From: a virus
Taxonomy: Duplodnaviria; Heunggongvirae; Uroviricota; Caudoviricetes
Reading direction: 5' to 3' (one strand)
Virus record (IMG/VR): IMGVR_UViG_3300031963_000058
Coordinates: 24,100 to 88,099 of that record
Length of the DNA stretch: 64,000 nucleotides
The notes below the pieces were generated by a model. It saw only the letters and a program-made list of their open reading frames with translations. It made no database searches and was not told the origin of the DNA. Positions 1 through 64,000 of the stretch are shown here, piece after piece. Within the stretch, counting starts at the first letter, position 1. Each line of letters begins with the position of its first letter. Position numbers and translations under genes: made by a program.

Positions 1-39
1 AGATACGATAGAATAGCACAACAAATTATAAATGAGGCT

Positions 40-1035
40 TTGGAAGATAAAGCAAACTCTCTAGTTTCCCGTTTAAAGGAAAGATTAAATAATGAGCAAA
101 CTGACGATAGTATAATTAATGATGAGCTTCATGGCCGTCAGCGGGAGCTAGACATGAATAAAAATGGTAAATTGGATAGGGATGATTTTAAAAGGTTAAG
201 GAATAAAAAGTCAAAAAATAAAAAACATAATATAAATGACGAATTAAAAGGCCGTCAGCATAAGATAGATTTAAATCGTAATAACAAATTAGATCGAGAA
301 GATTTTGAAATGCTTAGAAATAGAGGTAAAAAATCAAAGAAAAAGACGATGAAAATGACAGAATCTGAACTTAGATTTTTGATATATAATATTGTTTCTG
401 AGCAAAAAAAAGCAAAAGGTTTAGCTGAGACAGAGAAAGTTTTAAAAAAATCTAAGCAGGAAAACAACCAGGCTATTAAGGATGTTGCTAAAAAAATGAA
501 TGAGTACCTTAAAGATGGATCTAAAGGTAAATTTGATCCAAACCCTAAAGGATTTCCAAAGGGTAATGGTGAATTAGCTAAAATGGATAAGAAAGCCTAT
601 ATCCCTTCAGATGCTGTTGATGAATATGTTGACGCATTTTCACATCCTGGTATGACAAATTTAATACCAGATGAAATACATTTTGATGATGAGAGAATAG
701 CGAGATATTTAAAAGGTGATGCTAAATCAGGTAATTCTCAAAAATATGCAAATGCGGTTGAAAGTGAATTGGGTGAGAGAATGATGAAAAATTATAAAAA
801 CAACTATTACGGCCAGGAACAAAAAAATGCGTCATATAAAAGATATCCTACACCTATAGATTATGCTGGTAGTAAATTAGGGCCTAAGGGTGCTTTAGGT
901 AAAGCTAAAACTAAAAAGACATCTCAGGATATATTAGCTAAGTTAGAATCTAAAAATGAGTCTGAAAAGACAATATTACATGAAGAGTTCAATAGAATTA
1001 ATGTTTTAACAAATTACACAAAACCAACACAATAG
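40..1035 (+). CDS. Lys-rich hypothetical protein with two tandem EF-hand/dockerin-like Ca-binding loops; possibly 5'-partial
   Basis: Long ORF with a TTG start at 40; the frame is open back to position 1, so the start may lie upstream of the window. Tandem repeats DMNKNGKLDRDDF and DLNRNNKLDREDF fit the Dx(N/D)xNGxLDxxD calcium-loop pattern. An internal MKMTESELRFLIYNIVSEQKK resembles the shared N-terminal module of other genes here. Confidence 0.5.
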   Translation: MEDKANSLVSRLKERLNNEQTDDSIINDELHGRQRELDMNKNGKLDRDDFKRLRNKKSKNKKHNINDELKGRQHKIDLNRNNKLDREDFEMLRNRGKKSKKKTMKMTESELRFLIYNIVSEQKKAKGLAETEKVLKKSKQENNQAIKDVAKKMNEYLKDGSKGKFDPNPKGFPKGNGELAKMDKKAYIPSDAVDEYVDAFSHPGMTNLIPDEIHFDDERIARYLKGDAKSGNSQKYANAVESELGERMMKNYKNNYYGQEQKNASYKRYPTPIDYAGSKLGPKGALGKAKTKKTSQDILAKLESKNESEKTILHEEFNRINVLTNYTKPTQ

Positions 1036-1067
1036 TATTTAATTTAATTATTTTTTTTATTATATTA

Positions 1068-1099
1068 ATTCCATAGACTTATCTATGGAATTTTTTTTT
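1068..1099 (+). terminator. Intrinsic terminator hairpin (TTCCATAGA / TCTATGGAA, 9-bp stem) followed by a T9 run
   Basis: Perfect inverted repeat plus T-run directly after the stop of ORF 40..1035. Confidence 0.7.
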
Positions 1100-1101
1100 A
1101 A

Positions 1102-1548
1102 ATGGCGAAAAACATAACTAAAGAAGATATCGAAACCTGGTTAAGCGTTAATAACTTAATACCAGAAAAAAGTGAACTTTTTTTAGATTTTTTAATCTCT
1201 CTTACTAATCTAATAAAAAAAACATATCTTGGAGGAACCTCTGTTCCTGTTGAGACAAGGATCACGACATCATTAAACGATAACATTAACCATTTTAAAT
1301 GGTGCTGGAACAATACCATTCAAAATTTTAAGAAAGAAAACATCTATTTCAGAGAAGAAGGTGAGCATTATGAATATTTTAAAACTCTTTTCTTAGAGAT
1401 TTATTATTCTCATGATGAAGCCAAGTTAAAAAATGAAATAATTCGGTATTTCTCAGGCATTTTTGATCACTACAAGCCTCATACCAAATATGAATTAGAC
1501 TTATGTTTGAGATTTTATAAATTGTTGGACAAAAATATTATAAGATAA
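1102..1548 (+). CDS. hypothetical protein (148 aa)
   Basis: ORF between a terminator and the next gene; no recognisable motif. Confidence 0.5.
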   Translation: MAKNITKEDIETWLSVNNLIPEKSELFLDFLISLTNLIKKTYLGGTSVPVETRITTSLNDNINHFKWCWNNTIQNFKKENIYFREEGEHYEYFKTLFLEIYYSHDEAKLKNEIIRYFSGIFDHYKPHTKYELDLCLRFYKLLDKNIIR

Positions 1549-1585
1549 ATCTTTACAATAAACATAAATTTAAATAGAATTAATT

Positions 1586-1768
1586 ATGGAAAAATTTATT
1601 AATGAATTAAAAGCTAAAACTGAGACTATATCAATGGAACTTCGTAAGTTTAGTCAAGGTAATGATAGTGCTGGAACCAGAGCTAGGAAGCTTGCCCTTG
1701 AAATTAAGGAAGATATGTTAGCATTAAGAAAAACAATCTTAGAAGAAAGAAAGAATAAAAATGATTAA
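1586..1768 (+). CDS. small basic histone H1-like DNA-binding protein (Bacteroidota type)
   Basis: 60 aa and Lys/Arg-rich. The SAGTRARKLALEIKEDMLALRK motif resembles the AAGTRxRK core of Bacteroidota small histone-H1-like proteins, as far as I recall. Confidence 0.45.
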   Translation: MEKFINELKAKTETISMELRKFSQGNDSAGTRARKLALEIKEDMLALRKTILEERKNKND

Positions 1769-1942
1769 TCTTTGTTTGTTTTACATACTTGTTTTTTCGA
1801 TATTGGCAATTATAAGATTGTTTGCTATCATTATATTTTCAATACTTAGTACACCGGCGAAACATGTTAAGTTAACAAACACAGAATTAATTTTCTATGG
1901 TATGATGTTATCATACATAATAACCTACGTTATTTACTAGCA

Positions 1943-2368
1943 ATGAAATTATATGAAAATTTAGAGCAAATTTTACCTTATTTAATTTCTATAAGGAAAT
2001 TGGATAAGTTTTTGAGCATAGATGTCTCTTTCCCGGAAAAATGGAAACTCATTAAGAAATTTGTTGACAAAGAAACAGTTGCAGAACAGAAACAAATTTC
2101 TGAAGGCTACAGGACTTTTTCTTTTTTTTGTGAATTAAATGATTTATCAATGGAATCACAATTTGACAATATTAAAGGTCTTATTCAATATAATAAGGAA
2201 AATGAAGCAAAAGAATTGTTATTGGTGCAGAAAAAAAATGAGCTGGATACCTTTTTCAGTAAATACCCAATAAGCGATTTATACAATCTAACTTTTGATA
2301 TAAAGAAAGATACTACAAAAATAAACAATGAGCAGATTACAGAAACTACAGAACTGGCTGAACAGTGA
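1943..2368 (+). CDS. hypothetical protein (141 aa); may be the first segment of a frameshifted gene
   Basis: ORF in frame 2. It is followed by overlapping ORFs in frame 0 (2328..2516) and frame 2 again (2480..2704). Confidence 0.4.
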   Translation: MKLYENLEQILPYLISIRKLDKFLSIDVSFPEKWKLIKKFVDKETVAEQKQISEGYRTFSFFCELNDLSMESQFDNIKGLIQYNKENEAKELLLVQKKNELDTFFSKYPISDLYNLTFDIKKDTTKINNEQITETTELAEQ

Positions 2369-2516
2369 AAAACAAAAAGACCAAGCCGAGCTTGAAAAAG
2401 AAAAGCAAGAATTTGCAAAATCTTTGGCTGGATTGAAGAAATCACAAATTTTGGACGAAGAACCTAAACAACATACCTTATGGACAAAGATAAAAAAAGT
2501 TTTGATGGGATTTTAG
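2328..2516 (+). CDS. hypothetical coiled-coil segment (62 aa); possible frameshift fragment
   Basis: Overlaps the end of 1943..2368 and the start of 2480..2704. The translation is protein-like and Lys/Glu-rich. Confidence 0.25.
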   Translation: MSRLQKLQNWLNSEKQKDQAELEKEKQEFAKSLAGLKKSQILDEEPKQHTLWTKIKKVLMGF

Positions 2517-2704
2517 GTAAATTAGCTTTAATCTCAGAAGGACTGGATCAGCTATATACCGGTAATAAAACAGTTGTTTTTGAAGTGTCAAAGGATGATT
2601 TTAATTCAACTATTAATGAACTTACCAATGTTATTGGTAATGAAGATAAAATGTTTAAAATTGTTATATCTAACATTGAATTCATTTTTGTTTTAAATGA
2701 GTAG
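2480..2704 (+). CDS. hypothetical protein (74 aa); possible frameshift fragment
   Basis: ATG at 2480 in the same frame as 1943..2368. Confidence 0.3.
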   Translation: MDKDKKSFDGILGKLALISEGLDQLYTGNKTVVFEVSKDDFNSTINELTNVIGNEDKMFKIVISNIEFIFVLNE

Positions 2705-3326
2705 TTGATACTCTATACAACATATCTCTACTATATCCTAGTTTTTCAAACATATCATACAAATATTTTTTTTGTGCAATATCAGTATCTCGTACTAGTA
2801 TTGCATTTTTTTTATTGGTATTTAGTAAGTAATCTTCAAGTGTAGAAATAAAACGATCAGCATCATCATTTGATTTACAGCTAAATAGAATAAAAGAATC
2901 ATCATCCTGGATAATAATTTTATTATTTAGTTTGGAAATTAATTTAATTGAATTACCTTTGAGGTATGAATTAACAATTTGGACTAGAGTTAATTTTTCC
3001 TGGCTATTTATTTTTTGGATTTTTTCAATTAATTTAAAGTCAGCAATTTTTTTTATAGAAAAATTGTCATTTTCAGATATGACAGGAATATTTCGACCTA
3101 AGTCATCTGATTTATATATAATGTCATCACTTTTTTCATTTGAAATTAATGCCAATTCAAAATAAACCGCTCTTCCATTTTCTATTTTTTTATCAAAAAT
3201 AATAGAATTGCTATCAGATAGTTTCTTTTCATAAAATTTATTCGCACCATCTTTAGTCTTAAACCTTTTTAATATTTTTCTTAGTTTTTTGTTTTTAAAA
3301 ACAACTACAGAGTATTTTTTATCCAT
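2682..3326 (-). CDS. hypothetical protein (214 aa)
   Basis: Long minus-strand ORF. The antisense ORF 2932..3165 is rejected. Confidence 0.5.
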   Translation of the reverse strand: MDKKYSVVVFKNKKLRKILKRFKTKDGANKFYEKKLSDSNSIIFDKKIENGRAVYFELALISNEKSDDIIYKSDDLGRNIPVISENDNFSIKKIADFKLIEKIQKINSQEKLTLVQIVNSYLKGNSIKLISKLNNKIIIQDDDSFILFSCKSNDDADRFISTLEDYLLNTNKKNAILVRDTDIAQKKYLYDMFEKLGYSRDMLYRVSTTHLKQK

Positions 3327-3395
3327 ATATAATATTTTTTGTGTTGTTAAAAATTAAAAAAAATGTCATTTACACATAAAACACAATATAAAAGC

Positions 3396-3908
3396 ATGAA
3401 AATTTTTTTTAAAGTATTTCTAATTTTTTTACCAATTTTTGGTTATTCACAATCTAATAAATATGTTTGTTTCACCGGCGGAATCGGTCCTAGAGTTCCT
3501 ACCGCAAATTTCACCTTTAGAGCTGAATTTGAAAATAAATTTGAATATTTCAAGCCAATAGTTGAATGTAATTCAAATGTAGATCTAGTTCTAAAAAACA
3601 ATGTTGAATCGGATCGTTGGAGAATTTTTAGTACTCTAGTTGGCGTTGAATATACCAGGGAAAACCTATTTATTAGAGGACTAATAGGTACTGCCAGCGA
3701 TTTTGAAGTTGGACTAAACGCTAATTTTTGTAAACTGGCCATAGGTTATCAGAATTATAGAAATTTTAGACTTTATGATGGTGACTATAAAGTGGTAATA
3801 TATTCTAACTTTAGTGAAAAATTCTTTGTTAAAGGAATGTATGTTACATCACTATCGGATATTAATCGAAATGGTGGTAGTCTTGGATTTTATATGCTAC
3901 TTAATTAA
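3396..3908 (+). CDS. secreted / outer-membrane beta-barrel-like protein with signal peptide
   Basis: N-terminal MKIFFKVFLIFLPIFGYSQ is a Bacteroidota-style signal peptide. The body has the alternating hydrophobic pattern typical of OM beta-barrels. An alternative ATG lies at 3363. Confidence 0.5.
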   Translation: MKIFFKVFLIFLPIFGYSQSNKYVCFTGGIGPRVPTANFTFRAEFENKFEYFKPIVECNSNVDLVLKNNVESDRWRIFSTLVGVEYTRENLFIRGLIGTASDFEVGLNANFCKLAIGYQNYRNFRLYDGDYKVVIYSNFSEKFFVKGMYVTSLSDINRNGGSLGFYMLLN

Positions 3909-4092
3909 GTTAATAATATACTTAATTATCACTATATTTCCTAAGATAATTGTTCCGGCTAAGTATATAGCTAAAGCTATTTCACCAAAATTAGAGTTGT
4001 AGTTTTTTTCTTTACAGCTTGTACATCCTTTAGTTTTCATATAACATTAAATATATTTAATTGTTATATTAAAGTAAATTGAGAATAATAAT

Positions 4093-4374
4093 ATGAGTAA
4101 AATTGAGGTCGATATATACTTATCTGGGGTTAAAAACTTTTTTGAAAAAAATTTAGAGTTATTTGAGAAAATAGTTGGCGATATGGAGCACGAAATATTT
4201 TTTGATAAAGTTCGTGAAATCGCAAACAAAAATTATAATAATAACGGTGATCCAACGTTAACTATTAAACAATTAGAGTCAATATCTAATGTTAGGTTTG
4301 AAAATCCGCCTGATAGCTTTAAAATTGTTAAATTTTCGGTCTCAGGAAAAAACTTTAATTTTTCTTCAAATTAA
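4093..4374 (+). CDS. hypothetical protein (93 aa)
   Basis: ORF with upstream AT-rich leader. Confidence 0.4.
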   Translation: MSKIEVDIYLSGVKNFFEKNLELFEKIVGDMEHEIFFDKVREIANKNYNNNGDPTLTIKQLESISNVRFENPPDSFKIVKFSVSGKNFNFSSN

Positions 4375-4433
4375 ATTTGCAATTGTGAATACGATTATCG
4401 TATCTTTGCAGCACAATTAAAAAACAACGACAC

Positions 4434-5201
4434 ATGGCAGCACCAATTGAATTTGAAACACTCAGAACTAACGTTCCGTCTATTTTCACAACCTCACCAT
4501 CGCCAAAGCTTTCGAGCAAGTATGTTTTCGTCCCAACAATAGATATTCTTGAGAAGTTTAGTGCTGAGGGATGGGACATCTTTAGTGCAAAACAAACTGG
4601 TAGGGGCCAATATTCTAGGCATGAGATTAGGCTCAGGAACGGAAGTGTTCCAAAAGTTGTTGGTGATAGCCTGTTTGAGGCTGTAATATCTAACTCACAT
4701 GATGGTAGCAACATTCTTTCAGTTAAAGCTGGTCTTTTCCGCCTGGCTTGTTCTAATGGTCTGACAGTGCCCACATCACTTAGTGGTACAATTACTTTGA
4801 AGCACAAGTACTTCGATGTATCTGAAGTTCGAAAACTTACAGATAATTTCGCTGAAATGCTACCAATGATTGAGGGAAATGTCAAAGAAATGATGTCAAG
4901 GATTATGACTGATGATGAACGACATGAATTTGCTAGAAAAGCAATGAGTCTAAGGTGGCCAGAAGAAAGGATTCCTGAAAATCTTTCACCTGAAAGACTT
5001 GTAAAGCCCAATAGGAATGAAGATGTTGTTCCTAATCTCTGGAACACATTTAATACACTTCAGGAAAACTTTGTACGCGGAGGTATCACATATTCCACCG
5101 GAACTCAGAGACGTACTTCTGTTCGATTTTTGACAGACATTAAACTCATCAACAATATTAATACAGGTCTTTGGAAGATGGCTGAAGAATATCTTCAATA
5201 A
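4434..5201 (+). CDS. DUF932-like phage/plasmid-associated protein
   Basis: 255 aa. The SNSHDGSN motif and the overall pattern resemble the DUF932/DUF945 family as I recall it. The region is visibly GC-richer than its flanks. The antisense ORF 4355..5047 is rejected. Confidence 0.5.
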   Translation: MAAPIEFETLRTNVPSIFTTSPSPKLSSKYVFVPTIDILEKFSAEGWDIFSAKQTGRGQYSRHEIRLRNGSVPKVVGDSLFEAVISNSHDGSNILSVKAGLFRLACSNGLTVPTSLSGTITLKHKYFDVSEVRKLTDNFAEMLPMIEGNVKEMMSRIMTDDERHEFARKAMSLRWPEERIPENLSPERLVKPNRNEDVVPNLWNTFNTLQENFVRGGITYSTGTQRRTSVRFLTDIKLINNINTGLWKMAEEYLQ

Positions 5202-5234
5202 TAAACTGTAAGTTAACCGCTTAAATGGGGGGAT

Positions 5235-5633
5235 ATGCAAAAATATCCTCCCAAATTTTTCATTATGAGTTTTTTGAAAAAATTTTTAAAAAAAATAAAT
5301 AAAGAGTCGAAATACGACTATTCAACCATTACGATAAATGGTACGTTTAACAAATCTATATTTGAATTAGATAAATTTAAAATAGTTGTAGCTCAATATC
5401 AGCAAAGTTCGGATAATGACTCTAAAATCGTTGGCTATGAATATATTTTAGAATTTGGTAAAAATATATATTTATATTTGAGTAGAGTACCGGCAAACCC
5501 TAGTATGGGTAAAGATTGGAATTCGGATGAAAATTCTTGGTATTCGTTAACAATAATATTTCAGCAAGAAAATTTAGAATTTGTAAAAATTCTGATAAAT
5601 AAACTAAATAAAAGTAAAAATTATGGATATTAG
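5235..5633 (+). CDS. hypothetical protein (132 aa)
   Basis: ORF; an internal start at MSFLKK is possible. Confidence 0.45.
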   Translation: MQKYPPKFFIMSFLKKFLKKINKESKYDYSTITINGTFNKSIFELDKFKIVVAQYQQSSDNDSKIVGYEYILEFGKNIYLYLSRVPANPSMGKDWNSDENSWYSLTIIFQQENLEFVKILINKLNKSKNYGY

Positions 5634-5946
5634 TCCTGATAAGTTAAAAGAGTTACTAAACTCAGATAAAAAAATCCTTGTTGAGTTTTATGCTCAATGG
5701 TGTGGGCCATGTAAAGTTCTTAAACCTGTTTTTGAGGAAGTTATGGAAAAACTTGAGAATGAGGGTAACGAAACTAAATTGTATACTTTTGATGTAGATA
5801 CTGATATAGAATTATCAATGTCTTTGGGTATAAGAAGTGTTCCGGTAATTAAAGGATTTTACTCAGGTAAAGAAGTAAAATCTAAAATAGGAATAACGTC
5901 TAAAGAAGAAATAACTAAAATGGCGACAATATGGGGGGAGAACTAG
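5623..5946 (+). CDS. trx: thioredoxin
   Basis: 107 aa with the WCGPCK active-site motif in a thioredoxin-fold context. Confidence 0.85.
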   Translation: MDISPDKLKELLNSDKKILVEFYAQWCGPCKVLKPVFEEVMEKLENEGNETKLYTFDVDTDIELSMSLGIRSVPVIKGFYSGKEVKSKIGITSKEEITKMATIWGEN

Positions 5947-6224
5947 TTTTATTTACAATGAAATCGTGTCCATACTGCACGATGATGAAAGATATGTTGA
6001 CAGAGAATAATATCTCTTTTCACGATAGAGATATTGATCTTTATCCGGATGAATTCGAATTATTCGTTGAGGCTGTGGGTGGGAACGAATATGTGCCATC
6101 TTTTATGATAATAAAGACAGACGAAAAAGGTAATCTTGATAGCGAACTATATGCTCCGGATCAACATTATCATGGTATAGATGAAGGGATAGAAATAATA
6201 AAAAAGAAATTGATACTAGATTAA
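5931..6224 (+). CDS. glutaredoxin-like protein
   Basis: 97 aa with N-terminal MKSCPYC (a CPYC dithiol motif) in a glutaredoxin-like fold. It overlaps the trx stop, so it is probably co-transcribed. Confidence 0.7.
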   Translation: MGGELVLFTMKSCPYCTMMKDMLTENNISFHDRDIDLYPDEFELFVEAVGGNEYVPSFMIIKTDEKGNLDSELYAPDQHYHGIDEGIEIIKKKLILD

Positions 6225-6935
6225 TAGATCAATAGTATCAATTTCTTTTTTCAACCAGGGTTTCTCCATCATGGGGTTTAATACCTCGCCTGTAAAATCA
6301 TATGAATTATATTCACTAATAAATTTAGTGTAATCTAGATCGAATAAATCTAGTATTGCGGACTTTATTTTTTCATTGTCTCTAAGAGATACAGACTTGA
6401 CCTGTAATTTATCTTCGAATTCATTTTCTTTATGAAAAGAAATACACATCTCAGATGTGTTTGTGCCGTCCATTATATTATATGCAATATATTCAAAGTA
6501 TAATAATAATGCTCTGTTAGTTTTTAACCCATAACCATGTGGGAATTGGGAGGACAAAAGATCTGGAGTATGAATGGGGATCAAACCGGCAGGTACGCAA
6601 ATTGTGTTGATTGAAGGCCTTTCAGTATTGTATAGATTTATTTCGCAAGAAGTTACTAAATCGTCTTCATTAGATGCCCGAATAAAATTTACAAAACTTA
6701 GTTCTTTTGGATAGTTAGCTTCAGATATTAAATCTGAATACTTATCGGTAAATTGAATAAATATTTCTGTGAGTTTTAAACTCTTTTTTGTGTTAGTACA
6801 TCCTAATATGACGAAAAAATTACCTTGATCTATGACTGTTATCTGAGTTGCTGTGTCTGGGCCTAATTCATTTAAGATATATTCAGCCAATAAATTAACG
6901 ATAGTTTGTTTTGTTATGTTATTTGATAATCTCAT
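6216..6935 (-). CDS. hypothetical protein (239 aa)
   Basis: Long ORF; no confident motif. Confidence 0.5.
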   Translation of the reverse strand: MRLSNNITKQTIVNLLAEYILNELGPDTATQITVIDQGNFFVILGCTNTKKSLKLTEIFIQFTDKYSDLISEANYPKELSFVNFIRASNEDDLVTSCEINLYNTERPSINTICVPAGLIPIHTPDLLSSQFPHGYGLKTNRALLLYFEYIAYNIMDGTNTSEMCISFHKENEFEDKLQVKSVSLRDNEKIKSAILDLFDLDYTKFISEYNSYDFTGEVLNPMMEKPWLKKEIDTIDLLI

Positions 6936-6990
6936 GATTATTATTTTTTTATAATTTTACATTAAAAAAAAATAAGTATAAATATAACAT

Positions 6991-7024
6991 AAAAAAAACC
7001 GCAACAATTATTGCGGTTTTTTTA
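6991..7024 (-). terminator. Intrinsic terminator hairpin (ACCGCAA / TTGCGGT) flanked by an A-run and a T-run
   Basis: 7-bp perfect stem with a 6-nt loop, an A8 run upstream and a T7 run downstream. It lies immediately 3' of the small minus-strand ORF 7031..7179. Confidence 0.6.
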
Positions 7025-7030
7025 TACTAT

Positions 7031-7179
7031 CTATTGTTATAGTATTTTTTAACAGTACGTTGGATATCTTCTTTTAACTTTTCTGTTACACTCTTTGTTG
7101 CCTGTTGAGTATTTGTTGTTGTACTGTTAGTTGTTGGTTGTTCGGCATTATTGCCTTTGTTTTTGCATCCGCATCCCAT
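7031..7179 (-). CDS. small hypothetical protein (49 aa, MGCGCKNKGNN...)
   Basis: Unlisted short ORF with an ATG start, followed directly by the hairpin terminator. Confidence 0.3.
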
Positions 7180-7272
7180 ATTTAATTTGTTTTAGTGTTA
7201 GTTTATTTATTGCAATAATATTTATATTTATAAATATATAAATAGAGCAAAAAAGATTAAATTGAAAATTCG

Positions 7273-8568
7273 ATGGAAGATAAAGAAACTATATCATTAA
7301 CCAGTGCAGAATATCGTAAATTATTAAAATTTGCTGGGGGTAATCCAAGATTAGTGCTTAAGTTACCAAAGATAAGGAATAAAAATATTATAATAACAGA
7401 CAGTCTAGATTTAAGTCGTTCAAATATTGATAACTTAGAAGGTATTATTGAAGTTAAGGGTTACTTAAATATTAGTAATACCAATATTTCAAACATCAGT
7501 CACATTAAGGTTGGTAGATATACATCAGATTCAAATACACCTTTAGAGCGTAAAAGATTACGTAAAATTAAGCAAGACCGTCTTGAACAGCTGAAATTAT
7601 ATGAAGTTAGAGGTCTATTTAATATAGAAAATGATACAGAAGAAAGTAATAAAGTTAATGCGTTATATGAGTATTTTGTTGATGAGAACATAATTGACCC
7701 TGAATATCAAGACAAGATATTAGCCTTAGAAACTAATTTAGAAGAATTACAAGGTCGATTAGAAAGTATTGGTGAAGATAACATTATTTACGGAGAATTG
7801 AAAGAACGTATTGATGAAATTGAAAATGAGATTTATGAATTGCACGAAAATAATTTTGGATTATATTCTATCTTCCCAGTTAGATATGGTTCGAATCGTG
7901 ACTATTATATTGTGATTGAAGGTGAGAACACTACTGCCTATGATAAGACATTCATAGTACTTACTGATGACGAATGTACACAATATGCGACAGAAAATAT
8001 TAATAGCTTATATGATGATATGGATATGTCAAATATGGATCTTGATTATTATGTTGACGGTGATGAAGTTAGAGATTCTTTTGAGGGTACCATAGATGAA
8101 TGGGTTAGAGAGTCTCCGGAATCTTATTTAGATGAGGATGATATGGAACTAACTGAAAGTCAGATGAATGAAATTGACATATTAAGAAGTGAAGCAGAAA
8201 CAATAGAGTATAAAATTGGTGAATTGGAAGATGAAGATGAAATAGAGGAACTTAGAGATAGGTTAACCGAGATAGAGTCTGAAATAGAATCAATTGAAGA
8301 GGAAAAAACTTATTCTGAAGAGGCTATTGAGAACTATGTCTCTAACTGGTTGGATAGTATAAAAGATGACCCGGTTAGCTTTTTAAAGGAAATGGGCTAT
8401 GATTCCAAATTTATAGCTGGATTTGTAGATAAAAATGCTTGGGTTATGGATGTTCTTCGAAGTGACGGCGAAGAACAATATATTTTACATGGTGAAGGGC
8501 CTTTAGGTTATTCTGTTATTAATAGAGTTGGATATCATATATATTATGAAGATGGCGGTTCACTTTAA
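7273..8568 (+). CDS. acidic coiled-coil protein with N-terminal LRR-like segment (431 aa)
   Basis: N-terminal LDLSRSNIDNLEGIIEVKGYLNISNTNISNI is LRR-like. The central part is highly acidic with heptad-like E/D-rich coiled coil. Confidence 0.55.
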   Translation: MEDKETISLTSAEYRKLLKFAGGNPRLVLKLPKIRNKNIIITDSLDLSRSNIDNLEGIIEVKGYLNISNTNISNISHIKVGRYTSDSNTPLERKRLRKIKQDRLEQLKLYEVRGLFNIENDTEESNKVNALYEYFVDENIIDPEYQDKILALETNLEELQGRLESIGEDNIIYGELKERIDEIENEIYELHENNFGLYSIFPVRYGSNRDYYIVIEGENTTAYDKTFIVLTDDECTQYATENINSLYDDMDMSNMDLDYYVDGDEVRDSFEGTIDEWVRESPESYLDEDDMELTESQMNEIDILRSEAETIEYKIGELEDEDEIEELRDRLTEIESEIESIEEEKTYSEEAIENYVSNWLDSIKDDPVSFLKEMGYDSKFIAGFVDKNAWVMDVLRSDGEEQYILHGEGPLGYSVINRVGYHIYYEDGGSL

Positions 8569-8612
8569 AATTAGTAAAATATTATTTATCATTATGAACT
8601 AGAATATGATTT

Positions 8613-9374
8613 ATGAGTAAAATTAAATTTATTATGGATACAGATTGGGTTATCCAGGAGCCGATAGACTTTGAACATAAGCAGTATGTTTTATTGGGGT
8701 ATCTAAAAAAAATTGATGCATTAATAAATGAGCACAAATTGTATCCAACATTTATAGAAATATCGTTGCACTTAGCTAATCTACACGCTATCATGCACGA
8801 ACATATGATGGTTTATACTGATAAAAAATTTAAATCATACGATGATGAAGTTATATTACAAGATTTGAGTTTTAAAGAATTGCCAGAATTTAACGAGGTT
8901 GAGCAGATAGAAATTATTAACTCAGTTAAATTTTCTACTATGAAAATTTATGAGTATTTTGAGATAGTTAGGCATTATTGGTCGTATATCTATGATAATA
9001 TCGAATTAATTCCTAAGAGGAATAAAAATAACATAAAAAATTATAACTTTGGTGTGATAGTTTATGTTGATGAAACGGATAATAATGTATATATTTGGGA
9101 GTATCTAATAACCAAAAATGTATTTACTATCGCGGAGAACAATACTGACTTAAATTTGATATTTTCTGGGGACTCTAAGTCATATGATCTGGACTATCAT
9201 ATTTCTAACTCAACAAAGTTGATAACAAAGAATAAACGAAAAGCACCGGTATTTTTTGTTAAAATACCCCAAAGTTTCCCAATAGAAGAGACATTGGCAC
9301 CGCTTTTTAAGCGTAAAGTTATGTCATATATTATGCAGTCGGTTAAGATTAATGAAATCAAAAAATTAACTTAA
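8613..9374 (+). CDS. hypothetical protein (253 aa)
   Basis: Long ORF. Confidence 0.5.
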   Translation: MSKIKFIMDTDWVIQEPIDFEHKQYVLLGYLKKIDALINEHKLYPTFIEISLHLANLHAIMHEHMMVYTDKKFKSYDDEVILQDLSFKELPEFNEVEQIEIINSVKFSTMKIYEYFEIVRHYWSYIYDNIELIPKRNKNNIKNYNFGVIVYVDETDNNVYIWEYLITKNVFTIAENNTDLNLIFSGDSKSYDLDYHISNSTKLITKNKRKAPVFFVKIPQSFPIEETLAPLFKRKVMSYIMQSVKINEIKKLT

Positions 9375-9378
9375 ATAT

Positions 9379-9600
9379 ATGAATAAAAACGTAGATCACC
9401 CGGAGCACTATGGGGGTGCGGACAATCCATTTGAAGTAATTAAAATCATAGAACACTACAATTTAGACTTCCACAATGGAAATGCTTTGAAATACATAGT
9501 TAGATCCGGCAAGAAAGATCCAAGTAAAGAAATTGAAGATTTGGAGAAAGCTGTATGGTATCTTTCTCGAAAGATTAACAAATTAAAAGAAACAAAATAA
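9379..9600 (+). CDS. DUF3310 family protein (phage-associated)
   Basis: VDHPEHYGG...NGNALKYIVRSGKKDP...EDLEKAVWYL matches the recalled DUF3310 pattern (HPxHY...GNxIKY...EDLxKAxWYL). Confidence 0.65.
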   Translation: MNKNVDHPEHYGGADNPFEVIKIIEHYNLDFHNGNALKYIVRSGKKDPSKEIEDLEKAVWYLSRKINKLKETK

Positions 9601-9604
9601 TATT

Positions 9605-9778
9605 ATGATCCTAGAATTTTTTAAAAAAACATTTTCAAAACTATTTAACCGAACTAATCCTATTACGAATAACTATGTGAAGGATTTTTCTGAGACAGAG
9701 CTTTTGGCTAAGCCGGTTAAAAAAAAGTCTTACAAACCTAGACGTAGGCCTAAAGTTTATCCGCCAAAAACGTCTTAA
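9605..9778 (+). CDS. small basic hypothetical protein (57 aa)
   Basis: Unlisted short ORF with a Lys/Arg/Pro-rich C-terminus. Confidence 0.25.
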   Translation: MILEFFKKTFSKLFNRTNPITNNYVKDFSETELLAKPVKKKSYKPRRRPKVYPPKTS

Positions 9779-9803
9779 TTGATTTTTTGCGATAGTTATA
9801 ATT

Positions 9804-10409
9804 ATGAAGACATTTATAACTATAATTCTATTTGTAACAAACTTTGTCGTATCATTAGCACAAGCTGTTGATACGACAATTTTTGTTTGTAGGGGTGATA
9901 CTTTGCATCTAACTAACGAGCAGCACTTAGGTGGTACTTTAAGGCAGAATGGCGTAGTATACGTTATTGATAGTACGACTTGCGACTACAGCACAATACC
10001 TGAGGATTATGTTTTTGATCCCCCATATGACTCTCTATCTTACTCAGAGACATACATTTTAAATTTTGATTCTATTGGAACAGTATACCTAAAGAAAGCC
10101 GATTATGACTTTAATGGGCTTGTATATTTTAGCCATTACAAATATATCGTTAGGGGCTGTAGGTTTCCTGATCACCCTGGTAACGATACTATTGTCGTTC
10201 AGGATAGCATCGTTAATTTTAGCCGTAGCTTGGCTTACAGGGCGATATTAATAACACCCTTTGGTGTCGTACTCTCGATACATGATAGTCCATTAGACGC
10301 CGAATATTTGGCTAATATAAGGGGAAGAAATAGGGGGGGGTTAAATGTATATTATCTAATAGAATATAGAGATGGTGTATATTATGGCGTGAAAATGGTT
10401 TTATTATAA
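9804..10409 (+). CDS. secreted hypothetical protein with signal peptide (201 aa)
   Basis: N-terminal MKTFITIILFVTNFVVSLAQA is an AQA-type signal peptide. Confidence 0.5.
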   Translation: MKTFITIILFVTNFVVSLAQAVDTTIFVCRGDTLHLTNEQHLGGTLRQNGVVYVIDSTTCDYSTIPEDYVFDPPYDSLSYSETYILNFDSIGTVYLKKADYDFNGLVYFSHYKYIVRGCRFPDHPGNDTIVVQDSIVNFSRSLAYRAILITPFGVVLSIHDSPLDAEYLANIRGRNRGGLNVYYLIEYRDGVYYGVKMVLL

Positions 10410-10948
10410 TTTTCCCATTTATATGTGTAGTCAACATTTTCTACACAATAAGATCCGAAACTATTTTTTTTGGCCTTACCTGTGTTATAGTAGCTACACG
10501 CTATTTCCCATGATCCGTATCTATCGTAAAGATATTTTAAAAGTTTCATGCTAATTTCTACATTAAGAGATATGTCGTTTTTAAGTTGTTCGTTATCTAT
10601 ATCTCTTTTAGTAATAAATTCTGCTGTTGATTCTCTTAATTGCATTGGACCCACAGCTCCTACTGATGAAATTAATGCTGGGTTATATTTTGAATCGAAC
10701 GGGCCTCTATACCTGGTTTCCAGGTACGCTATGTTGAATGCAATGTATGTAGGTATCTGATACTCTCTTGATTTCTCGCGGATGGTATTATACATCTTAA
10801 TTGAAATTGGGGAATCATCTTTTTGATGTTGGATAACTTTTGGAACGGGCTTATTCGTTAATAATTCAGATATTTTTTTATAGTAACCAATAGTAAATCC
10901 GATAAATAATGCGACAGTAATCGTTAAAATGTTTTTTAGTTGTTTCAT
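10382..10948 (-). CDS. membrane-anchored lytic transglycosylase (SLT domain)
   Basis: AYLETRYRGP...SSVGAVGPMQL is the SLT catalytic-region pattern (E-S/T...GA.G.MQ). An N-terminal TM segment is present. The start was chosen at the internal Met (MKQLKNIL); the ORF extends to 10981. Confidence 0.7.
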   Translation of the reverse strand: MKQLKNILTITVALFIGFTIGYYKKISELLTNKPVPKVIQHQKDDSPISIKMYNTIREKSREYQIPTYIAFNIAYLETRYRGPFDSKYNPALISSVGAVGPMQLRESTAEFITKRDIDNEQLKNDISLNVEISMKLLKYLYDRYGSWEIACSYYNTGKAKKNSFGSYCVENVDYTYKWENYNKTIFTP

Positions 10949-11028
10949 AGGCAAATGTTTTTTTTTACATGAAGTTATCATGCGTGTTATTATTTGTCAC
11001 CAGTAAAATTTAATTGATTATTTAGGTG

Positions 11029-11373
11029 TTATGAGGTCATCTTATCACCTTTCTTAATTCCTAGTTTTGCGCAAGTGCCACCGGCAACTTCTAGAACTAA
11101 ATTTCCGTAACCACAATATGTTTCACAGCTATCTGTAACACAGGGGGGGCAGTTCTCGTGTATTTTGGTAATTGTACCTTTTTGTATAAAAATAATATCT
11201 AGAGATATTATGCAATTTTTCATCCAGAAACAATGGACATCACTTTCATCTTCAACAAAAAGCATTCCATTATATTCTTCATTAAACTTTTTATTCATCA
11301 TACCCTCACTTCTTTCATCAGGGCTAATGGCTAATTTAACATTAAATTTATTATTATTTATTTTTAATAACAT
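11029..11373 (-). CDS. DUF192 family protein
   Basis: SPDERSEGMM...GMLF...FWMKNC.ISLDIIF...VLEV.GG...GIKKGDK fits the recalled DUF192 / COG1430 pattern. Confidence 0.6.
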   Translation of the reverse strand: MLLKINNNKFNVKLAISPDERSEGMMNKKFNEEYNGMLFVEDESDVHCFWMKNCIISLDIIFIQKGTITKIHENCPPCVTDSCETYCGYGNLVLEVAGGTCAKLGIKKGDKMTS

Positions 11374-11431
11374 TAATAATAAATATTTTACTTTTTAAAA
11401 ATAATATATATAATAGTTATATTACTTAATT

Positions 11432-11845
11432 ATGAATGAATATTCGGGAATAATTTTAAAAAGTAAAGGCAAAATTCTTTTATGTAAAAGAAGTCCAGAT
11501 GCTTCACGTCCTAATGAATGGTCAGTTCCTTCTGGTAAAATTGAGGATAATGAAACGCCTATTCAGGCAGCATATCGCGAATTTTATGAAGAAACAGATA
11601 TTGATCTAGATAAAGAAATATTTTTTTTGGATAAAATAAAAAATATAAGTAGACGAGGATATTTAGATAGTGTGGTATATATTTATTGGGTTGAATACGA
11701 CAAACCAATTATACCTGATTTAAAAAAAGCTAAGGATGGATTTGAGCACACTCAGTGCGGATATTTTTTGCCAAAAAAATTACCGTCGCCAATTAGTGAT
11801 GAATTAACACATCTTATATTTAAAGCATTATCTATTAAAAAATGA
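11432..11845 (+). CDS. Nudix hydrolase
   Basis: GKIEDNETPIQAAYREFYEETDI fits the Nudix box Gx5Ex7REUxEExGU, except that the last Gly is replaced by Asp. Confidence 0.8.
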   Translation: MNEYSGIILKSKGKILLCKRSPDASRPNEWSVPSGKIEDNETPIQAAYREFYEETDIDLDKEIFFLDKIKNISRRGYLDSVVYIYWVEYDKPIIPDLKKAKDGFEHTQCGYFLPKKLPSPISDELTHLIFKALSIKK

Positions 11846-13038
11846 CAATAAGTAAAATCGGTGGAGTTTTTTTCACAGCTATAACAACAGTTAATTCTGT
11901 TACTAGAGAGCGTAGTGAATATTTGGGTGGGGCGAATGTTCAAAATCCTCCCGCCTATATTTGTTGGGCGAACAATGATACTACAGTGGGGGAAGGGTTT
12001 AACTTATATAATATGACGGGCCAAACCGGAACATTTGGTTTTAGTACAAGAATAGCTGTGCCAGGTTCGTTCAATATTAATTATACTCAAGGAATTGATT
12101 TTCATCCATCAAATAGTATTTTGGCGTTAGGCGGGCTTTCATCACCACGCCTAAATATGTATTCATTAACAGGAGGGACGTCCCCACTTGGAACACTATT
12201 AACTAATCCATCAGATATCACAACAGTAATCACAAGTACTGTTAATAAACTCAGGTTTAGCCCGGATGGTAATGTTCTAACAATTCCTATTGCTGATAGT
12301 AATTGCTTTGCATCATATAATGTAACAGGTTCTACATCAAATCCTCCGTTAGGTACAAAACTTTCAAATCCAGGGTCATTCCCAACAAGTGCGACATTTT
12401 GCCTTTGTTGCGGTTGGCATCCAGATAGTAATTATTTAGCTATAGGGGCCACATCAGCAACAAACGATGGGGCATTAAATATATACCCTGTTTCAGGATC
12501 TCCTTTGGCTTATGGTACAAAAATAGTGATAGATACTTCAGGTGGTGATTTTAGAGATGTTAAATTTTCACCTAAAGGTGATATGTTAATAGCTTCCACA
12601 ACAACAACAAACACTCCTGTTGCAACTGTGTGTATTTTCCCTTGGACAGGTAATGGTGTTGGTACAAGATATATAAATCCAACCACATTTATAACATCTG
12701 TATCAGCAGCTTTCAGTTCAGATCAGAAGTATGTGGCGTTAGCATTTAATTCACCACCAGTTTTTAGAATTTATAATTGGACTGGTTCAAATAATGCTGA
12801 TTATGGTTTCGGTACAGAAATAACTCTTACAACAACTCTTCCAGGCACCAATCCTAGAATTATCAAATGGTTTGGAATTAATGATAGGTATATTATAACA
12901 GCAGGAGACACAACACCAAAAGCTAACGTTTATGTTTGGGGGGCAAATGGAGTTTCAGGTAATATAGCATATAAATTGGCATTACCTGCTCAAGAACCAA
13001 CTAGAACATCATTAGATCTTGCAAATTCATTTGCATAA
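11842..13038 (+). CDS. Ser/Thr/Gly/Asn-rich hypothetical protein, possibly beta-rich structural or lectin-like (398 aa)
   Basis: Long ORF with low-complexity T/S/G/N-rich beta-like composition. Its start overlaps the Nudix stop. Confidence 0.5.
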   Translation: MTISKIGGVFFTAITTVNSVTRERSEYLGGANVQNPPAYICWANNDTTVGEGFNLYNMTGQTGTFGFSTRIAVPGSFNINYTQGIDFHPSNSILALGGLSSPRLNMYSLTGGTSPLGTLLTNPSDITTVITSTVNKLRFSPDGNVLTIPIADSNCFASYNVTGSTSNPPLGTKLSNPGSFPTSATFCLCCGWHPDSNYLAIGATSATNDGALNIYPVSGSPLAYGTKIVIDTSGGDFRDVKFSPKGDMLIASTTTTNTPVATVCIFPWTGNGVGTRYINPTTFITSVSAAFSSDQKYVALAFNSPPVFRIYNWTGSNNADYGFGTEITLTTTLPGTNPRIIKWFGINDRYIITAGDTTPKANVYVWGANGVSGNIAYKLALPAQEPTRTSLDLANSFA

Positions 13039-13063
13039 ATAAAAAAAATAAAAAAACAAAAAA

Positions 13064-13453
13064 ATGATAAATTCTGTTAGCGAAGAGCAAAAATTAAAAA
13101 CATTAGCAATAAATACTGTAAGTAGAGAGCTCGAAGTAAATTCATACGATTTAAATATTCGTAATTATAAAGCAATTTTAGATTCGTTACCAACGGGCGA
13201 ATGGCCTGTAGAGATTTTACAATATAAATATTTAGATATAGCCTCAGTTCCGCACGAACATGTTGAAAATGTTTCTAAATTTAATTTTAGAGATAGATTA
13301 GATTATTTACTAAGAACTGAAGTTAATGAACGGACTAAATCTTTTATGTTATATCAGGCAATGTATAATCAATTACCTGATGACAGGCTTGAAGAATTAT
13401 TAACGTTTGCTTATAATTATATTACCACACCTCAAAATACAACACCCGTATAA
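13064..13453 (+). CDS. hypothetical protein (129 aa)
   Basis: ORF. Confidence 0.45.
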   Translation: MINSVSEEQKLKTLAINTVSRELEVNSYDLNIRNYKAILDSLPTGEWPVEILQYKYLDIASVPHEHVENVSKFNFRDRLDYLLRTEVNERTKSFMLYQAMYNQLPDDRLEELLTFAYNYITTPQNTTPV

Positions 13454-13729
13454 ACATATGAAATTTACAATTTTTACTGGGTTTTATAAGTAAAATAAAT
13501 GATAGAGAAGATGTTGACACTTTGGGAAATTATTTAGATAATTGTATACCAAAAAAACAACTTGTTATTAGTAGTGATCGTGAATTACAACCTGTTATAG
13601 AAGAAATGTTACAAAGTAAAAGATTTTCCTGGTTTTGGTTTATCTTGAATAAATATCATGTTGTTGTAAATTTTTCTTAAAAACTACTTGACTAATCTGA
13701 TAAATATTGATATTTATTGTTCGTTATAT

Positions 13730-13801
13730 TGCGGAGTGGAAAAAGGGTTACTTCATTAGGCTCATAACCTAAAGGTCCTGGTTCGAGTCCAGGCTCCGCC
13801 A
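13730..13801 (+). tRNA. tRNA with CAT anticodon (Met or Ile2/lysidine type)
   Basis: Cloverleaf folded by hand. Acceptor GCGGAG pairs with CTCCGC, and U8 is present. D-arm GAA/TTC with GGG in the loop. Anticodon stem TTAGG/CCTAA with loop CTCATAA (U33, CAT, A37). T-arm CCTGG-TTCGAGT-CCAGG. The anticodon stem is not the GGG/CCC initiator type. Confidence 0.6.
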
Positions 13802-14700
13802 CAAATTAGTTCTTTGATAGAAGATATTGGCCGTGTGTGGTCATTAAATAAACTGCGAAAGCAGGATAAAGTGGTTAGTATGCTAAAAACATACTACTGC
13901 GGCTTGTTACCGAGCTTGAGCACACAAGTGAGATATTATTATTCCTCAGTAGTTGAGGCCGACGGTGTAGGCGAAATGGAGTAATAATCCCGTAAATGTG
14001 GATTGCGGGGTTGAGGTCGGAAGACCAATAAGATTAACTCATAGGGTTCTTGCAAGAGATTAGGAATATCCAGTCTAATTATTGCGGTATCCAATGTAAT
14101 AGGTGTCTTAAAACCGAAAGGTAATGTAGTATTTCAGGTGGTGCTGGTATTACGCTCCTTACAGATTACCAGTCTGTATCGAAGAGATGTCTTGAAGCAT
14201 GATGATGGGGACATCATATCGAGTTGTAAAGTATTATTTAACTCAAAAGGTTAGATAGCTTTGACGGTAGACCGCAACTTGATTTTATCCACAACTTAAC
14301 TAAAAAAGTTCATTATTTATGTTTAGAATGAATAACTACTGAATAATTATAGCAAAAGTGTCTACCGGACGCTACGAAAAGAAATGCCTACATAGTCACG
14401 AGCAGTTCGTGGCATATAATGACCGCAAGTTGTTATGTATTCTTACAAAATATCTCTAGGCCCTCGAAAGCTTAGTCAGTCTTGCCGGATTGAAGAGAAT
14501 AGATTAGTAAGAGAGAGAGTAGCGTCAAGAATGTGTGACTCACATAAAAGTCGGCATTGGTTGCTACCATCCAAAAGATGTTAGTGGATATTAAGGGAAC
14601 CAATAATCCTTATAAAGGCAACTGTTAAAAAGTGTAATCTCAGCTTTTTATTTTTTATTACCTCATTTTAGAAAATTGCCATAAATTTGTGGCTTAGTTA
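13802..14700. ncRNA. ORF-free, GC-elevated ~0.9 kb segment; candidate structured non-coding RNA or degenerate region
   Basis: No ORF of 60 aa or more on either strand, despite gene-dense flanks. Composition is visibly GC-richer than the surroundings. It lies directly downstream of the tRNA. Confidence 0.3.
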
Positions 14701-14702
14701 TA

Positions 14703-15026
14703 ATGACCGGCACTCTGCTGGTCATTTCTTTTGTAACATTTAAAATTAAAAAAATGGATTTCAGAACTAAAGCACAATTATTGGTAATCTCCGGATTCAA
14801 AGTAGATGATTTTTATGTCGGAAAATCAGGCAAGATTTATGTTATAAATCGAGGTTCTAATTTCATTAACTTCTCAGATGGATCAAATATATTGATTTGT
14901 AAATCAAGGTTAGGATTTACTTTTCTAAAGGGTAATCGATTAGAAAGCACTTTATCAAATATTGAAGAATATTTGCGTAATTTAGAGTATTTATATAAAT
15001 ATGAGAAAGAGGCAATTGATATATGA
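14703..15026 (+). CDS. hypothetical protein (107 aa; alternative start MDFRTK at 14754)
   Basis: ORF. Confidence 0.4.
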   Translation: MTGTLLVISFVTFKIKKMDFRTKAQLLVISGFKVDDFYVGKSGKIYVINRGSNFINFSDGSNILICKSRLGFTFLKGNRLESTLSNIEEYLRNLEYLYKYEKEAIDI

Positions 15027-15588
15027 GACATTTTCTCAGCCGTCAAATTATAGTACTTATTTAGCTGATGATAATAGAGTTTATTCAACCTTTTCTGTCG
15101 ATGGGTTTGAGTATATAATAGATGTATTATTTATTGAGGTTGAAGATGATTCTAATCGTTTAGAGTTAACATATGACGTACTAGTTGACTTAAGAAGTGT
15201 TGGTAGAAAATATAAATTAACAAAAAACAATCATCCTTTCAAATTAGCGTCTAATATAATTTGGCTTTTAGATTACCTTATGGGTCGTTATTCAGTTATT
15301 AAAACATATCAAAATTTAAAATCTTTTATTTGTATTAAATCAATTATTTATAAGCCTTTATTTATTTGGGATAAAGAATTTTTAAAAGCCATAAAATTTA
15401 TGTTTAAAAATTCATTATCACCATATACTGAAAATGACTATAAAGAAGCAATAAATAAAAGAGATAAATTTTTCCGATATTGTATTGAAAAATATGTACA
15501 AGAAAAAGGTGTTAGAGTTAAATTTGAAAGCTGGTCGTCTTTTAAAGATCATATAACAGCAAGATTTATTCCTGGGTTAAAAATTTAG
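15001..15588 (+). CDS. hypothetical protein (195 aa)
   Basis: ORF. The antisense ORF 14837..15088 is rejected. Confidence 0.5.
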   Translation: MRKRQLIYETFSQPSNYSTYLADDNRVYSTFSVDGFEYIIDVLFIEVEDDSNRLELTYDVLVDLRSVGRKYKLTKNNHPFKLASNIIWLLDYLMGRYSVIKTYQNLKSFICIKSIIYKPLFIWDKEFLKAIKFMFKNSLSPYTENDYKEAINKRDKFFRYCIEKYVQEKGVRVKFESWSSFKDHITARFIPGLKI

Positions 15589-15621
15589 GTAGAATATTTT
15601 ATTTATTCAGAAAAGATTTTG

Positions 15622-15629
15622 TATCTTTG
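15622..15629 (+). promoter_or_regulatory. Bacteroidota-type -7 promoter box TATCTTTG
   Basis: TAnnTTTG motif about 15 nt upstream of the ATG at 15644. Confidence 0.5.
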
Positions 15630-15643
15630 TCCTATCAAAAAAA

Positions 15644-15937
15644 ATGAACATGGACACAACAAAAATTTGCCGAGTAAAAATAATTCACGAAAAATTTGGT
15701 CTGATTTGCGATGAGACATTTTTAAATCCTACGCAATTTAAACTATTCCTTAAATCTATTGATGGGTGTCTAAATGGAGAAAACCACCTGAGATTTTTTA
15801 ATGGGGAGGATTTTCTTATCAACATTCCAAATGTTGTATTAAAAAATTGTATAGTTTCCACCTCAGTCATAGCTAAACTTACTGATGGTGAAATTATACT
15901 TGAAAACCTACGTTCAGGCCTAGAACAAAAAGTGTGA
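15644..15937 (+). CDS. hypothetical protein (97 aa)
   Basis: ORF preceded by a TAnnTTTG box. The antisense ORF 15685..15996 is rejected. Confidence 0.5.
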   Translation: MNMDTTKICRVKIIHEKFGLICDETFLNPTQFKLFLKSIDGCLNGENHLRFFNGEDFLINIPNVVLKNCIVSTSVIAKLTDGEIILENLRSGLEQKV

Positions 15938-15938
15938 T

Positions 15939-16547
15939 ATGAAAATAAAGATAATTGGAGATGCTCATGGTGAGCTGAGAAAATACAAAAAAGCAATCAA
16001 AGATTGTCACATGTCCATATGTGTTGGTGATTTTGGTTTTAAAAAAGAATGGACTTGGCATATCAAAAATATTGGACCTAATCATTGGATTAATCCTGGT
16101 AATCACGACTATATGCCTATGGCCGTAAAAGACGAATATCCGTCAACAGGCAATAGCAAATACTTTGAGGAATATTCAATTTTTACAGTTAGAGGTGCTG
16201 ATTCTATTGACAAACATCATAGGGTTGAAGGTAAAACTTTCTTCAGTAATGAAGAGATGAGTTACGCTGAAAGCCTACAAGTTGTTGATAACTATCTTAA
16301 AATTAAACCTAAAATAGTAGTATCTCATGATTGCCCACAAAGAATTATGAGTATGCTATTTGGTTATACGGATAAATCTACAACCAGGCAAGCACTACAA
16401 GCTATGCTTGATGATCATAAACCGGATTTTTGGATCTTCGGACATCATCATCATTCTTTGAATGAAATAATTGATGGTGTTAGATTTATCTGCCTCGATG
16501 AACTTGAACAATACATTTTTAACTTTAATGACATTAATAATGGATAA
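15939..16547 (+). CDS. calcineurin-like metallophosphoesterase
   Basis: Motifs GDAHG, VGDFG, GNHD and GHHH appear in the canonical order for this fold. Confidence 0.8.
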   Translation: MKIKIIGDAHGELRKYKKAIKDCHMSICVGDFGFKKEWTWHIKNIGPNHWINPGNHDYMPMAVKDEYPSTGNSKYFEEYSIFTVRGADSIDKHHRVEGKTFFSNEEMSYAESLQVVDNYLKIKPKIVVSHDCPQRIMSMLFGYTDKSTTRQALQAMLDDHKPDFWIFGHHHHSLNEIIDGVRFICLDELEQYIFNFNDINNG

Positions 16548-16794
16548 CGATAATATCATAAAAGATCTTGTTAACATGATGTTTAAACATGCTGAAGTCA
16601 ATGTTACTTACGATGACGTAGTAAATAGGCAAGATGCATGGTATCATGATTGGACTATAACCGAAGAAAAAGAAAAATCGTTTAAACAAGAGGCAATTAA
16701 ACATGTGCAGAAATTAAAAAAATGGCCAAAATATATTGCTGAAAGCAATGTTAATTTTTTTATTTGTAACTATGGTCTTAAAAGATCTGATTAG
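16540..16794 (+). CDS. hypothetical protein (84 aa)
   Basis: The start ATG overlaps the stop of the upstream gene (ATGGATAA). The listed ORF extends to 16471, but that part lies inside the previous gene. Confidence 0.45.
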   Translation: MDNDNIIKDLVNMMFKHAEVNVTYDDVVNRQDAWYHDWTITEEKEKSFKQEAIKHVQKLKKWPKYIAESNVNFFICNYGLKRSD

Positions 16795-16809
16795 TGATAT
16801 TTATTTAAT

Positions 16810-17097
16810 ATGGCCAAAATTATAATAACAACGGAACAATTAGCGACTCTCGTTAGAGAGCCATCTCAGGATGGGGAAGATCTTAAAACTAAGTTACATG
16901 AGATGTCAGTAATTTGTGAAAATTTGTGGCAAGTTATTGAATCTGAACAATATCAAATGACTGAAAATTTAAGAGATAAAATATCTGTATGCCATTCTGA
17001 GATAATTAACATTGCGAGAATTGTTAATTCTGGAGATATTAAGAATAATAAAAACCCCAATATAAATTTCGACGATTTAATTATAGGTACAAAATGA
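16810..17097 (+). CDS. hypothetical protein (95 aa)
   Basis: ORF. Confidence 0.45.
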   Translation: MAKIIITTEQLATLVREPSQDGEDLKTKLHEMSVICENLWQVIESEQYQMTENLRDKISVCHSEIINIARIVNSGDIKNNKNPNINFDDLIIGTK

Positions 17098-17270
17098 ATG
17101 ACAGGCTTTTTGAAGAATTACTTTGGAGATCAGAAAAATTAGGTTGTTATGGTGAAGTTCTGGACGAGGTTATTAGAACGAAAAACGCTGATCCGGCAAA
17201 AGAACTAGCGGATATTGCACAAGAAGTTTTAATTACGTTGTTTGGAGAAGAGGAATTATTTAATAAGTAG
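17094..17270 (+). CDS. small acidic hypothetical protein (58 aa)
   Basis: Unlisted ORF; its ATG overlaps the upstream stop (ATGA). It is followed by a strong terminator. Confidence 0.3.
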   Translation: MNDRLFEELLWRSEKLGCYGEVLDEVIRTKNADPAKELADIAQEVLITLFGEEELFNK

Positions 17271-17292
17271 ATTTTAGCAACTATTTACTTAA

Positions 17293-17332
17293 TAGCTTTT
17301 ACGCACTAAATAAGCGTAAAAGCTATTTTTTT
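17293..17332 (+). terminator. Intrinsic terminator hairpin (TAGCTTTTACGC / GCGTAAAAGCTA, 12-bp stem) plus a T7 run
   Basis: Perfect inverted repeat and T-run ahead of the gene at 17335. Confidence 0.7.
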
Positions 17333-17334
17333 AT

Positions 17335-17694
17335 ATGAAAGTCAAATTATCAGTTTCGGAGTTAGTACTATTTCATTTAGTGCAAAGGTTTGTATACCAG
17401 TATCATACACTATTTTCAGTACATAAAACGCATGGGGCCTTAGAAGACCTAACCAAATTATGGTTTATAAAAATATTCGTCAATAACGATTATTTCCAGA
17501 ACATGCCAAATTCATATTTAGTTGATTATGAGATAGATCAGCTTAAAAATTTATTAATAGTGTTTAGAGGTGCTTTAACATACCATAGTTTTTATGTATC
17601 TTTAGACAAACCCATCAACTCGTGTGTAAAATACGCAAACAACGAGTTTTCGGAAGATGACATTAACATTTTTTCAATTGAATATTTACTATGA
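17335..17694 (+). CDS. hypothetical protein (119 aa)
   Basis: ORF. Confidence 0.45.
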   Translation: MKVKLSVSELVLFHLVQRFVYQYHTLFSVHKTHGALEDLTKLWFIKIFVNNDYFQNMPNSYLVDYEIDQLKNLLIVFRGALTYHSFYVSLDKPINSCVKYANNEFSEDDINIFSIEYLL

Positions 17695-18380
17695 ACAGAA
17701 AGATTACAGTAGAACTTATTGGCTACTATGGTAGCGATAAAACCCATGCTCAAAGTGCTTGGACATCCACAGACAGAGAAATCACAGATGAGAAACTTGA
17801 AAGGATGCCAGATCTATTGAAATATCTAGCAGAGCATAAACATGAAACACCTTTTGAGAAATCACTATTCCACTTTAATATAGAGGTGGAACAGGCCTCA
17901 CACATCCACACATTAAAGCACAGGATTGGCGTTTCGGTAAATGGTGAGTCTGCAAGATACAAAGAACTCACAGACAAATTTTACATTCCTGAAGATTGGG
18001 AGGGAGTTAAAATAAATGACATCAGTGATATTCCTTATTTGGATATGAATAAAGTTTCAGTTGAAACTTGGGCAGATATGCTTAGAGTTTATACTGAATT
18101 GGGGAACTTTTTATATCACAGATCCGCCAGTGAACTAACACCTGTATTGACAAGAAAAAGGGCAAAGGAAAGCTCTCGTTTCTTTAGGACAATGAACTCT
18201 ATGCTGACATTGGATACATCTTTTAACTGGAGATCATTTTATCATTTTTATATGCTTAGAGCCGATAAAACAGCTCAGCTTGAGATCCACATGGTTGCTG
18301 ATAAGATGCTTGAGTGCATTAAAAATATACCAGGAAATCCTTTTAAATACACATTATCCGCTCACGGGTTGGATAAATAA
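17691..18380 (+). CDS. thyX: FAD-dependent thymidylate synthase ThyX
   Basis: HKHETPFEKSLFHFNIEV, the ThyX signature KHRIGVSVNGESARY (RHRx7-8SxRY) and FNWRSFYHFYMLRADKTAQLEI align with conserved ThyX blocks. Length is 229 aa. Confidence 0.8.
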   Translation: MNRKITVELIGYYGSDKTHAQSAWTSTDREITDEKLERMPDLLKYLAEHKHETPFEKSLFHFNIEVEQASHIHTLKHRIGVSVNGESARYKELTDKFYIPEDWEGVKINDISDIPYLDMNKVSVETWADMLRVYTELGNFLYHRSASELTPVLTRKRAKESSRFFRTMNSMLTLDTSFNWRSFYHFYMLRADKTAQLEIHMVADKMLECIKNIPGNPFKYTLSAHGLDK

Positions 18381-18413
18381 TTTCTTCAGATATTTATATA
18401 AAAAAATACTATT

Positions 18414-18851
18414 ATGAGCAAATTTACGAAGGCTGACTTGATCAATTCATTGATCGGCGAGCAAGACACTGTTAAAATAACAAAAACTGAAGGTGTTGAT
18501 ATGTTTGTATCGGATATATTAACATCCAGGAATCAATCTCATGTTTTTCATTTACAAACAAAATCATATGCAGAGCACAAGGCGTTGGGCTCATATTATG
18601 AGGGTATTGGTGATTTAATTGATGGATTTGTTGAATCTTATCAAGGGAAATACGGCATAATTGGAAGTTTTGACTGTGAAGGTATTGAGAATTACAGTAG
18701 TTCAGAACAAGTAATCTCTTATTTTAAAGGCCTAGCAGATAACATCGAAATATCCAGGAAAGAGATAAAAGATTCTTATCTTCAAAATCAGGTAGATACT
18801 ATATTGGAATTAATATATTCTACCTTGTATAAACTAAAATACCTAAGTTAA
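18414..18851 (+). CDS. hypothetical protein (145 aa), possibly a ferritin/Dps-like helical fold
   Basis: ORF with only a weak resemblance to Dps N-terminal helices. Confidence 0.4.
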   Translation: MSKFTKADLINSLIGEQDTVKITKTEGVDMFVSDILTSRNQSHVFHLQTKSYAEHKALGSYYEGIGDLIDGFVESYQGKYGIIGSFDCEGIENYSSSEQVISYFKGLADNIEISRKEIKDSYLQNQVDTILELIYSTLYKLKYLS

Positions 18852-18854
18852 ATT

Positions 18855-19175
18855 ATGGAACAAACATTGTGTTTAACATCAAAAAACCAAGATACGGTTT
18901 TTTCAACAAAATTATCTAGAAATTTATGTGAAATTGCGACAAATGTTGGCCTTTATAGAATTCTTTGGAAACCTAATGCGGTTGGAATAAAAGCTGCCAG
19001 AGAATTGATAAAACCTATAAGCAGTGGCCTAGATAAATTAAAAGAACAAGAAGACGTTTATATAAACTCAGAAGATGAGAAGATAAAAACTGCTTACAAA
19101 GAATTTATCCCATTATTGGAGAATTATCTCAGAGCGTGTAAAATGTTTCCTAATTCTTTTGTTGATGTTAATTAA
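18855..19175 (+). CDS. hypothetical protein (106 aa)
   Basis: ORF followed by a hairpin. Confidence 0.45.
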   Translation: MEQTLCLTSKNQDTVFSTKLSRNLCEIATNVGLYRILWKPNAVGIKAARELIKPISSGLDKLKEQEDVYINSEDEKIKTAYKEFIPLLENYLRACKMFPNSFVDVN

Positions 19176-19180
19176 CTGAA

Positions 19181-19210
19181 AGCCCCCACCTAAAATGGGG
19201 GCTAATTTGC
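19181..19210 (+). terminator. Hairpin AGCCCCCA / TGGGGGCT followed by a T-rich tract
   Basis: 8-bp GC-rich stem separating the upstream genes from the 10-gene paralogue block. Confidence 0.55.
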
Positions 19211-19225
19211 TATTATATAATTTGT

Positions 19226-20185
19226 ATGATTAAGTTAGTATCGGACTTCGAAATTAAATTATTTAGTTATTTAGATAAAAAATTAAAAAACAAGGATCTG
19301 TTTTCAGTGTCTAATGAAAATTATTTTGGAATGATATTATTCGTTCGCAAATATTTAAGATATTTCGGGATTTTGTACCCTAATTCTGACGACTATTATG
19401 GTATTAAATATTTGTGTTATAATATAATAGCAAAAAATAGAAATAAAAAATTAATTGATCTTGATTTTAAAGATTTGATTGGTCAAAAATTTAAAATTAG
19501 AAATCGCGAGTTACAAAATGCATTTATTCTAAATTTTTTAGAGTATGATTGTGTAGACGCTTCTACAATAAGCCGCTGGATTAATCAATCAGATACTGGG
19601 CTTAAATATGTATGTTATGAAAAAAGGTTTAGTGATGTGGTGCCTTTTTTTGCTTATGTAAATAATGAGAAATATAAGTTAAAATACAACACGGTAAATA
19701 CTTTTGGCCGTAATATAAAGTTACCGAAAGGAATAACTGACGAAACTCGTCATGTTACGTTATTTGAGTTAGAGACCGTTATTAATAGTAAAATTGACAA
19801 AGATAATTCATTTAAAAAAGCCATATACGATCAACTTGCTGTTGATTTTACTAAAGGGTTTAAGTTAGGGGATGATCAGCAAAACAGATATTATATTTCA
19901 GCCCCACCAGATGAAGATACGGATATTTACTTTAAATTTACTAGTATAAGAAATGAAAATGAAAAAATTATTTTTGATATAAAAATAATCAATATAATAG
20001 ATGCTGAAAACAACTCAAAAATTAACCCTAAGGATCTTAGCCTAGATGAAAAAATTGCTATTAAAAATAGGGTGCATGATAAGGTGTATTTTTTAATTCA
20101 ATTTGATAAACATGGGTATGATTTAAATACAAGTGTTTTTAGTGCGGATTCTATAGATTTGTCAGATATAAATATTAAATTCTAA
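19226..20185 (+). CDS. member 1 of the ~300-aa tandem paralogue family
   Basis: Shares the N-terminal helix pattern (SDFEIKLFSYLDKKL) and the central W..GLKYV...NG..YY motif with the next nine genes. Confidence 0.6.
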   Translation: MIKLVSDFEIKLFSYLDKKLKNKDLFSVSNENYFGMILFVRKYLRYFGILYPNSDDYYGIKYLCYNIIAKNRNKKLIDLDFKDLIGQKFKIRNRELQNAFILNFLEYDCVDASTISRWINQSDTGLKYVCYEKRFSDVVPFFAYVNNEKYKLKYNTVNTFGRNIKLPKGITDETRHVTLFELETVINSKIDKDNSFKKAIYDQLAVDFTKGFKLGDDQQNRYYISAPPDEDTDIYFKFTSIRNENEKIIFDIKIINIIDAENNSKINPKDLSLDEKIAIKNRVHDKVYFLIQFDKHGYDLNTSVFSADSIDLSDINIKF

Positions 20186-20196
20186 TCAATATTTTT

Positions 20197-21096
20197 ATGC
20201 CAGAATTTTTCACAAAAAGGGAAATAGTTGCATTTGAAAGCATAGATAAATACATTAGTGAAAATGTATTATCTAATATTGTCTTTCAAAATGACCAGCA
20301 GAAAGATATGCTTTCTATGTATAACAAATATCATGATGAGATAAAAAATGCTTTTTTAAAAAAAATACCTTTTTTTGGTTATCAAAGAGATAACTTTGGA
20401 TTTATGTTTTTTAAATATATTTTTAGCTCACATGTTTGTTATAAACATAATAAAAACCGTAAATCTTTAACTCAAGAAGATTTTATGGAAAGTCATATAC
20501 GTGGTCCTGGTTTTATGCATAATCAGTCAGCAGTTTCTGCTGCGATTTTTTTTAAAGTACCATTTACACTTAAATCTATAGGTAAATGGGTAAATTTTAA
20601 AGGACAAAAATATGTTGTAATTACTGATATAAATGGGAGCCGGATTATTTCTTGGATTTATTCTGGAGGTATTCTTTATAGGAATAAAATAGCTTTTCCT
20701 GACTGGCAAGAATTTGACACATCAAATCTTGGGCCAGACATCCGTTTAGTGAATGATCCTGAGATGTCGATTATATATGATAATCGTTCAGCAGATATCG
20801 AAAAAGCAGCAATAATTAGTATGGGTCGAAAAGCTAAAACATATATCGATTTATTATTGACAGCGAGAACTCTTTCTGAAAAAAATGTGGATTTAAAAAT
20901 TATTGGCGTATCTTTCTCTAAGAGGACATTTAAATTTAAGTTTAAAGTTATAGGCCAATATCTTACTAACAGTTTATATGAAGAACTAATAAACGGCGGA
21001 GCGATAAAAGTTGCTCTTATTAATTCTTACATAATAAGAATTTATCGTAATTTGATAGATATATCAAAATTAAATTTTATAATTGAAGTAGAGTAA
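20197..21096 (+). CDS. member 2 of the ~300-aa tandem paralogue family
   Basis: Contains GKWVNFKGQKYVVITDINGS. The antisense ORF 20527..20709 is rejected. Confidence 0.6.
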   Translation: MPEFFTKREIVAFESIDKYISENVLSNIVFQNDQQKDMLSMYNKYHDEIKNAFLKKIPFFGYQRDNFGFMFFKYIFSSHVCYKHNKNRKSLTQEDFMESHIRGPGFMHNQSAVSAAIFFKVPFTLKSIGKWVNFKGQKYVVITDINGSRIISWIYSGGILYRNKIAFPDWQEFDTSNLGPDIRLVNDPEMSIIYDNRSADIEKAAIISMGRKAKTYIDLLLTARTLSEKNVDLKIIGVSFSKRTFKFKFKVIGQYLTNSLYEELINGGAIKVALINSYIIRIYRNLIDISKLNFIIEVE

Positions 21097-21097
21097 T

Positions 21098-22027
21098 ATG
21101 AGTAGAGTTTTATCTAAATTTGATATAACACTTTTTAGTGCGGCTGATAGGTTAATTTATCAAAAATTTATGTTATATGCTCCATCTATGGCTGACGAAT
21201 TTATTGGTGATATGGCTAGTGCATATGTTAATAACATTGTGAATAGAGAATTTATTATGAAAACGTTTAAATCTGTTTTATCTAGATTGGGGGTATCTAC
21301 AGCAGGGATGATGTTTAATTATTATTTTGGTAGATACATACATTTTTCAACGATAAAAAATTTATTTGGTAAAAATTATTCAGAAATAGATATTAATGAT
21401 TTAATGAAACTGCCGCAACAAAAAACTGTAGTTTCATTTATTCCGGCTCTTTTAATTTCTAAAATTCCATTTAAAACAGCTCAAGGAGCTGTTGGAGCAT
21501 CCAAATGGATTAAGGATAAAGGCAATAATTATGTTTATTATAACAATTCTATCGAAGATCAGGCATCATTTGTATATTCAAATGGAGAATACTATTATTT
21601 TGCACCAAATATTCCTTTTGATAATATTGCAAAAAAATTTAACCTTATTTCTGTTGGACCAAGTTTAATAAATTATATTGCCGAAAATGACTATACTTTG
21701 GAACAAGTTAAAAAATTTGTTCATAAAAAAGTATATGAATATTTCCAGGTATACTTTGGGTCTATAACCGTTAATATAGCTGGCCATGTTTCTGAAAAAT
21801 TTTTAGTCAATGAAGTTAAAAAAACAAAAAATGGCTTTAATTTTAAAATTACTTCTGAGAAAAATTCAATAACTTCAGGATCTAAAGCTTATTTTGAGGA
21901 TGTAGTGAAAGATAGATTATTAAAATCTATAATGGGGGAGCCATATGAATATGCTCTTGATATTCCGAATAAATATGAAATAAACGTAGAAATTAAAATA
22001 TATGGAAAATCTAATAACAAAAAGTGA
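21098..22027 (+). CDS. member 3 of the ~300-aa tandem paralogue family
   Basis: Contains SKWIKDKGNNYVYYNNS...SNGEYYYF. Confidence 0.6.
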   Translation: MSRVLSKFDITLFSAADRLIYQKFMLYAPSMADEFIGDMASAYVNNIVNREFIMKTFKSVLSRLGVSTAGMMFNYYFGRYIHFSTIKNLFGKNYSEIDINDLMKLPQQKTVVSFIPALLISKIPFKTAQGAVGASKWIKDKGNNYVYYNNSIEDQASFVYSNGEYYYFAPNIPFDNIAKKFNLISVGPSLINYIAENDYTLEQVKKFVHKKVYEYFQVYFGSITVNIAGHVSEKFLVNEVKKTKNGFNFKITSEKNSITSGSKAYFEDVVKDRLLKSIMGEPYEYALDIPNKYEINVEIKIYGKSNNKK

Positions 22028-22090
22028 AACCGCACTATATGAGTATCTTGATAAGTATATACATAAACATTTAAAAATTAAAAGCGGGTT

Positions 22091-23035
22091 GTGGAAAGAT
22101 TATTAAATAATAGAGATGTTATTTCTTATGGTATAATTAATAAATATATTAATCATATTTATCGCAAATATTTTGGTGATAGCCCGCCGGAGAAGTATAT
22201 AAATCCTAGTTTCCTCACAAAAATATATGATGATTATATTTATTTACCTGATTTTAGTCAATTTTCATTTAAAGAACTTATGAAGTTATTAAATAAATTG
22301 GGTTATTATAATGTTAATCCACGACGAGAGATTGTCAAATATCTTTTGTATTCAGAGATTGCTGCAAGAAATAATAAACCGGTTAAAGATCTAACAATGT
22401 CAGATGTAATTAATTTTACACCTATCCTTGTATCAAGGCCTGATTTTTTACCGGCAATATCGTTATTGGTGCCAAGCAGATCAAAATCATTTATCTCAAA
22501 TTGGGTTGAAGTTAATGGCTTAAAATATGTTGTTAAAAAAAATCAAAATTTAGCTCTAGTTTATACTAATGGGGTATATTATTATAATGATAACGTATTT
22601 AATCATTCAAGTCCCCCATATATTGGGACATATTTACCAAATAAAGAAAAATCGACTGCTCGTGAATTAAATATAATTATGAATCATGATTTTAGCCATG
22701 AAGAGTTAGTTGATTATCTTACAAAATTAAATTTTAAAAAATTAAAAAAATTTTTGACAGAGCAACTGAAATTTGATGCTAATTTTAAAGATGAAGGGTT
22801 GGTTTTGGATGATTTTAAAATATTAGATAAAATATTAATCGTTGATCTTAAAACACCACTTAACCGTGATATTTCTAATTTATCGGAAAAAAGTATACAT
22901 AAACTTGGAGACGGCATTGCAACTTTTATTCATATGTCATATAATAACATAGGTAACTTATCTAACTTTTCATACTCTAGGGTTCGGTTAAACATAAACG
23001 GTATTAATGTTTATAATTATGGGCATAGTATTTAA
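22091..23035 (+). CDS. member 4 of the ~300-aa tandem paralogue family (GTG start)
   Basis: Contains SNWVEVNGLKYVVKKN...YTNGVYYYND. The GTG start is supported by alignment with the N-termini of the paralogues. Confidence 0.6.
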   Translation: MERLLNNRDVISYGIINKYINHIYRKYFGDSPPEKYINPSFLTKIYDDYIYLPDFSQFSFKELMKLLNKLGYYNVNPRREIVKYLLYSEIAARNNKPVKDLTMSDVINFTPILVSRPDFLPAISLLVPSRSKSFISNWVEVNGLKYVVKKNQNLALVYTNGVYYYNDNVFNHSSPPYIGTYLPNKEKSTARELNIIMNHDFSHEELVDYLTKLNFKKLKKFLTEQLKFDANFKDEGLVLDDFKILDKILIVDLKTPLNRDISNLSEKSIHKLGDGIATFIHMSYNNIGNLSNFSYSRVRLNINGINVYNYGHSI

Positions 23036-23921
23036 TAGTCGTGAAATATTTTTTTTAAAAAAAGTTGAAGAGTCATTATATGAAGCTGCGAAGACTTTTC
23101 AGTATTATAATCCAGTTAGAAAACTGAAAATTAGTTTCGATTTATATCGATATATTTACCTATCAGCAGGTTTTGCTCAAAAATCGGAAGAAATTTTCAT
23201 TAAAAAAGCTAAATTTTTTGGAATACAAGGTGATTTAACCGTTTTATATGTCAAATATATACTTTGCTCAGAAATAGCGGCAAAGTTAGATAAGCACATA
23301 AATTATTTGACACAAAAGGATATTATAAATGCGAAAGATATCTTAGTAAAAGATAACGAGTGGGCGACAGCAGCAATTGCTAATTTGATACCTTTCACTG
23401 GGGATGATATGAAAGCTGTTTGGGTTAACAAGAATGGTCTTAAGTATAAAGTTTATAGTTCAGGACTTTGGTTTATATATACAAATGGGGAGTTCTACTA
23501 TAATTATGATACATATAATTTCACTATCCCAAGTATTTTTAGTGATTTTGCTAGACCTTGTTCAATCCGTGATCTTGAAGTTATAGAAACCTATGATTTA
23601 GATTATAGTGGTTATATAGATAAAATAAAGAAATTAAGTATAAAAGAATTGAAACGTATGTATGAAGTACATGAAGATGGAAAATATATAAAATATCTTG
23701 CAGAAACTCAGTCCAAGCTAATTAAAATTGATTACTCCGGAAAAGAAAATATAAATTTTTATTTTAAATCAAAAATAAAAACAGATGAATTATTAAATAA
23801 TGTGGCTAAAACGCTTCTTCATGTAATGAATAATTTACAACGTAGTGCTTTCATCTTTCATAGCCGTTTGTTAGATTCTGGCGAAACTAGTATATACATA
23901 AATGGTAAAAAATATATATAA
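23019..23921 (+). CDS. member 5 of the ~300-aa tandem paralogue family
   Basis: Contains AVWVNKNGLKYKVYSS...YTNGEFYYNYD. The start was chosen at MGIVFNSREIFFL by paralogue alignment; the ORF extends to 23007. Confidence 0.55.
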   Translation: MGIVFNSREIFFLKKVEESLYEAAKTFQYYNPVRKLKISFDLYRYIYLSAGFAQKSEEIFIKKAKFFGIQGDLTVLYVKYILCSEIAAKLDKHINYLTQKDIINAKDILVKDNEWATAAIANLIPFTGDDMKAVWVNKNGLKYKVYSSGLWFIYTNGEFYYNYDTYNFTIPSIFSDFARPCSIRDLEVIETYDLDYSGYIDKIKKLSIKELKRMYEVHEDGKYIKYLAETQSKLIKIDYSGKENINFYFKSKIKTDELLNNVAKTLLHVMNNLQRSAFIFHSRLLDSGETSIYINGKKYI

Positions 23922-24859
23922 TGGCCAAATATTTTAGTAATTTCGAAGTAAGAGCTTTTGATTTAATTGATAAATCACTACGTGCTTATATTAAAAAATT
24001 TCTTTCGGAAAGAAGACTTAAACCGTATGATATCCCCCCAGGAATTTTTGATATATTTTTTTACACTACGAAAGATATTCTGTCTTTAAATTATAATATT
24101 AGGGTGGTTTTTTACAAGCAAAGTAAGTTTCTTGGGTTAAAACCGAATAGTAATTATGAAACTTATTACTTTTATAAGTATCTTATTGCTACACAGATAG
24201 CATATAAGCTGGGTAAAAGTAGAAGTGAATTGACGTTTACTGATATCTCGAATTCGGAACAAATTATAATCAATGAAGGTTTCATGGATAATATTTGTTT
24301 GTATTATTTATTTCCTTTTCGCTCTACACGTGGTCATTATGATTCATCTGGACTCTGGGATAAATCTAAAGGGTTAAAATATTTATACTACTATAGTAGA
24401 ACTAATCTTGTATCTATATTTTCTAACGGGGTACAATACGTAAACGAATTTTATACCTCATCAGAGGTTTCTCCAGAATTTAGCAAAAAATACGTTAGTG
24501 CGAATGCATACGATTTGAAAGTTATTGAAAAACTTGATTTAGATTATGATGGAGTGCGCAATAAGCTTCTTGAGCTTGAAGCTAAACGAGTTGAAAGATT
24601 GTACAAAAAGATTATTAAGATACGCAGGTTTGCTTTGATATTCGAAAACTATCCTTTTAATGTTAGGTTATCTAAAATAGTTTTTAATAAAAAAGATTTA
24701 AAGTTTCACTTTACAACTGATCCGATTGACGATGAGGTTAAAACTAATTTAAGGCATGAACTATTGCCATTGGTTTTTGAGGTTTATTATAAATATAGCC
24801 CAAAAAGTAAAGTATTAAATTTGGGAACTTTAGTTTTTTCTCTACTACTCAATGAGTAG
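23921..24859 (+). CDS. member 6 of the ~300-aa tandem paralogue family
   Basis: Contains GLWDKSKGLKYLYYYS...FSNGVQYVNE. Confidence 0.6.
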   Translation: MAKYFSNFEVRAFDLIDKSLRAYIKKFLSERRLKPYDIPPGIFDIFFYTTKDILSLNYNIRVVFYKQSKFLGLKPNSNYETYYFYKYLIATQIAYKLGKSRSELTFTDISNSEQIIINEGFMDNICLYYLFPFRSTRGHYDSSGLWDKSKGLKYLYYYSRTNLVSIFSNGVQYVNEFYTSSEVSPEFSKKYVSANAYDLKVIEKLDLDYDGVRNKLLELEAKRVERLYKKIIKIRRFALIFENYPFNVRLSKIVFNKKDLKFHFTTDPIDDEVKTNLRHELLPLVFEVYYKYSPKSKVLNLGTLVFSLLLNE

Positions 24860-24887
24860 ATATTTATAAATATAGTATTAAAAAATT

Positions 24888-25829
24888 ATGTTAGAAGGAT
24901 TAACCAAGCAAGATATTGTTATATTTAACACCATAGACAAACAGATAGGTCTTACTTTAGGTGGTCCTAAATTATATGATCTTATATCTGGAGATGAGTT
25001 GCATGATCATATATCTCGTATATTAAAATATTTTGGTATACCAAATAAGTTTAATAGCGCGTCACGTAAGTGTTACATAGTATATTTTGCTTTAACAGTT
25101 TTATCCCAGATACGCAAAAAAAAGATATCTAAATTAACAATAGATGATATTATTAATGCGGAGATATATAATATAGACGCTGATAATGAAATGACAGCTC
25201 AACTAATAAAATTTAAAATTAAGTTTTTAAGTGAAAAATATAAATCGAATTGGGTTGACGAGGGAAATGGGTATAAATATATTATTCGGGATACTGATAC
25301 TAATGACATCGTTTATCTTTATAATGGCGTAAAACATTATGGGTACTATGGTTTAGTTAACACAAGTATTTTTATAGAACTTAAATCTTTATTTATTATA
25401 CCTGTTAGCCATTCAGATATGGCTGCAATTAGCAAACTACCTAATTTAAATTATGAGTCTATTTTGGGTTTAGTAAAAACTAAATTTATAGATTGTATTA
25501 AAAAATTTCTATACACTGAACTTAAAAATTTTGAGCATTATTATTTCATTGATGGTGAAACTATATTATTAGATTTAACACTAGAAAAAGTTCGTTTAAA
25601 AGATCTGAATATTACACTGCACGTATCCGTAGATAAGAATAAGGTTAGACGTGAGGTAAACAAAAATACTGTTGATTTAGAAGATATCTTTTTAAAAATA
25701 AAAAAAGATAAAAATTTTGAAAATAAGATTACTGAATATTTTCTAACCCAAATTAAACTAAACGCAGATTGTGATAGTAGATTATGGAGTACATATAAAT
25801 TTAATTTTAAGACGGTTATTGATGTATGA
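24888..25829 (+). CDS. member 7 of the ~300-aa tandem paralogue family
   Basis: Contains SNWVDEGNGYKYIIRD...LYNGVKHYGYY. Confidence 0.6.
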   Translation: MLEGLTKQDIVIFNTIDKQIGLTLGGPKLYDLISGDELHDHISRILKYFGIPNKFNSASRKCYIVYFALTVLSQIRKKKISKLTIDDIINAEIYNIDADNEMTAQLIKFKIKFLSEKYKSNWVDEGNGYKYIIRDTDTNDIVYLYNGVKHYGYYGLVNTSIFIELKSLFIIPVSHSDMAAISKLPNLNYESILGLVKTKFIDCIKKFLYTELKNFEHYYFIDGETILLDLTLEKVRLKDLNITLHVSVDKNKVRREVNKNTVDLEDIFLKIKKDKNFENKITEYFLTQIKLNADCDSRLWSTYKFNFKTVIDV

Positions 25830-26749
25830 AAATAATGCTTACAATTTCTCCATTAGAGAAAGCTCTTAGAGTATTGATTGAAAGAGAACTTAAAATATAC
25901 CTAGAAGATTTTAACCAAAACATAATGTCTGATAGTTTTAGTTTAGGCGTTGTTATTCATAGGATGACCAGACGTCTTGAAAAACTAAAAATGCCTAGCT
26001 ATAAATTTCAGTCTTTTACGATTAATATGGCGGTTTCTCGTTATATCTATTTAAAATTACTATCACAAAAATTAAATAAACCTGTAAACGAAATAACAGA
26101 GTCTGACGTTTATAATGCAAAGCCAATACAAATTCCCACATTTTATGCTGAGGAAATGTTTGGAATTATCCGGGGGGGATTTCCTTTTACAGCAAAAAAA
26201 ATATGGATTTTTAAATCTCCATCTAATAAAAGTATTGTCGGTTCTTGGGATATAAAATCAAAAAGATATGTAGCTAGAACTTCAGATAATATTTTACTTG
26301 GTATTATTCTTGAAAATGGTATTTTTTATTACGATGAAGAATTATTTGATGTAGTTATCTGGCTTAATGGTATAGTTCCTTGTAAACAAGAGGATCTTAG
26401 GGTTATATTAAACACAAAAAATCGGGATATAATTGGGGCAATTAGTGAAAACCTTACGGAGTCTTTCTGTGATAATGCTAAGGATCATTTTGGTGTTACG
26501 GGTTTTTATCGTGAGTGGGATTTTTTTTATTCCGCGAATGCAACATTTGAAGTAGATTCAAGGGCTAAAAAAATGACAGTAAACATAAATATAGTTAGTG
26601 CTCCAGATGATTATGATGATCAGCTTATAGATAATATTAAGAGTACCTGGTGGCATGGTATTTATAAACAATATTCTGACTATGTTTATAGTAAATCAAA
26701 ATTAAGTGAGTTATATAATTTAAATATTAACTTAAATTTTAATACGTAG
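25826..26749 (+). CDS. member 8 of the ~300-aa tandem paralogue family
   Basis: Contains GSWDIKSKRYVARTSD...LENGIFYYDEE. Confidence 0.6.
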   Translation: MKIMLTISPLEKALRVLIERELKIYLEDFNQNIMSDSFSLGVVIHRMTRRLEKLKMPSYKFQSFTINMAVSRYIYLKLLSQKLNKPVNEITESDVYNAKPIQIPTFYAEEMFGIIRGGFPFTAKKIWIFKSPSNKSIVGSWDIKSKRYVARTSDNILLGIILENGIFYYDEELFDVVIWLNGIVPCKQEDLRVILNTKNRDIIGAISENLTESFCDNAKDHFGVTGFYREWDFFYSANATFEVDSRAKKMTVNINIVSAPDDYDDQLIDNIKSTWWHGIYKQYSDYVYSKSKLSELYNLNINLNFNT

Positions 26750-26770
26750 TAAAAATTATTAAATAAAAAT

Positions 26771-27667
26771 ATGGAACCAAAGATATTCAGTTTTGAACCT
26801 AATTTATATAGAACATTTAATAAATTTATGGGGTATGATCCAAAAAAAATGATGTTTAAATATGCCCCAGGATATGCTAGTTTTATTAGTGGAGGTAAAT
26901 TATATACCAGATTTGTAAAATTAATGGAGACTTTAAATGTTGAAGATAGTACAGGGTATCCTACCAAATTGTTTTATATGCGATACTATTATTTAACTTT
27001 ATTATCCGAAAAATTGAATAAAAGCCTAAGTCAGATTACCGTTGATGATATAATAAATAATGTCCTTAACATTAATGTTGGTTATTCGGTAATAGGAGAA
27101 CTGGTTGCATTTGGGTTTCCTATTATGTCTGATAATTTTCATTCCAAATGGGAGCATAGAAAAAATGGGTTTAAATATGTTGGTAGAAATCCTACGGGGA
27201 TGATAAATTTAGTTTCATTTAATAACATGGTTTTTCATGAAAATGATCTTTTTACTAAATACTATAATATATATGATGTAATGAATAATAAACAGTGTAT
27301 TATTGCAAAATGCAAAAAGAATGATCTTAATATAGTTTTAAACCAAAGTTCGGATGCTGACTTCGATTATATTGTAGCTGTTATATTAAGAACAATCACT
27401 GATGACTTTAAAACTTACATAAAAAGTGATGATGCACGTTTAGTTCATATTAAATTAAAAGACGTTTTTAGTATTATTTTAGATAATGTTGTTGTAAATC
27501 ATGAAGATAGAACAGTAAATTTTTATTGCCGTAAAATAAATAAATTTATGGATAAAATTAGCTTATATTCTGGTCAACAATATCTTGATCGCCAATACAA
27601 AGAATTCCTTATAAAGAAAACTGAGTTTTTGAATTACAATTATCGATGCGCAGTCAATTATATATAA
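26771..27667 (+). CDS. member 9 of the ~300-aa tandem paralogue family
   Basis: Contains SKWEHRKNGFKYVGRN...SFNNMVFHEND. Confidence 0.6.
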   Translation: MEPKIFSFEPNLYRTFNKFMGYDPKKMMFKYAPGYASFISGGKLYTRFVKLMETLNVEDSTGYPTKLFYMRYYYLTLLSEKLNKSLSQITVDDIINNVLNINVGYSVIGELVAFGFPIMSDNFHSKWEHRKNGFKYVGRNPTGMINLVSFNNMVFHENDLFTKYYNIYDVMNNKQCIIAKCKKNDLNIVLNQSSDADFDYIVAVILRTITDDFKTYIKSDDARLVHIKLKDVFSIILDNVVVNHEDRTVNFYCRKINKFMDKISLYSGQQYLDRQYKEFLIKKTEFLNYNYRCAVNYI

Positions 27668-27683
27668 AAACCACAACAAACTA

Positions 27684-28610
27684 ATGAAGCCTAAAATTTC
27701 TGATTTAGAATTTAAAGTATATTCTCTAATAGAAAAGAGATTCTCTGAATTAAGCTCAGAAGAATTTTCTTTAGCTATGATTGACATGAGTAGTTATCCT
27801 TATAGAACTTTTATAAAGTTAGTTGAGACATTTTCTTTGGATAAGATATTTGATTTACCTCCATTTATTTTCACGCTCAGATATCGTTATTTAACAGAAT
27901 TATCCAGAGTGAAAGGTATTCCTCGTTCAAAAATAACAGAAAAAGATATTTTTGGGTCTAAATTAGTTTTTCCTGTAAGTACTAATGAATCTTTATTATT
28001 AGGTTTGTGTGGATTTCCATTTATTTCGGGAATTGTAGTTGGTGAGTGGTATAAAGGTAGGGATAAAAAATACGTATGCCGTGAAATTGGGGGGGAAATA
28101 AATTATATTGCCTACAATAATGTTAATATTATTCAAAATATTAACAAATATCATAGTGATCCTAATATTATGTCGAAATCTTTTTATGGTAAACAATTAA
28201 AACATATTATCAGACAGGCAACTACATTTGATTTAGAATTTGCGTTAAAACAAAGAACAACAGAAATATATGTGATAATACATAATTTAACTATGTATTT
28301 TTTTGAACAATTTAAAAAACATGTTATGAGCAAGAAGTTTATTGATGTTTCAAGTAATAGAAATCTAACTAAATATATTGTGATAACAGATATGGTAGTT
28401 AAAAATTCAGAAATAAATGTTAAATATAACCTATTAACAAATAGGCCGGAAATATTTAATTATGAATATTTTAAGAAAACTAAAAATGAGTTAGTTGAAC
28501 ATATATATATGACCTTAGTTTTAATGTATATTACAGTAGCAACCAATTCTAATCTTCATAATAGATATAGTCTAGTTGTTGGGAAACCTGAATTAATTGA
28601 GCAGTTATGA
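27684..28610 (+). CDS. member 10 of the ~300-aa tandem paralogue family
   Basis: Contains GEWYKGRDKKYVCREIGGEINYIAYNN. Confidence 0.6.
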   Translation: MKPKISDLEFKVYSLIEKRFSELSSEEFSLAMIDMSSYPYRTFIKLVETFSLDKIFDLPPFIFTLRYRYLTELSRVKGIPRSKITEKDIFGSKLVFPVSTNESLLLGLCGFPFISGIVVGEWYKGRDKKYVCREIGGEINYIAYNNVNIIQNINKYHSDPNIMSKSFYGKQLKHIIRQATTFDLEFALKQRTTEIYVIIHNLTMYFFEQFKKHVMSKKFIDVSSNRNLTKYIVITDMVVKNSEINVKYNLLTNRPEIFNYEYFKKTKNELVEHIYMTLVLMYITVATNSNLHNRYSLVVGKPELIEQL

Positions 28611-28656
28611 TTTACAAACCATCATTTATTTATTATTTTTGATCTAAATAAATAAA

Positions 28657-29481
28657 ATGAAACAAACAAAAACATATCACGAACTAGTCTCTAAAATGAG
28701 ATCTTTCTTTTTATCTAAAGGATGGATTGAGGTACCTACTCAGTCCAGATTATCAATACTCGCTGCGTGCGAAAATCCCCACTCTGTGGCGACTTTTGAA
28801 TACGATGGAGTAGTATGGCCTCTACCACAAACGGGTCAAATGTGGCTTGAATATGAGCTTCTGAAGAACCCTGATTGGCCAGGTGTGTTTTGCGTCTCCA
28901 CATCATACCGTAATGAGAAAAACCCGATCCCTGGAAGACATGAGAAAATTTTCCCTATGTTTGAATTTGAGTCAAAGGGGGGATTTGCTGAGCTTAAAAA
29001 ATTGGAGGCTGAACTTCTAGATTATCTAGGATTTTCTAGCCCGGTTAGTAGAAACTATGACGATATGTGTGATGAATACGGAGGGGTTCCTATTTTAGAG
29101 GATGAGCACGAATCTAGGATGTGGAAAGAACTTGGTAATGTTATATCTTTAGAGAAATTTCCATACAGGACATCTCCATTTTGGAATATGAAACATGCTG
29201 GAAATGATCTATTTAATAAGATAGATATTATCCTTTATGGGCAGGAAACAATTGGATCTGCGGAAAGATCTTGTGACGTTAATTATATGAGGCAAATGTT
29301 CTATAACATAATGGATGGGGCATATGCCAATAAACTTTTTGAATTATTTGGTAGAGAACGAGTTGAGAAAGAATTGGAAGAATTTCTTAGTTTAAATTTC
29401 TTTGAGCGATTTGGTGGAGGTATTGGTTTAACAAGGTTAGCTAGGGCTTACGAAATGCTTAAGGAATCTAGCCAAGTTTAA
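28657..29481 (+). CDS. AsnA-like / class II aminoacyl-tRNA-synthetase catalytic-core-like protein (Asp/Asn subfamily) lacking an anticodon-binding domain
   Basis: Motif 2-like SYRNEKNP...RHEKIFPMFEFE (fRnE...RH.xEFTMxE) and motif 3-like FGGGIGLTRLA (GGGIGxxRL, as in AsnA/AsnRS). At 274 aa it is too short for a full AsnRS. Confidence 0.55.
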   Translation: MKQTKTYHELVSKMRSFFLSKGWIEVPTQSRLSILAACENPHSVATFEYDGVVWPLPQTGQMWLEYELLKNPDWPGVFCVSTSYRNEKNPIPGRHEKIFPMFEFESKGGFAELKKLEAELLDYLGFSSPVSRNYDDMCDEYGGVPILEDEHESRMWKELGNVISLEKFPYRTSPFWNMKHAGNDLFNKIDIILYGQETIGSAERSCDVNYMRQMFYNIMDGAYANKLFELFGRERVEKELEEFLSLNFFERFGGGIGLTRLARAYEMLKESSQV

Positions 29482-29493
29482 AAATAAAATATT

Positions 29494-39114: not shown

Positions 39115-39378
39115 ATGGACATTAAAGAAATCATTGAGAAAATTGAAACCCTTCAGATTGAACTTGGAGTCATTAAAGATGAAAATGATTACCTGAAGGA
39201 ACAACTAAATGAGATGAATTCCAAACTTGAGGACCTTGAAAACGAGTATTATGAATTCAAGACATCTTTGTATGATCTTGAAGAACATGTTGATGATTCG
39301 ATTGAAGAACTTGAGGAAATAGTTGACAGTTTTAAAATGAAGCTCGAATTGATGGAAAAGGCTGAGTATGCTGTGTAG
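39115..39378 (+). CDS. acidic coiled-coil protein (87 aa)
   Basis: ORF with a heptad-like E/L-rich sequence. Confidence 0.45.
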   Translation: MDIKEIIEKIETLQIELGVIKDENDYLKEQLNEMNSKLEDLENEYYEFKTSLYDLEEHVDDSIEELEEIVDSFKMKLELMEKAEYAV

Positions 39379-39491
39379 TCCTGTGTGATTTGTGGTTTAA
39401 AAAATTTTTGAGCATTGATTTGGTGCGGGTTGTATCGAACAGTGCTCAAAGATTTTTGGTTATATATTGCAACCTTATTAAAAATTGTATT

Positions 39492-39767
39492 ATGAAAATA
39501 TTAGATTATTTAGTTAAAGCTAAAAAAGAAGGGAAATCTTGGGCTGATATGGCAATATACAATTTTTATAAATCTCGTATTAAACATATTAGACGTGATA
39601 AGGGCAAAATAACTCGTAGTGATTTAGATGATATATTTAATAGTTCTGTTGATATTACAAATACTAGAGATATTTTATTTTATGCCTTCGAGTGGGCATC
39701 GACCAGTGAAGGCTACAATTACTGGCATAATATTTATCACACTGATCTATTACATGAAAATACTTGA
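39492..39767 (+). CDS. hypothetical protein, first copy of a tandem duplicate pair
   Basis: MKILDYLVKAKKEGKSWADMAIYNFY...W aligns with the next gene. The listed ORF starts upstream at 39390. Confidence 0.45.
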   Translation: MKILDYLVKAKKEGKSWADMAIYNFYKSRIKHIRRDKGKITRSDLDDIFNSSVDITNTRDILFYAFEWASTSEGYNYWHNIYHTDLLHENT

Positions 39768-40026
39768 ATATTTTTGTGAAGCAAAAAAACAGGGCAAACC
39801 CTGGGCCGAAGATGCCATCTCTTGTTATTACAACTATATGCTTAGATCGTCTAGATCTGATAGTGTTGAGGCGAATGATTTAATGAATTATATTAAGAGT
39901 AAATCTAGTTACTCAAAGTACCCCCCAGATTGTATACTTGCGGGTTTCGACTGGCGTAAAACACCACATGGTCGTGATTATTGGTGTAAAATATATGATA
40001 AAGAATGTGAATTAAACGAAAACTAA
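39754..40026 (+). CDS. hypothetical protein, second copy of the tandem duplicate pair
   Basis: MKILEYFCEAKKQGKPWAEDAISCYY...; it overlaps the end of copy 1 by 14 nt in another frame. Confidence 0.45.
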   Translation: MKILEYFCEAKKQGKPWAEDAISCYYNYMLRSSRSDSVEANDLMNYIKSKSSYSKYPPDCILAGFDWRKTPHGRDYWCKIYDKECELNEN

Positions 40027-40039
40027 AATAATAAAACAC

Positions 40040-40423
40040 ATGCAAACTATTAATGAAATAGAAGAACAAATTAGAATCGCAGAAGAAACTCTGGAATCTC
40101 TTAAAAATGAGTATGATAAACTAACTATTATTGCGGAAAAGAGGCGTGTTTATGAGTACTTTTTTGATGCTGTAAAAAAATCTAACCTACCAATTACTAA
40201 ATTGGTAGATGTTGATACATTTCTTAAGAAAGATCTATCGATCACGGATTATTTTGCGTGTGCATACTCTGGCGGAGTTGTTTATTTAATTAATTATCTT
40301 GTTACTTCATCTTTATATTCTGTTAGCGGAACTACGTCAGATACAAACAACTGTGCTCGGCTTTTTTTCAGTGAAAACCTGGATGACATTATGCTGTATC
40401 TACATAATCGATTAGTAGAATAA
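40040..40423 (+). CDS. hypothetical protein (127 aa)
   Basis: ORF. Confidence 0.45.
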   Translation: MQTINEIEEQIRIAEETLESLKNEYDKLTIIAEKRRVYEYFFDAVKKSNLPITKLVDVDTFLKKDLSITDYFACAYSGGVVYLINYLVTSSLYSVSGTTSDTNNCARLFFSENLDDIMLYLHNRLVE

Positions 40424-40457
40424 TAAAAAAATATTTGGTAGATTCAGAATAACCCTA

Positions 40458-40465
40458 TATCTTTG
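40458..40465 (+). promoter_or_regulatory. Bacteroidota-type -7 box TATCTTTG
   Basis: About 20 nt upstream of the ATG at 40485. Confidence 0.5.
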
Positions 40466-40484
40466 CATCAAGAAAAAAAAAGAC

Positions 40485-40787
40485 ATGACTGACACATTCA
40501 CACAAGTTTCACCTAAATGTTTTCACAAAACAAACCAGGTATTGGATAGCTTTCCGAAAGATTGCTATATCGATATTCTTTTAAATGGTGAGACATCTCT
40601 TGCTGACACAACAGATGTTGATTTTGGTACTGAATCTGAAGACAGCCTGTTTTACCTTCAGGTTAATCAAGAAGAAGGCGTTCCTAGTCAATTCACATCC
40701 GGACAAGAGTTCATAAACGAGATTATCGTGGGGCTCATTGATGGCCGACATAAACTTGTTAGATATGGTCAACAAACTTCTCTTTAA
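40485..40787 (+). CDS. acidic hypothetical protein (100 aa)
   Basis: ORF. The antisense ORF 40581..40775 is rejected. Confidence 0.45.
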   Translation: MTDTFTQVSPKCFHKTNQVLDSFPKDCYIDILLNGETSLADTTDVDFGTESEDSLFYLQVNQEEGVPSQFTSGQEFINEIIVGLIDGRHKLVRYGQQTSL

Positions 40788-40963
40788 ATTTTGGAGTAAC
40801 TTCTTAGTTACCAGTTTTGGGCTTGCATTTGTTGAGCTCTTTGAGTCGATTATTTGTATCGCTACTGTTGGGCTTGTCCGTGTGAGATGGTCCTTTCATT
40901 ACATTTGCTTCTGCACAAGAATGCAAATTAAATACTCGCGTAAAATCAACAACTAGATAAATT

Positions 40964-41005
40964 AAAATATGTGAATATTTATTACATATAATATTCACAT
41001 ATTTT
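40964..41005. promoter_or_regulatory. Perfect 16-bp inverted repeat (AAAATATGTGAATATT - 10 nt - AATATTCACATATTTT) abutting the start codon of 41006
   Basis: Read directly from the sequence. The right arm ends 1 nt before the ATG. It is a candidate operator or a hairpin. Confidence 0.4.
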
Positions 41006-42424
41006 ATGCGGAACAAAAAACAACTTTTTGAGGCTTTAAAACCATCTGAGATTAGGCCTTATATGGGGCTTGATCGTCGGCTAGCTAATCAAAGAATAGA
41101 AAATGTATGGGATAACTTAAAAAAAATAGCTAATTACAAAAACAAATCTGGGGATAGATTATATTTCACATTAGATGACGTTAAAAACGACTCTGATGAT
41201 AAACATATCCTGGAATGTGAGCCTATTATTACAAAATTTCTAGGATATAGAGGTTATGAGGTTGTAAATTTTTACAAAGGAAAAGTAAAAAAATTTAATG
41301 ATAAAAATATTATCAATATTGGTAAAGTTTTAACTTTTTTAGGTAAAAGGGATAAAGAGGCACTTGATCTATTAAAAAAATATGCTGGGGAGAAAAGTTT
41401 ATTATCTATTGGTGACGATTATTTAATTGTTATTAGCAAGCATCCATATGACATAGTAGGTATGAGTACAGATAGAAATTGGACTTCCTGCATGAATATA
41501 AGAGATGATAAAGTTTCTCAATATAACAAATATCTCCCGTTAGACATAACTCAAGGCACTATTGTGTCTTATTTGATAAAACGACATGATCTTAATATTA
41601 AAAGACCAATAGCTAGGATTTTAATAAAACCTTATTATTCTATAGACAAGAGAACTGATATATTGTATGGCGTTGAATATGACTCTTTTACTAAATATGG
41701 TTTACATAATAAAAATTATCCCAAAACGTTGTTAAGAATTTTTGATTATTGCCAGAAAGGTAAAACTGGGGTTTTTGTCCAAGATAGTAAATTATACGAT
41801 TCAAATAACGCGGTTCCAATAGTTAATGACGTATATTATCAGAGAAAGATTGATAAATTATCTAAACAAACTAGTAGGTTACTTGGAAACTTAACACCTG
41901 AAAGACTTTTTATTATAGCACCTTGGTTAGCGGAAGCATCTTTCAGTAATGCTGTGTTTTCTGTTCAGCATAAAAACAATGACGATGACGATTTAAAAAT
42001 AATATTTCTTGAAGGAGAGTGGTATGATGGAGATTGGATTGATGGCAAATTTTTTGGTGGCACATGGCATAATGGTACATGGCATAATGGTATATTTAAT
42101 GATAGCCGGTGGGAAAACGGCAGATGGCTTAATGGCACATTTACTAATAATAGTAGATGGAATGATGGTACATGGCATAAAGGTACATTTACTAATGATA
42201 GTACATGGAATAATGGTACATGGCATGATGGTATATTTAATTATAGTACATGGAATAATGGTACATGGCATAATGGCACATTTAAAGATAGTAGATGGTT
42301 TTATGGAACATTTGTTATGGGATTTTGGCGTGATGGAAAATGGTTTCAAGGTGAATGGCATGAAGGAGAAATCTTTGATCATGAAATCAAAACTTTTGTA
42401 AAATCATATTATCCACCTAGATAG
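41006..42424 (+). CDS. protein with C-terminal Trp/Gly/Asn-rich tandem repeats (472 aa)
   Basis: The C-terminal ~130 aa consists of degenerate 8-residue units (GTWHNGTW / NGIFNDSR / WENGRWLN ...). The overlapping ORFs 41993..42382 and 42009..42401 are repeat artefacts. Confidence 0.6.
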   Translation: MRNKKQLFEALKPSEIRPYMGLDRRLANQRIENVWDNLKKIANYKNKSGDRLYFTLDDVKNDSDDKHILECEPIITKFLGYRGYEVVNFYKGKVKKFNDKNIINIGKVLTFLGKRDKEALDLLKKYAGEKSLLSIGDDYLIVISKHPYDIVGMSTDRNWTSCMNIRDDKVSQYNKYLPLDITQGTIVSYLIKRHDLNIKRPIARILIKPYYSIDKRTDILYGVEYDSFTKYGLHNKNYPKTLLRIFDYCQKGKTGVFVQDSKLYDSNNAVPIVNDVYYQRKIDKLSKQTSRLLGNLTPERLFIIAPWLAEASFSNAVFSVQHKNNDDDDLKIIFLEGEWYDGDWIDGKFFGGTWHNGTWHNGIFNDSRWENGRWLNGTFTNNSRWNDGTWHKGTFTNDSTWNNGTWHDGIFNYSTWNNGTWHNGTFKDSRWFYGTFVMGFWRDGKWFQGEWHEGEIFDHEIKTFVKSYYPPR

Positions 42425-42440
42425 TTAGAAATAAAATACA

Positions 42441-42448
42441 TACCTTTG
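42441..42448 (+). promoter_or_regulatory. Bacteroidota-type -7 box TACCTTTG
   Basis: Upstream of 42510. Confidence 0.45.
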
Positions 42449-42509
42449 CGGTATCAAAAAACGAGAGCAAAATCTCGATATCTTTTTTTTCTAAACAAAC
42501 TCAAATCAT

Positions 42510-43388
42510 ATGTTTAAAAGCAACACAGTAAAGTACTCGGCCATTGTGGTCGGGGTGATTCTTCTTTCGTATCTGGTACTCAACCTCATCATGCGAACCT
42601 ACGTCAAACCCAACCAAGTTGGTGTATGGATGACAAATGGGGGTATGAATGGTGAATCAGATTATCAGGTCTGGACCGGATATTTTCCGGTTGACTTCTC
42701 TCCACTCACAAGGTCATTCGTGATTCCTAGTCAATCGTATAGTATCGACCTCGAAAAATCGGTTGTTCTATCGAAAGAAAATGGTGAATGGACAGTAGAT
42801 CCGCAATTCACGTTTTCGATTGATCGGGAGCAAGCTGTTCGAATTTGTCACAGGTATAACTCTTTTTTGGCTAGTGGTGAAGACGACAAGTTTTTGAGTT
42901 CTGTAGGTCAGTACATTCTAACTCCGATCATTCGTAATTCATTTACTGAAATTATTGGGTCACTGAAGGACACTATTATGATGGATGACAAGGTTCGGGT
43001 TCAGAGGATGCTGGAGGATTCTGTTCGTATTGGGTTTAAGCGGGTAGGTTTTGTGCTTGATAATTTTGTCACAGGAGTAACGCCTCCATCGAGCATTCTA
43101 AGGACCAACCAGGCTAAGAACGAAGCTTTGCAAACGGTTTATGCGGCCAAGGCTGAGGTTGAGAAGGCGAATGCTCAAGCGGCTGTAAAGTTGGCTACGG
43201 CTAAAGCGGATGCTGAGGCGATGCTTATCACGGCGAAAGCTGATTCTGAAGCTAGGCGTCTTAAACAACAAACCCTATCTCCTTTGGTTATCCAGTCGAT
43301 GTTTATTGACAAGTGGGATGGGGCACTTCCTCAAACTTCTCTTAGTGGGAATACCGGTATTATGCTACCGGGGGGACTTATTAAGTAG
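42510..43388 (+). CDS. SPFH / band-7 (prohibitin/HflK-like) membrane protein
   Basis: An N-terminal TM segment is followed by an SPFH-like body and a C-terminal Ala-rich coiled coil (AKAEVEKANAQAAVKLATAKADAEAMLITAKADSEARRLKQQ), typical of the family. The gene is GC-richer than its flanks. Confidence 0.55.
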   Translation: MFKSNTVKYSAIVVGVILLSYLVLNLIMRTYVKPNQVGVWMTNGGMNGESDYQVWTGYFPVDFSPLTRSFVIPSQSYSIDLEKSVVLSKENGEWTVDPQFTFSIDREQAVRICHRYNSFLASGEDDKFLSSVGQYILTPIIRNSFTEIIGSLKDTIMMDDKVRVQRMLEDSVRIGFKRVGFVLDNFVTGVTPPSSILRTNQAKNEALQTVYAAKAEVEKANAQAAVKLATAKADAEAMLITAKADSEARRLKQQTLSPLVIQSMFIDKWDGALPQTSLSGNTGIMLPGGLIK

Positions 43389-43400
43389 TTAAGTTTTATT

Positions 43401-43436
43401 TGGGTCACGAATTAGTTTCGTGACCCATTTTTTTTA
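43401..43436 (+). terminator. Intrinsic terminator hairpin (TGGGTCACGAA / TTCGTGACCCA, 11-bp stem) plus a T8 run
   Basis: Perfect inverted repeat directly after the stop of the SPFH gene. Confidence 0.75.
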
Positions 43437-43457
43437 TGCGTGAGTATATATATTATT

Positions 43458-44006
43458 ATGAATAAGTTAATAATAACAGAAACCCAGCTTAACAATATAG
43501 TTAAAAATGTCATATTTGAGCAAGAAGAAAGTCTTAGTTCGCTTAAGAAAGCGGCATATAAATTATATTTTATAACAAACTCTATATTAGAGTTCATCAA
43601 TAAAAACAATCTCATAGTTAGAGATGTTAATTATGATTTTGTTGATGATGACATTGTGAGTAATCGGGAGGACTCTTTTAATAGAAAAATATTAAACGCC
43701 GGGTATGCGTCTTTTTTGCGGGGTGAGATAGTTAAGATAAAAGAGACTATTAATGTAATTATGGATAATTTGCAGCCTGATTATAGGCTAGTAAGCTTTA
43801 TAGATAGTTTTCAGAGGCAGGTTTTAAAAGATCTTGAGTTGTATCTTAAAAAGATAGATGAGCTGAGTATTGATGCGGAAAATTTATATGATGGATATGA
43901 TGATCGATTAGAAGATTTGCTTGGTTATATTATGGGTAAACAATATGAATTATCGCATAATTTATCTAATTCTTGTGATTATTTGTTAGAGATAATTGAA
44001 TCGTAG
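43458..44006 (+). CDS. hypothetical protein with an RLTE-like N-terminal module (182 aa)
   Basis: MNKLIITETQLNNIVKNVIFEQ resembles the shared module. The GTG start listed at 43440 lies inside the terminator T-run. Confidence 0.45.
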   Translation: MNKLIITETQLNNIVKNVIFEQEESLSSLKKAAYKLYFITNSILEFINKNNLIVRDVNYDFVDDDIVSNREDSFNRKILNAGYASFLRGEIVKIKETINVIMDNLQPDYRLVSFIDSFQRQVLKDLELYLKKIDELSIDAENLYDGYDDRLEDLLGYIMGKQYELSHNLSNSCDYLLEIIES

Positions 44007-44007
44007 A

Positions 44008-44047
44008 AAAAAATATTTGGTAGTCTCAAATAATGGTTATATCTTTG
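44008..44047 (+). promoter_or_regulatory. Promoter cassette: TTTG (-33-like, inside ATATTTGG) - spacer - TATCTTTG (-7)
   Basis: A near-identical ~55-nt cassette recurs at 44825..44865. Confidence 0.5.
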
Positions 44048-44099
44048 CAGTATCAAACAAAGGTAATCGCGTGTTGCGTTATCTAAAAAAAATCACATC

Positions 44100-44258
44100 A
44101 TGATCAAGACTGAAATTTTTAGTGATGCAGTAATTTTATTTATAATTTTGTTCGCTTACTTAATGGCGAAAGATAAGGGTAAAAAAACTACAGAAGCGTT
44201 TTTGGACTCTACGATTGATACGTGTTTTATTCTTATTGCAATTTATGTTTTCTCTTAA
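44100..44258 (+). CDS. small membrane protein (52 aa)
   Basis: Unlisted ORF downstream of the promoter cassette; it has two hydrophobic segments. Confidence 0.3.
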   Translation: MIKTEIFSDAVILFIILFAYLMAKDKGKKTTEAFLDSTIDTCFILIAIYVFS

Positions 44259-44272
44259 AAAAAATCAATAAC

Positions 44273-44623
44273 ATGTTTACACCTGATGAATCGTCTCTAA
44301 TAATTAATGCCTTGATGGCATATGGCATTGAGAAGTCGAATATTTATGATAAACTATATGCTATGAATGATGGCTTGTTTGCTGAGAATAAACCTGGGCA
44401 TTCGCTTGGAATGATGTCACTTAATGAGCTAAGTATTGCAAAGTCTATCTTGGAGGACAGGATTCAGAAGCACTATGAATGGTCTAGAGCGTATCAGTAC
44501 ATTGATCTTGAGAAGCATATTGCCAGAACCAAAGAAGCTAATGATGATCCTAAGATCAAATCTTACGGTGAAAAACTCAATCGGATTAACGAAAGGATCG
44601 AAACTATTATTAATTCAATTTAA
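44273..44623 (+). CDS. hypothetical protein (117 aa)
   Basis: Internal ATG chosen (MFTPDESSL...); the listed ORF starts at 44222. Confidence 0.45.
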   Translation: MFTPDESSLIINALMAYGIEKSNIYDKLYAMNDGLFAENKPGHSLGMMSLNELSIAKSILEDRIQKHYEWSRAYQYIDLEKHIARTKEANDDPKIKSYGEKLNRINERIETIINSI

Positions 44624-44634
44624 AACCAACAATC

Positions 44635-44820
44635 ATGTTTAATTTCCAAAATACTTGCTCATTATTGTTCATTTTCATTTTTATTGAAATTTTCATTTTG
44701 CTTTTTGCAATGGCATTACCTATTAGTGTATATGAGAAATATCAAAAGGAATTTGAGAATGTGTTTGTTTTTATAGCATTTATATTGTTATTGTGTTTGT
44801 TATTTGTATTTTTTGTTTAA
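44635..44820 (+). CDS. small hydrophobic membrane protein (61 aa)
   Basis: Two TM-like segments. Confidence 0.35.
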   Translation: MFNFQNTCSLLFIFIFIEIFILLFAMALPISVYEKYQKEFENVFVFIAFILLLCLLFVFFV

Positions 44821-44824
44821 ACTT

Positions 44825-44865
44825 GAAAAAATATTTGCTAGTATCAAATAAAGGATATATCTTTG
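44825..44865 (+). promoter_or_regulatory. Second copy of the promoter cassette (ATATTTGC ... TATCTTTG)
   Basis: Duplicate of 44008..44047. It drives the tRNA-like element immediately downstream. Confidence 0.5.
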
Positions 44866-44879
44866 CAGTGTTAAATAAA

Positions 44880-44927
44880 GGGTGATGGGGTGCTTCACAA
44901 TAGGGTTCGAATCCCGCACTTCCGCTA
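44880..44927 (+). ncRNA. tRNA-like fragment / minihelix (T-arm-like GGG-TTCGAAT-CCC inside a GGTGC/GCACT stem) with its own promoter
   Basis: Contains the canonical T-loop sequence GGTTCGAATCC, but no full cloverleaf could be folded by hand. Confidence 0.3.
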
Positions 44928-45001
44928 GGGGGTGTGTAAGTGGGGTTAAATGTGACCGCCGGAAAACAGCCTAATCGTTGAACAAAAAAAAACAAAAAAA
45001 A

Positions 45002-45199
45002 ATGCTAAAAATTATTGAAGGTCTGCTTTACAATCTTGTAATGTTCTTCTCATTGGTAAAAATCGGGCAGGGTAAAGATGTGTATTTTTATGCATTTTGC
45101 TTTACAGGTTGCTTATGTGGTTTGATTGTATCAGTAGTTAACACGAATATTTCGATTCTGGAGGATAAATTATCTGAGAAAGATAAAAACCCAAAATAA
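45002..45199 (+). CDS. small membrane protein (65 aa)
   Basis: ATG at 45002; hydrophobic. Confidence 0.35.
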   Translation: MLKIIEGLLYNLVMFFSLVKIGQGKDVYFYAFCFTGCLCGLIVSVVNTNISILEDKLSEKDKNPK

Positions 45200-45353
45200 A
45201 ATAATAATGAAGTAGGAGACCAAACTATTAAGTTTGCTGAAGGTCCCGAATTCTTTAAAGCGCAAAAGGCATCAGTTACTCTCGAATGAGGCTCAAAACG
45301 AGCTGAGGAATACACGGGTCTTACGGAAACGTATCGAGCATTATTTATTTATT

Positions 45354-45432
45354 GGTCAGGTGGCGGAATTGGCAGACGTACCATATAAGACAGACTGCAT
45401 TGGTTTTACAGGTTCGAATCCTGTCCTGGTCA
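45354..45432 (+). tRNA. tRNA-like gene with a Leu-type D-arm (GGCGGAATTGGCAGAC) and an atypical, enlarged anticodon-arm region
   Basis: Acceptor GGTCAGG pairs with CCTGGTC (two G-U pairs) and U8 is present. T-arm ACAGG-TTCGAAT-CCTGT. The anticodon region ACCAT-ATAAGAC-(AGACTGC)-ATTGGT carries about 8 extra nt, with a possible anticodon AAG. Confidence 0.45.
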
Positions 45433-45469
45433 CAATCTTTTACTCAATTAACTTAACATTTTTAAAAAA

Positions 45470-45892
45470 ATGGCTGAAGTGTTAAAATATGATGTTCAAG
45501 AACAAATTGAATCATGTCTTAAATCATCTAAGACACGATTTAATTTGTTGGATACAGATAATATTGGTTGTGTGTACGAAGTTTTCGTATCTTCGCTTCC
45601 CTGTTATATTCAAGTTGAATATGATTTGGAAACAGAAGAAGATGATTGTGTGATCATTCAATTTTTTGCTAAAGTTGGTGACGGAGATAATTATTTATAT
45701 CATGAGATCTGGGATAGTACTAATAATAGTACTTCTATAGAAGATGAAATTTATGAACTAGTTGAAGCAAACAAGAAATTTAACAAAGTATTGAATAAAA
45801 TCAATAAAAATCTTGAAAGTATTAAAGAGATTTGTCAAGATCACGGATTAGAATATGAAGATTTCATCCAGGTAAAATATAATTTCGAATGA
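45470..45892 (+). CDS. acidic hypothetical protein (140 aa)
   Basis: ORF. Confidence 0.45.
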   Translation: MAEVLKYDVQEQIESCLKSSKTRFNLLDTDNIGCVYEVFVSSLPCYIQVEYDLETEEDDCVIIQFFAKVGDGDNYLYHEIWDSTNNSTSIEDEIYELVEANKKFNKVLNKINKNLESIKEICQDHGLEYEDFIQVKYNFE

Positions 45893-45962
45893 TAAAAATG
45901 CAATACGGATAGAAAATTTCAGTGGAAAGAAAAAAAAACTTGCATGGATTAAATAAACGTAT

Positions 45963-45970
45963 TATCTTTG
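45963..45970 (+). promoter_or_regulatory. Bacteroidota-type -7 box TATCTTTG only 5 nt from the ATG, possibly a leaderless transcript
   Basis: The arrangement is TATCTTTGTAGC-ATG, with an upstream TTGCA. Confidence 0.45.
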
Positions 45971-45974
45971 TAGC

Positions 45975-46361
45975 ATGAAACTAAAGAGATTTGAACTAAC
46001 AGAACTATATCTGGAGATTATAGTTATTCTTGGTATAATTCTCACATTTATAATAATCTTTTTTTCTGTTAATATAATTAAAAACTCAGGTTATATGAGT
46101 GAAAAATTACTTACACATTGTGACGGTGTTCCGTCACAACATTCAGTTGGTGACAGCGTTAGAACTAAAGAAAATATATGTAGCCTTCTAAGAACACATA
46201 TATTATATCGACGAAACGATAATACAGGAATTGAGGAATATCTCGGAAAAGATTGTAAGATTGTCGAAGTCCGTTATACTGAAGAGTATAAATGTTACAT
46301 ATATCTGATAGATATTGACAATGGTGATTATTGGTGGGTTGATGAATCTTTTACAAATTAA
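45975..46361 (+). CDS. hypothetical protein with an N-terminal TM segment (128 aa)
   Basis: ORF. Confidence 0.45.
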   Translation: MKLKRFELTELYLEIIVILGIILTFIIIFFSVNIIKNSGYMSEKLLTHCDGVPSQHSVGDSVRTKENICSLLRTHILYRRNDNTGIEEYLGKDCKIVEVRYTEEYKCYIYLIDIDNGDYWWVDESFTN

Positions 46362-46381
46362 ACATATTTCAAAAAAATATC

Positions 46382-47113
46382 ATGGTAGCTGGAAACTATT
46401 ATTATATAACAAATCACACACACAATTTTCTCACTAATAAACTTGTGTTTTGTGTTGAGGTTAACGACAATACTTGCACTCTAAGATGTGGTGTTGTATC
46501 TTATGATATAGATCTATCAACTATTACATACAATAAAGTAAATTTGCCGCCAGCAACACCGGAACCAACACCTACAGTTGAAGGACCTGCGTTCACGGCA
46601 TATACGTGGTCGTATACCTATGACGCGAAGCCAAAACCGCTAGAATATGGGCAAATTCATGGTAATAAGATTATCAAGAATAAGAAAGGTTATTTGTATC
46701 GATTTGGTAATACCAATTTGATTCTTTGGTTTGACATGCTCTATGGTCATGAAAATGATAAGATACAGTATCGTCTACCGTTTAGCCCTATTCGGACATC
46801 ATCTATTTTGCCTGAGGATTATTACGACGCTGATAAAATGCCCGCTTGGAGTCTTCATGCTAAAGGCAGCTTGAAATATACAACCTGTGGGGCGAAGTTA
46901 TTTCATGTATATCTAGGTAATCCGGATGATGATTATACATTATTATTGCTAGATGCTGACGTTAATTGCGATCTTAATTATTTTGGTGATCTTGTAAACC
47001 ATTATAATAAAGTACAAATCGGTAATGATAATTTTACACTAGGCCTTTTTAGAAGTGATTATACAGATGCGATTAATCTTTCTGAGATTGTTGACATTGA
47101 TCAGATTAAGTAA
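46382..47113 (+). CDS. member 1 of the 46-51 kb paralogue family (243 aa)
   Basis: Shares blocks (G.TN..I.L...Y...P.R.....C.G......) with 48642 and 50267. Confidence 0.5.
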   Translation: MVAGNYYYITNHTHNFLTNKLVFCVEVNDNTCTLRCGVVSYDIDLSTITYNKVNLPPATPEPTPTVEGPAFTAYTWSYTYDAKPKPLEYGQIHGNKIIKNKKGYLYRFGNTNLILWFDMLYGHENDKIQYRLPFSPIRTSSILPEDYYDADKMPAWSLHAKGSLKYTTCGAKLFHVYLGNPDDDYTLLLLDADVNCDLNYFGDLVNHYNKVQIGNDNFTLGLFRSDYTDAINLSEIVDIDQIK

Positions 47114-47130
47114 CTGTGAGGTTTGTAGAT

Positions 47131-47170
47131 AAAAAAAATGCACAACCGTAAATTATTGTAGTTTTTTTTT
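47131..47170 (+). terminator. Degenerate copy of the A-run/TGCACAA.../T-run terminator cassette
   Basis: AAAAAAAATGCACAACCGTAAATTATTGTAG followed by a T10 run. Confidence 0.4.
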
Positions 47171-47202
47171 TATCAAGATATTTATTATTAAAAATAATAA
47201 TT

Positions 47203-47601
47203 ATGAAAAAAATTATAAGACTAACTGAAGATGATTTAACAAGGATTGTTAAACGAATTATTAGCGAAGAAAAAAAATCAAAACATACGGATTATTATCG
47301 TATATATGGAGGAAAAAACAAGAAAAATCCTCCGTTTGAACCGGGTACAAAGATAAAACGTAAATGGAGAGTAGATGATGATGGAGAAGTAATAAAAGAC
47401 GGAAGAGAAATGTATGAGTTTGTGAGAATGGACGGAAACGTGATGAAGTTAAGGCCTCTAAACAAAGAGGCTCTATATAGTCAAGATACCACGCATCCAG
47501 AATATATAAAAAAGAATCAAAAAGCTGGATATAAGCCTAGATATGAAGATCTTGTACAGCTTCACTATAATCACGCAGACGCTTTCGAAGTCGTAAGTTA
47601 A
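47203..47601 (+). CDS. hypothetical protein with the shared N-terminal RLTE module (132 aa)
   Basis: N-terminus is MKKIIRLTEDDLTRIVKRIISEEKK. Confidence 0.5.
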   Translation: MKKIIRLTEDDLTRIVKRIISEEKKSKHTDYYRIYGGKNKKNPPFEPGTKIKRKWRVDDDGEVIKDGREMYEFVRMDGNVMKLRPLNKEALYSQDTTHPEYIKKNQKAGYKPRYEDLVQLHYNHADAFEVVS

Positions 47602-47656
47602 CCTTAAACTTCATAATTTATTTCTTAAAAAAGATAATCAATAATTATCATACAAT

Positions 47657-47693
47657 AAAAAAATGCACAATCATTGGCGATTGTGCATTTTTA
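47657..47693. terminator. Bidirectional terminator hairpin (ATGCACAATC / GATTGTGCAT, 10-bp stem) with an A7 run and a T4 run
   Basis: Perfect inverted repeat between convergent genes. A near-identical copy lies at 48122..48160. Confidence 0.7.
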
Positions 47694-47710
47694 TGTGGGG
47701 GACATAGTTA

Positions 47711-48091
47711 TTAGTTATTTTCCATTTCATCAAATTTCTTGACTAAGAATTTCCATATTTTTTTAGCCATGCTGTAAGAGCAATCAATTACTTTATTATC
47801 ATACCTAACAATTAAACTATTCATAAGTAAAACAGGTATAGATGTATCTTCAATCTCTAAATATGTTTCGTCATGGAGCCTATACTTGATGATAGAATAA
47901 TTAGATTTTACAGATAGATTTTTAGGATTAAATGTGTTTTCAATATAATCTAATATCTCACTTAATTTTTTATCCTCATCTGAAGTTATTTTTTTATCAA
48001 AAAAAGCCTCGTCTAACTTTTTTTGTTCATTAATGACTTTTTTAACAATTTTTGTTAAATCATCTTCAGTCAATCTTATAATTCTTTTCAT
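47711..48091 (-). CDS. hypothetical protein with the shared N-terminal RLTE module (126 aa), paralogue of 48151
   Basis: N-terminus is MKRIIRLTEDDLTKIVKKVINEQKKLDEAF. Confidence 0.5.
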   Translation of the reverse strand: MKRIIRLTEDDLTKIVKKVINEQKKLDEAFFDKKITSDEDKKLSEILDYIENTFNPKNLSVKSNYSIIKYRLHDETYLEIEDTSIPVLLMNSLIVRYDNKVIDCSYSMAKKIWKFLVKKFDEMENN

Positions 48092-48121
48092 AATTATTTT
48101 TTTAATAATAAATATCTATAA

Positions 48122-48160
48122 TAAAAAAAAACACAATCATTGGCGATTGTTCATTTTTTT
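48122..48160 (-). terminator. Terminator hairpin (ACAATC ATTGGC GATTGT core) with an A9 run and a T7 run; duplicate of the 47657 cassette
   Basis: Near-identical sequence to 47657..47693. It lies 3' of 48151..48561. Confidence 0.6.
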
Positions 48161-48561
48161 ACGATCCTTTTGGGCTTATTAATAGGTTTAATAATTGATT
48201 TTGATTTAAAGAAATTCCATATTTTTCTGGCCATTATATACGAGCAACGAATCTCCTTACCATCTAATAATACAATCATGTTACTGTCTGGGGGTAAAGA
48301 TAACCAAGCATTCACCACCCTTAAAACTCCAGCAGAACCTCCAAAAATTCTGTATTCATACATATATCCATTAGGATATAGAGATAAATCATCTAGATTA
48401 AAATTATCTTTGATAATTTTAAAGATATTTTCTAACATTTCATCATTTTCTGAAGTGAATATACTACGAATAAAAGCCTCGTCTAAGTTTTTTTGTTCAT
48501 TAATTACTTTTTTAACAATCCTGGTTAAATCATCTTCAGTCAACCTTATAGTTCTTTTCAT
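48151..48561 (-). CDS. hypothetical protein with the shared N-terminal RLTE module (136 aa), paralogue of 47711
   Basis: N-terminus is MKRTIRLTEDDLTRIVKKVINEQKNLDEAF. The C-terminal halves also align (CSYIMARKIWNFF vs CSYSMAKKIWKFL). The antisense ORF 48140..48589 is rejected. Confidence 0.5.
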   Translation of the reverse strand: MKRTIRLTEDDLTRIVKKVINEQKNLDEAFIRSIFTSENDEMLENIFKIIKDNFNLDDLSLYPNGYMYEYRIFGGSAGVLRVVNAWLSLPPDSNMIVLLDGKEIRCSYIMARKIWNFFKSKSIIKPINKPKRIVKK

Positions 48562-48629
48562 AACTATTATTTTAACAATAAATATCTAGAATTTAAAAAA
48601 AAACTTTTTATAATTTCATATAATAGTCT

Positions 48630-48637
48630 TATCTTTG
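48630..48637 (+). promoter_or_regulatory. Bacteroidota-type -7 box TATCTTTG 4 nt from the ATG
   Basis: The arrangement is TATCTTTGTTGC-ATG. Confidence 0.45.
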
Positions 48638-48641
48638 TTGC

Positions 48642-49478
48642 ATGGAAGCAGGAAAATTTTATCTTATAAAAACAGATACCGGCGGAGCTTTGACCGGGCT
48701 TAGAGTTCATTGCTTAGCTGTTTATAGGACCCATGTTAGTTTATATCAAATGGGGATGCATTACTTTGTTCCACTATCCAGCCTTACATATTCTGAACTT
48801 AAGATGCCTGAGGTTGGTAAGCACTATCATATAAATGGAATTATTGATGGTGTTACACGCCACGATGTTGCGTTATGTGTAGAACATATCCGTGATATGG
48901 AGTTTAAGCTTGTATTCCCAGGTGGTAGATCGTTTTCTGTTGATGTTAGTAATTTAACATTCATTGAAGTTAATCCGGCAGAAATTACTGAGCCAAAAAA
49001 AATGCGGTATACGGATTTAACGCCAAATACACTTGTTAAAGCAGCAAATGACGCTATTGTTATTAGGTTGGGTACCACTAATATTGTTATTAAGTTATAC
49101 CCTAAACAGTTAATTGGGCCAGAGTTTGAATTAGATATTAAAAGACTACCATATACTGTTGTAAGAACATCAACACACGTTGGTAGTAAGTATTATAGGG
49201 ACGAAATGCCTATTCATATGTATACATTGACTGGTACATTAACAAACCTTAAATGTGGTGGCATTCTGTTCGATATAACAGATCTAAATCAACATGTGAC
49301 GCAACATACATTATATGTTGCACATAATTATTATCCCAAAAATGACAAAACACCTATGGTTCTTCAAAGCTTGTCACATAATGTTAAACTATTTAACTTA
49401 GGAAGTGCGACTTATGAATGTTGCATAGTATCTCCTGAAGATAAAACGTCGATTGAGCTTAATCAGCTTTTCGAATAA
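48642..49478 (+). CDS. member 2 of the 46-51 kb paralogue family (278 aa)
   Basis: Aligns with 46382 and 50267. The antisense ORF 48827..49078 is rejected. Confidence 0.5.
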   Translation: MEAGKFYLIKTDTGGALTGLRVHCLAVYRTHVSLYQMGMHYFVPLSSLTYSELKMPEVGKHYHINGIIDGVTRHDVALCVEHIRDMEFKLVFPGGRSFSVDVSNLTFIEVNPAEITEPKKMRYTDLTPNTLVKAANDAIVIRLGTTNIVIKLYPKQLIGPEFELDIKRLPYTVVRTSTHVGSKYYRDEMPIHMYTLTGTLTNLKCGGILFDITDLNQHVTQHTLYVAHNYYPKNDKTPMVLQSLSHNVKLFNLGSATYECCIVSPEDKTSIELNQLFE

Positions 49479-49498
49479 AAAATAAAAAAAATAAGAAA

Positions 49499-50260
49499 AT
49501 GCGTTTTTATAAACCAGCTAGAGCAAAAGAGACACGCAGAGGTTATTTCTCATATTTAACTGAAGCTGTTGGTAACTTAGTAACTTATTATGATCATAAA
49601 GGTTATAATTCAGACTTAATACTATATTTTGATTTGTGGGATATGCCAGGGTACGGTTCGGGGAATATGTTTGATGTAGCGTTTGAGAAACAAGATCATG
49701 ATGACTACAAAAATAACAAGTATGAGAACATCGAGTATTATCAGCCAGGTATCAACACATATCAAACATATTTTGACAATGATTTAAGATTAAAAACAGA
49801 GCAGATAATAGCGAAGCATTATATAATAAATGGTGATATTAAAAAATTATTGTATAATCGTTTTATTAATTATGATTTAAGCAAAACAATTGGTGTTCAT
49901 TACCGAACGACAGATATTACTTTACATCATCCTATAGTTCATATTAATAAAATATTTGAGGCTATTGAAGCGGAAGAGTTTGATCATATATTTTTGGCAA
50001 CCGATTCTAAAAATGAGTATTTCAAATTTAAACAACGATATGGTGAAAAACTTTTGTTTTTCGATAGGACAGCATCAGAAGACTCTATGGTTTTCTTTAG
50101 CAAAAAGAACCCACAAATCTTGATAGAAGAACATATTAAAGAACTTGTTTTCAGTGTTTTTGCCTTATCACAAACAAGAAAATTAATATGTACAAGATCC
50201 AATGTGTCAACATTTTCAATATTGTCTAATTCAAATCTTGATTTCACCATTTTAACATAA
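49499..50260 (+). CDS. putative fucosyltransferase-superfamily glycosyltransferase (GT11/GT23/POFUT-like)
   Basis: IGVHYRTTDI resembles motif I (IGVHVRRGDY) and HIFLATDS resembles the vf.aTDd motif of alpha-1,2/1,6 and O-fucosyltransferases. The match is weak. The antisense ORF 49984..50316 is rejected. Confidence 0.35.
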   Translation: MRFYKPARAKETRRGYFSYLTEAVGNLVTYYDHKGYNSDLILYFDLWDMPGYGSGNMFDVAFEKQDHDDYKNNKYENIEYYQPGINTYQTYFDNDLRLKTEQIIAKHYIINGDIKKLLYNRFINYDLSKTIGVHYRTTDITLHHPIVHINKIFEAIEAEEFDHIFLATDSKNEYFKFKQRYGEKLLFFDRTASEDSMVFFSKKNPQILIEEHIKELVFSVFALSQTRKLICTRSNVSTFSILSNSNLDFTILT

Positions 50261-50266
50261 AATAAA

Positions 50267-50734
50267 ATGATTGCCAGATACACAGACCTTGAACCTAACA
50301 AAAAAGTAAAAACCAATTATGATGAATACATTATCAGAATTGGTGACTCTAACGTAATGCTTCATGCAAGCTATCTATATGAGACTCCTGATGATCCAGA
50401 TATTTTTATGTTTCCCTGGAGAATGGAACGCACATACATGTATAATGATAAGCATATAAAAGGTATGCCGATGTGGATGCATGTTATGGATGGTCTTATG
50501 ACGCCCACGTCATGCGGAGGAAGGATTATATATCTTAATTCTGATGACGAAGTTATGGACAATACTACGGTTCTAATGATTCCTAGAGATAGCGACATTG
50601 AAACATCACCGTTGGCCAATATCGCTACAGAAGTAATTACTTTTGCTATTGACGGACAAAATTATGATGTGGCCATTATTCGTACAGAGAAGCAAGAATC
50701 CGTCGACCTGAAAGACTTTTTTACTCAGCGATAA
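50267..50734 (+). CDS. member 3 (short) of the 46-51 kb paralogue family (155 aa)
   Basis: IRIGDSNVMLHASYLY...TSCGGRIIY parallels the RLGTTNIVIKLYP...KCGGILF and FGNTNLILWFDMLY...TCGAKLF blocks of the other two members. Confidence 0.5.
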   Translation: MIARYTDLEPNKKVKTNYDEYIIRIGDSNVMLHASYLYETPDDPDIFMFPWRMERTYMYNDKHIKGMPMWMHVMDGLMTPTSCGGRIIYLNSDDEVMDNTTVLMIPRDSDIETSPLANIATEVITFAIDGQNYDVAIIRTEKQESVDLKDFFTQR

Positions 50735-50788
50735 AAAACATTTGACTATTTGATATAATAGTAGTAACTTTATTTTTGTAATCCATTT

Positions 50789-50919
50789 TAGTCAGGTGGC
50801 GGAATTGGTAACGCCCCGGTCTAAATCCGAAAAAGAGTAGTAGCTCTATGATGGATGAAAACCGGGTCAGCTTGTAGAGCTACACATACATGGTTGCAGG
50901 TTCGAGTCCTGCCCTGACT
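50789..50919 (+). tRNA. tRNA-like gene (131 nt) with a Leu-type D-arm and a large insertion in the anticodon/variable region
   Basis: A perfect 7-bp acceptor AGTCAGG pairs with CCTGACT; U8 is present. D-arm GCG-GAATTGGTAA-CGC. T-arm GCAGG-TTCGAGT-CCTGC. The stem CCCGGT...ACCGGG encloses about 40 nt that include TCTAAAT, with possible anticodon TAA (Leu), or CTA in the GTCTAAA register. Confidence 0.4.
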
Positions 50920-50940
50920 GATTACTTAAAACTTATTCTT

Positions 50941-51147
50941 ATGAAAGAACTAAAAGAATTTATTGAAGACGGTATTACTATCTCCAAAACAAATAGCGGA
51001 TATGAAGTTTTTACTATAAAAACGCAGAAATTCAATATTAACTCTCTCGATGAATTGACTCCGGAGAGTTTTATGACTGCAATTGAAAGCCAAAGAAAAT
51101 TGACAGAACTACAAAATCAGATCTACACAGCGTCTGGCTTACCATAA
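50941..51147 (+). CDS. small hypothetical protein (68 aa)
   Basis: ATG at 50941; the listed ORF starts at 50890, inside the tRNA-like gene. Confidence 0.4.
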   Translation: MKELKEFIEDGITISKTNSGYEVFTIKTQKFNINSLDELTPESFMTAIESQRKLTELQNQIYTASGLP

Positions 51148-51171
51148 AATATATTATATAAACATAGTATG

Positions 51172-51210
51172 ACGATTACTAGGGTAATACCTGGTAATCG
51201 TTTTTTTTAT
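51172..51210. terminator. Hairpin (ACGATTAC...GTAATCGT) plus a T8 run between convergent genes
   Basis: 8-bp stem plus T-run. It marks the proximal boundary of the tandem array. Confidence 0.55.
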
Positions 51211-51227
51211 TCATACTAATAGTATAA

Positions 51228-51533
51228 TTACTTTGGTGTATGAAGTTTATATGTAACCTCTTTAATAGTATTTATATGAATTTCAAATTTATTCTCAATC
51301 CAGGAACTAAAAATCATTTCAAAGTCTTCTTTTGATACTGGGACTATCTTAGTAAGATCATCTCTGAATCTTTTATAGTAATACACAACACCGGTCCAGT
51401 GAATGCGGACGATAGAGGCACGATCATCTTTATTGTAAAGCTCTATATTATTTTTGTTTTCAATGACAATCAGCTTGTCAAACCTGGAATAGAACCAGTT
51501 CATGGTTCTACGATATGATTTATGGTTGTCCAT
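51228..51533 (-). CDS. ~100-aa tandem array family, subfamily A, copy 1
   Basis: Has the family pattern Y..I..W.Y..FDKL.V...........IVRIH..G.VYYY..F...L.KI.P....DFE....W.E.KF.I. Confidence 0.55.
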   Translation of the reverse strand: MDNHKSYRRTMNWFYSRFDKLIVIENKNNIELYNKDDRASIVRIHWTGVVYYYKRFRDDLTKIVPVSKEDFEMIFSSWIENKFEIHINTIKEVTYKLHTPK

Positions 51534-51572
51534 AATAATTAATTTGTTAGTTTAATTTTAAAAATTTTTTGA

Positions 51573-51872
51573 CTATTGTGATATTGAACTTGCGTGTATC
51601 TTAATTACTTTTATTTTAAATTTATCTTCGATCCAGGATGTTAAAAACAGTTCGAAGTCGTTGATACTTATTGGTATAATTTTAACTAGATCAAGCATAA
51701 AATCTTCATAATAAAAGATTTCACCTTCATTGTTTATCAAATATACTCGTATAACAGAATCTTCTTCTATATCAAAAAGATTTATTTTTTCATTGGTAGT
51801 ATAAAACGTCAGCATATCAAACTTGTGATAAAACCATTTCCTGATTTTAATATATGATTTTTCATTCTTCAT
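51573..51872 (-). CDS. ~100-aa tandem array family, subfamily A, copy 2
   Basis: Contains KWFYHKFDML...IRVYLINNEGEIFYYEDF...DFELFLTSWIEDKFKIKV. Confidence 0.6.
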   Translation of the reverse strand: MKNEKSYIKIRKWFYHKFDMLTFYTTNEKINLFDIEEDSVIRVYLINNEGEIFYYEDFMLDLVKIIPISINDFELFLTSWIEDKFKIKVIKIHASSISQ

Positions 51873-51885
51873 GATCCTGTGTTTC

Positions 51886-52170
51886 TTAGATTTTGACGTG
51901 CATTTTAGTTAGTTTTATTTTGAATTTATCTTCGATCCATTCTCTCAGAAACATTTCAAAATCTGCATTTTTAATAGGGATAACACTAACCAGATCATAC
52001 CTGAAGAATACGAAATAAAATGCTTCTTTTTCCGATTTATATATACGGACCACAGAAAACTCATGCTTATCCCTAAGCACTATTTTTTCAGTGTCCTCAG
52101 ATTCTTTCAACTTATCAAATTGGTTATAAAACCATCTCCTGGTTTTAAGATATAACTTATTTTCGCTCAT
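51886..52170 (-). CDS. ~100-aa tandem array family, subfamily A, copy 3
   Basis: Contains RWFYNQFDKL...VVRIYKSEKEAFYFVFF...DFEMFLREWIEDKFKIKL. Confidence 0.6.
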   Translation of the reverse strand: MSENKLYLKTRRWFYNQFDKLKESEDTEKIVLRDKHEFSVVRIYKSEKEAFYFVFFRYDLVSVIPIKNADFEMFLREWIEDKFKIKLTKMHVKI

Positions 52171-52196
52171 ATAACATATACTTTGATTGGGCCATA

Positions 52197-52496
52197 TTAG
52201 TTATAATCACTTTCACGTACATCATCGATTTTTAGGCCGAATTTCTCTTCGATCCATTTTACCAAGAACAATTCAAAATCCGATGTTTCTAATGGTATTA
52301 TTTTAGTTAAATAATATCTGAATCCGGCATAATAATATACCAAAATCTCATCATCATATATATAAATCCGAACAAATTTCGATTTATTATCTTTACTACT
52401 GAGGATTATACGATTTTCATCTGCGGTCACAATCAACTGATCAAATTTCATGTAAAACCATCTTATGACTTTAATATATAACTTATTTTCGCTCAT
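52197..52496 (-). CDS. ~100-aa tandem array family, subfamily A, copy 4
   Basis: Contains RWFYMKFDQLIV...SSKDNKSKFVRIYIYDDEILVYYY...DFELFLVKWIEEKFGLKI. It is preceded by the 26-nt junction ATAACATATACTTTGATTGGGCCATA, identical to the one at 52497. Confidence 0.6.
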   Translation of the reverse strand: MSENKLYIKVIRWFYMKFDQLIVTADENRIILSSKDNKSKFVRIYIYDDEILVYYYAGFRYYLTKIIPLETSDFELFLVKWIEEKFGLKIDDVRESDYN

Positions 52497-52522
52497 ATAA
52501 CATATACTTTGATTGGGCCATA

Positions 52523-52822
52523 TTACTTATAATCACTTTCATATACATAATCGATTTTTAGGCCGAATTTATCTTCGATCCATTCTTTCAAGAAAAATTC
52601 AAAGTCCAATCTTTCTAATGGTATTATTTTAGTTAACTGATATTTGAATCTAATATAATAATATACCAAAATCTCATCATCATATATATAAATCCGAACA
52701 AATTTCGATTTATTATCTTTACTACTGAGATTTATATTATCTTCATCTACAGTCACAATCAACTGATCAAATTTCTTGTAAAACCATCTCCTGGTTTTAA
52801 GATATAATAGTTCTTTACTCAT
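52523..52822 (-). CDS. ~100-aa tandem array family, subfamily A, copy 5
   Basis: The 24-aa block SSKDNKSKFVRIYIYDDEILVYYY is identical to copy 4, while the flanks differ, so the copies are mosaic. Confidence 0.6.
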   Translation of the reverse strand: MSKELLYLKTRRWFYKKFDQLIVTVDEDNINLSSKDNKSKFVRIYIYDDEILVYYYIRFKYQLTKIIPLERLDFEFFLKEWIEDKFGLKIDYVYESDYK

Positions 52823-52831
52823 AATACTATT

Positions 52832-53131
52832 TTAATAAACCGATTCATTGAATGGCCGGATAATTCGCACATTTATATTGAATTTATTTTCAACCCAATT
52901 GGCTAAAATAGTGTCAAAGTCGGATTGTGATATCGGGAACAGTTTAAACAACTTGTGCATATAATTTACATCGTAAAATACTTCACCATAATTTAGATAA
53001 ATTCGAATATCGCATTTAAAATCAATATATGTGTGAAGATGTAAAACTTTGCGTTCAGTGACAATTGTCAACTTTTCAAACTGATTATAAAACCATCTCC
53101 CGGCTTTAACATAAAATTTTAGTTTACTCAT
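52832..53131 (-). CDS. ~100-aa tandem array family, subfamily A, copy 6
   Basis: Contains RWFYNQFEKL...IRIYLNYGEVFYDVNY...DFDTILANWVENKFNINV. Confidence 0.55.
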   Translation of the reverse strand: MSKLKFYVKAGRWFYNQFEKLTIVTERKVLHLHTYIDFKCDIRIYLNYGEVFYDVNYMHKLFKLFPISQSDFDTILANWVENKFNINVRIIRPFNESVY

Positions 53132-53173
53132 ATTGGCAAATGTTTTTAAGATTCAATAGCCTGAAATATATCT

Positions 53174-53479
53174 TCAAAGTAAAGCATTTAAATACCAACT
53201 GTAGCTGTTGACTTTTTTAACTTTAATTCCGAATTTATGTTCGACCCACATAATTAAAAGTATTTCAAAATCAACGTTTGGTACCGGAAATTTTTGAATG
53301 ACTTTTTTCTTGAAATCTGTCATATAATAAACAATGCCGAACTTTTTATATATTCTAATTACAGAATATTCGTCGTCGTAAGGGCTAAGGTCTATTTTAT
53401 CCTCATCTTCTCTCACGAACAACACATCAAATTTCTTATAAAGAACCCTTCTTGCCGCTAGATATAATTTATCATCCAT
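53174..53479 (-). CDS. ~100-aa tandem array family, subfamily A, copy 7
   Basis: Contains RRVLYKKFDVL...VIRIYKKFGIVYYMTDF...DFEILLIMWVEHKFGIKV. Confidence 0.55.
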   Translation of the reverse strand: MDDKLYLAARRVLYKKFDVLFVREDEDKIDLSPYDDEYSVIRIYKKFGIVYYMTDFKKKVIQKFPVPNVDFEILLIMWVEHKFGIKVKKVNSYSWYLNALL

Positions 53480-53516
53480 AATAATCTTTTATCTTAATAA
53501 ATATAACATCTTCATA

Positions 53517-53813
53517 TTATGGCCGGAATCTCATTCTATATATGTTATTTATTTTAACTTTAAATTTTTCGTCAATCCATTGACATAAAAGCAATTCGAA
53601 GTCTTCTATTTGCATGGGGAATACATTAATGATCCTTTGCATGTAATCTTCGTAATAAAAAACCCTTTCAAGCTCTTTATAAATGTGAATAGTAATGCGA
53701 GGATCGTCGTCATGGCGAAGTTCTACAACATGATCAGATTCCCATACACCCAGGTTATTAAACTTCCTGTAGGTCCATTTTTGAGCCACACGGTATAATT
53801 TATCTTTGAGCAT
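53517..53813 (-). CDS. ~100-aa tandem array family, subfamily A, copy 8
   Basis: Contains KWTYRKFNNL...ITIHIYKELERVFYYEDY...DFELLLCQWIDEKFKVKI. The antisense ORF 53610..53798 is rejected. Confidence 0.55.
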   Translation of the reverse strand: MLKDKLYRVAQKWTYRKFNNLGVWESDHVVELRHDDDPRITIHIYKELERVFYYEDYMQRIINVFPMQIEDFELLLCQWIDEKFKVKINNIYRMRFRP

Positions 53814-54159
53814 AAATCATATAACTAACTTGGGGGTTAACTATTAACAAGTCAAAAGCTATGACTTCAGTTACTTTAATATCAAATTTATATTGTACCC
53901 ATTTTTTTAGCAGTAATTCGAAATCTTCGATTTGCATGGGGAATAACTTAATTATTTTTTTCATGTAATCTACGTTATAACATACACAACCATCACTTTT
54001 GTAAATTCGAATAATAGTCTTATTGTTGAGACAAGAACACAGAGTAATGCAAGATGGCTCATTGTCTTGTTCTTTCACCAGAGTATCGAACTTATTATTA
54101 ATCCATTTTCCGGCTATGTTATATAGCTTTTCTTTATCCATGATTGTACATGCTAGCAC
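53800..54159 (-). CDS. ~100-aa tandem array family, subfamily A, copy 9
   Basis: Contains KWINNKFDTL...IIRIYKSDGCVCYNVDY...DFELLLKKWVQYKFDIKV. The likely start is the internal MDKEKLY at about 54141. Confidence 0.55.
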   Translation of the reverse strand: MLACTIMDKEKLYNIAGKWINNKFDTLVKEQDNEPSCITLCSCLNNKTIIRIYKSDGCVCYNVDYMKKIIKLFPMQIEDFELLLKKWVQYKFDIKVTEVIAFDLLIVNPQVSYMIYAQR

Positions 54160-54451
54160 TAGAGGAAACTTCTATTATTTCAATGTTATAATTATCTTTA
54201 ACCCAATTCTTCAATAAGAAATTAAATAGGCTGATTTTCATTGGTAACATACTAGTAAGTTTATTTCTATATCCTCCTAAATAACAAACAAGATTACGAT
54301 TTTTATAGATCACAATAGTTGAGTCAGTATCACCTTTACGCTTAAGTGATATTTTTTCGATATCTTCAGATACGACCAGATTACTAAGTTTCCTTTGTAA
54401 CCATTTTTGAGTTATAGTATATAGCTTATCTTCGTTCATAGTAAAGAACAA
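54134..54451 (-). CDS. ~100-aa tandem array family, subfamily A, copy 10
   Basis: Contains KWLQRKLSNL...IVIYKNRNLVCYLGGY...SLFNFLLKNWVKDNYNIEI. Confidence 0.5.
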   Translation of the reverse strand: MFFTMNEDKLYTITQKWLQRKLSNLVVSEDIEKISLKRKGDTDSTIVIYKNRNLVCYLGGYRNKLTSMLPMKISLFNFLLKNWVKDNYNIEIIEVSSSASMYNHG

Positions 54452-54528
54452 AGGTACAGGATAAAATTAACAAATTCAAATAATTAAAAATAAATTGGGG
54501 GAGCTAAAATGGGGGGGATATGTACAAA

Positions 54529-54822
54529 TTAAAAAAGGAGGTCAATGATTTTATTTATTTTAATTTCACATTTACTTTCAATCCATCTACGTAAAAGAAT
54601 CTCAAAATCAATGATATTTAAGGCAAGTTTTTTACTAACTAGGTCTCTCAAGCGATGTGTATAATAAACATTACCTGTGGCTTTATAAATTCGTATAACA
54701 AAAAAAGAATCATTTTTATAACCGAAATATAAATTTTCTTCACAGTTTGAGATTACGTGCAGTTCATCAAATTTGCTATAAACCCATTTTTTTATGCTAT
54801 TATGATATTTTTCTTTATACAT
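54529..54822 (-). CDS. ~100-aa tandem array family, subfamily B, copy 1
   Basis: Contains KKWVYSKFDELHV...VIRIYKATGNVYYTHRL...DFEILLRRWIESKCEIKI. Confidence 0.6.
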   Translation of the reverse strand: MYKEKYHNSIKKWVYSKFDELHVISNCEENLYFGYKNDSFFVIRIYKATGNVYYTHRLRDLVSKKLALNIIDFEILLRRWIESKCEIKINKIIDLLF

Positions 54823-54827
54823 GCCAT

Positions 54828-55154
54828 TTAAAAATTAGAGTTAAAACCAGGTATGCGGACATCTGTTGTCTGTCTGATACTTTTCACATGTATTTTAAAT
54901 TTTTCTTCAACCCATCTACCCAAGAGTATTTCAAAATCTTCATATTCTAGTCGAATAAACTTAAAAAGTTTCTTTGCGAAACCATGATAATAAAAAACTC
55001 GGCCTGTGTGTTTAAAAATTAGGATCTGAGCGTAATCATCTCTATCGTAATGTAAATAACTTACAAGCCCATTAGGGTTATCATATAATTTTAGCTCGTC
55101 GAACTTTTTATATAACAATTTTTTTATGCTATTATAATATTGCTCTTTATCCAT
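54828..55154 (-). CDS. ~100-aa tandem array family, subfamily B, copy 2
   Basis: Contains MDKEQYYNSIKKLLYKKFDEL...DFEILLGRWVEEKFKIHV. Confidence 0.6.
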   Translation of the reverse strand: MDKEQYYNSIKKLLYKKFDELKLYDNPNGLVSYLHYDRDDYAQILIFKHTGRVFYYHGFAKKLFKFIRLEYEDFEILLGRWVEEKFKIHVKSIRQTTDVRIPGFNSNF

Positions 55155-55180
55155 ATTTAAAGATTTATAGTTTACCTTTA

Positions 55181-55495
55181 TTAAGCTATCGGGCGGCTAC
55201 GTACTACACAAATTATGACATTATCCACCTTCATTTGAAAGGTCTCTTCGACCCATCTTTTCAAAAGTATTTCAAAGTCATGCTTTTCAATGCGAAGATG
55301 TTTACAAATTTTCTCGCTGAATTCATAATAATAGTAAACATGACCAAATTTTTTATCAATTTCAACCTGAGTATATTCGCCATTTTTATAACGAAGATAC
55401 ACGTTACTCCCTTTCTTTCTTTTAATCACTTCCAGTTCATCAAACTTTCCATAAACCCATTTTTTTATTCTATTATAATATTGTTCTTTATCCAT
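55181..55495 (-). CDS. ~100-aa tandem array family, subfamily B, copy 3
   Basis: Contains MDKEQYYNRIKKWVYGKFDELEV...DFEILLKRWVEETFQMKV. The antisense ORF 55235..55501 is rejected. Confidence 0.6.
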   Translation of the reverse strand: MDKEQYYNRIKKWVYGKFDELEVIKRKKGSNVYLRYKNGEYTQVEIDKKFGHVYYYYEFSEKICKHLRIEKHDFEILLKRWVEETFQMKVDNVIICVVRSRPIA

Positions 55496-55517
55496 ATTTA
55501 AATATTTATACTGTTAA

Positions 55518-55835
55518 TTAGAATTTATCATCAACATCATACACCGTTGGAAGGGGGGAAATTACAGTCACCTTAATTTCAAGAATATCTTCAATATATG
55601 CACCCAGAATTATTTCAAAATCAATAATACCCATTGGAACCTTTTTAAGCAGATCGTTTGCGAATCCAATATAATAACAAACTAAGCCTGAACTTTTATG
55701 AATCCGGAGCTGAGGAAAATCATCATTCTTTTTATATAGGTATAAAGTACCTTCAGAGGTTTCAATTATGTACAGCTTATCAAGCTTGTTAGATAACCAA
55801 TTTTTTATTTTATTATAATATTGTTCTTTATCCAT
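55518..55835 (-). CDS. ~100-aa tandem array family, subfamily B, copy 4
   Basis: Contains MDKEQYYNKIKNWLSNKLDKL...DFEIILGAYIEDILEIKV. Confidence 0.6.
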   Translation of the reverse strand: MDKEQYYNKIKNWLSNKLDKLYIIETSEGTLYLYKKNDDFPQLRIHKSSGLVCYYIGFANDLLKKVPMGIIDFEIILGAYIEDILEIKVTVISPLPTVYDVDDKF

Positions 55836-55872
55836 GCCGTATTATTTATTATTAGCCATCACTTGAAAGGTA

Positions 55873-56190
55873 TCAATCAACAATGATTTCTCTTCCGACG
55901 ATCCTTTTAACCATTTTAGTTACCTTAATTTTAAATCTATCTTCAATCCATTTGCTCAGAATTATTTCAAAATCAGCCTCTTTCAAACGAATCCTGTTAA
56001 AAAATTTCTCACTAAACATATAATAATAAAAAACTATACCTGAATTTTTTTGAATTCGTATATCACAATATTTTTGATTTTTATATTTAAAAAATAAGTT
56101 ATTTCCATTAAGGCTTTCAATTACTTTCAGTTCATCAAACTTAATATAAAGCCATTTTTTTATTCTATCATAATATTCTTCTTTACTCAT
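55873..56190 (-). CDS. ~100-aa tandem array family, subfamily B, copy 5
   Basis: Contains MSKEEYYDRIKKWLYIKFDELKV...DFEIILSKWIEDRFKIKV. Confidence 0.6.
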   Translation of the reverse strand: MSKEEYYDRIKKWLYIKFDELKVIESLNGNNLFFKYKNQKYCDIRIQKNSGIVFYYYMFSEKFFNRIRLKEADFEIILSKWIEDRFKIKVTKMVKRIVGREIIVD

Positions 56191-56225
56191 ATTATTATAA
56201 TTTAACTTTTAGTTGAAAGGTTTTT

Positions 56226-56537
56226 TCAATAACATAATGTACCTGTATACCCCGGAATGATGGTGGCCACTTTCATTTTAAAGGTCTTTTTAATCCAATT
56301 GCTTAGAAGTGTTTCAAAGTCACGCTTTTGCAATCGAATCAGCTTAGAAATATTGTCCCTGAAAGCGGCATTATAGATAATTTGGTTGTATGTTTTTTCA
56401 ATACTGACCTGAATGTAAGCATTATCTTTGTAACGAAGGCATATTATTGTCCCATCGGAGCTTTCACTAACTTCCAGTTCATCAAACTTTCTGTATATCC
56501 AAATTTTTATTTTATTATAAAATTTTTCTTTATCCAT
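56226..56537 (-). CDS. ~100-aa tandem array family, subfamily B, copy 6
   Basis: Contains MDKEKFYNKIKIWIYRKFDELEV...DFETLLSNWIKKTFKMKV. The antisense ORF 56328..56543 is rejected. Confidence 0.6.
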   Translation of the reverse strand: MDKEKFYNKIKIWIYRKFDELEVSESSDGTIICLRYKDNAYIQVSIEKTYNQIIYNAAFRDNISKLIRLQKRDFETLLSNWIKKTFKMKVATIIPGYTGTLCY

Positions 56538-56548
56538 GATTAATTTAA

Positions 56549-56887
56549 TTAAATTTTCCTTTTGAATTTATGTTCAACAAACAGAACACGCACAACACCA
56601 ATAGACCGGATGTGAATAACATCTGTTTTAAACTTTTCTTCAACCCATCTGCCTAGGAGTATTTCGAAATCATTAGGATTCAAAGAAATTGGTTTAATAA
56701 TTTTATCCATAAAACCATTATAATACTGAATTATGCCACTATTTTTTCTAATTTTGATCTGAACTTGGTCATCATTTTTATAATGAAGATATATTGTGCT
56801 TCCATTATAACTTTCATATATATTCAGCCCATTGAACTTTTCATATATCCATTTTTTTATTTTATTATAATATTTTTCTTTATCCAT
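56549..56887 (-). CDS. ~100-aa tandem array family, subfamily B, copy 7
   Basis: Contains MDKEKYYNKIKKWIYEKFNGL...DFEILLGRWVEEKFKTDV. Confidence 0.6.
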   Translation of the reverse strand: MDKEKYYNKIKKWIYEKFNGLNIYESYNGSTIYLHYKNDDQVQIKIRKNSGIIQYYNGFMDKIIKPISLNPNDFEILLGRWVEEKFKTDVIHIRSIGVVRVLFVEHKFKRKI

Positions 56888-56930
56888 ATTATTTAAGTTT
56901 TATTTTGGAGGCATATTTAACGTTCATCAA

Positions 56931-57230
56931 CTATAAAAAGTATCTACCGGCCATGTCAGTAACCTTGATTTTAAATCTATCTTCAATCCATTCGCTCAGA
57001 AGGATATCAAAATCATCTCGTAGCAATCTAATAGGCTTACAAATTTTGTTTCTGTAGTCTGTATAATAGACTACATCGCCTAATTTTTTGTTAATTATGA
57101 TCTGAGTATATTTATTATTTTTATAACGAAGGCATATTGTGTCCTCACTATAAATTTTGTGTGGTTCAAGCTCATCAAACTTCCTGTACACCCAATTTTT
57201 TATTTTATTATAATACTCTTCTTTATCCAT
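56931..57230 (-). CDS. ~100-aa tandem array family, subfamily B, copy 8
   Basis: Contains MDKEEYYNKIKNWVYRKFDELE...DFDILLSEWIEDRFKIKV. Confidence 0.6.
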   Translation of the reverse strand: MDKEEYYNKIKNWVYRKFDELEPHKIYSEDTICLRYKNNKYTQIIINKKLGDVVYYTDYRNKICKPIRLLRDDFDILLSEWIEDRFKIKVTDMAGRYFL

Positions 57231-57259
57231 ATCATTTAAGTTTTATTTTGGAGGCATCT

Positions 57260-57574
57260 TCAACCAGAAAACACAACTTTAAAGTCAAATTCTGAGTTGC
57301 GTACAACCTTTATTTTTAAGGTATCTTCAACCCATCTGTTCAAAAGTATTTCAAAATCAACCACTTTCAAGTCAACCATTTTACAAATTTTTTGTCTGAA
57401 TTTATAGTAATTTAAAACACTACCAAATTCTTTTTGAATTATGACCTCAACATGACCTTCATTTTTATAATGAAGATATATAAGATTTCCGTTATTATGT
57501 TCAATCACTTCCAATTCATTAAACCTTTTATAAATGAATCTTTTTATTTTATTATAATATTCTTCTTTATCCAT
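57260..57574 (-). CDS. ~100-aa tandem array family, subfamily B, copy 9
   Basis: Contains MDKEEYYNKIKRFIYKRFNELEV...DFEILLNRWVEDTLKIKV. Confidence 0.6.
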   Translation of the reverse strand: MDKEEYYNKIKRFIYKRFNELEVIEHNNGNLIYLHYKNEGHVEVIIQKEFGSVLNYYKFRQKICKMVDLKVVDFEILLNRWVEDTLKIKVVRNSEFDFKVVFSG

Positions 57575-57575
57575 A

Positions 57576-57917
57576 TCATTTAAGTTTTATTTGGTTGGTA
57601 TTTTCAACCAACATTGATTGTTTCAGTGTCCGTACAGCGGTGCTGATCATTTTTATTTGAAAGGTATCTTCAACCCATTTGCTCAGAAGTATTTCAAAAT
57701 CAGTCTTTTCCAAACTAATTGTCTTACAAATTTTGTTTCTGAATCTAAAATAATAAAGAACCCTACCTGATTTTTTATTAATCTTGATTTGAGCGTATTC
57801 TTCATTTTTATAACGAAGATACAAATACTCTCCATTATTACGTTCAATCAGTTCCAATTCATTAAACCTTTTATAAATGAATCTTTTTATTTTATTATAA
57901 TACTTTTCTTTGCTCAT
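57576..57917 (-). CDS. ~100-aa tandem array family, subfamily B, copy 10
   Basis: Contains MSKEKYYNKIKRFIYKRFNELEL...DFEILLSKWVEDTFQIKM. The tail ends ...VENTNQIKLK, a second in-frame copy of the motif. Confidence 0.6.
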   Translation of the reverse strand: MSKEKYYNKIKRFIYKRFNELELIERNNGEYLYLRYKNEEYAQIKINKKSGRVLYYFRFRNKICKTISLEKTDFEILLSKWVEDTFQIKMISTAVRTLKQSMLVENTNQIKLK

Positions 57918-57929
57918 ATCATTGAATTT

Positions 57930-58259
57930 TTATTTCAAAGGTATGTACAACGTTGATGACAGCAGCACATTACATCTTTGGATAAGTATTTGTTTAATTT
58001 TAAAGGTATCTTCAATCCAGGCCCTTAAGATTATTTCAAAATCACGCTTTTCCAACTGAAATATCTTACAAATTTTGTCACTTAAAGTATAAGAATAGTA
58101 AACAAAATCTGATTTTTTATTAATTCGAATCTGAGCGTATTCTTCATTTTTATAACGAAGATACAAATTATTTCCTCTATTACGTTTAACCACTTCCAGT
58201 TCGTCAAACTTTCTGTAAATGATTTTTTTTATTTTACTATAATATTCTTCTTTGCTCAT
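57930..58259 (-). CDS. ~100-aa tandem array family, subfamily B, copy 11
   Basis: Contains MSKEEYYSKIKKIIYRKFDELEV...DFEIILRAWIEDTFKIKQ. The tail ends YIPLK, encoded by TACCTTTG. Confidence 0.6.
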   Translation of the reverse strand: MSKEEYYSKIKKIIYRKFDELEVVKRNRGNNLYLRYKNEEYAQIRINKKSDFVYYSYTLSDKICKIFQLEKRDFEIILRAWIEDTFKIKQILIQRCNVLLSSTLYIPLK

Positions 58260-58288
58260 ATCATTTAATTTTTATTTGAAAGGTATCT

Positions 58289-58603
58289 TCAACGAACAAG
58301 CCAATTAACACCAAAACTTCCTGAGGTGTAACTCACCTTCATTTGAAAGGTTTCTTCAACCCAGCTCTTCAAAAGTATTTCAAAATCAACCTGATTAATG
58401 CCAATCATATAACAAATTTTCTTCTTATATTCAGAATAATAGTATACTTCGCCAAATTTTTTATTAATTATGATTTCAGCATATTCGTTATTTTTATAAC
58501 GAAGATACAAAGTATTGCCATCATTACGTTTAACCACTTCCAGTACATCAAACTTTCTGTAGATGTACTTTTTTATTATATTATAATATTTTTCTTTTCT
58601 CAT
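58289..58603 (-). CDS. ~100-aa tandem array family, subfamily B, copy 12
   Basis: Contains MRKEKYYNIIKKYIYRKFDVLEV...DFEILLKSWVEETFQMKV. The antisense ORF 58343..58612 is rejected. Confidence 0.6.
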   Translation of the reverse strand: MRKEKYYNIIKKYIYRKFDVLEVVKRNDGNTLYLRYKNNEYAEIIINKKFGEVYYYSEYKKKICYMIGINQVDFEILLKSWVEETFQMKVSYTSGSFGVNWLVR

Positions 58604-58615
58604 ATCATTTAATTT

Positions 58616-58948
58616 TTATTTGGGAGGTATTTTTAACCTGATTGTGAATGACCCTGGAGACAAAATTAGGATATAGTTAACCTTAATTTTGAATTTATCT
58701 TCAACCCATCTGCTCAAAAGTATTTCAAAATCACGCTTTTCTATAGGGATTGGCTTAAGAATTTTGCTTCTAAATCTATAATAATAAATTACTTCACCTG
58801 AATTTCTTTTAACTAGGATCTTAGCATAATCATCATTTTTATACCGAAGATATATGTCGTTCCCATTATCACGTTCAATAACTTCTAATTCATTAAACTT
58901 TCTGTAAATGTACTTTTTTATTTTATTATAATATTTTTCTTTATTCAT
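58616..58948 (-). CDS. ~100-aa tandem array family, subfamily B, copy 13
   Basis: Contains MNKEKYYNKIKKYIYRKFNELEV...DFEILLSRWVEDKFKIKV. The tail ends LKIPPK. Confidence 0.6.
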   Translation of the reverse strand: MNKEKYYNKIKKYIYRKFNELEVIERDNGNDIYLRYKNDDYAKILVKRNSGEVIYYYRFRSKILKPIPIEKRDFEILLSRWVEDKFKIKVNYILILSPGSFTIRLKIPPK

Positions 58949-58949
58949 A

Positions 58950-59294
58950 TCAGTTATCTTTTAACCTGTAAGGTATTCTTAACGCGGTGATAGTCTTGTG
59001 TCCATCCCAGCCATAGATTTCATTAACTTTCATTTGAAATGTATCTTCAATAAATACCCTCAAAAGTATTTCAAAATCACGATTTTCTATAGGAATTGGC
59101 TTAATAATTTTGTTGCTAAACCCATAATAATAGATTAGTTCACCTACAGTTCTTTTAGCTCGGATCTCAGCATATTTTTCACCTTTATAATAAAGGTATA
59201 TCTCATTTCCATCACTACTTTCAAATACCTCCAGTTCCTCAAACTTTCTGTAAATGTATCTTTTTATTTTGCTGTAATAGTCTTCTTTACTCAT
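58950..59294 (-). CDS. ~100-aa tandem array family, subfamily B, copy 14
   Basis: Contains MSKEDYYSKIKRYIYRKFEELEV...DFEILLRVFIEDTFQMKV. Confidence 0.6.
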   Translation of the reverse strand: MSKEDYYSKIKRYIYRKFEELEVFESSDGNEIYLYYKGEKYAEIRAKRTVGELIYYYGFSNKIIKPIPIENRDFEILLRVFIEDTFQMKVNEIYGWDGHKTITALRIPYRLKDN

Positions 59295-59306
59295 ATCATT
59301 TAATTT

Positions 59307-59636
59307 TTATTTGGGAGGTTTCTTTAACTCTGTGGCGTTGCTCATATACTTGAGCCCGGTGTCATTAACTTTCATTTGAAAGGTATCTTCAACCCATCGC
59401 TTTAAAAGTATTTCAAAATCAACATTTTCCAATGCTATTGGTTTAATAATTTTATCTCTATATTTAGATTGATAGTAAATATAACCCGATTTTTTTTGAA
59501 TTAGGATCTGATCATATTTCGCATTGTTATAATGAAGAAATATATCGTTTCCAAGATTACGTTTGCTCACTTCCAGTTCGTCAAACTTTCTGTACACGAA
59601 TTTTTTTATTTTATTATAATACTGTTCTTTGCTCAT
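59307..59636 (-). CDS. ~100-aa tandem array family, subfamily B, copy 15
   Basis: Contains MSKEQYYNKIKKFVYRKFDELEV...DFEILLKRWVEDTFQMKV. The tail ends LKKPPK. Confidence 0.6.
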   Translation of the reverse strand: MSKEQYYNKIKKFVYRKFDELEVSKRNLGNDIFLHYNNAKYDQILIQKKSGYIYYQSKYRDKIIKPIALENVDFEILLKRWVEDTFQMKVNDTGLKYMSNATELKKPPK

Positions 59637-59714
59637 GTTATTTAAATTTTATTTGAAGGGTATCTTCAACCTGCAATATATTTGAGTACAGCCGCTGTAT
59701 GGTGTTGATCACCT

Positions 59715-60044
59715 TTATTTTAAAGGTATCTTCAACGGAAATTGGTGAACGAACCCGGTGCAATGGGTGTTGATCACCTTTATTTTAAAGGTATCTTCAA
59801 CCCATTTAGTTAGAAGTATTTCAAAATCATCCTGTTCCAACCGAATCATGTTATCAATTTTGTATCTGAATCTTCTAAAATAGTAAACCCAACCTGAGTT
59901 TTTATTGATCATGATTTGAGCGGAGTCACCATTTTTATAACGAAGATACAACTCATTTCGATTATTACGTTCAACCAATTCCAGTTCGTTAAACTTTCTA
60001 TAAACCAATCTTTTTATTTTATTATAATATTCTTCTTTTTTCAT
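59715..60044 (-). CDS. ~100-aa tandem array family, subfamily B, copy 16
   Basis: Contains MKKEEYYNKIKRLVYRKFNELEL...DFEILLTKWVEDTFKIKV. The tail ends LKIPLK. The antisense ORF 59916..60239 is rejected. Confidence 0.6.
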   Translation of the reverse strand: MKKEEYYNKIKRLVYRKFNELELVERNNRNELYLRYKNGDSAQIMINKNSGWVYYFRRFRYKIDNMIRLEQDDFEILLTKWVEDTFKIKVINTHCTGFVHQFPLKIPLK

Positions 60045-60056
60045 ATCATTAAAATT

Positions 60057-60380
60057 TTATTTGAAAGGAATCTCAAATCTGTCGAAGGTTTCTCCACCCT
60101 TAGAATAGATCTCATTAACCTTTATTTGAAGGGTATTTTCAATCCATCTGTACAGAAGTATTTCAAAATCACGTGTCTCCAACCGGGTTATATTAATAAT
60201 TTTCTTTTTAAATCCAGAATAATAGTAAACATAACCTAATTCTTTTCGAATTAGGATGTCGGCATAATCATCGTTTTTATAACGAAGATACACATAAGCT
60301 CCTTTATTAATCACTTCCAGTTCATCAAACTTTCTGTAAATGTACCTTTTTATTTTATTATAATACTGTTCTTTGCTCAT
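60057..60380 (-). CDS. ~100-aa tandem array family, subfamily B, copy 17
   Basis: Contains MSKEQYYNKIKRYIYRKFDELEV...DFEILLYRWIENTLQIKV. Confidence 0.6.
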   Translation of the reverse strand: MSKEQYYNKIKRYIYRKFDELEVINKGAYVYLRYKNDDYADILIRKELGYVYYYSGFKKKIINITRLETRDFEILLYRWIENTLQIKVNEIYSKGGETFDRFEIPFK

Positions 60381-60381
60381 G

Positions 60382-60726
60382 TTATCTAAATTTTATTTTA
60401 AAAGTATCTTCAACGACTAGCAGCACCTCTGCGTACTTTATCGCGTTGGCATTTTTCATCTTCATTTGAAATGTATCTTTAATCCATCTCTTCAATAGAA
60501 TTTCAAAATCACGTTTTTCCAACGGAACTATCTTATTAATTTTATCTCTGAATCCAGTATAGTAGGAAACTTTAAGTAAGCTTTTATTAACCACTATTTT
60601 AGCAAATTCAGCATGTTTGTAACGAAGATACAAATAATTTCCATCATTACTTTCGAATACCTCCAGTTCCTCAAACTTTCTGTAAATGTATCTTTTTATT
60701 TTGTTGTAATATTTTTCTTTACTCAT
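60382..60726 (-). CDS. ~100-aa tandem array family, subfamily B, copy 18
   Basis: Contains MSKEKYYNKIKRYIYRKFEELEV...DFEILLKRWIKDTFQMKM. Confidence 0.6.
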   Translation of the reverse strand: MSKEKYYNKIKRYIYRKFEELEVFESNDGNYLYLRYKHAEFAKIVVNKSLLKVSYYTGFRDKINKIVPLEKRDFEILLKRWIKDTFQMKMKNANAIKYAEVLLVVEDTFKIKFR

Positions 60727-60738
60727 GTCATTTAATTT

Positions 60739-61068
60739 TTATTTGGGTGGCATATTCAATGCTGCCATTGAAAGAAACTTCGATATCCAGACGCCGGTCA
60801 CTTTTATTTTAAATTTATCTTCAACCCATTTCTTCAAAAAAATTTTAAAATCAATCTCTTCAAACCGAAATATCTTATTAATTTTGTCTCTGAATCTTTT
60901 AGAATAGAAAACCCGACCTGAGTTTTTATAGATCACAATCTCCGCATAACCTTTGTTTTTATAACCAAAACACAAAATATTCCCATTATCACCTTCAGCC
61001 ACTTCCAGTTCATCAAACCTTCTGTAAACAAATCTTTTTATTTTACTATAATATTCCTTTTTGCTCAT
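60739..61068 (-). CDS. ~100-aa tandem array family, subfamily B, copy 19
   Basis: Contains MSKKEYYSKIKRFVYRRFDELEV...DFKIFLKKWVEDKFKIKV. The tail ...FLSMAALNMPPK is shared with copy 20. Confidence 0.6.
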   Translation of the reverse strand: MSKKEYYSKIKRFVYRRFDELEVAEGDNGNILCFGYKNKGYAEIVIYKNSGRVFYSKRFRDKINKIFRFEEIDFKIFLKKWVEDKFKIKVTGVWISKFLSMAALNMPPK

Positions 61069-61080
61069 ATCATTTAATTT

Positions 61081-61410
61081 TTATTTGGGAGGTATATTCA
61101 ATGCAGCCATTGAAAGAAACTTCGATCTCCAGATGCCGGTCACTTTTATTTGAAATTTATCTTCAACCCATTGCTCTAAAAGTATTTCAAAATCACGGTT
61201 TTCCAGCGGAATTTTCTTAAAAATTTTGTCTTTGAATCTATAATAATAGAAAACCCAACCCGAATTTTTTTCAATTACAATCTGAGCACGGTCAGGATTT
61301 TTATAATGAAGATAAACGTAAATTCCATCATTACGTTCGCTAACTTGCAGCGAATCAATTTCCCGATAAATGATATTTTTTATTCCTTTATATAACCTAT
61401 CTTTACTCAT
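61081..61410 (-). CDS. ~100-aa tandem array family, subfamily B, copy 20
   Basis: Contains MSKDRLYKGIKNIIYREIDSLQV...DFEILLEQWVEDKFQIKV. The tail is ...KFLSMAALNIPPK. Confidence 0.6.
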   Translation of the reverse strand: MSKDRLYKGIKNIIYREIDSLQVSERNDGIYVYLHYKNPDRAQIVIEKNSGWVFYYYRFKDKIFKKIPLENRDFEILLEQWVEDKFQIKVTGIWRSKFLSMAALNIPPK

Positions 61411-61415
61411 GTCAT

Positions 61416-61751
61416 TTAAGTTATTTTATTGGTATCTTCAACGAGCAGACCGCTCATGTAATCAATTTTAACAGTGAGCTCCACTTTTATTTGAAAAGTA
61501 TCTTGAACCCATCGTTCTAAAAGTATTTTAAAATCACGCGTTTCCAACTGAATGATATTACAAATTTTGTCTTTAAATTCATAATAATAAAAAATAAACC
61601 CAGTTGTTTTTCCGATTACGATCTGTGCATATTTATCATTTTTATAGCGAATATACAAATCATTGTTATGACTACTATGAATCACTTCCAGTTCGTCAAA
61701 CTTTCGGTAAACAAATCTTTTTATTTTACTATAATATTCTTCTTTGCTCAT
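61416..61751 (-). CDS. ~100-aa tandem array family, subfamily B, copy 21
   Basis: Contains MSKEEYYSKIKRFVYRKFDELEV...DFKILLERWVQDTFQIKV. Confidence 0.6.
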   Translation of the reverse strand: MSKEEYYSKIKRFVYRKFDELEVIHSSHNNDLYIRYKNDKYAQIVIGKTTGFIFYYYEFKDKICNIIQLETRDFKILLERWVQDTFQIKVELTVKIDYMSGLLVEDTNKIT

Positions 61752-61763
61752 GTTATCTAAATT

Positions 61764-62102
61764 TTATTTGAAAGGTATCTTCAACATCATATGCTCGATC
61801 ACGAGTACGCACTCATGGGTGTGATTCACCTTCATTTGAAAGGTATCTTCAACCCATCTGCCCAGAAGTATTTCAAAATCAACCTTTTCTAAATTAATTG
61901 TCATAAAAAATTTGTCACTAAGTTCATAGTTATAGTTATAGTATACTTCACCTGATTTTTTCTTAATTAGGATTTCAGCATATTCGTTATTTTTATAATG
62001 AAGATACAAGTCATTTCGTTTATTACGTTCAGTTACTTCCAGTTCATCAAACTTTCTGTAAACAAATCTTTTTATTTTACTATAATATTCTTCTTTGCTC
62101 AT
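61764..62102 (-). CDS. ~100-aa tandem array family, subfamily B, copy 22
   Basis: Contains MSKEEYYSKIKRFVYRKFDELEV...DFEILLGRWVEDTFQMKV. The tail ends LKIPFK. Confidence 0.6.
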   Translation of the reverse strand: MSKEEYYSKIKRFVYRKFDELEVTERNKRNDLYLHYKNNEYAEILIKKKSGEVYYNYNYELSDKFFMTINLEKVDFEILLGRWVEDTFQMKVNHTHECVLVIEHMMLKIPFK

Positions 62103-62131
62103 GTTACTTAGTTTTTATTTGGAAGGTATCT

Positions 62132-62446
62132 TCAATCAATGAGTATAATGGTGTATTTTTGGGGTATAATGTCGCTAACCTTAATTTGAAAGGTTTCTTC
62201 AATCCATTTGCCCAAAAGTATTTCAAAATCACTATTTTCCATATGAATTACCTTAATAAATTTGTTTCTAAAGTTACGATAATAGTAAACATTACCCGAT
62301 TTTATATTAATTCGGATCTGAGCATATGGTTCATTATTATAACGAAGAAACAAAGCATCGCCAAGATTACGTTCAACCACTTCCAATTCATTAAACTTTC
62401 GGTAAACAAATCTTTTTATTTTACTATAATACTCTTCTTTACTCAT
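62132..62446 (-). CDS. ~100-aa tandem array family, subfamily B, copy 23
   Basis: Contains MSKEEYYSKIKRFVYRKFNELEV...DFEILLGKWIEETFQIKV. The antisense ORF 62159..62467 is rejected. Confidence 0.6.
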   Translation of the reverse strand: MSKEEYYSKIKRFVYRKFNELEVVERNLGDALFLRYNNEPYAQIRINIKSGNVYYYRNFRNKFIKVIHMENSDFEILLGKWIEETFQIKVSDIIPQKYTIILID

Positions 62447-62450
62447 TTTA

Positions 62451-62789
62451 TTAAAATTTTATCTTAAAGTTATGTTCATCCATCGGGCTCCACCGTGAAA
62501 ACCTCATCTTGATATTGATCACCTTTATTTTAAATGTATCTTCAACCCATCTCTTCAAAAGAATTTCAAAATCAGTCTGTTCCAACCGAACTATCTTATT
62601 AATTTTATCTCTGAATTTAGTATAGTAGTAAACCAAACTAGATTTTTTATCAATCATGATTTGAACGAATTCGTCATTTTTGTGACGAAGATACAAATAA
62701 TTTCCTTTATCACGTTCAACCACTTCCAGTTCTTCAAACTTTCTGTAAATGAATATTTTTATTTTATTATAATACTGTTCTTTGCTCAT
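62451..62789 (-). CDS. ~100-aa tandem array family, subfamily B, copy 24
   Basis: Contains MSKEQYYNKIKIFIYRKFEELEV...DFEILLKRWVEDTFKIKV. Confidence 0.6.
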   Translation of the reverse strand: MSKEQYYNKIKIFIYRKFEELEVVERDKGNYLYLRHKNDEFVQIMIDKKSSLVYYYTKFRDKINKIVRLEQTDFEILLKRWVEDTFKIKVINIKMRFSRWSPMDEHNFKIKF

Positions 62790-62801
62790 GTTATCTAAAT
62801 T

Positions 62802-63134
62802 TTATTTTAAAGGTATTTTTAGCCAAGCACGTGATCGTGTTTTTTTGCCATGTAAGATTTGTTTTACCTTCACTTGAAAAGTATTTTCAATCCATTTGCT
62901 CAAAAATAACTCAAAATCAGTCGTTTCCAACGGGATTATTTTATACATTTTTTTACTTAACCTATAAGAGTAGTAAACCTTACCTGATTTTTTTTCAATT
63001 AATATCTGGGCATATATTTCATTATTATAACGAATATACAAAACATTTCCTTTATCACGTTCAACCACTTCCAGTTCTTCAAACTTTCTGTAAATGAATA
63101 TTTTTATTTTATTATAATACTGTTCTTTGCTCAT
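62802..63134 (-). CDS. ~100-aa tandem array family, subfamily B, copy 25
   Basis: N-terminal 22 aa are identical to copy 24 (MSKEQYYNKIKIFIYRKFEELEVVERDKGN). Continues ...DFELFLSKWIENTFQVKV and the tail ends LKIPLK. The antisense ORF 62831..63097 is rejected. Confidence 0.6.
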   Translation of the reverse strand: MSKEQYYNKIKIFIYRKFEELEVVERDKGNVLYIRYNNEIYAQILIEKKSGKVYYSYRLSKKMYKIIPLETTDFELFLSKWIENTFQVKVKQILHGKKTRSRAWLKIPLK

Positions 63135-63163
63135 GTTATATAAATTTTATTTGGGATGTATCT

Positions 63164-63478
63164 TCAAATTCGGTACCATGAATAATTACTGTACCACAGG
63201 GTATTGATCACTTTTATTTTAAAGGTATCTTCAACCCATCTATCCAAAAGAATTTCAAAATCACGCATTTTCAACGGAACCATCTTATTAATTTTATCTT
63301 TGAATCCAGTATAGTAGTAAACCAAACCTGAGTTTTTATCGATCACAATCTCAGCATAACCTTTGTTTTTATAACCAAGATACAAAAAATTTCCATTATT
63401 ACGGTCAATAACTTCCAGCTCATTAAACCTTTTATAAACGAATCTTTTTATTTTACTATAATATTCTTCTTTGCTCAT
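63164..63478 (-). CDS. ~100-aa tandem array family, subfamily B, copy 26
   Basis: Contains MSKEEYYSKIKRFVYKRFNELEV...DFEILLDRWVEDTFKIKV. Confidence 0.6.
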   Translation of the reverse strand: MSKEEYYSKIKRFVYKRFNELEVIDRNNGNFLYLGYKNKGYAEIVIDKNSGLVYYYTGFKDKINKMVPLKMRDFEILLDRWVEDTFKIKVINTLWYSNYSWYRI

Positions 63479-63490
63479 GTTATCTAAATT

Positions 63491-63820
63491 TTATTTAGTT
63501 GGTATCTTCAACCAACGAATCAGGTGGCTTGGGATTACAGCAGGGTGACTTACCTTAATTTGAAAGGTATTTTCAATCCATCCTTTCAAGAATATTTGAA
63601 AATCAGCATTTTCTAAACGAATTGTATAAAAAAATTTGTCTCTAAAATTATAATGATAGTATACTTCACCTGATTTTTTATTAATTAGGATATTTGCATA
63701 TTCACTATTTTTATAATGAAGATATATTTTCTTTCCATTAGTACTTTTGAATACCTCTAGTTCATCAAACTTTCTGTAAATTAATTTTTTTATTTTATTA
63801 TAATATTCTTCTTTGCTCAT
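63491..63820 (-). CDS. ~100-aa tandem array family, subfamily B, copy 27
   Basis: Contains MSKEEYYNKIKKLIYRKFDELEV...DFQIFLKGWIENTFQIKV. The tail ends LKIPTK. Confidence 0.6.
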   Translation of the reverse strand: MSKEEYYNKIKKLIYRKFDELEVFKSTNGKKIYLHYKNSEYANILINKKSGEVYYHYNFRDKFFYTIRLENADFQIFLKGWIENTFQIKVSHPAVIPSHLIRWLKIPTK

Positions 63821-63836
63821 ATCATTTAGTTTTTAT

Positions 63837-64000: not shown

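Follow-up and report, generated by a model that had tools for sequence, protein, structure and literature searches.

The 64,000-nt stretch of phage DNA analysed here (the window) very probably encodes, at positions 13828-14646 of the plus strand, a full-length GOLLD RNA of approximately 820 nt with the two-domain architecture of env-38, an assignment drawn from comparison with known members of the family. GOLLD itself is already known, and the locus adds a member of the env-38 type. GOLLD RNAs are among the largest non-coding RNAs of bacteria and phages and are now known as RNA-only nanocages; both the cage and the association of the RNA with phages and tRNAs have been described (PMC12286853, PMC12990946). 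The present locus is a clean and compact example, in which a tRNA, a 26-nt spacer and a GOLLD of 819 nt follow one another in a phage that appears to have been sampled repeatedly, and the architecture shared with the solved env-38 makes it usable as a test case. Two further features, a putative boxA of rRNA type that is conserved in the clade and a preferred initiator-like tRNA(CAT) neighbour, offer testable handles on how GOLLD is made and on what it may act on, respectively. They are modestly interesting by-products and leave the GOLLD classification unaffected.

Identification of the GOLLD RNA

A preliminary description of this DNA had singled out the segment directly after a tRNA(CAT) ending at 13801 as a GC-enriched gap without ORFs of 60 aa or more on either strand, set in gene-packed surroundings, and these observations were borne out. 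The longest ORFs on the two strands of 13802-14702 are of 56 aa (13814-13984, +), 51 aa (13939-14094, -) and 49 aa (14435-14584, +), the first listed ORF of at least 60 aa past the gap begins at 14703 (with an alternative in-frame ATG at 14754), and ORFs densely fill the remainder of the window. GC content, measured over 300-nt intervals, is 0.433 and 0.423 at 13750-14199 and 0.34-0.39 on to 14650, against about 0.22-0.33 in the flanks (0.25-0.30 immediately upstream and 0.22-0.29 downstream), and the tRNA is called at the same place by ARAGORN and by Rfam (Table 1). When 13827-14646 was folded as a single RNA the energy was -225.9 kcal/mol, compared with -196.9 +/- 7.6 kcal/mol for 20 dinucleotide shuffles of the same sequence, none of which folded as well (z = -3.8).

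The earlier suggestion of a large structured RNA, possibly a phage-encoded non-coding RNA, was confirmed when all of the window was scanned against Rfam 15. The GOLLD family, RF02032, matches 14219-14646 (+) with 231.5 bits (E 2e-64), which is 81 bits above the gathering score of 150 bits; the match is untruncated, spanning positions 1-416 of the 416 in the model, and is the one strong non-tRNA match in the window. The AT-rich linker within this 3′ domain holds no embedded tRNA according to ARAGORN. Because the RF02032 model is restricted to the 3′ half, the part of GOLLD that is universally conserved, the 416 nt that separate tRNA and Rfam match needed explaining. These are largely accounted for by the 5′ domain described below, the first element of which is a local hairpin, P1, at 13828; the structured RNA therefore extends over 13828-14646, a total of 819 nt.

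The 5′ domain

A distant blastn search of a phage collection matched window positions 13840-14146, at 70% identity, to LR745206.1, an uncultured phage of 634.8 kb, whose locus comprises a tRNA-Met followed by an Rfam GOLLD match of 287 bits and can be aligned to the window from one end of the unit to the other. Relatives of this GOLLD were also located on IMG/VR viral contigs, where scanning with a 3′-domain motif gave at least 118 loci, an earlier scan with a 5′-domain motif having given three only. In approximately 110 loci among the matches listed, window 13815-14150 has a counterpart of 65-70% identity in the sequence that precedes the 3′ domain. More than 100 GOLLD loci on viral contigs, and env-38 as well, carry a 5′ domain homologous to the 5′ half of this RNA (13828-14218).

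Comparative alignment revealed abundant compensatory changes in this half of the RNA, which lies outside the Rfam model. The alignment comprised 52 non-redundant 5′ domains (less than 97% identity), namely that of the window and 51 others, the near-identical contigs (99.6-100%) being too similar for covariation testing. RNAalifold predicted 92 pairs, 76 of which show at least one compensatory double change. By explicit count, standard pairs occupy 95.5% of cells, as against 78.4% when partners were shuffled and approximately 39% when partners were slid by 1-3 columns, and the covariation score is 0.553, as against 0.228 (shuffled) and about 0.10 (slid). The opening hairpin P1 itself covaries (GC30, CG11, TA4, TG6). 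An outermost 'helix 1' proposed by RNAalifold (13829-13831/14226-14228) was rejected, having no double changes and overlapping P14 of the Rfam model.

Table 1. Features of the GOLLD locus, in window coordinates.
Feature	Position	Strand	Basis or remark
Alternative promoter TTGACA-17-GATAAT	13514-13542		Consensus scan, 11/12 matches; weak call
Candidate promoter TTGACT-17-TATTTA(TTG)	13688-13716	+	Read by eye, low confidence; ends ~14 nt before tRNA
tRNA(CAT), initiator-like	13730-13801	+	ARAGORN; Rfam tRNA, 54.8 bits (end 13801/13802)
boxA-like element GTTCTTTGATAG	13809-13820	+	In 26-nt tRNA-GOLLD spacer; core GTTCTTTGA
GOLLD 5′ domain ('cap' of env-38 cage)	13828-14218	+	Homology, RNAalifold, pair counts
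Hairpin P1	13828-13832 with 13839-13843	+	Local hairpin opening 5′ domain; loop pairs with 13920-13925
GAAA loop	13857-13860	+	B1 donor, conserved
G13957/C13963	13957, 13963	+	B2, conserved
GGAA loop	14019-14022	+	B3 donor, conserved
GGA with UCC	14209-14211 with 14069-14071	+	B4; 3 bp in window, 5 bp in env-38
UGGU with A14168, C14170, A14171	14139-14142 with 14168, 14170, 14171	+	B5, conserved
GOLLD 3′ domain ('ring' of cage)	14219-14646	+	Rfam RF02032
Variable AT-rich linker J13/15	14283-14350	+	Unpaired, low-posterior in Rfam alignment; counterpart of the disordered env-38 linker
UCAAAAG loop		+	B6 donor, conserved
GC (J13/15) with GC (loop L20, neighbouring chain)	14352-14353 with 14425-14426	+	B7, mapped from env-38
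UCGAA in L21a		+	CG variant of B8 palindrome
GC in L21b		+	B9, conserved
AA	14573-14574	+	B10 donor, conserved
Terminator-like hairpin, 11 bp then TCTTTTG	14702-14726	+	Consensus scan

Inter-chain contacts and the predicted cage

The env-38 GOLLD (833 nt; JCVI_SCAF_1096627009515/1239-410) was solved by cryo-EM as a D7 14-mer cage (PDB 9MEE), in which the cap is built from the 5′ domain (1-420) and the ring from the 3′ domain (421-833), residues 497-538 are a disordered linker directed into the cage interior and ten inter-chain bridges hold the chains together (Kretsch et al. 2025, PMC12286853). The GOLLD alignment in the supplement of that study takes in the 3′ domain only (PMC12286853). Other GOLLDs can differ in oligomer number, and the Streptococcus agalactiae GOLLD, which is without P9, P11a-c and P21b, forms other oligomers (PMC12990946).

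Along its full length, 13827-14646, the window RNA aligns with env-38, the sequence compared being an imperfect supplement text of 816 of the 833 nt in which anchors gave non-monotonic offsets. The env-38 contacts were placed on the window by local context and, for the A-minor bridges B1, B3 and B10, by their donors only (Table 1). In bridge B7, the env-38 pairs G546:C618 and A547:U617 map to G14352:C14426 and C14353:G14425, the second of which is compensatory and is distributed in the family (53 sequences) as CG31, GC20 and AT1. The same J13/15-L20 long-range or kissing contact was reportedly found through covariation in the original description of GOLLD. The self-complementary dinucleotide of L21a is known to switch between GC and CG (PMC12286853). 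Moreover, the window has L11a, L21a and L21b, the elements which set the env-38 tetradecamer apart from the Streptococcus GOLLD (PMC12990946).

Since the contact elements that could be placed are conserved or have co-varied, a similar nanocage is likely for the window RNA. Copies of the RNA would self-assemble, protein-free, into a D7 14-mer as env-38 does, although the figure of 14 is a prediction here because oligomer number varies between GOLLDs. It has been proposed that the cage serves in lytic growth to enclose or sequester cargo such as tRNAs or ribosomes, and the expression of other GOLLDs climbs during the lytic growth of their phages (PMC12286853).

Alternative identities of the segment

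An ORF-free segment in a gene-dense window might be a pseudogenised or frameshifted protein-coding gene, as the preliminary description had recognised. For practical purposes this reading is refuted, and its residual probability is negligible: five short ORFs of the gap (38-56 aa) gave no match in a Pfam search (E<=0.1), substitutions among the homologues track base-pairing rather than codon structure, and the 3′ domain matches an RNA covariance model over its full length. By its size and GC enrichment the segment might also be an RNA of another large structured class, such as a group I or group II intron, RNase P, tmRNA or ROOL, or else a replication origin, and a tRNA neighbour is sometimes found for introns and tmRNA. 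Nevertheless, a permissive Rfam scan of 13600-14900 produced nothing else below E 0.02, and all other matches were far under their gathering scores; ARAGORN finds no tmRNA; and the whole length aligns with env-38. Any identity of this kind is thus exceedingly improbable, and the degenerate intron and the replication origin that had been entertained earlier are unsupported. The sub-threshold matches of the permissive scan, apart from that to the sRNA Hrs12, had E>2 and were taken as chance. Hrs12 itself, at 14650-14732 (29 bits as against a required 70, E 0.024), was likewise set aside as probably a chance match to a hairpin plus U-run; it lies on the plus strand and overlaps both a promoter-like site at 14676-14704 and the hairpin at 14702-14726.

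A different question is whether the locus is a GOLLD in decay, no longer functional. The window forms 84 of the 92 consensus 5′-domain pairs (91%, the family median being 97%), so that eight are non-standard. In addition, three near-identical contigs (L249, L250 and L252; 2.2-2.9 kb each around the locus), those that diverge within the tRNA-GOLLD stretch, show between them five differences from the window, at 13837, 13938, 13964, 13980 and 13982, all of which fall within 146 nt of the 5′ domain without preserving the predicted pairs, and the flanking genes of the same contigs show zero differences. Such clustering could mean that the 'cap' is variable at this spot, or could be noise from assembly or between strains. 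Several of the eight missed pairs are, however, alignment-register effects in hairpins of differing length, one of which is longer in the window. The 3′ domain is untruncated and scores far over threshold, every conserved loop or kissing contact that could be placed is intact, and the locus has been kept across many independent samples, all of which makes a relic very unlikely and favours an intact GOLLD.

The tRNA(CAT) neighbour and the transcription unit

Bacterial initiator tRNAs are marked by the lack of a Watson-Crick pair at 1:72, by A11:U24 and by three G:C pairs at 29-31:39-41. The window tRNA has a U1·C72 mismatch (position 1:72 is flagged as non-standard in the Rfam alignment), a D stem of GAAA/CUUC which gives A11:U24, and an anticodon stem with G30:C40 and G31:C39 but A29:U41. 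On these features it looks like the bacterial initiator type; as only two of the three G:C pairs are present, it is termed 'initiator-like' and not a proven initiator. Mismatches at 1:72 recur among the GOLLD-linked tRNA(CAT) genes in the matches listed (15 of 20 distinct sequences), often as the classical C·A and otherwise as U·U, A·A, C·U or G·A, in addition to the U·C of the window. Of 117 related loci among the matches listed, 30 have a tRNA(CAT) beginning no more than 60 nt past the 3′ end of GOLLD, usually at approximately 20 nt, and most of these downstream tRNAs carry the initiator-type 1:72 mismatch. An immediately preceding tRNA is less common (10 of 91 related loci among the matches listed, three being CAT), and the window, with 26 nt from tRNA to P1, has the tightest upstream layout among the loci compared. 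In a few related IMG/VR loci (in the range L005-L122) the place after the GOLLD 3′ end is taken instead by odd tRNA-like calls, with 'anticodons' of two or four bases.

The tRNA and GOLLD would be co-transcribed, with 3′ processing of the tRNA releasing the 5′ end of GOLLD. Of the two promoter candidates (Table 1), the one closer to the tRNA is missing from the promoter-scan list because the last base of its second hexamer is A; related loci have TTGACA...TAnnTTTG upstream of their GOLLD. At the other end, a U-rich run (14647-14660) directly follows P27, and the hairpin at 14702-14726 would probably end the transcription unit if this run fails to stop the polymerase.

The boxA-like motif in the spacer

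The boxA element has the form GCUCUUUAACAA in E. coli and GUUCUUUGAAAA in Bacillus, and the GTTCTTTGA element upstream of 23S rRNA in rrn operons is taken here to be boxA, the NusB/NusE site of the rrn antitermination complex. The core of the element in the tRNA-GOLLD spacer is the same 9-mer. When 185,579 genomes were scanned for GTTCTTTGA followed at 75-105 nt by GGTGGATGCCTTGGC, a conserved sequence of the 23S 5′ region, the identical 9-mer was found at that distance in at least 120 bacterial contigs, some chance co-occurrence being expected in a scan of this size. Among the matches listed are Bacillaceae (including three operons of B. spizizenii), Flavobacteriales, Bacteroidales, Chitinophagaceae, Acidobacteriota, Nitrospirota, Streptomyces and others. 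The flanks of the motif are also alike, reading 'tGTTCTTTGAcAA.T.gata' in rrn, 'GTTCTTTGAAAACTAGATAA' in the Bacillus type and 'acGTTCTTTGAAA.atta.att' in GOLLD, and the rrn and GOLLD motifs share the flank form GTTCTTTGAAAA(A/C)T(T)AGAT.

In right-aligned upstream regions of the 52 non-redundant GOLLDs, GTTCTTT(G/A)A occurs within 160 nt upstream in 47, always on the GOLLD strand and at 19-122 nt before P1; the background in the same loci is 0.011 per 160 nt, an enrichment of approximately 80-fold. The window contains GTTCTTTGA twice, the other copy (38979-38987, -) lying in an ORF-covered region; it is probably there by chance, as at least two copies were seen in 19 of 100 shuffles of the window. 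In many related loci the motif comes after a promoter-like TAnnTTTG and a small hairpin, TAnnTTTG being the -7 promoter type of Bacteroidota. In this layout (many loci in the range L007-L112, 60-120 nt before P1) TAnnTTTG is succeeded by AAAACAAA, the small hairpin (TCGGAAAnGTCCGA) and then GTTCTTTGAAA. The arrangement suggests Bacteroidota hosts and a boxB-like hairpin preceding the boxA-like motif.

From the identity with the rrn 9-mer, the similar flanks and the conserved upstream position, we infer that GTTCTTTGA of the spacer is a putative boxA antitermination site and that this GOLLD clade uses Nus-factor antitermination. The motif would recruit host NusB/NusE, so that the polymerase could read through a long structured untranslated RNA without Rho termination, and this recruitment might possibly aid the folding of GOLLD. 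It is quite conceivable, if not the favoured reading, that the conserved 9-mer instead signals processing by a nuclease, belongs to a promoter or is bound by a phage protein. The case for boxA is built on sequence and position, the distance from motif to GOLLD is variable, and no boxA-like motif was found upstream of GOLLD in three phages of other hosts, namely phiCbK, Vibrio phage PG07 and mycobacteriophage PegLeg. Furthermore, an incomplete literature search produced no relevant publication on the motif or on a link between GOLLD and boxA or antitermination, and neither a GOLLD-Nus nor a GOLLD-initiator-tRNA link was found in the literature searched. The 9-mer is, however, identical to the element found 75-105 nt ahead of 23S in many bacteria, with similar flanks, and the position downstream of a promoter-like sequence and hairpin in many loci implies that the motif would be transcribed; its orientation along the GOLLD strand is without exception. 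These points argue for the Nus-factor boxA.

A broader and more speculative reading, which is offered as doubtful, is that a clade of freshwater phages has set up GOLLD as a miniature 'rRNA-style' operon, with a host-type boxA bringing in the Nus complex for antitermination and RNA chaperoning, so that the cage RNA is made and folded, and with the GOLLD gene physically linked, on its upstream or downstream side, to an initiator-type tRNA of the phage. If true, the cage might handle initiator tRNA or take over translation initiation.

Phage context and other features of the window

The window looks like the genome of an uncultivated phage that has been sampled repeatedly in public metagenome assemblies. 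No match was obtained when window 1-25000 was compared by megablast with 50,697 phage records, which indicates that the source phage is absent from deposited isolates. Two window proteins were found identical on many public contigs, among them some from JGI metagenome samples and some of 0.2-1 Mb. The stretch from tRNA to GOLLD is 99.6-100% identical in seven independent contigs and is therefore no assembly artefact. Near the locus are genes for a metallophosphoesterase (15939-16547, matching PHROG 1649) and ThyX (17691-18380, matching PHROG 85); the eight other proteins that were scanned gave nothing above curated threshold, with weak WD40-repeat matches in one.

Elsewhere in the window, eleven consecutive genes of approximately 275-320 aa at 19226-29481 (+) are distant paralogues, with 12-19% identity to the first and with Y, D and W positions that never vary; a scan of the first copy alone gave no Pfam or PHROG match. 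A head-to-tail array of approximately 40 small paralogous genes (94-119 aa) occupies 51228-63820 (-), in which a sample of 14 showed 23-43% identity to the first and invariant Y, F, L, D, F and W, and no Pfam family scored above threshold. A tRNA-like gene at 50790-50920 (+; Rfam tRNA, 42.5 bits) has an anticodon loop enlarged by approximately 33 nt and a variable arm of approximately 26 nt; standard ARAGORN missed it, and with the intron option the program called it, unconvincingly, as a tRNA-Val(AAC) containing a 38-nt intron.

Comparison with known systems

Env-38 is similar to the window RNA in length (approximately 820-830 nt), in the equivalent place of the domain split and in having an AT-rich internal linker, and it likewise adjoins a tRNA-Met. 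The conserved loops GAAA, GGAA, L11a GAAA, UCAAAAG and L27 GUAAUCUCAG are present in both RNAs, as are L21a and L21b with an identical set of kissing contacts. Sequence identity is well under 70%, as judged on the related-locus comparisons. In B7 the window has G:C and C:G where env-38 has G:C and A:U, L21a carries CG in the window and GC in env-38, the L11a stem is shorter in the window, and the linker is of 68 nt in the window compared with 42 nt (497-538) in env-38.

Among other relatives, LR745206.1 (634,780 bp) has the same order of tRNA-Met(CAT), GTTCTTTGA and GOLLD, a 5′ domain 70% identical to that of the window and a tRNA which shares the 1:72 mismatch and A11:U24. It differs in having approximately 110 nt, including two extra hairpins, between tRNA and P1, where the window has 26 nt, and an additional insertion of approximately 40 nt in the 5′ domain. 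The phage context and tRNA neighbourhood of the RF02032 members from Lactobacillales prophages, Caulobacter phage phiCbK, Vibrio and mycobacteriophages are also found here, whereas the 5′ domains of those members are different or reduced relative to that of the window and, in the three of these phages that were checked (phiCbK, PG07 and PegLeg), the upstream GTTCTTTGA is absent. ROOL, an ornate phage-borne RNA forming an 8-mer cage, occupies a similar niche near tRNAs with a similar type of assembly (PMC12286853), but its sequence and fold are unrelated to those of the window RNA and there is no Rfam ROOL match in the window.

The boxA of rRNA operons provides the remaining comparison. Many Bacillota and Bacteroidota have the same core 9-mer, GTTCTTTGA, ahead of 23S; the core is followed by GATAG in the window but by GAAAA or GACAA in rrn and in most GOLLD copies. 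Unlike the rRNA-operon element, the motif here is phage-borne, precedes a non-ribosomal RNA and is a putative boxA. The order seen here, in which a tRNA and a boxA-like motif precede a long, structured and untranslated RNA, mirrors that of the 16S-tRNA-boxA-23S spacer in rRNA operons.

Follow-up and report, generated by a model that had tools for sequence, protein, structure and literature searches.

Phage tRNA genes are generally viewed only as aids to codon usage or as counters to tRNA-cleaving defenses. In mitochondrial tRNA punctuation and in the tRNA-miRNA units of MHV68, intergenic tRNA shapes are signals for cleavage by RNase P and RNase Z and thereby set the ends of the neighboring RNAs. 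The tRNA cluster of phage T4 also encodes species 1 and 2 (rnaC and rnaD), small stable RNAs that do not decode and are matured by tRNA-processing enzymes; to our knowledge, their function is still not known. The engineered "tRNA scaffold" for recombinant RNA yields a chimera that is processed and stabilized as a tRNA. In such scaffolds, the foreign RNA takes the place of the anticodon arm (e.g., PMC3753655, PMC3401473). The two elements analyzed here lie in a 64-kb window, the whole stretch of viral DNA that was studied, and were named tRNA-Leu-like elements (TLEs), a term coined here. TLE1 and TLE2 are members of a large phage-specific RNA family, apparently previously undescribed, in which a tRNA-Leu core carries an unrelated replacement of the anticodon arm.

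Two tRNA-Leu-like elements without an anticodon arm

Both elements are on the plus strand, as are the promoter motifs, ORFs, and terminator-like hairpin of the window given below. TLE1 (79 nt) is at 45354..45432, where the preliminary description had placed it, and TLE2 (131 nt) is at 50790..50920, one nucleotide off the earlier 50789..50919. The Rfam tRNA model RF00005 (gathering score, 29 bits) matched TLE1 with 36.4 bits (E value of 2.6e-6 locally and 5.5e-4 for the whole window) and TLE2 with 42.5 bits. The family covariance model, R1, gave 65.0 bits (E value, 1.9e-16) for TLE1 and 63.7 bits (E value, 4.7e-16) for TLE2, scores that are partly circular because both elements are in the R1 seed alignment. 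Independent of R1, a 14-mer and a 15-mer, GGTGGCGGAATTGG and CAGGTTCGARTCCTG, match the window without mismatch at TLE1 and TLE2 and nowhere else, with two occurrences each.

In TLE1, the acceptor stem (45354-45360 paired with 45425-45431) encloses a D-arm (45363-45379), a weakly structured central domain of 28 nt (45380-45407), and a T-arm (45408-45424). The discriminator is A (45432), with U at -1 and C at +74, then AA. In TLE2, the acceptor stem pairs 50790-50796 with 50913-50919, the D-arm (50799-50814) has a D-loop 1 nt shorter, the T-arm is at 50896-50912, and the discriminator is G (50920), with U at -1 and A, not C, as the next nucleotide. On reading the sequences, 7 of 7 acceptor positions are paired in both elements (including two G-U pairs in TLE1), and U8, A14, A15, G18G19, U48, and the T-loop TTCGA(A/G)T are all present, in agreement with the good acceptor stems, U8, Leu-type D-arm, and T-arms noted previously. 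The D-arm is letter for letter that of Escherichia coli tRNA-Leu(CAG).

The middles of the two elements are different. The RF00005 alignment gives the anticodon arm of TLE1 17 nt where 11 are expected; the minimum free energy (MFE) fold of the isolated TLE1 sequence is not significant (z score, +0.98), and its 28-nt middle has no convincing fold. TLE2 folds at its MFE into a cloverleaf in which one arm is extended (-46.4 kcal/mol; z score, -2.95). In place of the anticodon arm, the MFE and centroid structures predict a central rod (50816..50865) of three 5-bp helices (CCGGU/ACCGG, AUCCG/UGGAU, and AGAGU/GCUCU) with two 4x4 internal loops between them and an AGUA cap. Its outer stem is the same stem picked by the Rfam tRNA alignment, which sets CCGGU/ACCGG around CU plus 38 nt and leaves about 26 nt in the variable region. 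The predicted fold then has a variable-arm-like hairpin (50866-50883) and a 12-nt single-stranded linker ahead of the T-arm (50884-50895). An alternative 9-bp pairing can be read between GUAGCUCUA in the rod and UAGAGCUAC in the 50866..50895 region. Neither middle showed complementarity to the window beyond chance.

ARAGORN, a check proposed in the preliminary description, missed both elements and returned no ordinary tRNA fold for either; its sole call in the window was a tRNA-Met at 13730-13802. No register of TLE1 or TLE2 gives a 5-bp stem and 7-nt loop with U33 and R37. Together with the RF00005 scores, this bears out the earlier account of Leu-type tRNA-like genes with a nonstandard anticodon region. 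The anticodons then suggested (AAG, TAA, and CTA) lie in no canonical loop of either element, CUA, UCA, and UUA are absent from 7-nt loops, and the UCUAAAU of TLE2 is outside any such loop. Removal of the inserts (17 to 50 nt), as for a group I or bulge-helix-bulge intron, restores no anticodon arm in any register read from the sequence. Intron and ribozyme families, including group I introns, gave no matches at E values up to 10 in the TLE1 and TLE2 regions and none at the gathering score in 14 related loci. No tmRNA was found in the window by ARAGORN or by the Rfam tmRNA model. Read with table 11, the open reading frames (ORFs) throughout the 64-kb window (phage contigs, up to 277.6 kb) are contiguous and free of in-frame stops, and the earlier view that genes in the window need no recoding stands.

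A conserved core and a hypervariable middle

The R1 model gave 244 matches in 100 loci, with family members scoring from about 52 to 87 bits. More than 119 viral contigs contain GTCAGGTGGCGGAATTGG, an 18-mer from the 5′ half of the elements. In a set of 185,579 bacterial and archaeal genomes, this 18-mer marked true elements only in about 10 metagenome-assembled genome (MAG) contigs that look viral; the remaining matches were chance matches in coding sequence and one genuine tRNA-Leu. Some loci carry dense arrays. For instance, about nine copies lie within 3.5 kb of locus L005, and about 10 copies lie beside 16 canonical tRNAs in L092. The orientation of the TLEs is always the same as that of the genes, and TLE1 is identical across all sampled contigs of its phage.

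TLE1 and TLE2 both fit the family core, AGUCAGG-UG-GCGGAAUUGGUAGACGC ... U-ACAGGUUCGAAUCCUGU-CCUGACU. The acceptor, D-arm, U48, and T-arm are near-invariant across about 160 noncanonical copies, 98.5% of the core cells are paired, and compensatory changes occur in 13 of the 15 core pairs; none of 500 shuffles came up to this, and slid controls gave about 35%. The compensatory changes show that selection acts on pairing in the RNA rather than on identity of the DNA. Twelve of the 13 Rfam tRNA matches longer than 95 nt were TLEs; thus, only the Leu scaffold carries long inserts.

Of 112 copies, only a genuine tRNA-Leu(GAG) has a canonical anticodon hairpin at the canonical place. Anywhere in the middle, such hairpins were found in 5 of 112 copies compared to 5.7 in shuffled sequence. 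ARAGORN rejected most copies, and its few calls had mostly nonsense anticodons (e.g., act, ata, and aat). The TLE-bearing phages also have canonical tRNA-Leu genes. The central 16 to 121 nt are hypervariable, the 177 sequences falling into 155 types, and are on average weakly structured (mean z score, -1.0). In the types that recur, the middle is kept with compensatory changes, and both flanks are different. Judging from these recurring types (17 of the 155), the central domain is apparently not junk; the other 138 types are singletons.

Promoters, downstream genes, and flanking signals

A Bacteroidota-type promoter motif, TTTG-N22-TATTTTTG (50749..50778), ends 11 nt ahead of TLE2. The pattern searched, TTTG N17-23 TAnnTTTG, occurs 16 times in the window compared to 6.2 expected, and none of 100 shuffles reached 16. 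The ATG of a 68-amino-acid ORF (50941..51147, from the ORF list with translation) is 20 nt past TLE2, and the unit ends with an intrinsic-terminator-like hairpin followed by a T-run (51171..51202). The order is promoter motif, TLE2, ORF, and terminator-like hairpin. No promoter motif is directly upstream of TLE1; a motif at 44834..44865 heads a unit that probably holds a small ORF (45002-45199) and TLE1. The ATG of a 140-amino-acid ORF (45470..45892) is 37 nt past TLE1. In diverged relatives, other features take the place of the TLE in front of the orthologue of this ORF: a promoter in L176, the preceding ORF in L177, and, in L178, a canonical tRNA(CAU) whose end is 18 nt from the ATG. Across the family, TLE copies are found in tRNA arrays or 8 to 30 nt before ORF starts; an ATG-ORF starts at this distance downstream of 30% of the TLEs, and the corresponding figures are 12% for canonical tRNAs and 10% for random positions.

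The flanks of 159 TLEs were compared to those of 204 canonical tRNAs of the same loci. U at position -1 was found in 79% and 67%, respectively, and C at position 74 in 96% and 87%; positions 75 and 76 were A-rich in both. Position 73 was A in 91% of the TLEs, and position 48 was U in 92%. This flank signature (U-1, A73, C74, and A-rich trailer) is complete in TLE1; TLE2 has U-1 but G73 and A74. The identity nucleotides for bacterial leucyl-tRNA synthetase (LeuRS) are A73, A14, the A15-U48 pair, G18G19, and A20a, along with U54, U55, C56, and A58 of the T-loop in the elbow, and G73 is an antideterminant (PMC9976931). By sequence reading, all of these are in TLE1, and all but A73, replaced by G, are in TLE2. 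Since the conserved part matches the bacterial LeuRS identity set, TLE1 may be leucylated by LeuRS.

A proposed processed, tRNA-shaped RNA and its alternatives

We favor, with a probability of roughly 0.55, the explanation that TLE1 and TLE2 are phage tRNA-Leu derivatives without an anticodon, that is, stable tRNA-shaped RNAs that would be cut out by tRNA-processing enzymes, leaving the downstream mRNA with a defined 5′ end, and in which the chassis carries a lineage-specific central domain. The TLEs would be cotranscribed with the surrounding small early or accessory genes, TLE2 from its own Bacteroidota-type promoter and TLE1 within an operon. The conserved acceptor/T-arm helix and the D-loop/T-loop elbow would form the tRNA L-shape, RNase P would cleave the 5′ end after U-1, and the tRNA 3′-end pathway would trim past the discriminator or C74, with the CCA completed. 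Two outcomes are expected: a stable small RNA whose lineage-specific central domain, possibly active in its own right, replaces the anticodon and variable arms, and an mRNA for the downstream ORF with a defined short A-rich leader, as in mitochondrial punctuation. Such RNAs would be unable to decode codons. Some observations go against this explanation, namely, the G73 and A74 by which TLE2 deviates from the family, the position directly before an ORF in only 30% of copies, the weak structure and mostly singleton types of the middles, and the chance-level complementarity of the TLE1 and TLE2 middles to the window. Against punctuation alone, tandem TLEs occur with no ORF in between, and the primary sequence of the core is near-invariant.

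A more speculative extension, possible but not one we would rely on, is that one tRNA-Leu chassis serves Bacteroidota phages, and perhaps phages of other hosts, as a natural scaffold for the display of RNA effector domains. These domains, such as aptamers, decoys, or antisense segments, would differ from copy to copy and be exchanged rapidly, and the chassis would ensure that each RNA is stable and that host enzymes process and possibly leucylate it. The result would be an RNA arsenal that is modular, hypervariable, and similar in abundance to GOLLD and ROOL.

Charging by the host LeuRS may itself be the point of the conserved core. A leucylated, nondecoding TLE might then, for instance, donate its aminoacyl group, serve LeuRS, EF-Tu, or a tRNA-directed defense enzyme as a sink or decoy, or signal the presence of charged tRNA-Leu. 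This tentative proposal is compatible with the processed-RNA explanation but makes aminoacylation the function. It is suggested by the match of the invariant part (A73, A15-U48, G18G19, A20a, and the D-loop/T-loop tertiary pairs) to the bacterial Leu identity set, by the prevalence of A73 and U48, by the E. coli-type D-arm, and by the restriction of long inserts to the Leu scaffold. However, RNase P, RNase Z, the CCA-adding enzyme, and modification enzymes need the same core, so its conservation does not single out LeuRS. Descent from a single founder gene could be enough to explain the Leu-only scaffold, the identity rules were worked out in E. coli and Aquifex rather than Bacteroidota, and the G73 of TLE2 is a LeuRS antideterminant (PMC9976931). 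Alternatively, the conserved halves, each of about 25 nt, could be DNA-level linkers that give phages a shared homology for exchange of gene modules, much as promoter stem-loops and boundary sequences do where mosaic segments meet in other phages, with the RNA incidental. Consistent with this, 24 TLE pairs share one flank (76 to 96% identity over 60 to 100 nt) and are unrelated in their middles and in the opposite flank, whole TLE types recur amid unrelated flanks, and the module ahead of the 140-amino-acid ORF varies between relatives. But repeat recombination is an expected by-product of any multicopy conserved element, and the compensatory core changes, the tRNA-processing signals in the flanks, and the constant orientation with genes make linkers an unlikely primary role.

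The preliminary description had also raised decayed tRNAs or att-site remnants, small intron-like insertions, and suppressor tRNAs. The lost anticodon arm, the short and poorly structured middle of TLE1, and the predominance of singleton types would suit functionless remnants, but decay would affect the core too, and att remnants hold only one tRNA end, whereas here both halves are intact, near-invariant, and covarying in hundreds of copies on unrelated contigs. With tRNA-like flanks, the constancy of TLE1 within its phage, and the promoter motif of TLE2 as well, such an origin is very improbable. Still less probable is a true decoding tRNA that contains a small intron or an expanded loop; this would include an amber or ochre suppressor (CTA or TAA in TLE2) matured by a phage-encoded nuclease and ligase. 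Suppressor tRNAs are known from recoded Bacteroidota phages, the core is intact and above the Rfam threshold, and UCUAAAU adjoins a good 5- to 6-bp stem. Against this stand the negative ARAGORN result, the lack of an arm whether or not the insert is excised, family-wide anticodon hairpins at chance and mostly nonsense anticodon calls, the inserts with no intron or ribozyme match, ORFs of the window with no in-frame stops, and the canonical tRNA-Leu genes already present.

Comparison with known systems

Hundreds of copies keep what tRNA processing, and possibly charging, requires and drop the anticodon, meaning that phages also use the tRNA shape beyond decoding. Because TLEs are missed by ARAGORN or given nonsense anticodons, tRNA counts and "suppressor" calls in viromes are distorted; R1 and the 18-mer provide a direct means to catalogue the family. 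If the central domains are effectors, the family would be a large and so far untapped source of small functional RNAs, as well as a natural version of a widely used RNA expression scaffold.

TLEs resemble canonical type II tRNA-Leu of bacteria and phages in the 7-bp acceptor, U8, 3-bp D-stem with the loop GAAUUGGUAGA, U48, TTCGAAT T-arm, and A73, and they lie in tRNA arrays with flanks like those of canonical phage tRNAs. Unlike tRNA-Leu, they have no anticodon stem-loop, and the span from D-arm to T-arm is 16 to 121 nt of unrelated sequence compared to about 32 to 35 nt. The tmRNA tRNA-like domain likewise is an acceptor/T-arm module with a replaced middle, aminoacylatable without an anticodon and joined to a large functional domain. 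However, tmRNA has no true D-stem, is alanine specific (G3-U70), and contains pseudoknots and a tag ORF, whereas TLE middles are short and diverse. The likeness to tRNA punctuation is the position 8 to 30 nt before ORF starts, at three times chance. The TLEs differ in belonging to bacterial phages, in being often tandem with no ORF between, and in a core primary sequence conserved far beyond punctuation needs; if punctuation is the main role, the mitochondrial principle extends to phage operons. Species 1 and 2 of T4, likened here by description and not by sequence, are also nondecoding RNAs among phage tRNA genes, but they are two genes of one phage group, compared to a hypervariable multicopy family on a Leu core. 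The engineered tRNA scaffold has the identical architecture, with acceptor, D-, and T-arms kept and other RNA in place of the anticodon arm. It is man-made and based on other tRNAs, whereas the TLEs are natural, multicopy, and Leu based, and they would, if the display-scaffold reading is true, be a natural precedent for that technology.

Two tRNA-Leu-like elements with a nonstandard anticodon region

The two tRNA-Leu-like elements (TLEs) of the window, TLE1 (45354 to 45432) and TLE2 (50790 to 50920), both on the plus strand, scored 36.4 and 42.5 bits, respectively, with the Rfam tRNA model, for which the gathering threshold is 29 bits. Neither was called as an ordinary tRNA by ARAGORN, which reported tRNA-Met(CAU) at 13730 to 13802 as the sole tRNA in the window. 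On inspection, both elements had 7-bp acceptor stems, U8, A14, A15, G18G19, U48, and the T-loop TTCGA(A/G)T, and a 5-bp stem with a 7-nt loop was absent in every register of either one. In the Rfam alignment, 17 nt were placed in the interior of the TLE1 anticodon stem compared to the 11 expected, and TLE2 contained a perfect stem, CCGGU/ACCGG, around CU plus 38 nt, together with ~26 extra nt in the variable region. The strings GGTGGCGGAATTGG and CAGGTTCGARTCCTG are common to the two elements, and mismatch-free copies of each occurred in the window at these two sites only. The scores, the shared strings, and the tRNA features therefore exclude a chance resemblance, and the preliminary description of Leu-type tRNA-like genes with an unusual anticodon region was correct. 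Its coordinates also held for TLE1, but TLE2 starts at 50790, one base later than proposed.

A covariance model of the family (R1), built from 41 copies with the core pairs modelled and the middle left unstructured, returned exactly TLE1 (65.0 bits) and TLE2 (63.7 bits) and no third TLE in the window. The T-arm-like string AGGGTTCGAATCCCG at 44902 to 44916 was considered as a third element and rejected, as R1 found no TLE there; its surroundings folded no better than shuffled sequences (z, -0.17).

Genomic setting of TLE1 and TLE2

The window has a GC content of ~30% and consists mostly of ORFans; the source phage is present in many samples, with contigs of up to 277,584 bp. The promoter consensus TTTG-N17-23-TAnnTTTG occurred 16 times (for instance, at 4376 to 4408, 44016 to 44047, 44834 to 44865, and 50749 to 50778) compared to 6.2 expected, a count reached by 0 of 100 shuffles, whereas the sigma-70 consensus was not enriched (44 compared to 47.7 expected). 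Since the enriched promoter is of the Bacteroidota type, the host is probably a member of the Bacteroidota. Two of the promoter regions, at 44008 to 44063 and 44826 to 44881, are copies that are 87.5% identical.

The promoter motif before TLE2 ends at 50778, 11 nt upstream of the element, a 68-aa ORF (50941 to 51147) begins 20 nt after it, and a terminator-like hairpin follows at 51171 to 51202. TLE2 and the ORF, in this order, thus lie between a promoter and a terminator. TLE2 folds alone as a cloverleaf (-46.4 kcal/mol; z, -2.95), and in place of the anticodon arm a 50-nt rod is predicted, with three helices of 5 bp each and two internal loops (4x4); a hairpin resembling a variable arm and a linker of 12 nt come next. 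It departs from the rest of the family in having G73 and A74. TLE1 lies in a probable unit that begins at the promoter motif at 44834 to 44865 and includes a 65-aa ORF (45002 to 45199); a 140-aa ORF (45470 to 45892) lies 37 nt downstream of TLE1. TLE1 has U-1, A73, and C74, and its 28-nt middle, the segment between the D-arm and the T-arm, has no convincing fold. The 5' UTR at 44872 to 44985 on the plus strand, after the same promoter, is G-rich, includes the T-arm-like string mentioned above, and has a long A-run at its end, before the ATG at 45002.

Several other repeats and one known RNA were seen in the window. Between 47132 and 48605, three segments of ~120 to 165 nt (47132 to 47276, 47968 to 48160, and 48438 to 48605) are 83 to 85% identical, one of them inverted, and overlap with the beginnings of small ORFs on either strand; the likely explanation is a set of small paralogous genes whose orientation alternates. 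On the minus strand, opposite to TLE2, 35 or more paralogous ORFs of 94 to 114 aa lie head to tail in an array (51228 to 63820) that begins just beyond the TLE2 terminator and reaches the end of the window. All 595 of its 595 ORF pairs were similar by BLASTP, with a median identity of 44%, and the one ORF tested had no Pfam match. On the plus strand, 11 consecutive ORFs of 274 to 319 aa at 19226 to 29481 look like a second, older tandem array of paralogues, with 14 of 55 pairs weakly similar by BLASTP (23 to 33% identity) and no Pfam match for the first ORF. The tRNA-Met(CAU) gene is followed, 417 nt farther downstream, by a GOLLD RNA at 14219 to 14646 (plus strand; 231.5 bits compared to a gathering score of 150; full length on the 416-position model), the pair spanning 13730 to 14646. 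The GOLLD env-38 RNA, which was used for cryo-EM, is reported in the same arrangement (PMC12286853).

A viral family with a conserved core and no anticodon arm

The 18-mer GTCAGGTGGCGGAATTGG, common to TLE1 and TLE2, was present in at least 119 viral contigs. Among the matches listed for it, nearly all contigs carried the 5' half AGTCAGGTGGCGGAATTGGTAGACGC and the 3' half T-ACAGGTTCGAATCCTGT-CCTGACT-A, and the stretch between the halves varied in sequence and length from copy to copy. When 185,579 bacterial and archaeal species were scanned, one genome each, the 18-mer had 42 matches, mostly chance occurrences within GC-rich coding sequence; one was a genuine tRNA-Leu and ~10 were family members, all on contigs of metagenome-assembled genomes, three of them in Flavobacterium bins and two in bins of Chitinophagia or Chitinophagaceae. 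Therefore, the family is essentially viral rather than a copied host tRNA-Leu. R1 gave 244 matches over 100 viral loci, among them ~9 copies within 3.5 kb in locus L005 and ~10 copies amid 16 canonical tRNA genes in L092. A 100-nt Rfam tRNA match in L093 (3767 to 3866, minus strand; 29.5 bits), missed by R1 at an E value of ≤0.001, may be a long-insert tRNA-like element on a different core.

In an alignment of 126 R1 matches, which was fitted to the model and so favours the structure, 98.5% of the core cells were in standard pairs and 13 of the 15 core pairs showed compensatory changes; this pairing and compensation was reached by none of 500 shuffles, and slid controls were ~35% paired. The D-arm of the TLEs is identical with that of Escherichia coli tRNA-Leu(CAG). 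The anticodon arm was absent in 159 of the 177 distinct elements found by a looser scan. Only 1 of 112 copies, a real tRNA-Leu(GAG), had a canonical anticodon hairpin in the usual position, whereas 5 had one anywhere in the middle, compared to 5.7 ± 2.2 in shuffled middles. ARAGORN accepted 16 of 118 copies, with anticodons that mostly did not suit a Leu body (such as act, ata, and aat) or were two or four bases long. In 14 array-rich loci, 12 of the 13 tRNA matches longer than 95 nt in Rfam searches were TLEs, so that long inserts there are carried by the Leu scaffold only. Some members (91 to 221 and 658 to 794 of locus L178) have an extra 30 to 40 nt in the D-loop, between GGAAU and UGG. 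This insertion in L178 forms its own hairpin, GGCGCA...UGCGCC, so cargo can also be accommodated at a second site of the scaffold.

In their flanks, 159 TLEs matched 204 canonical tRNAs that were predicted in the same loci. Position -1 was U in 79% of the TLEs and 67% of the canonical tRNAs, position -2 was A in 74% and 62%, and position 74 was C in 96% and 87%, respectively; position 73 was A in 91% of the TLEs (no value for canonical tRNAs), and positions 75 and 76 were A/T and A in both sets. U-1 is the base favoured by bacterial RNase P. The orientation of the TLEs was always that of the neighbouring small ORFs. An ATG-initiated ORF started 8 to 30 nt downstream of 30% of the TLEs; the corresponding figures were 12% for canonical tRNAs and 10% for random positions. 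Another TLE or tRNA followed a TLE within 150 nt in 34 of 161 cases.

Central domains

The middles of the 159 elements without an anticodon arm ranged from 16 to 121 nt (median, 60), and the 177 middles fell into 155 sequence clusters, 138 of them singletons. On average they were only mildly structured (mean z-score, -1.0). Two recurring types kept the element throughout in unrelated flanks: type A, found in five contigs, had compensatory changes at three pairs of its central helix, and type B had one at a single pair. Some recurring types are thus under selection, and their covariation argues that at least some central domains are functional. In the type A alignment (A3: L008, L014, L020, L038, and L050), an invariant segment in the 3' part of the middle, GGUGGUAUAAAU, is complementary to AUUGGUAACGC, which comprises the D-loop and the 3' strand of the D-stem. 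The preference of RNAalifold for this pairing over the D-arm may reflect a second conformation of the RNA, or else be an artefact caused by invariant columns.

An antisense action of the TLE1 and TLE2 middles on targets in the window was considered and rejected, as their longest complementarity to it was no better than that of shuffles. A 16-mer of the TLE2 middle gave seven chance matches and no TLE, and a 14-mer of type A gave 120 matches, mostly by chance, with no further member. Every ORF family was limited to at most 11 of 119 loci, and no partner protein emerged. A K-turn or C/D box in AUGAUGGAUGA of TLE2 was rejected, since all snoRNA matches were below threshold and no convincing motif was seen by eye. 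The conserved motif TTGACAGCTYGGAAAGACRAGCAA adjoins TLEs in eight loci, upstream in L001, L013, L024, L037, L094, and L124 and downstream in L023 and L063, and is in several cases preceded by ..CCTCACNNTGCGTAGGTAAGYTTCAAG..; in that form it is absent from the window. The motif may mark where a further structured RNA ends, or it may be a hairpin for processing or termination.

Interchangeable modules and mosaic junctions

Relatives of this phage were not found when window positions 44500 to 52000 were compared by blastn with 50,697 phage records or when neighbouring proteins were sought in viral and metagenome contigs. Exact-protein look-up gave near-identical copies of the same phage only, which is uninformative on divergence; TLE1 was identical across all sampled contigs. 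A protein search with the 140-aa ORF after TLE1 found three diverged orthologues (80%, 64%, and 59% identity), none of which had a TLE ahead of it. Instead, the orthologue was preceded by a Bacteroidota promoter in locus L176, by the previous ORF, at 26 nt, in L177, and in L178 by a canonical tRNA(CAU), the end of which is 18 nt from the ATG. In these loci, nucleotide homology to the window starts at 45462 to 45484. Thus, TLE, tRNA, and promoter are interchangeable modules before one gene, each of which would be a source of an mRNA 5' end. Furthermore, in 24 pairs of TLEs one flank was 76 to 96% identical, and the middle and the other flank were different. Mosaic junctions between phage genomes thus fall at the conserved halves, a DNA-level side effect of the TLEs.

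Alternative explanations and novelty

Three readings had been suggested for the two elements. A suppressor or other decoding tRNA does not fit elements without an anticodon loop, and the ORFs of the window contain no in-frame stops, in agreement with the earlier view that its genes need no recoding. A small intron fares no better: excision leaves nothing canonical, no intron or ribozyme model was matched, and the inserts fall well short of group I introns in length. Decay of a tRNA or an att site is contradicted by near-invariant halves, a covarying core, and retained processing signals, and also by the identity of TLE1 across sampled contigs and the promoter motif that TLE2 has of its own. 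The TLEs are instead classified as tRNA-derived, tRNA-like noncoding RNAs.

In the window and the 14 array-rich loci, tRNA was the sole Rfam family reported, and none other matched the TLEs. A description of the family was not found in open-access full text, although an earlier one is possible; literature on AcrIIIA1 proved irrelevant. Among the 10,006 viral structured-RNA candidates catalogued in 2023, the tRNA-like ones named are of other isotypes only.

Proposed role and comparison with known systems

RNase P, RNase Z, and the CCA-adding enzyme read the helix of the acceptor and T-arm and the elbow of the D- and T-loops. The simplest, and most likely, account of the conserved parts is that host maturation enzymes would recognise TLEs as tRNAs. 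Excision would then give a stable tRNA-shaped RNA and would also cut the polycistronic transcript, so that the downstream ORF would retain a short leader rich in A. As judged from sequence, the conserved part coincides with the bacterial leucine identity set, namely, A73, A15-U48, G18G19, A20a, and the D/T tertiary pairs, and, according to a review, E. coli tRNA-Leu can still be charged after loss of both its anticodon arm and its variable arm (PMC9976931). With this set present, TLE1 could be leucylated; TLE2 probably is not, owing to G73. In architecture the TLEs equal the engineered tRNA scaffold, where the anticodon arm gives way to a foreign RNA.

Follow-up and report, generated by a model that had tools for sequence, protein, structure and literature searches.

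Mosaic genes in a large tandem array of an uncultured freshwater jumbo phage: evidence for recombination between array copies

Background

Tandem multigene families evolve by unequal crossing-over and gene conversion, in a mixture of concerted and birth-and-death evolution of which rDNA spacers are an example. In genomic accordions, acute selection on one gene leads to recent, near-identical amplifications that collapse again; paralog expansions are also known from jumbo phages and giant viruses. Tandem families of the first kind include the tandem gene arrays of Trypanosoma brucei (PMC1855330) and plant resistance-gene clusters (PMC3113787). In the accordions of phages and poxviruses, counter-defence gene segments are amplified by recombination at short homologies (PMC9391042, PMC13096335), as exemplified by T4 tifA under toxIN selection (bioRxiv 10.1101/2022.04.14.488369 / PMC9391042) and by the SegB-driven amplification in T6 (PMC13096335). 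Nothing specific was found in the literature on recombination inside phage paralog arrays.

The DNA analysed here, referred to as the window, is a 64,000-nucleotide stretch of a 277.6-kb contig from an uncultured freshwater jumbo phage, and contains most of a tandem array of 50 paralogous genes. An initial annotation had proposed segmental exchange among the array members, and orthologs and an outgroup now support this proposal through a chimeric gene, a polarised conversion and the turnover of whole units. The array resembles the tandem multigene families in its head-to-tail homologous units, its chimeric units with duplicated junctions, its short conversion tracts, often between neighbours, the lineage-specific states common to paralogs within one genome, and a copy number that differs between close relatives, with most breakpoints in common segments. 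It differs from those families in that it is carried by a bacterial virus and consists of ~343-nt units almost without intergenic DNA. As the copies are strongly diverged, with nucleotide identities of 55-87%, birth-and-death evolution and patch exchange dominate over full homogenisation.

Like the accordions, the array gains and loses tandem copies via short homologies and varies in copy number between close lineages. A link to the host arms race is plausible, a counter-defence role being a candidate only. Unlike the accordions, its copies are old and individually diverged, many having orthologs in two other lineages, and instead of being near-identical they share 52-87% of their nucleotides in pairwise comparisons, the upper value being reached by g4/g5 alone. 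A Pfam scan of eight flanking proteins revealed no homing endonuclease next to the array. With the paralog expansions of jumbo phages and giant viruses it has in common a large viral genome with several tandem families of uncharacterised paralogs; it is distinguished from them by a 50-copy family and by three related lineages, thanks to which single duplication, fusion and conversion events can be reconstructed, ordered and polarised.

Results and discussion

Organisation of the array

The coordinates of the array and of the features discussed below are given in Table 1. A profile HMM matched the window 37 times, with no match at positions below 51228, and detected 43 + 7 = 50 copies on the source contig, which we estimate to occupy ~17 kb or ~6% of the phage genome. 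The products are 94-114 aa long (~100 aa), and the genes follow each other with a period of ~326-346 nt (342-346 nt according to TRF), with spacings that run from slight overlaps up to gaps of 78 nt and mostly measure 1-43 nt. A terminator-like hairpin followed by a T run, located between g1, the last gene of the array, and the convergent gene 50890-51147, probably marks the site where transcription of the array ends. The same window contains at least five further tandem families of uncharacterised paralogs.

Table 1. Features of the array and of its mosaic units (window coordinates)
Feature	Coordinates	Strand	Remark
Terminator-like hairpin, then T run	51171..51202	(+)	consensus match only
Tandem array	51228..64000	(-)	37 complete paralogous genes and 3' part of g38
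Array ends, g1 and g37	51228-51533 and 63491-63820	(-)	ORF list and alignment
g3, 94 aa	51886..52170	(-)	donor of the 21 nt at the start of g4
326-nt tandem duplication, 2.2 copies	52107..52807	(-)	TRF period 326, 88% matches
Conversion recipient tract	52150..52215 (outer limits)	(-)	g4 tail, g4|g3 junction, g3 start
g4, 99 aa, chimeric	52197..52496	(-)	three-way alignment
75-nt exact repeat	52329..52403 (g4) = 52655-52729 (g5)	(-)	encodes SSKDNKSKFVRIYIYDDEILVYYY
Conversion donor tract	52476..52541	(-)	g5 tail, g5|g4 junction, g4 start
g5, 99 aa	52523..52822	(-)	parent of g4 body
Extra motif + spacer module	59637..59714	(-)	downstream of g26
3' segment of g29 unit	60727..60830	(-)	97/104 identical to 61069-61172 of g30
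95-nt exact repeat	62700..62794 (g34 5' end) = 63045-63139 (g35)	(-)	

In the array units, a 23-nt direct repeat, GTTGAAGATACCTTTCAAATAAA, brackets a spacer of ~37 nt. This terminal motif is confined to the array (27 matches, compared to 0.02 expected) and all its copies are direct and on a single strand. Two or three copies are present per unit, and the motif is kept at the DNA level in spite of being read in three different frames or not being translated at all, whereas the spacers between its copies are unrelated from paralog to paralog. The unit of g26 owes its third copy of GTTGAAGATACC(C/T)TTCAAAT to an extra module; in the related contig L011, which is without g26 between the orthologs of g27 and g25, this module lies directly between those two genes. 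The internal motif copy owes its conservation simply to its coding capacity, as it encodes WVEDTFQIKV.

Several known types of element were considered for the terminal motif, the spacers or the array and rejected. A genome-wide or sigma-70-type promoter is at odds with its restriction to the array, and promoter-like sites are not enriched (99 versus 84 +/- 9). A CRISPR-like organisation of 23-nt repeats and 37-nt spacers does not fit the two to three repeats per 343-nt unit, the first repeat and spacer lying moreover inside reading frames. Targeted hypermutation of the 3' spacers, as in DGRs, was discarded because orthologs diverge equally in the spacers and in the middle of the gene (2.1% in both), and no template-repeat copy of a variable region was noticed in the unit alignment. 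The array was not retained as a shufflon or invertible cassette either, since the motif copies are all direct and on one strand and the eight flanking proteins yielded no Pfam family.

Turnover of units in related lineages

The window was compared with L011 and L012, which are ~92-100% identical to it and represent a close relative, and with L014 and L015 (~87-92%), which serve as outgroup. In comparison with the part of the relative's array that L011 and L013 cover, g13, g17, g21, g24 and g35-g43 were found only in the window's lineage; r1, r12, r13, r16 and r30 were found only in L011, where the position of g26 also differs from that in the window. The r16 gene bears a crossover footprint of the same kind as that of g4 described below, and the L014 protein P0039 is an in-frame fusion of g9 and g8. 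Several of the breakpoints of unit insertions and deletions coincide with conserved boxes. In the other lineages, too, conversions took place independently, and units were gained, lost and fused.

Genomes that are at least 99.9% identical contain the same units, except for two deletions in L002, and differences in whole units appear only at ~90-95% identity. The L002 deletions have only 1-5 nt of microhomology at their ends, indicating that not every rearrangement of the array is homology-driven.

Two successive events in the g3-g4-g5 triplet

Repeat-finding aligned positions 52107-52406 with 52433-52732 at 90% identity, in a 326-nt register that is out of step with the gene boundaries. In a three-way alignment of g3, g4 and g5, the parentage of g4 switches from g3 to g5. 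The first 21 nucleotides of its CDS are identical to those of g3 (21/21), whereas nt 71-326 (CDS nt 71-300 and the following junction) are 90% identical to g5; between these two regions, g5 and g3 are identical at 25 of 26 positions (nt 22-47), and five g4-specific substitutions are found at CDS nt 22-39, four of which are also present in the relative. The similarity between the N-termini of g3 and g4 proposed in the initial annotation holds for MSENKLY; the RRWFY at the end of the proposed pattern is slightly off, g4 reading IKVIRWFY.

The alignment identifies the 326-nt duplication as the footprint of an unequal crossover between g5 and g3, which created g4. This crossover occurred inside a ~26-nt box common to the 5' ends of both genes and duplicated 326 nt; its product begins like g3 and owes its body to g5. 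The g5-g4-g3 arrangement is common to the window and L011, and g5 is 100% identical to its L011 ortholog. In L014 and L015, a single gene, here called X, takes the place of g6, g5 and g4. X sides with g5 at 27 of the sites that distinguish g4 from g5, with g4 at 14 and with neither of them at 8, the g4-like and g5-like states being intermingled along its length. Units may have been lost secondarily in L014, in which case it would not show the state before the duplication.

The 26-nt junctions at 52171-52196 and 52497-52522 had been noted as identical, which proved correct, although they belong to a longer exact repeat of 50 nt (52150-52199 = 52476-52525). In L011 the two corresponding junctions differ at 7 of 27 positions. 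All 11 sites that could be polarised in 52165-52205 distinguish the window from L011, and at each of them L011 agrees with the outgroup L014, whereas the window agrees with its own paralogous g5/g4 junction tract, 326 nt away. Similarly, the divergence of g3 from its ortholog is concentrated in this tract (Fisher p=4.6e-5). These polarised sites show that the identical junctions arose by gene conversion in the window's lineage, later than the duplication. A short non-reciprocal transfer of 41-66 nt copied the g5 tail, junction and g4 start over the g4 tail, junction and g3 start, and the beginning of g3 was overwritten through codon 2. The triplet records a duplication followed at a later time by a conversion, and not a single event.

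A 24-aa block had also been reported as common to g4 and g5; it is indeed identical and corresponds to a 75-nt exact DNA repeat, with a p value of 4e-4 for this pair in the tract scan described below. The outgroup gene X differs from this block at ~6 of 75 positions (hand count on the alignment), and the g4 of the relative has a cluster of five changes in it that are apparently derived. Because the outgroup gene is similar and the changes in the relative look derived, we regard the block as old, probably a retained or anciently homogenised sequence rather than the product of a recent conversion. Ancestral retention or purifying selection may account for it instead of exchange.

Mosaic units elsewhere in the array

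The tail common to g29 (60739-61068) and g30 (61081-61410), also pointed out initially, was recovered at the nucleotide level: unit nt 239-342 are identical at 97 of 104 positions, compared to 154 of 238 in the remaining unit. The body of g29 is closest to g36 (82%) and not to g30, and the same mosaic arrangement is found in L011. For g34 (62451-62789) and g35 (62802-63134), an identical start of 22 aa had been described; the identity is real but covers 30 aa. Beyond their 95-nt repeat, the two genes are 70% and then 41% identical. The g34 ortholog of the relative has a different 5' end, and in L011 the 57-nt 5' segment of the g34 type sits on another unit, r10.

Donors were examined in hand-built quartet alignments; an automatic search for donors, which included 60 nt of flanking sequence upstream, was set aside as confounded where neighbouring units differ between lineages. 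In the quartet formed by g27 and g31 of the window and r6 and r2 of L011, the differences between r6 and g27 match r2 at 18 of 20 sites. Of the 8 'concerted' sites in this alignment, 7 lie in columns 1-85, and of the 70 'orthologous' sites all but two lie past column 122; cross-pattern sites are absent.

Exchange was also assessed over the whole array by scanning each pair of copies for its longest identical tract, with correction for site-to-site rate differences. Among the 37 copies, 14 pairs had p<=0.001, against 0.67 expected. In the scan of g19-g37, the pairs g20/g21, g29/g30 and g34/g35 reached the simulation floor (p=2e-4) and g24/g28 followed at 4e-4; among g1-g10, g3/g5 (p=2e-4) accompanied g4/g5. 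Neighbours were over-represented, making up 5 of the 13 pairs with p<=0.01 as against 18 of all 171 pairs (g19-g37). Distance matrices from contiguous thirds of the genes were correlated at 0.166, compared to 0.428 +/- 0.048 for random column partitions, with 0 of 1000 permutations as low as the observed value, and for 17 of 23 genes the nearest paralog was different in all three segments. The PHI test suggested in the initial annotation was run on the codon alignment of a 288-nt core and gave p ~0.01 for g19-g37 but no signal for all 37 copies, where PHI was above expectation. In view of the shortness and saturation of this core and of the contradiction between subsets, this test was replaced by the rate-corrected tract scans and the segment-correlation permutation test, both of which support exchange. 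A plain column shuffle in the style of GENECONV is anti-conservative, as conserved columns cluster, and was not used in the conclusions.

Origin of the mosaics

We consider it very probable that the array is a large tandem family evolving by homologous recombination between misaligned copies, and that the mosaics are the products of this process. Besides the events in the triplet, patches of ~40-170 nt have been transferred repeatedly, and whole units gained, lost or fused, elsewhere in the array and in the relatives. Breakpoints fall mostly in common segments, namely the first 20-90 nt of the CDS, the DFE..W.ED region and the repeated 3' motif. Recombination during replication of the phage DNA would be the driving force, the conserved boxes merely providing homology for strand exchange. 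Homogenisation of the cores would explain why these are still 70-80% alike, while the ~37-nt 3' spacers have diverged to random-level similarity.

All sequences are consensus contigs of short-read metagenomes, the array is highly repetitive and several strains co-occur in the samples (for example L004, L007, L009 and L010, 95-99.6% identical to the window), so the mosaics might be artefacts of repeat collapse or mis-threading during assembly, or of chimeric contigs from mixed strains. However, the arrangement of the window recurs nearly base for base in ENA, JGI and NCBI records from independent samples and pipelines: L001 differs at 3 of 20,300 positions, L005, L006 and L008 are 100% identical, and L002 is essentially identical apart from its two deletions. 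The arrangement of the relative is likewise reproduced by L012 (99.8%; ENA and Logan contigs) and that of the outgroup by L015 (100%; two Logan runs). The longest exact repeats measured, of 50, 75 and 95 nt, are shorter than the k of 141 implied by the 'k141' contig names, and a mixture of strains would not bring the junction sequence of a paralog to the boundary between g4 and g3. Assembly collapse, which the initial annotation had named as the observation that would speak against exchange, thus disagrees with the independent assemblies, and we find an artefact scarcely credible. The mosaics might also have arisen without any exchange, through the original duplications followed by uneven divergence, with the identical blocks under purifying and the flanks under relaxed or diversifying selection. 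The 75-nt block, with its ancestral appearance, would fit such a history, and the dN/dS of young duplicates is high (~1.0-1.2 for g4 versus g5, with a median of 0.49 in subfamily B), indicating that divergence is uneven and in part selection-driven. Such a history nevertheless fails to account for the change of 11 of 11 polarised sites, in a mostly non-coding junction, to the exact state of a paralog, for paralogs with common lineage-specific states, as in the g27/g31 quartet, or for a 57-nt 5' segment that is carried by one unit in one lineage and by another unit in the next. Identity also extends to synonymous and intergenic positions, and differences in site rates were already corrected for in the tract scans. 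Divergence without exchange is in our view very unlikely, if slightly less so than an artefact.

A further explanation is programmed diversification, in which the 5' box and the 23-nt repeats would be dedicated sites for cassette shuffling, comparable to antigenic-variation loci or shufflons. The conservation of the motif DNA across reading frames, its restriction to the array, the variable number of modules, the unrelated spacers of paralogs and the unit breakpoints at boxes would all agree with such sites. Yet no Pfam family, be it a recombinase or another, was detected in the eight flanking proteins scanned, and the repeats are direct and not inverted. In addition, the tract ends are spread across several regions, as in general homologous recombination, and between orthologs the spacers evolve no faster than the rest of the gene. 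We judge dedicated shuffling sites improbable. The bolder notion of the array as a combinatorial diversification locus, whose boxes are kept as signals while 5' segments, bodies and 3' tails are shuffled among ~50 cassettes, is a long shot that we rate only marginally higher. If true, the phage population would obtain from it a rapidly re-assorting repertoire of a binding protein with a new fold, directed at host targets that vary, and the locus would be the viral equivalent of antigenic-variation cassettes. The explanation that we favour remains homologous recombination between misaligned copies.

The encoded protein family

The array proteins gave no match above threshold in Pfam, PHROG or NCBIfam, and neither a sequence nor a fold match in the PDB. 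No match was obtained with tblastn in 50,697 phage records, and searching the GenBank phages with the array sequence, at both the nucleotide and the protein level, returned nothing. Among 1.84 billion representative proteins, only 72 matches had E<=1e-3, and a scan of viral contigs with a single protein recovered only a near-identical IMG/VR contig. Fold relatives were found in BFVD, where ten 'uncultured Caudovirales phage' proteins (accessions A0A6J5L5S8 to A0A6J5LB14) matched with TM-scores of 0.59-0.75 on the query and Foldseek E values of 1e-7 to 1e-3. Their neighbouring accessions suggest that the ten come from a single phage genome. The BFVD family resembles the array family in its predicted fold, its multiple copies and the lack of annotation, but shares only 10-20% sequence identity with it, and some of its members are longer (176-329 aa). 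According to the models, the array proteins form a new family with a confidently predicted fold outside the named families, and this predicted fold is without structural or sequence relatives beyond uncultured freshwater phages.

The array may encode a diversified collection of binding proteins that the phage turns against its host; the retention of so many diverged copies would then be accounted for. The size, divergence and turnover of the family suggest that it acts on the host.

Conclusions

The evolutionary process described here is a textbook one, whereas the protein family is new. The locus offers a clean natural example, in a phage, of the evolution of a tandem family, and shows a jumbo phage building and reshuffling a family of 50 copies. 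As a consequence of the mosaicism, trees built from single genes of the array carry no meaning, and orthology assigned gene by gene across strains will be wrong. If the family does act on the host, a large repertoire of phage-host interaction proteins may await exploration here.

Small-gene array and genome setting

The segment 51886-52822, in which the initial annotation had noted mosaic gene copies, sits within a minus-strand array of small genes, numbered here from g1 upward with increasing coordinate. All ORFs of the array are alignable across ~96 residues, with the consensus MSKExYYNKIK..YRKFDELEV...YL.YKN..Y..I.I.K..G.V.YY..F..KI.K.I.LE..DFEILL..WVED.F.IKV, whose conserved positions are chiefly aromatic or hydrophobic, and the intergenic gaps range from small overlaps up to 78 nt. 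Core nucleotide identity among copies lies between ~52% and 87%, and copies farther apart in the array are less alike; the most divergent copies are g1-g10, and g19-g37 form a tighter subfamily. Overlaps are found between g8 and g9 (14 nt) and between g9 and g10 (8-26 nt; 53800-54159, 54134-54451). The mechanical ORF starts of g9 (GTG) and g10 (TTG) lie upstream of in-frame ATG codons (MDKEKLY and MNEDKLY), which fit the family consensus better and are probably the true starts. A hairpin beyond the last array gene may be a candidate terminator of the array.

Features of the array and of the near-identical contig L002, in window coordinates
Feature	Position	Strand or location	Remark
Small-gene array	last 12.8 kb of window	-	37 complete ORFs of 94-114 aa and a truncated 38th
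g1	51228-51533	-	ORF list
g37	63491-63820	-	ORF list
Hairpin, 13 bp, then T run	51171-51202	between last array gene and convergent gene	consensus match only
Internal motif copies, examples	57655-57674, 61834-61853	-	window 55000-64000
Terminal motif copies, examples	58274-58293, 61766-61785	-	window 55000-64000
L002 deletion, 138 nt, in frame	57668-57805	inside g20	1-5 nt microhomology
L002 deletion, 271 nt, out of frame	53374-53644	g8 into g7, joined	1-5 nt microhomology

The window matches the 277,584-bp contig k141_1797313 (ENA ERZ27247984), in which the arm runs on to g43 and is followed by an opposite-strand gene of 210 aa, which contains no known domain, and then by seven inverted family members; the family has 50 copies in this contig. 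A 103-kb fragment of the same virus is listed in IMG/VR. GC content is ~29%, and the remainder of the window encodes the phage-typical ThyX, an SLT lysozyme domain, DUF932 and DUF5856; jumbo phages and Flavobacterium phages carry homologs of the DUF932 protein at ~30% identity. The window contains at least five more paralog families, tandem or clustered, at 20197-28610 (+), 34118-36416 (-), 46382-50734, 47203-48561 and 39492-40026, the largest with 8-10 copies of ~300 aa each; no Pfam domain was found in their scanned members. Expanded families are unusually abundant in this phage. A 472-aa protein without Pfam match (41006-42424, +) ends in a run of short W/G/N/T-rich repeats (e.g. GTWHNGTF, NGTWHDGIF), and long antisense and alternative-frame ORFs over the same stretch are probably a by-product of these repeats.

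Statistical support for mosaicism

The proposed segmental exchange or gene conversion inside the array was borne out by tract scans, by a distance-matrix test and by conversion sites polarised against related lineages. A naive column-shuffle test was dropped and replaced by a rate-weighted simulation, because the conserved columns are clustered and shuffling is therefore anti-conservative. For each pair of genes, the observed number of differences was placed with a probability proportional to the family-wide mismatch rate of each column, and the longest rate-weighted difference-free stretch was taken as the score. Of all 666 pairs, 14 had p<=0.001, against an expectation of 0.67, and 47 had p<=0.01, against 6.7. 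With rates estimated from g19-g37 only, g20/g21, g29/g30 and g34/g35 were at the simulation floor (2e-4) and g24/g28 at 4e-4; within g1-g10 the values were 2e-4 for g3/g5 and 4e-4 for g4/g5. Physical neighbours made up 5 of the 13 pairs at p<=0.01, compared to 18 of all 171 pairs.

In a second, independent test, the pairwise-distance matrices of three contiguous gene thirds were correlated with one another (Spearman), with 1000 random partitions of the columns as reference. The mean correlation between thirds was 0.166, versus 0.428 +/- 0.048 in the random partitions, none of which was as low, and 17 of 23 genes have a different nearest paralog in each third. The classical PHI test gave no clear outcome either way on this short and saturated alignment.

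The shared segments noted initially are real, with two small corrections. The identical junctions belong to an exact repeat of 50 nt (52150-52199 = 52476-52525), and the 24-aa block common to g4 and g5 corresponds to one of 75 nt (52329-52403 = 52655-52729). The tail shared by g29 and g30 was likewise found, the final 104 nt of the unit (gene plus downstream junction) being 93% identical versus 65% over the rest. The common N-terminus of g34 and g35, reported as 22 residues, in fact extends over 30 (exact 95-nt repeat, 62700-62794 = 63045-63139), and in the N-terminal match of g3 with g4 MSENKLY is exact (21/21 nt) but the RRWFY part is not.

Such mosaic copies might be artefacts of assembly, by collapse of repeats, or of strain mixing. 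However, the arrangement of the window recurs in ENA, JGI and NCBI contigs: L001 differs from it by 3 mismatches in 20.3 kb, L005, L006 and L008 are 100% identical, and each of the two other lineages described below is backed by a second, independent contig. Moreover, the longest exact repeat among those measured (95 nt) is shorter than the k-mer length that the contig names imply (k=141), and strain mixing cannot create paralog-to-paralog transfers.

An old unequal crossover at g5-g4-g3

Repeat tools independently detected a 326-nt period over 52107-52807 (2.2 copies, 88% matches). Read in gene orientation, the triplet runs g5, junction, g4, junction, g3. Over its first 21 coding nt and the 26 nt before them g4 equals g3, and it tracks g5 from ~nt 46, with 90% identity over unit nt 71-326, downstream junction included. 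The switch lies at the box TATCTTAAAACCAGGAGATGGTTTTA, common to g3 and g5 (25/26 over CDS nt 22-47), in which g4 carries five substitutions of its own, altering three amino acids. This layout of A, B/A chimera and B with a doubled junction is what one crossover would be expected to produce: a single out-of-register exchange between g5 and g3 would yield both the chimeric g4 and the duplicated junction.

Two further lineages were recovered through exact-protein look-ups and profile search. The related lineage is represented by L011 (12.4 kb) and L013 (a 10.8-kb locus of a 27.2-kb contig), both from ENA ERZ17174968, whose orthologous stretches share ~90-100% identity with the window; L011 is confirmed by the Logan contig L012 (99.8%). 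The outgroup lineage consists of L014 and L015, which come from two Logan runs, are 100% identical to each other and share ~87-92% identity with the window. The g5-g4-g3 arrangement is also present in L011 and the duplication therefore predates the split between the window and L011. In L014 the orthologs of g7 and g3 enclose one gene, X, whose N-terminus is of the g5 type. Of the sites that distinguish g4 from g5, X shows the g5 state at 27, the g4 state at 14 and another state at 8, and these states are intermingled over its length. The spacer that stands before g6 in the window also stands before X, and the junction that follows X is of the type seen upstream of g3 in L011. By these features L014 fits the state before duplication, although a secondary loss of units could also have left the single gene.

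A later conversion of the junction

In L011, the g4/g3 and g5/g4 junctions differ at 7 of 27 positions. Five copies of the tail, junction and start were aligned, namely g5/g4 and g4/g3 from both the window and L011, and X/g3 from L014. The g4/g3 copy of the window differs from its L011 ortholog at 11 sites in 52165-52205. At each of them the L011 base is that of the outgroup, and the base in the window is that of the paralogous g5/g4 copy. Beyond this tract, the differences are L011-specific, or window-specific without paralog match. Divergence between the g3 orthologs is piled up in the tract (17/76 nt versus 15/270 nt; Fisher p=4.6e-5). The simplest reading of the identical junctions is a later gene conversion in the lineage of the window, in which 41-66 nt would have been transferred non-reciprocally from 52476-52541 to 52150-52215.

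The 75-nt block seems to have another history. X shows ~6 differences from it in 75 nt (manual count on the alignment), and the five clustered changes of L011 g4 look derived, which argues that the identity of g4 and g5 reflects retention or old homogenisation rather than a recent event.

Exchange and unit turnover elsewhere

The units of L011 are numbered r1 upward, r6 being the ortholog of g27 and r2 that of g31. r6 and g27 have just 3 mismatches in the last ~250 nt, versus ~17 differences in the upstream 30 nt and first 75 coding nt, where r6 equals r2 at all but one position. In this quartet, r6 has the r2 state at 18 of its 20 differences from g27; seven of the 8 'concerted' sites fall in the first 85 alignment columns, and all but two of the 70 'orthologous' sites lie past column 122. 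In r10, a 57-nt 5' segment that matches g34/g35 at 100% is joined to a body of g26 type and a tail of g20 type.

The g34 ortholog of the related lineage has a different 5' end and opens its array arm. The 153 nt ahead of the leading gene of the arm (L003 7723-7875, L013 9848-10000) show 4 differences between the lineages. In the lineage of the window the next gene is g43, in the relative it is the g34 ortholog; the former lineage therefore has nine extra head units (g43-g35). Units without counterpart in L011 are g13, g17, g21 and g24, and those without counterpart in the window are r1, r12, r13, r16 and r30, L011 and L013 spanning only part of the array of that relative. A remnant of g16 is seen in r15, r16 has a duplicated 'g16 tail plus first 20 nt of g15' at its flanks, and L014 carries an in-frame fusion of g9 and g8 across a 100-nt stretch matching both. 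Breakpoints lie chiefly inside segments that copies have in common. These comparisons support numerous additional patch transfers, and repeated gain, loss or fusion of whole units.

L002 (JGI 3300008117) is essentially the window except for two deletions; individual members therefore appear to be dispensable, and long homology is not needed for every event. A 2.8-kb stretch that begins directly past g13 and reaches nt 119 of g4 (window ~52378-55170, L011 6353-9144) is 99.7% identical between the lineage of the window and the relative; in it the orthologs of g5, g8, g9, g10 and g11 are 100% identical, whereas several flanking orthologs reach just 92-96%, a pattern that points to recent exchange between these phages.

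A repeated motif at the 3' end of units

In g14-g43, a coding motif GTTGAAGATACCTTTCAAAT(A/G)AA, encoding (W)VEDTFQIK, begins near unit position 244 (238-250). A second copy follows 60-69 nt later, mostly 65-69 (unit 301-318), ~32-40 nt ahead of the next start codon, so that each unit from g14 up holds a module of ~66 nt made of the 23-nt motif and a ~37-nt spacer, and then the second copy. Within the window, the motif is confined to the array (27 matches versus 0.02 expected). Units differ in the frame in which the second copy is read, all three being used, and in some it is untranslated; the outcomes are ...LKIPxK*, ...VEDTxKIK..* or a TGA stop within GTTGA. The second copy is therefore conserved as DNA and not as peptide. 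Three motif copies occur in g26 (extra module 59637-59714), in g39 (L003 9248-9657) and in a 135-aa gene of L013 (10344-10751), whose protein has them in frame with VEDTFQMKVNHT repeated; module number therefore varies, probably through slippage or unequal exchange.

Among paralogs, the spacers are identical at the random level (0.53 versus 0.51 when shuffled), whereas 70% of core third positions are identical. Orthologs, however, diverge by 2.1% in spacers and gene middles alike, and there is therefore no ongoing hypermutation. The motif could conceivably be a dedicated recombination signal, but nothing in the data demands one. We prefer to see the 3' end as a small tandem duplication of the gene end, the terminal copy of which would be kept alike through exchange with the selected internal copy and might also help to start the next gene. 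In this reading, repeated homogenisation makes the cores of the genes appear younger than the spacers.

A new protein family

No match to the array protein was found among PDB sequences, no family in Pfam, PHROG or NCBIfam, and no homolog by tblastn in GenBank phages. A profile search of 1.84 billion representative proteins gave 72 matches at E<=1e-3 and no more. The family is new. The AlphaFold2 model (37-sequence alignment) is confident, with a mean pLDDT of 91.4 and a pTM of 0.82, and predicts a helix, four strands, two helices and a strand, with a less confident C-terminal tail. Foldseek against BFVD retrieved 10 'uncultured Caudovirales phage' proteins with neighbouring accessions (TM 0.59-0.75, 10-20% identity), a set that is, like the array family, multi-copy and unannotated. 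The conserved residues are of core type, an obvious catalytic set being absent, and dN/dS is ~0.5 among pairs of subfamily B, a set of array copies, and ~1.0-1.2 for g4 versus g5. We infer that the array proteins are a non-enzymatic binding scaffold diversified against host targets.

Recombination or gene conversion in the array is supported, with one old unequal crossover that produced the chimeric g4, one later conversion that rendered the junctions identical, and many further events. Tandem multigene families ordinarily behave in this way; here the setting is a jumbo phage, and the protein family is new.
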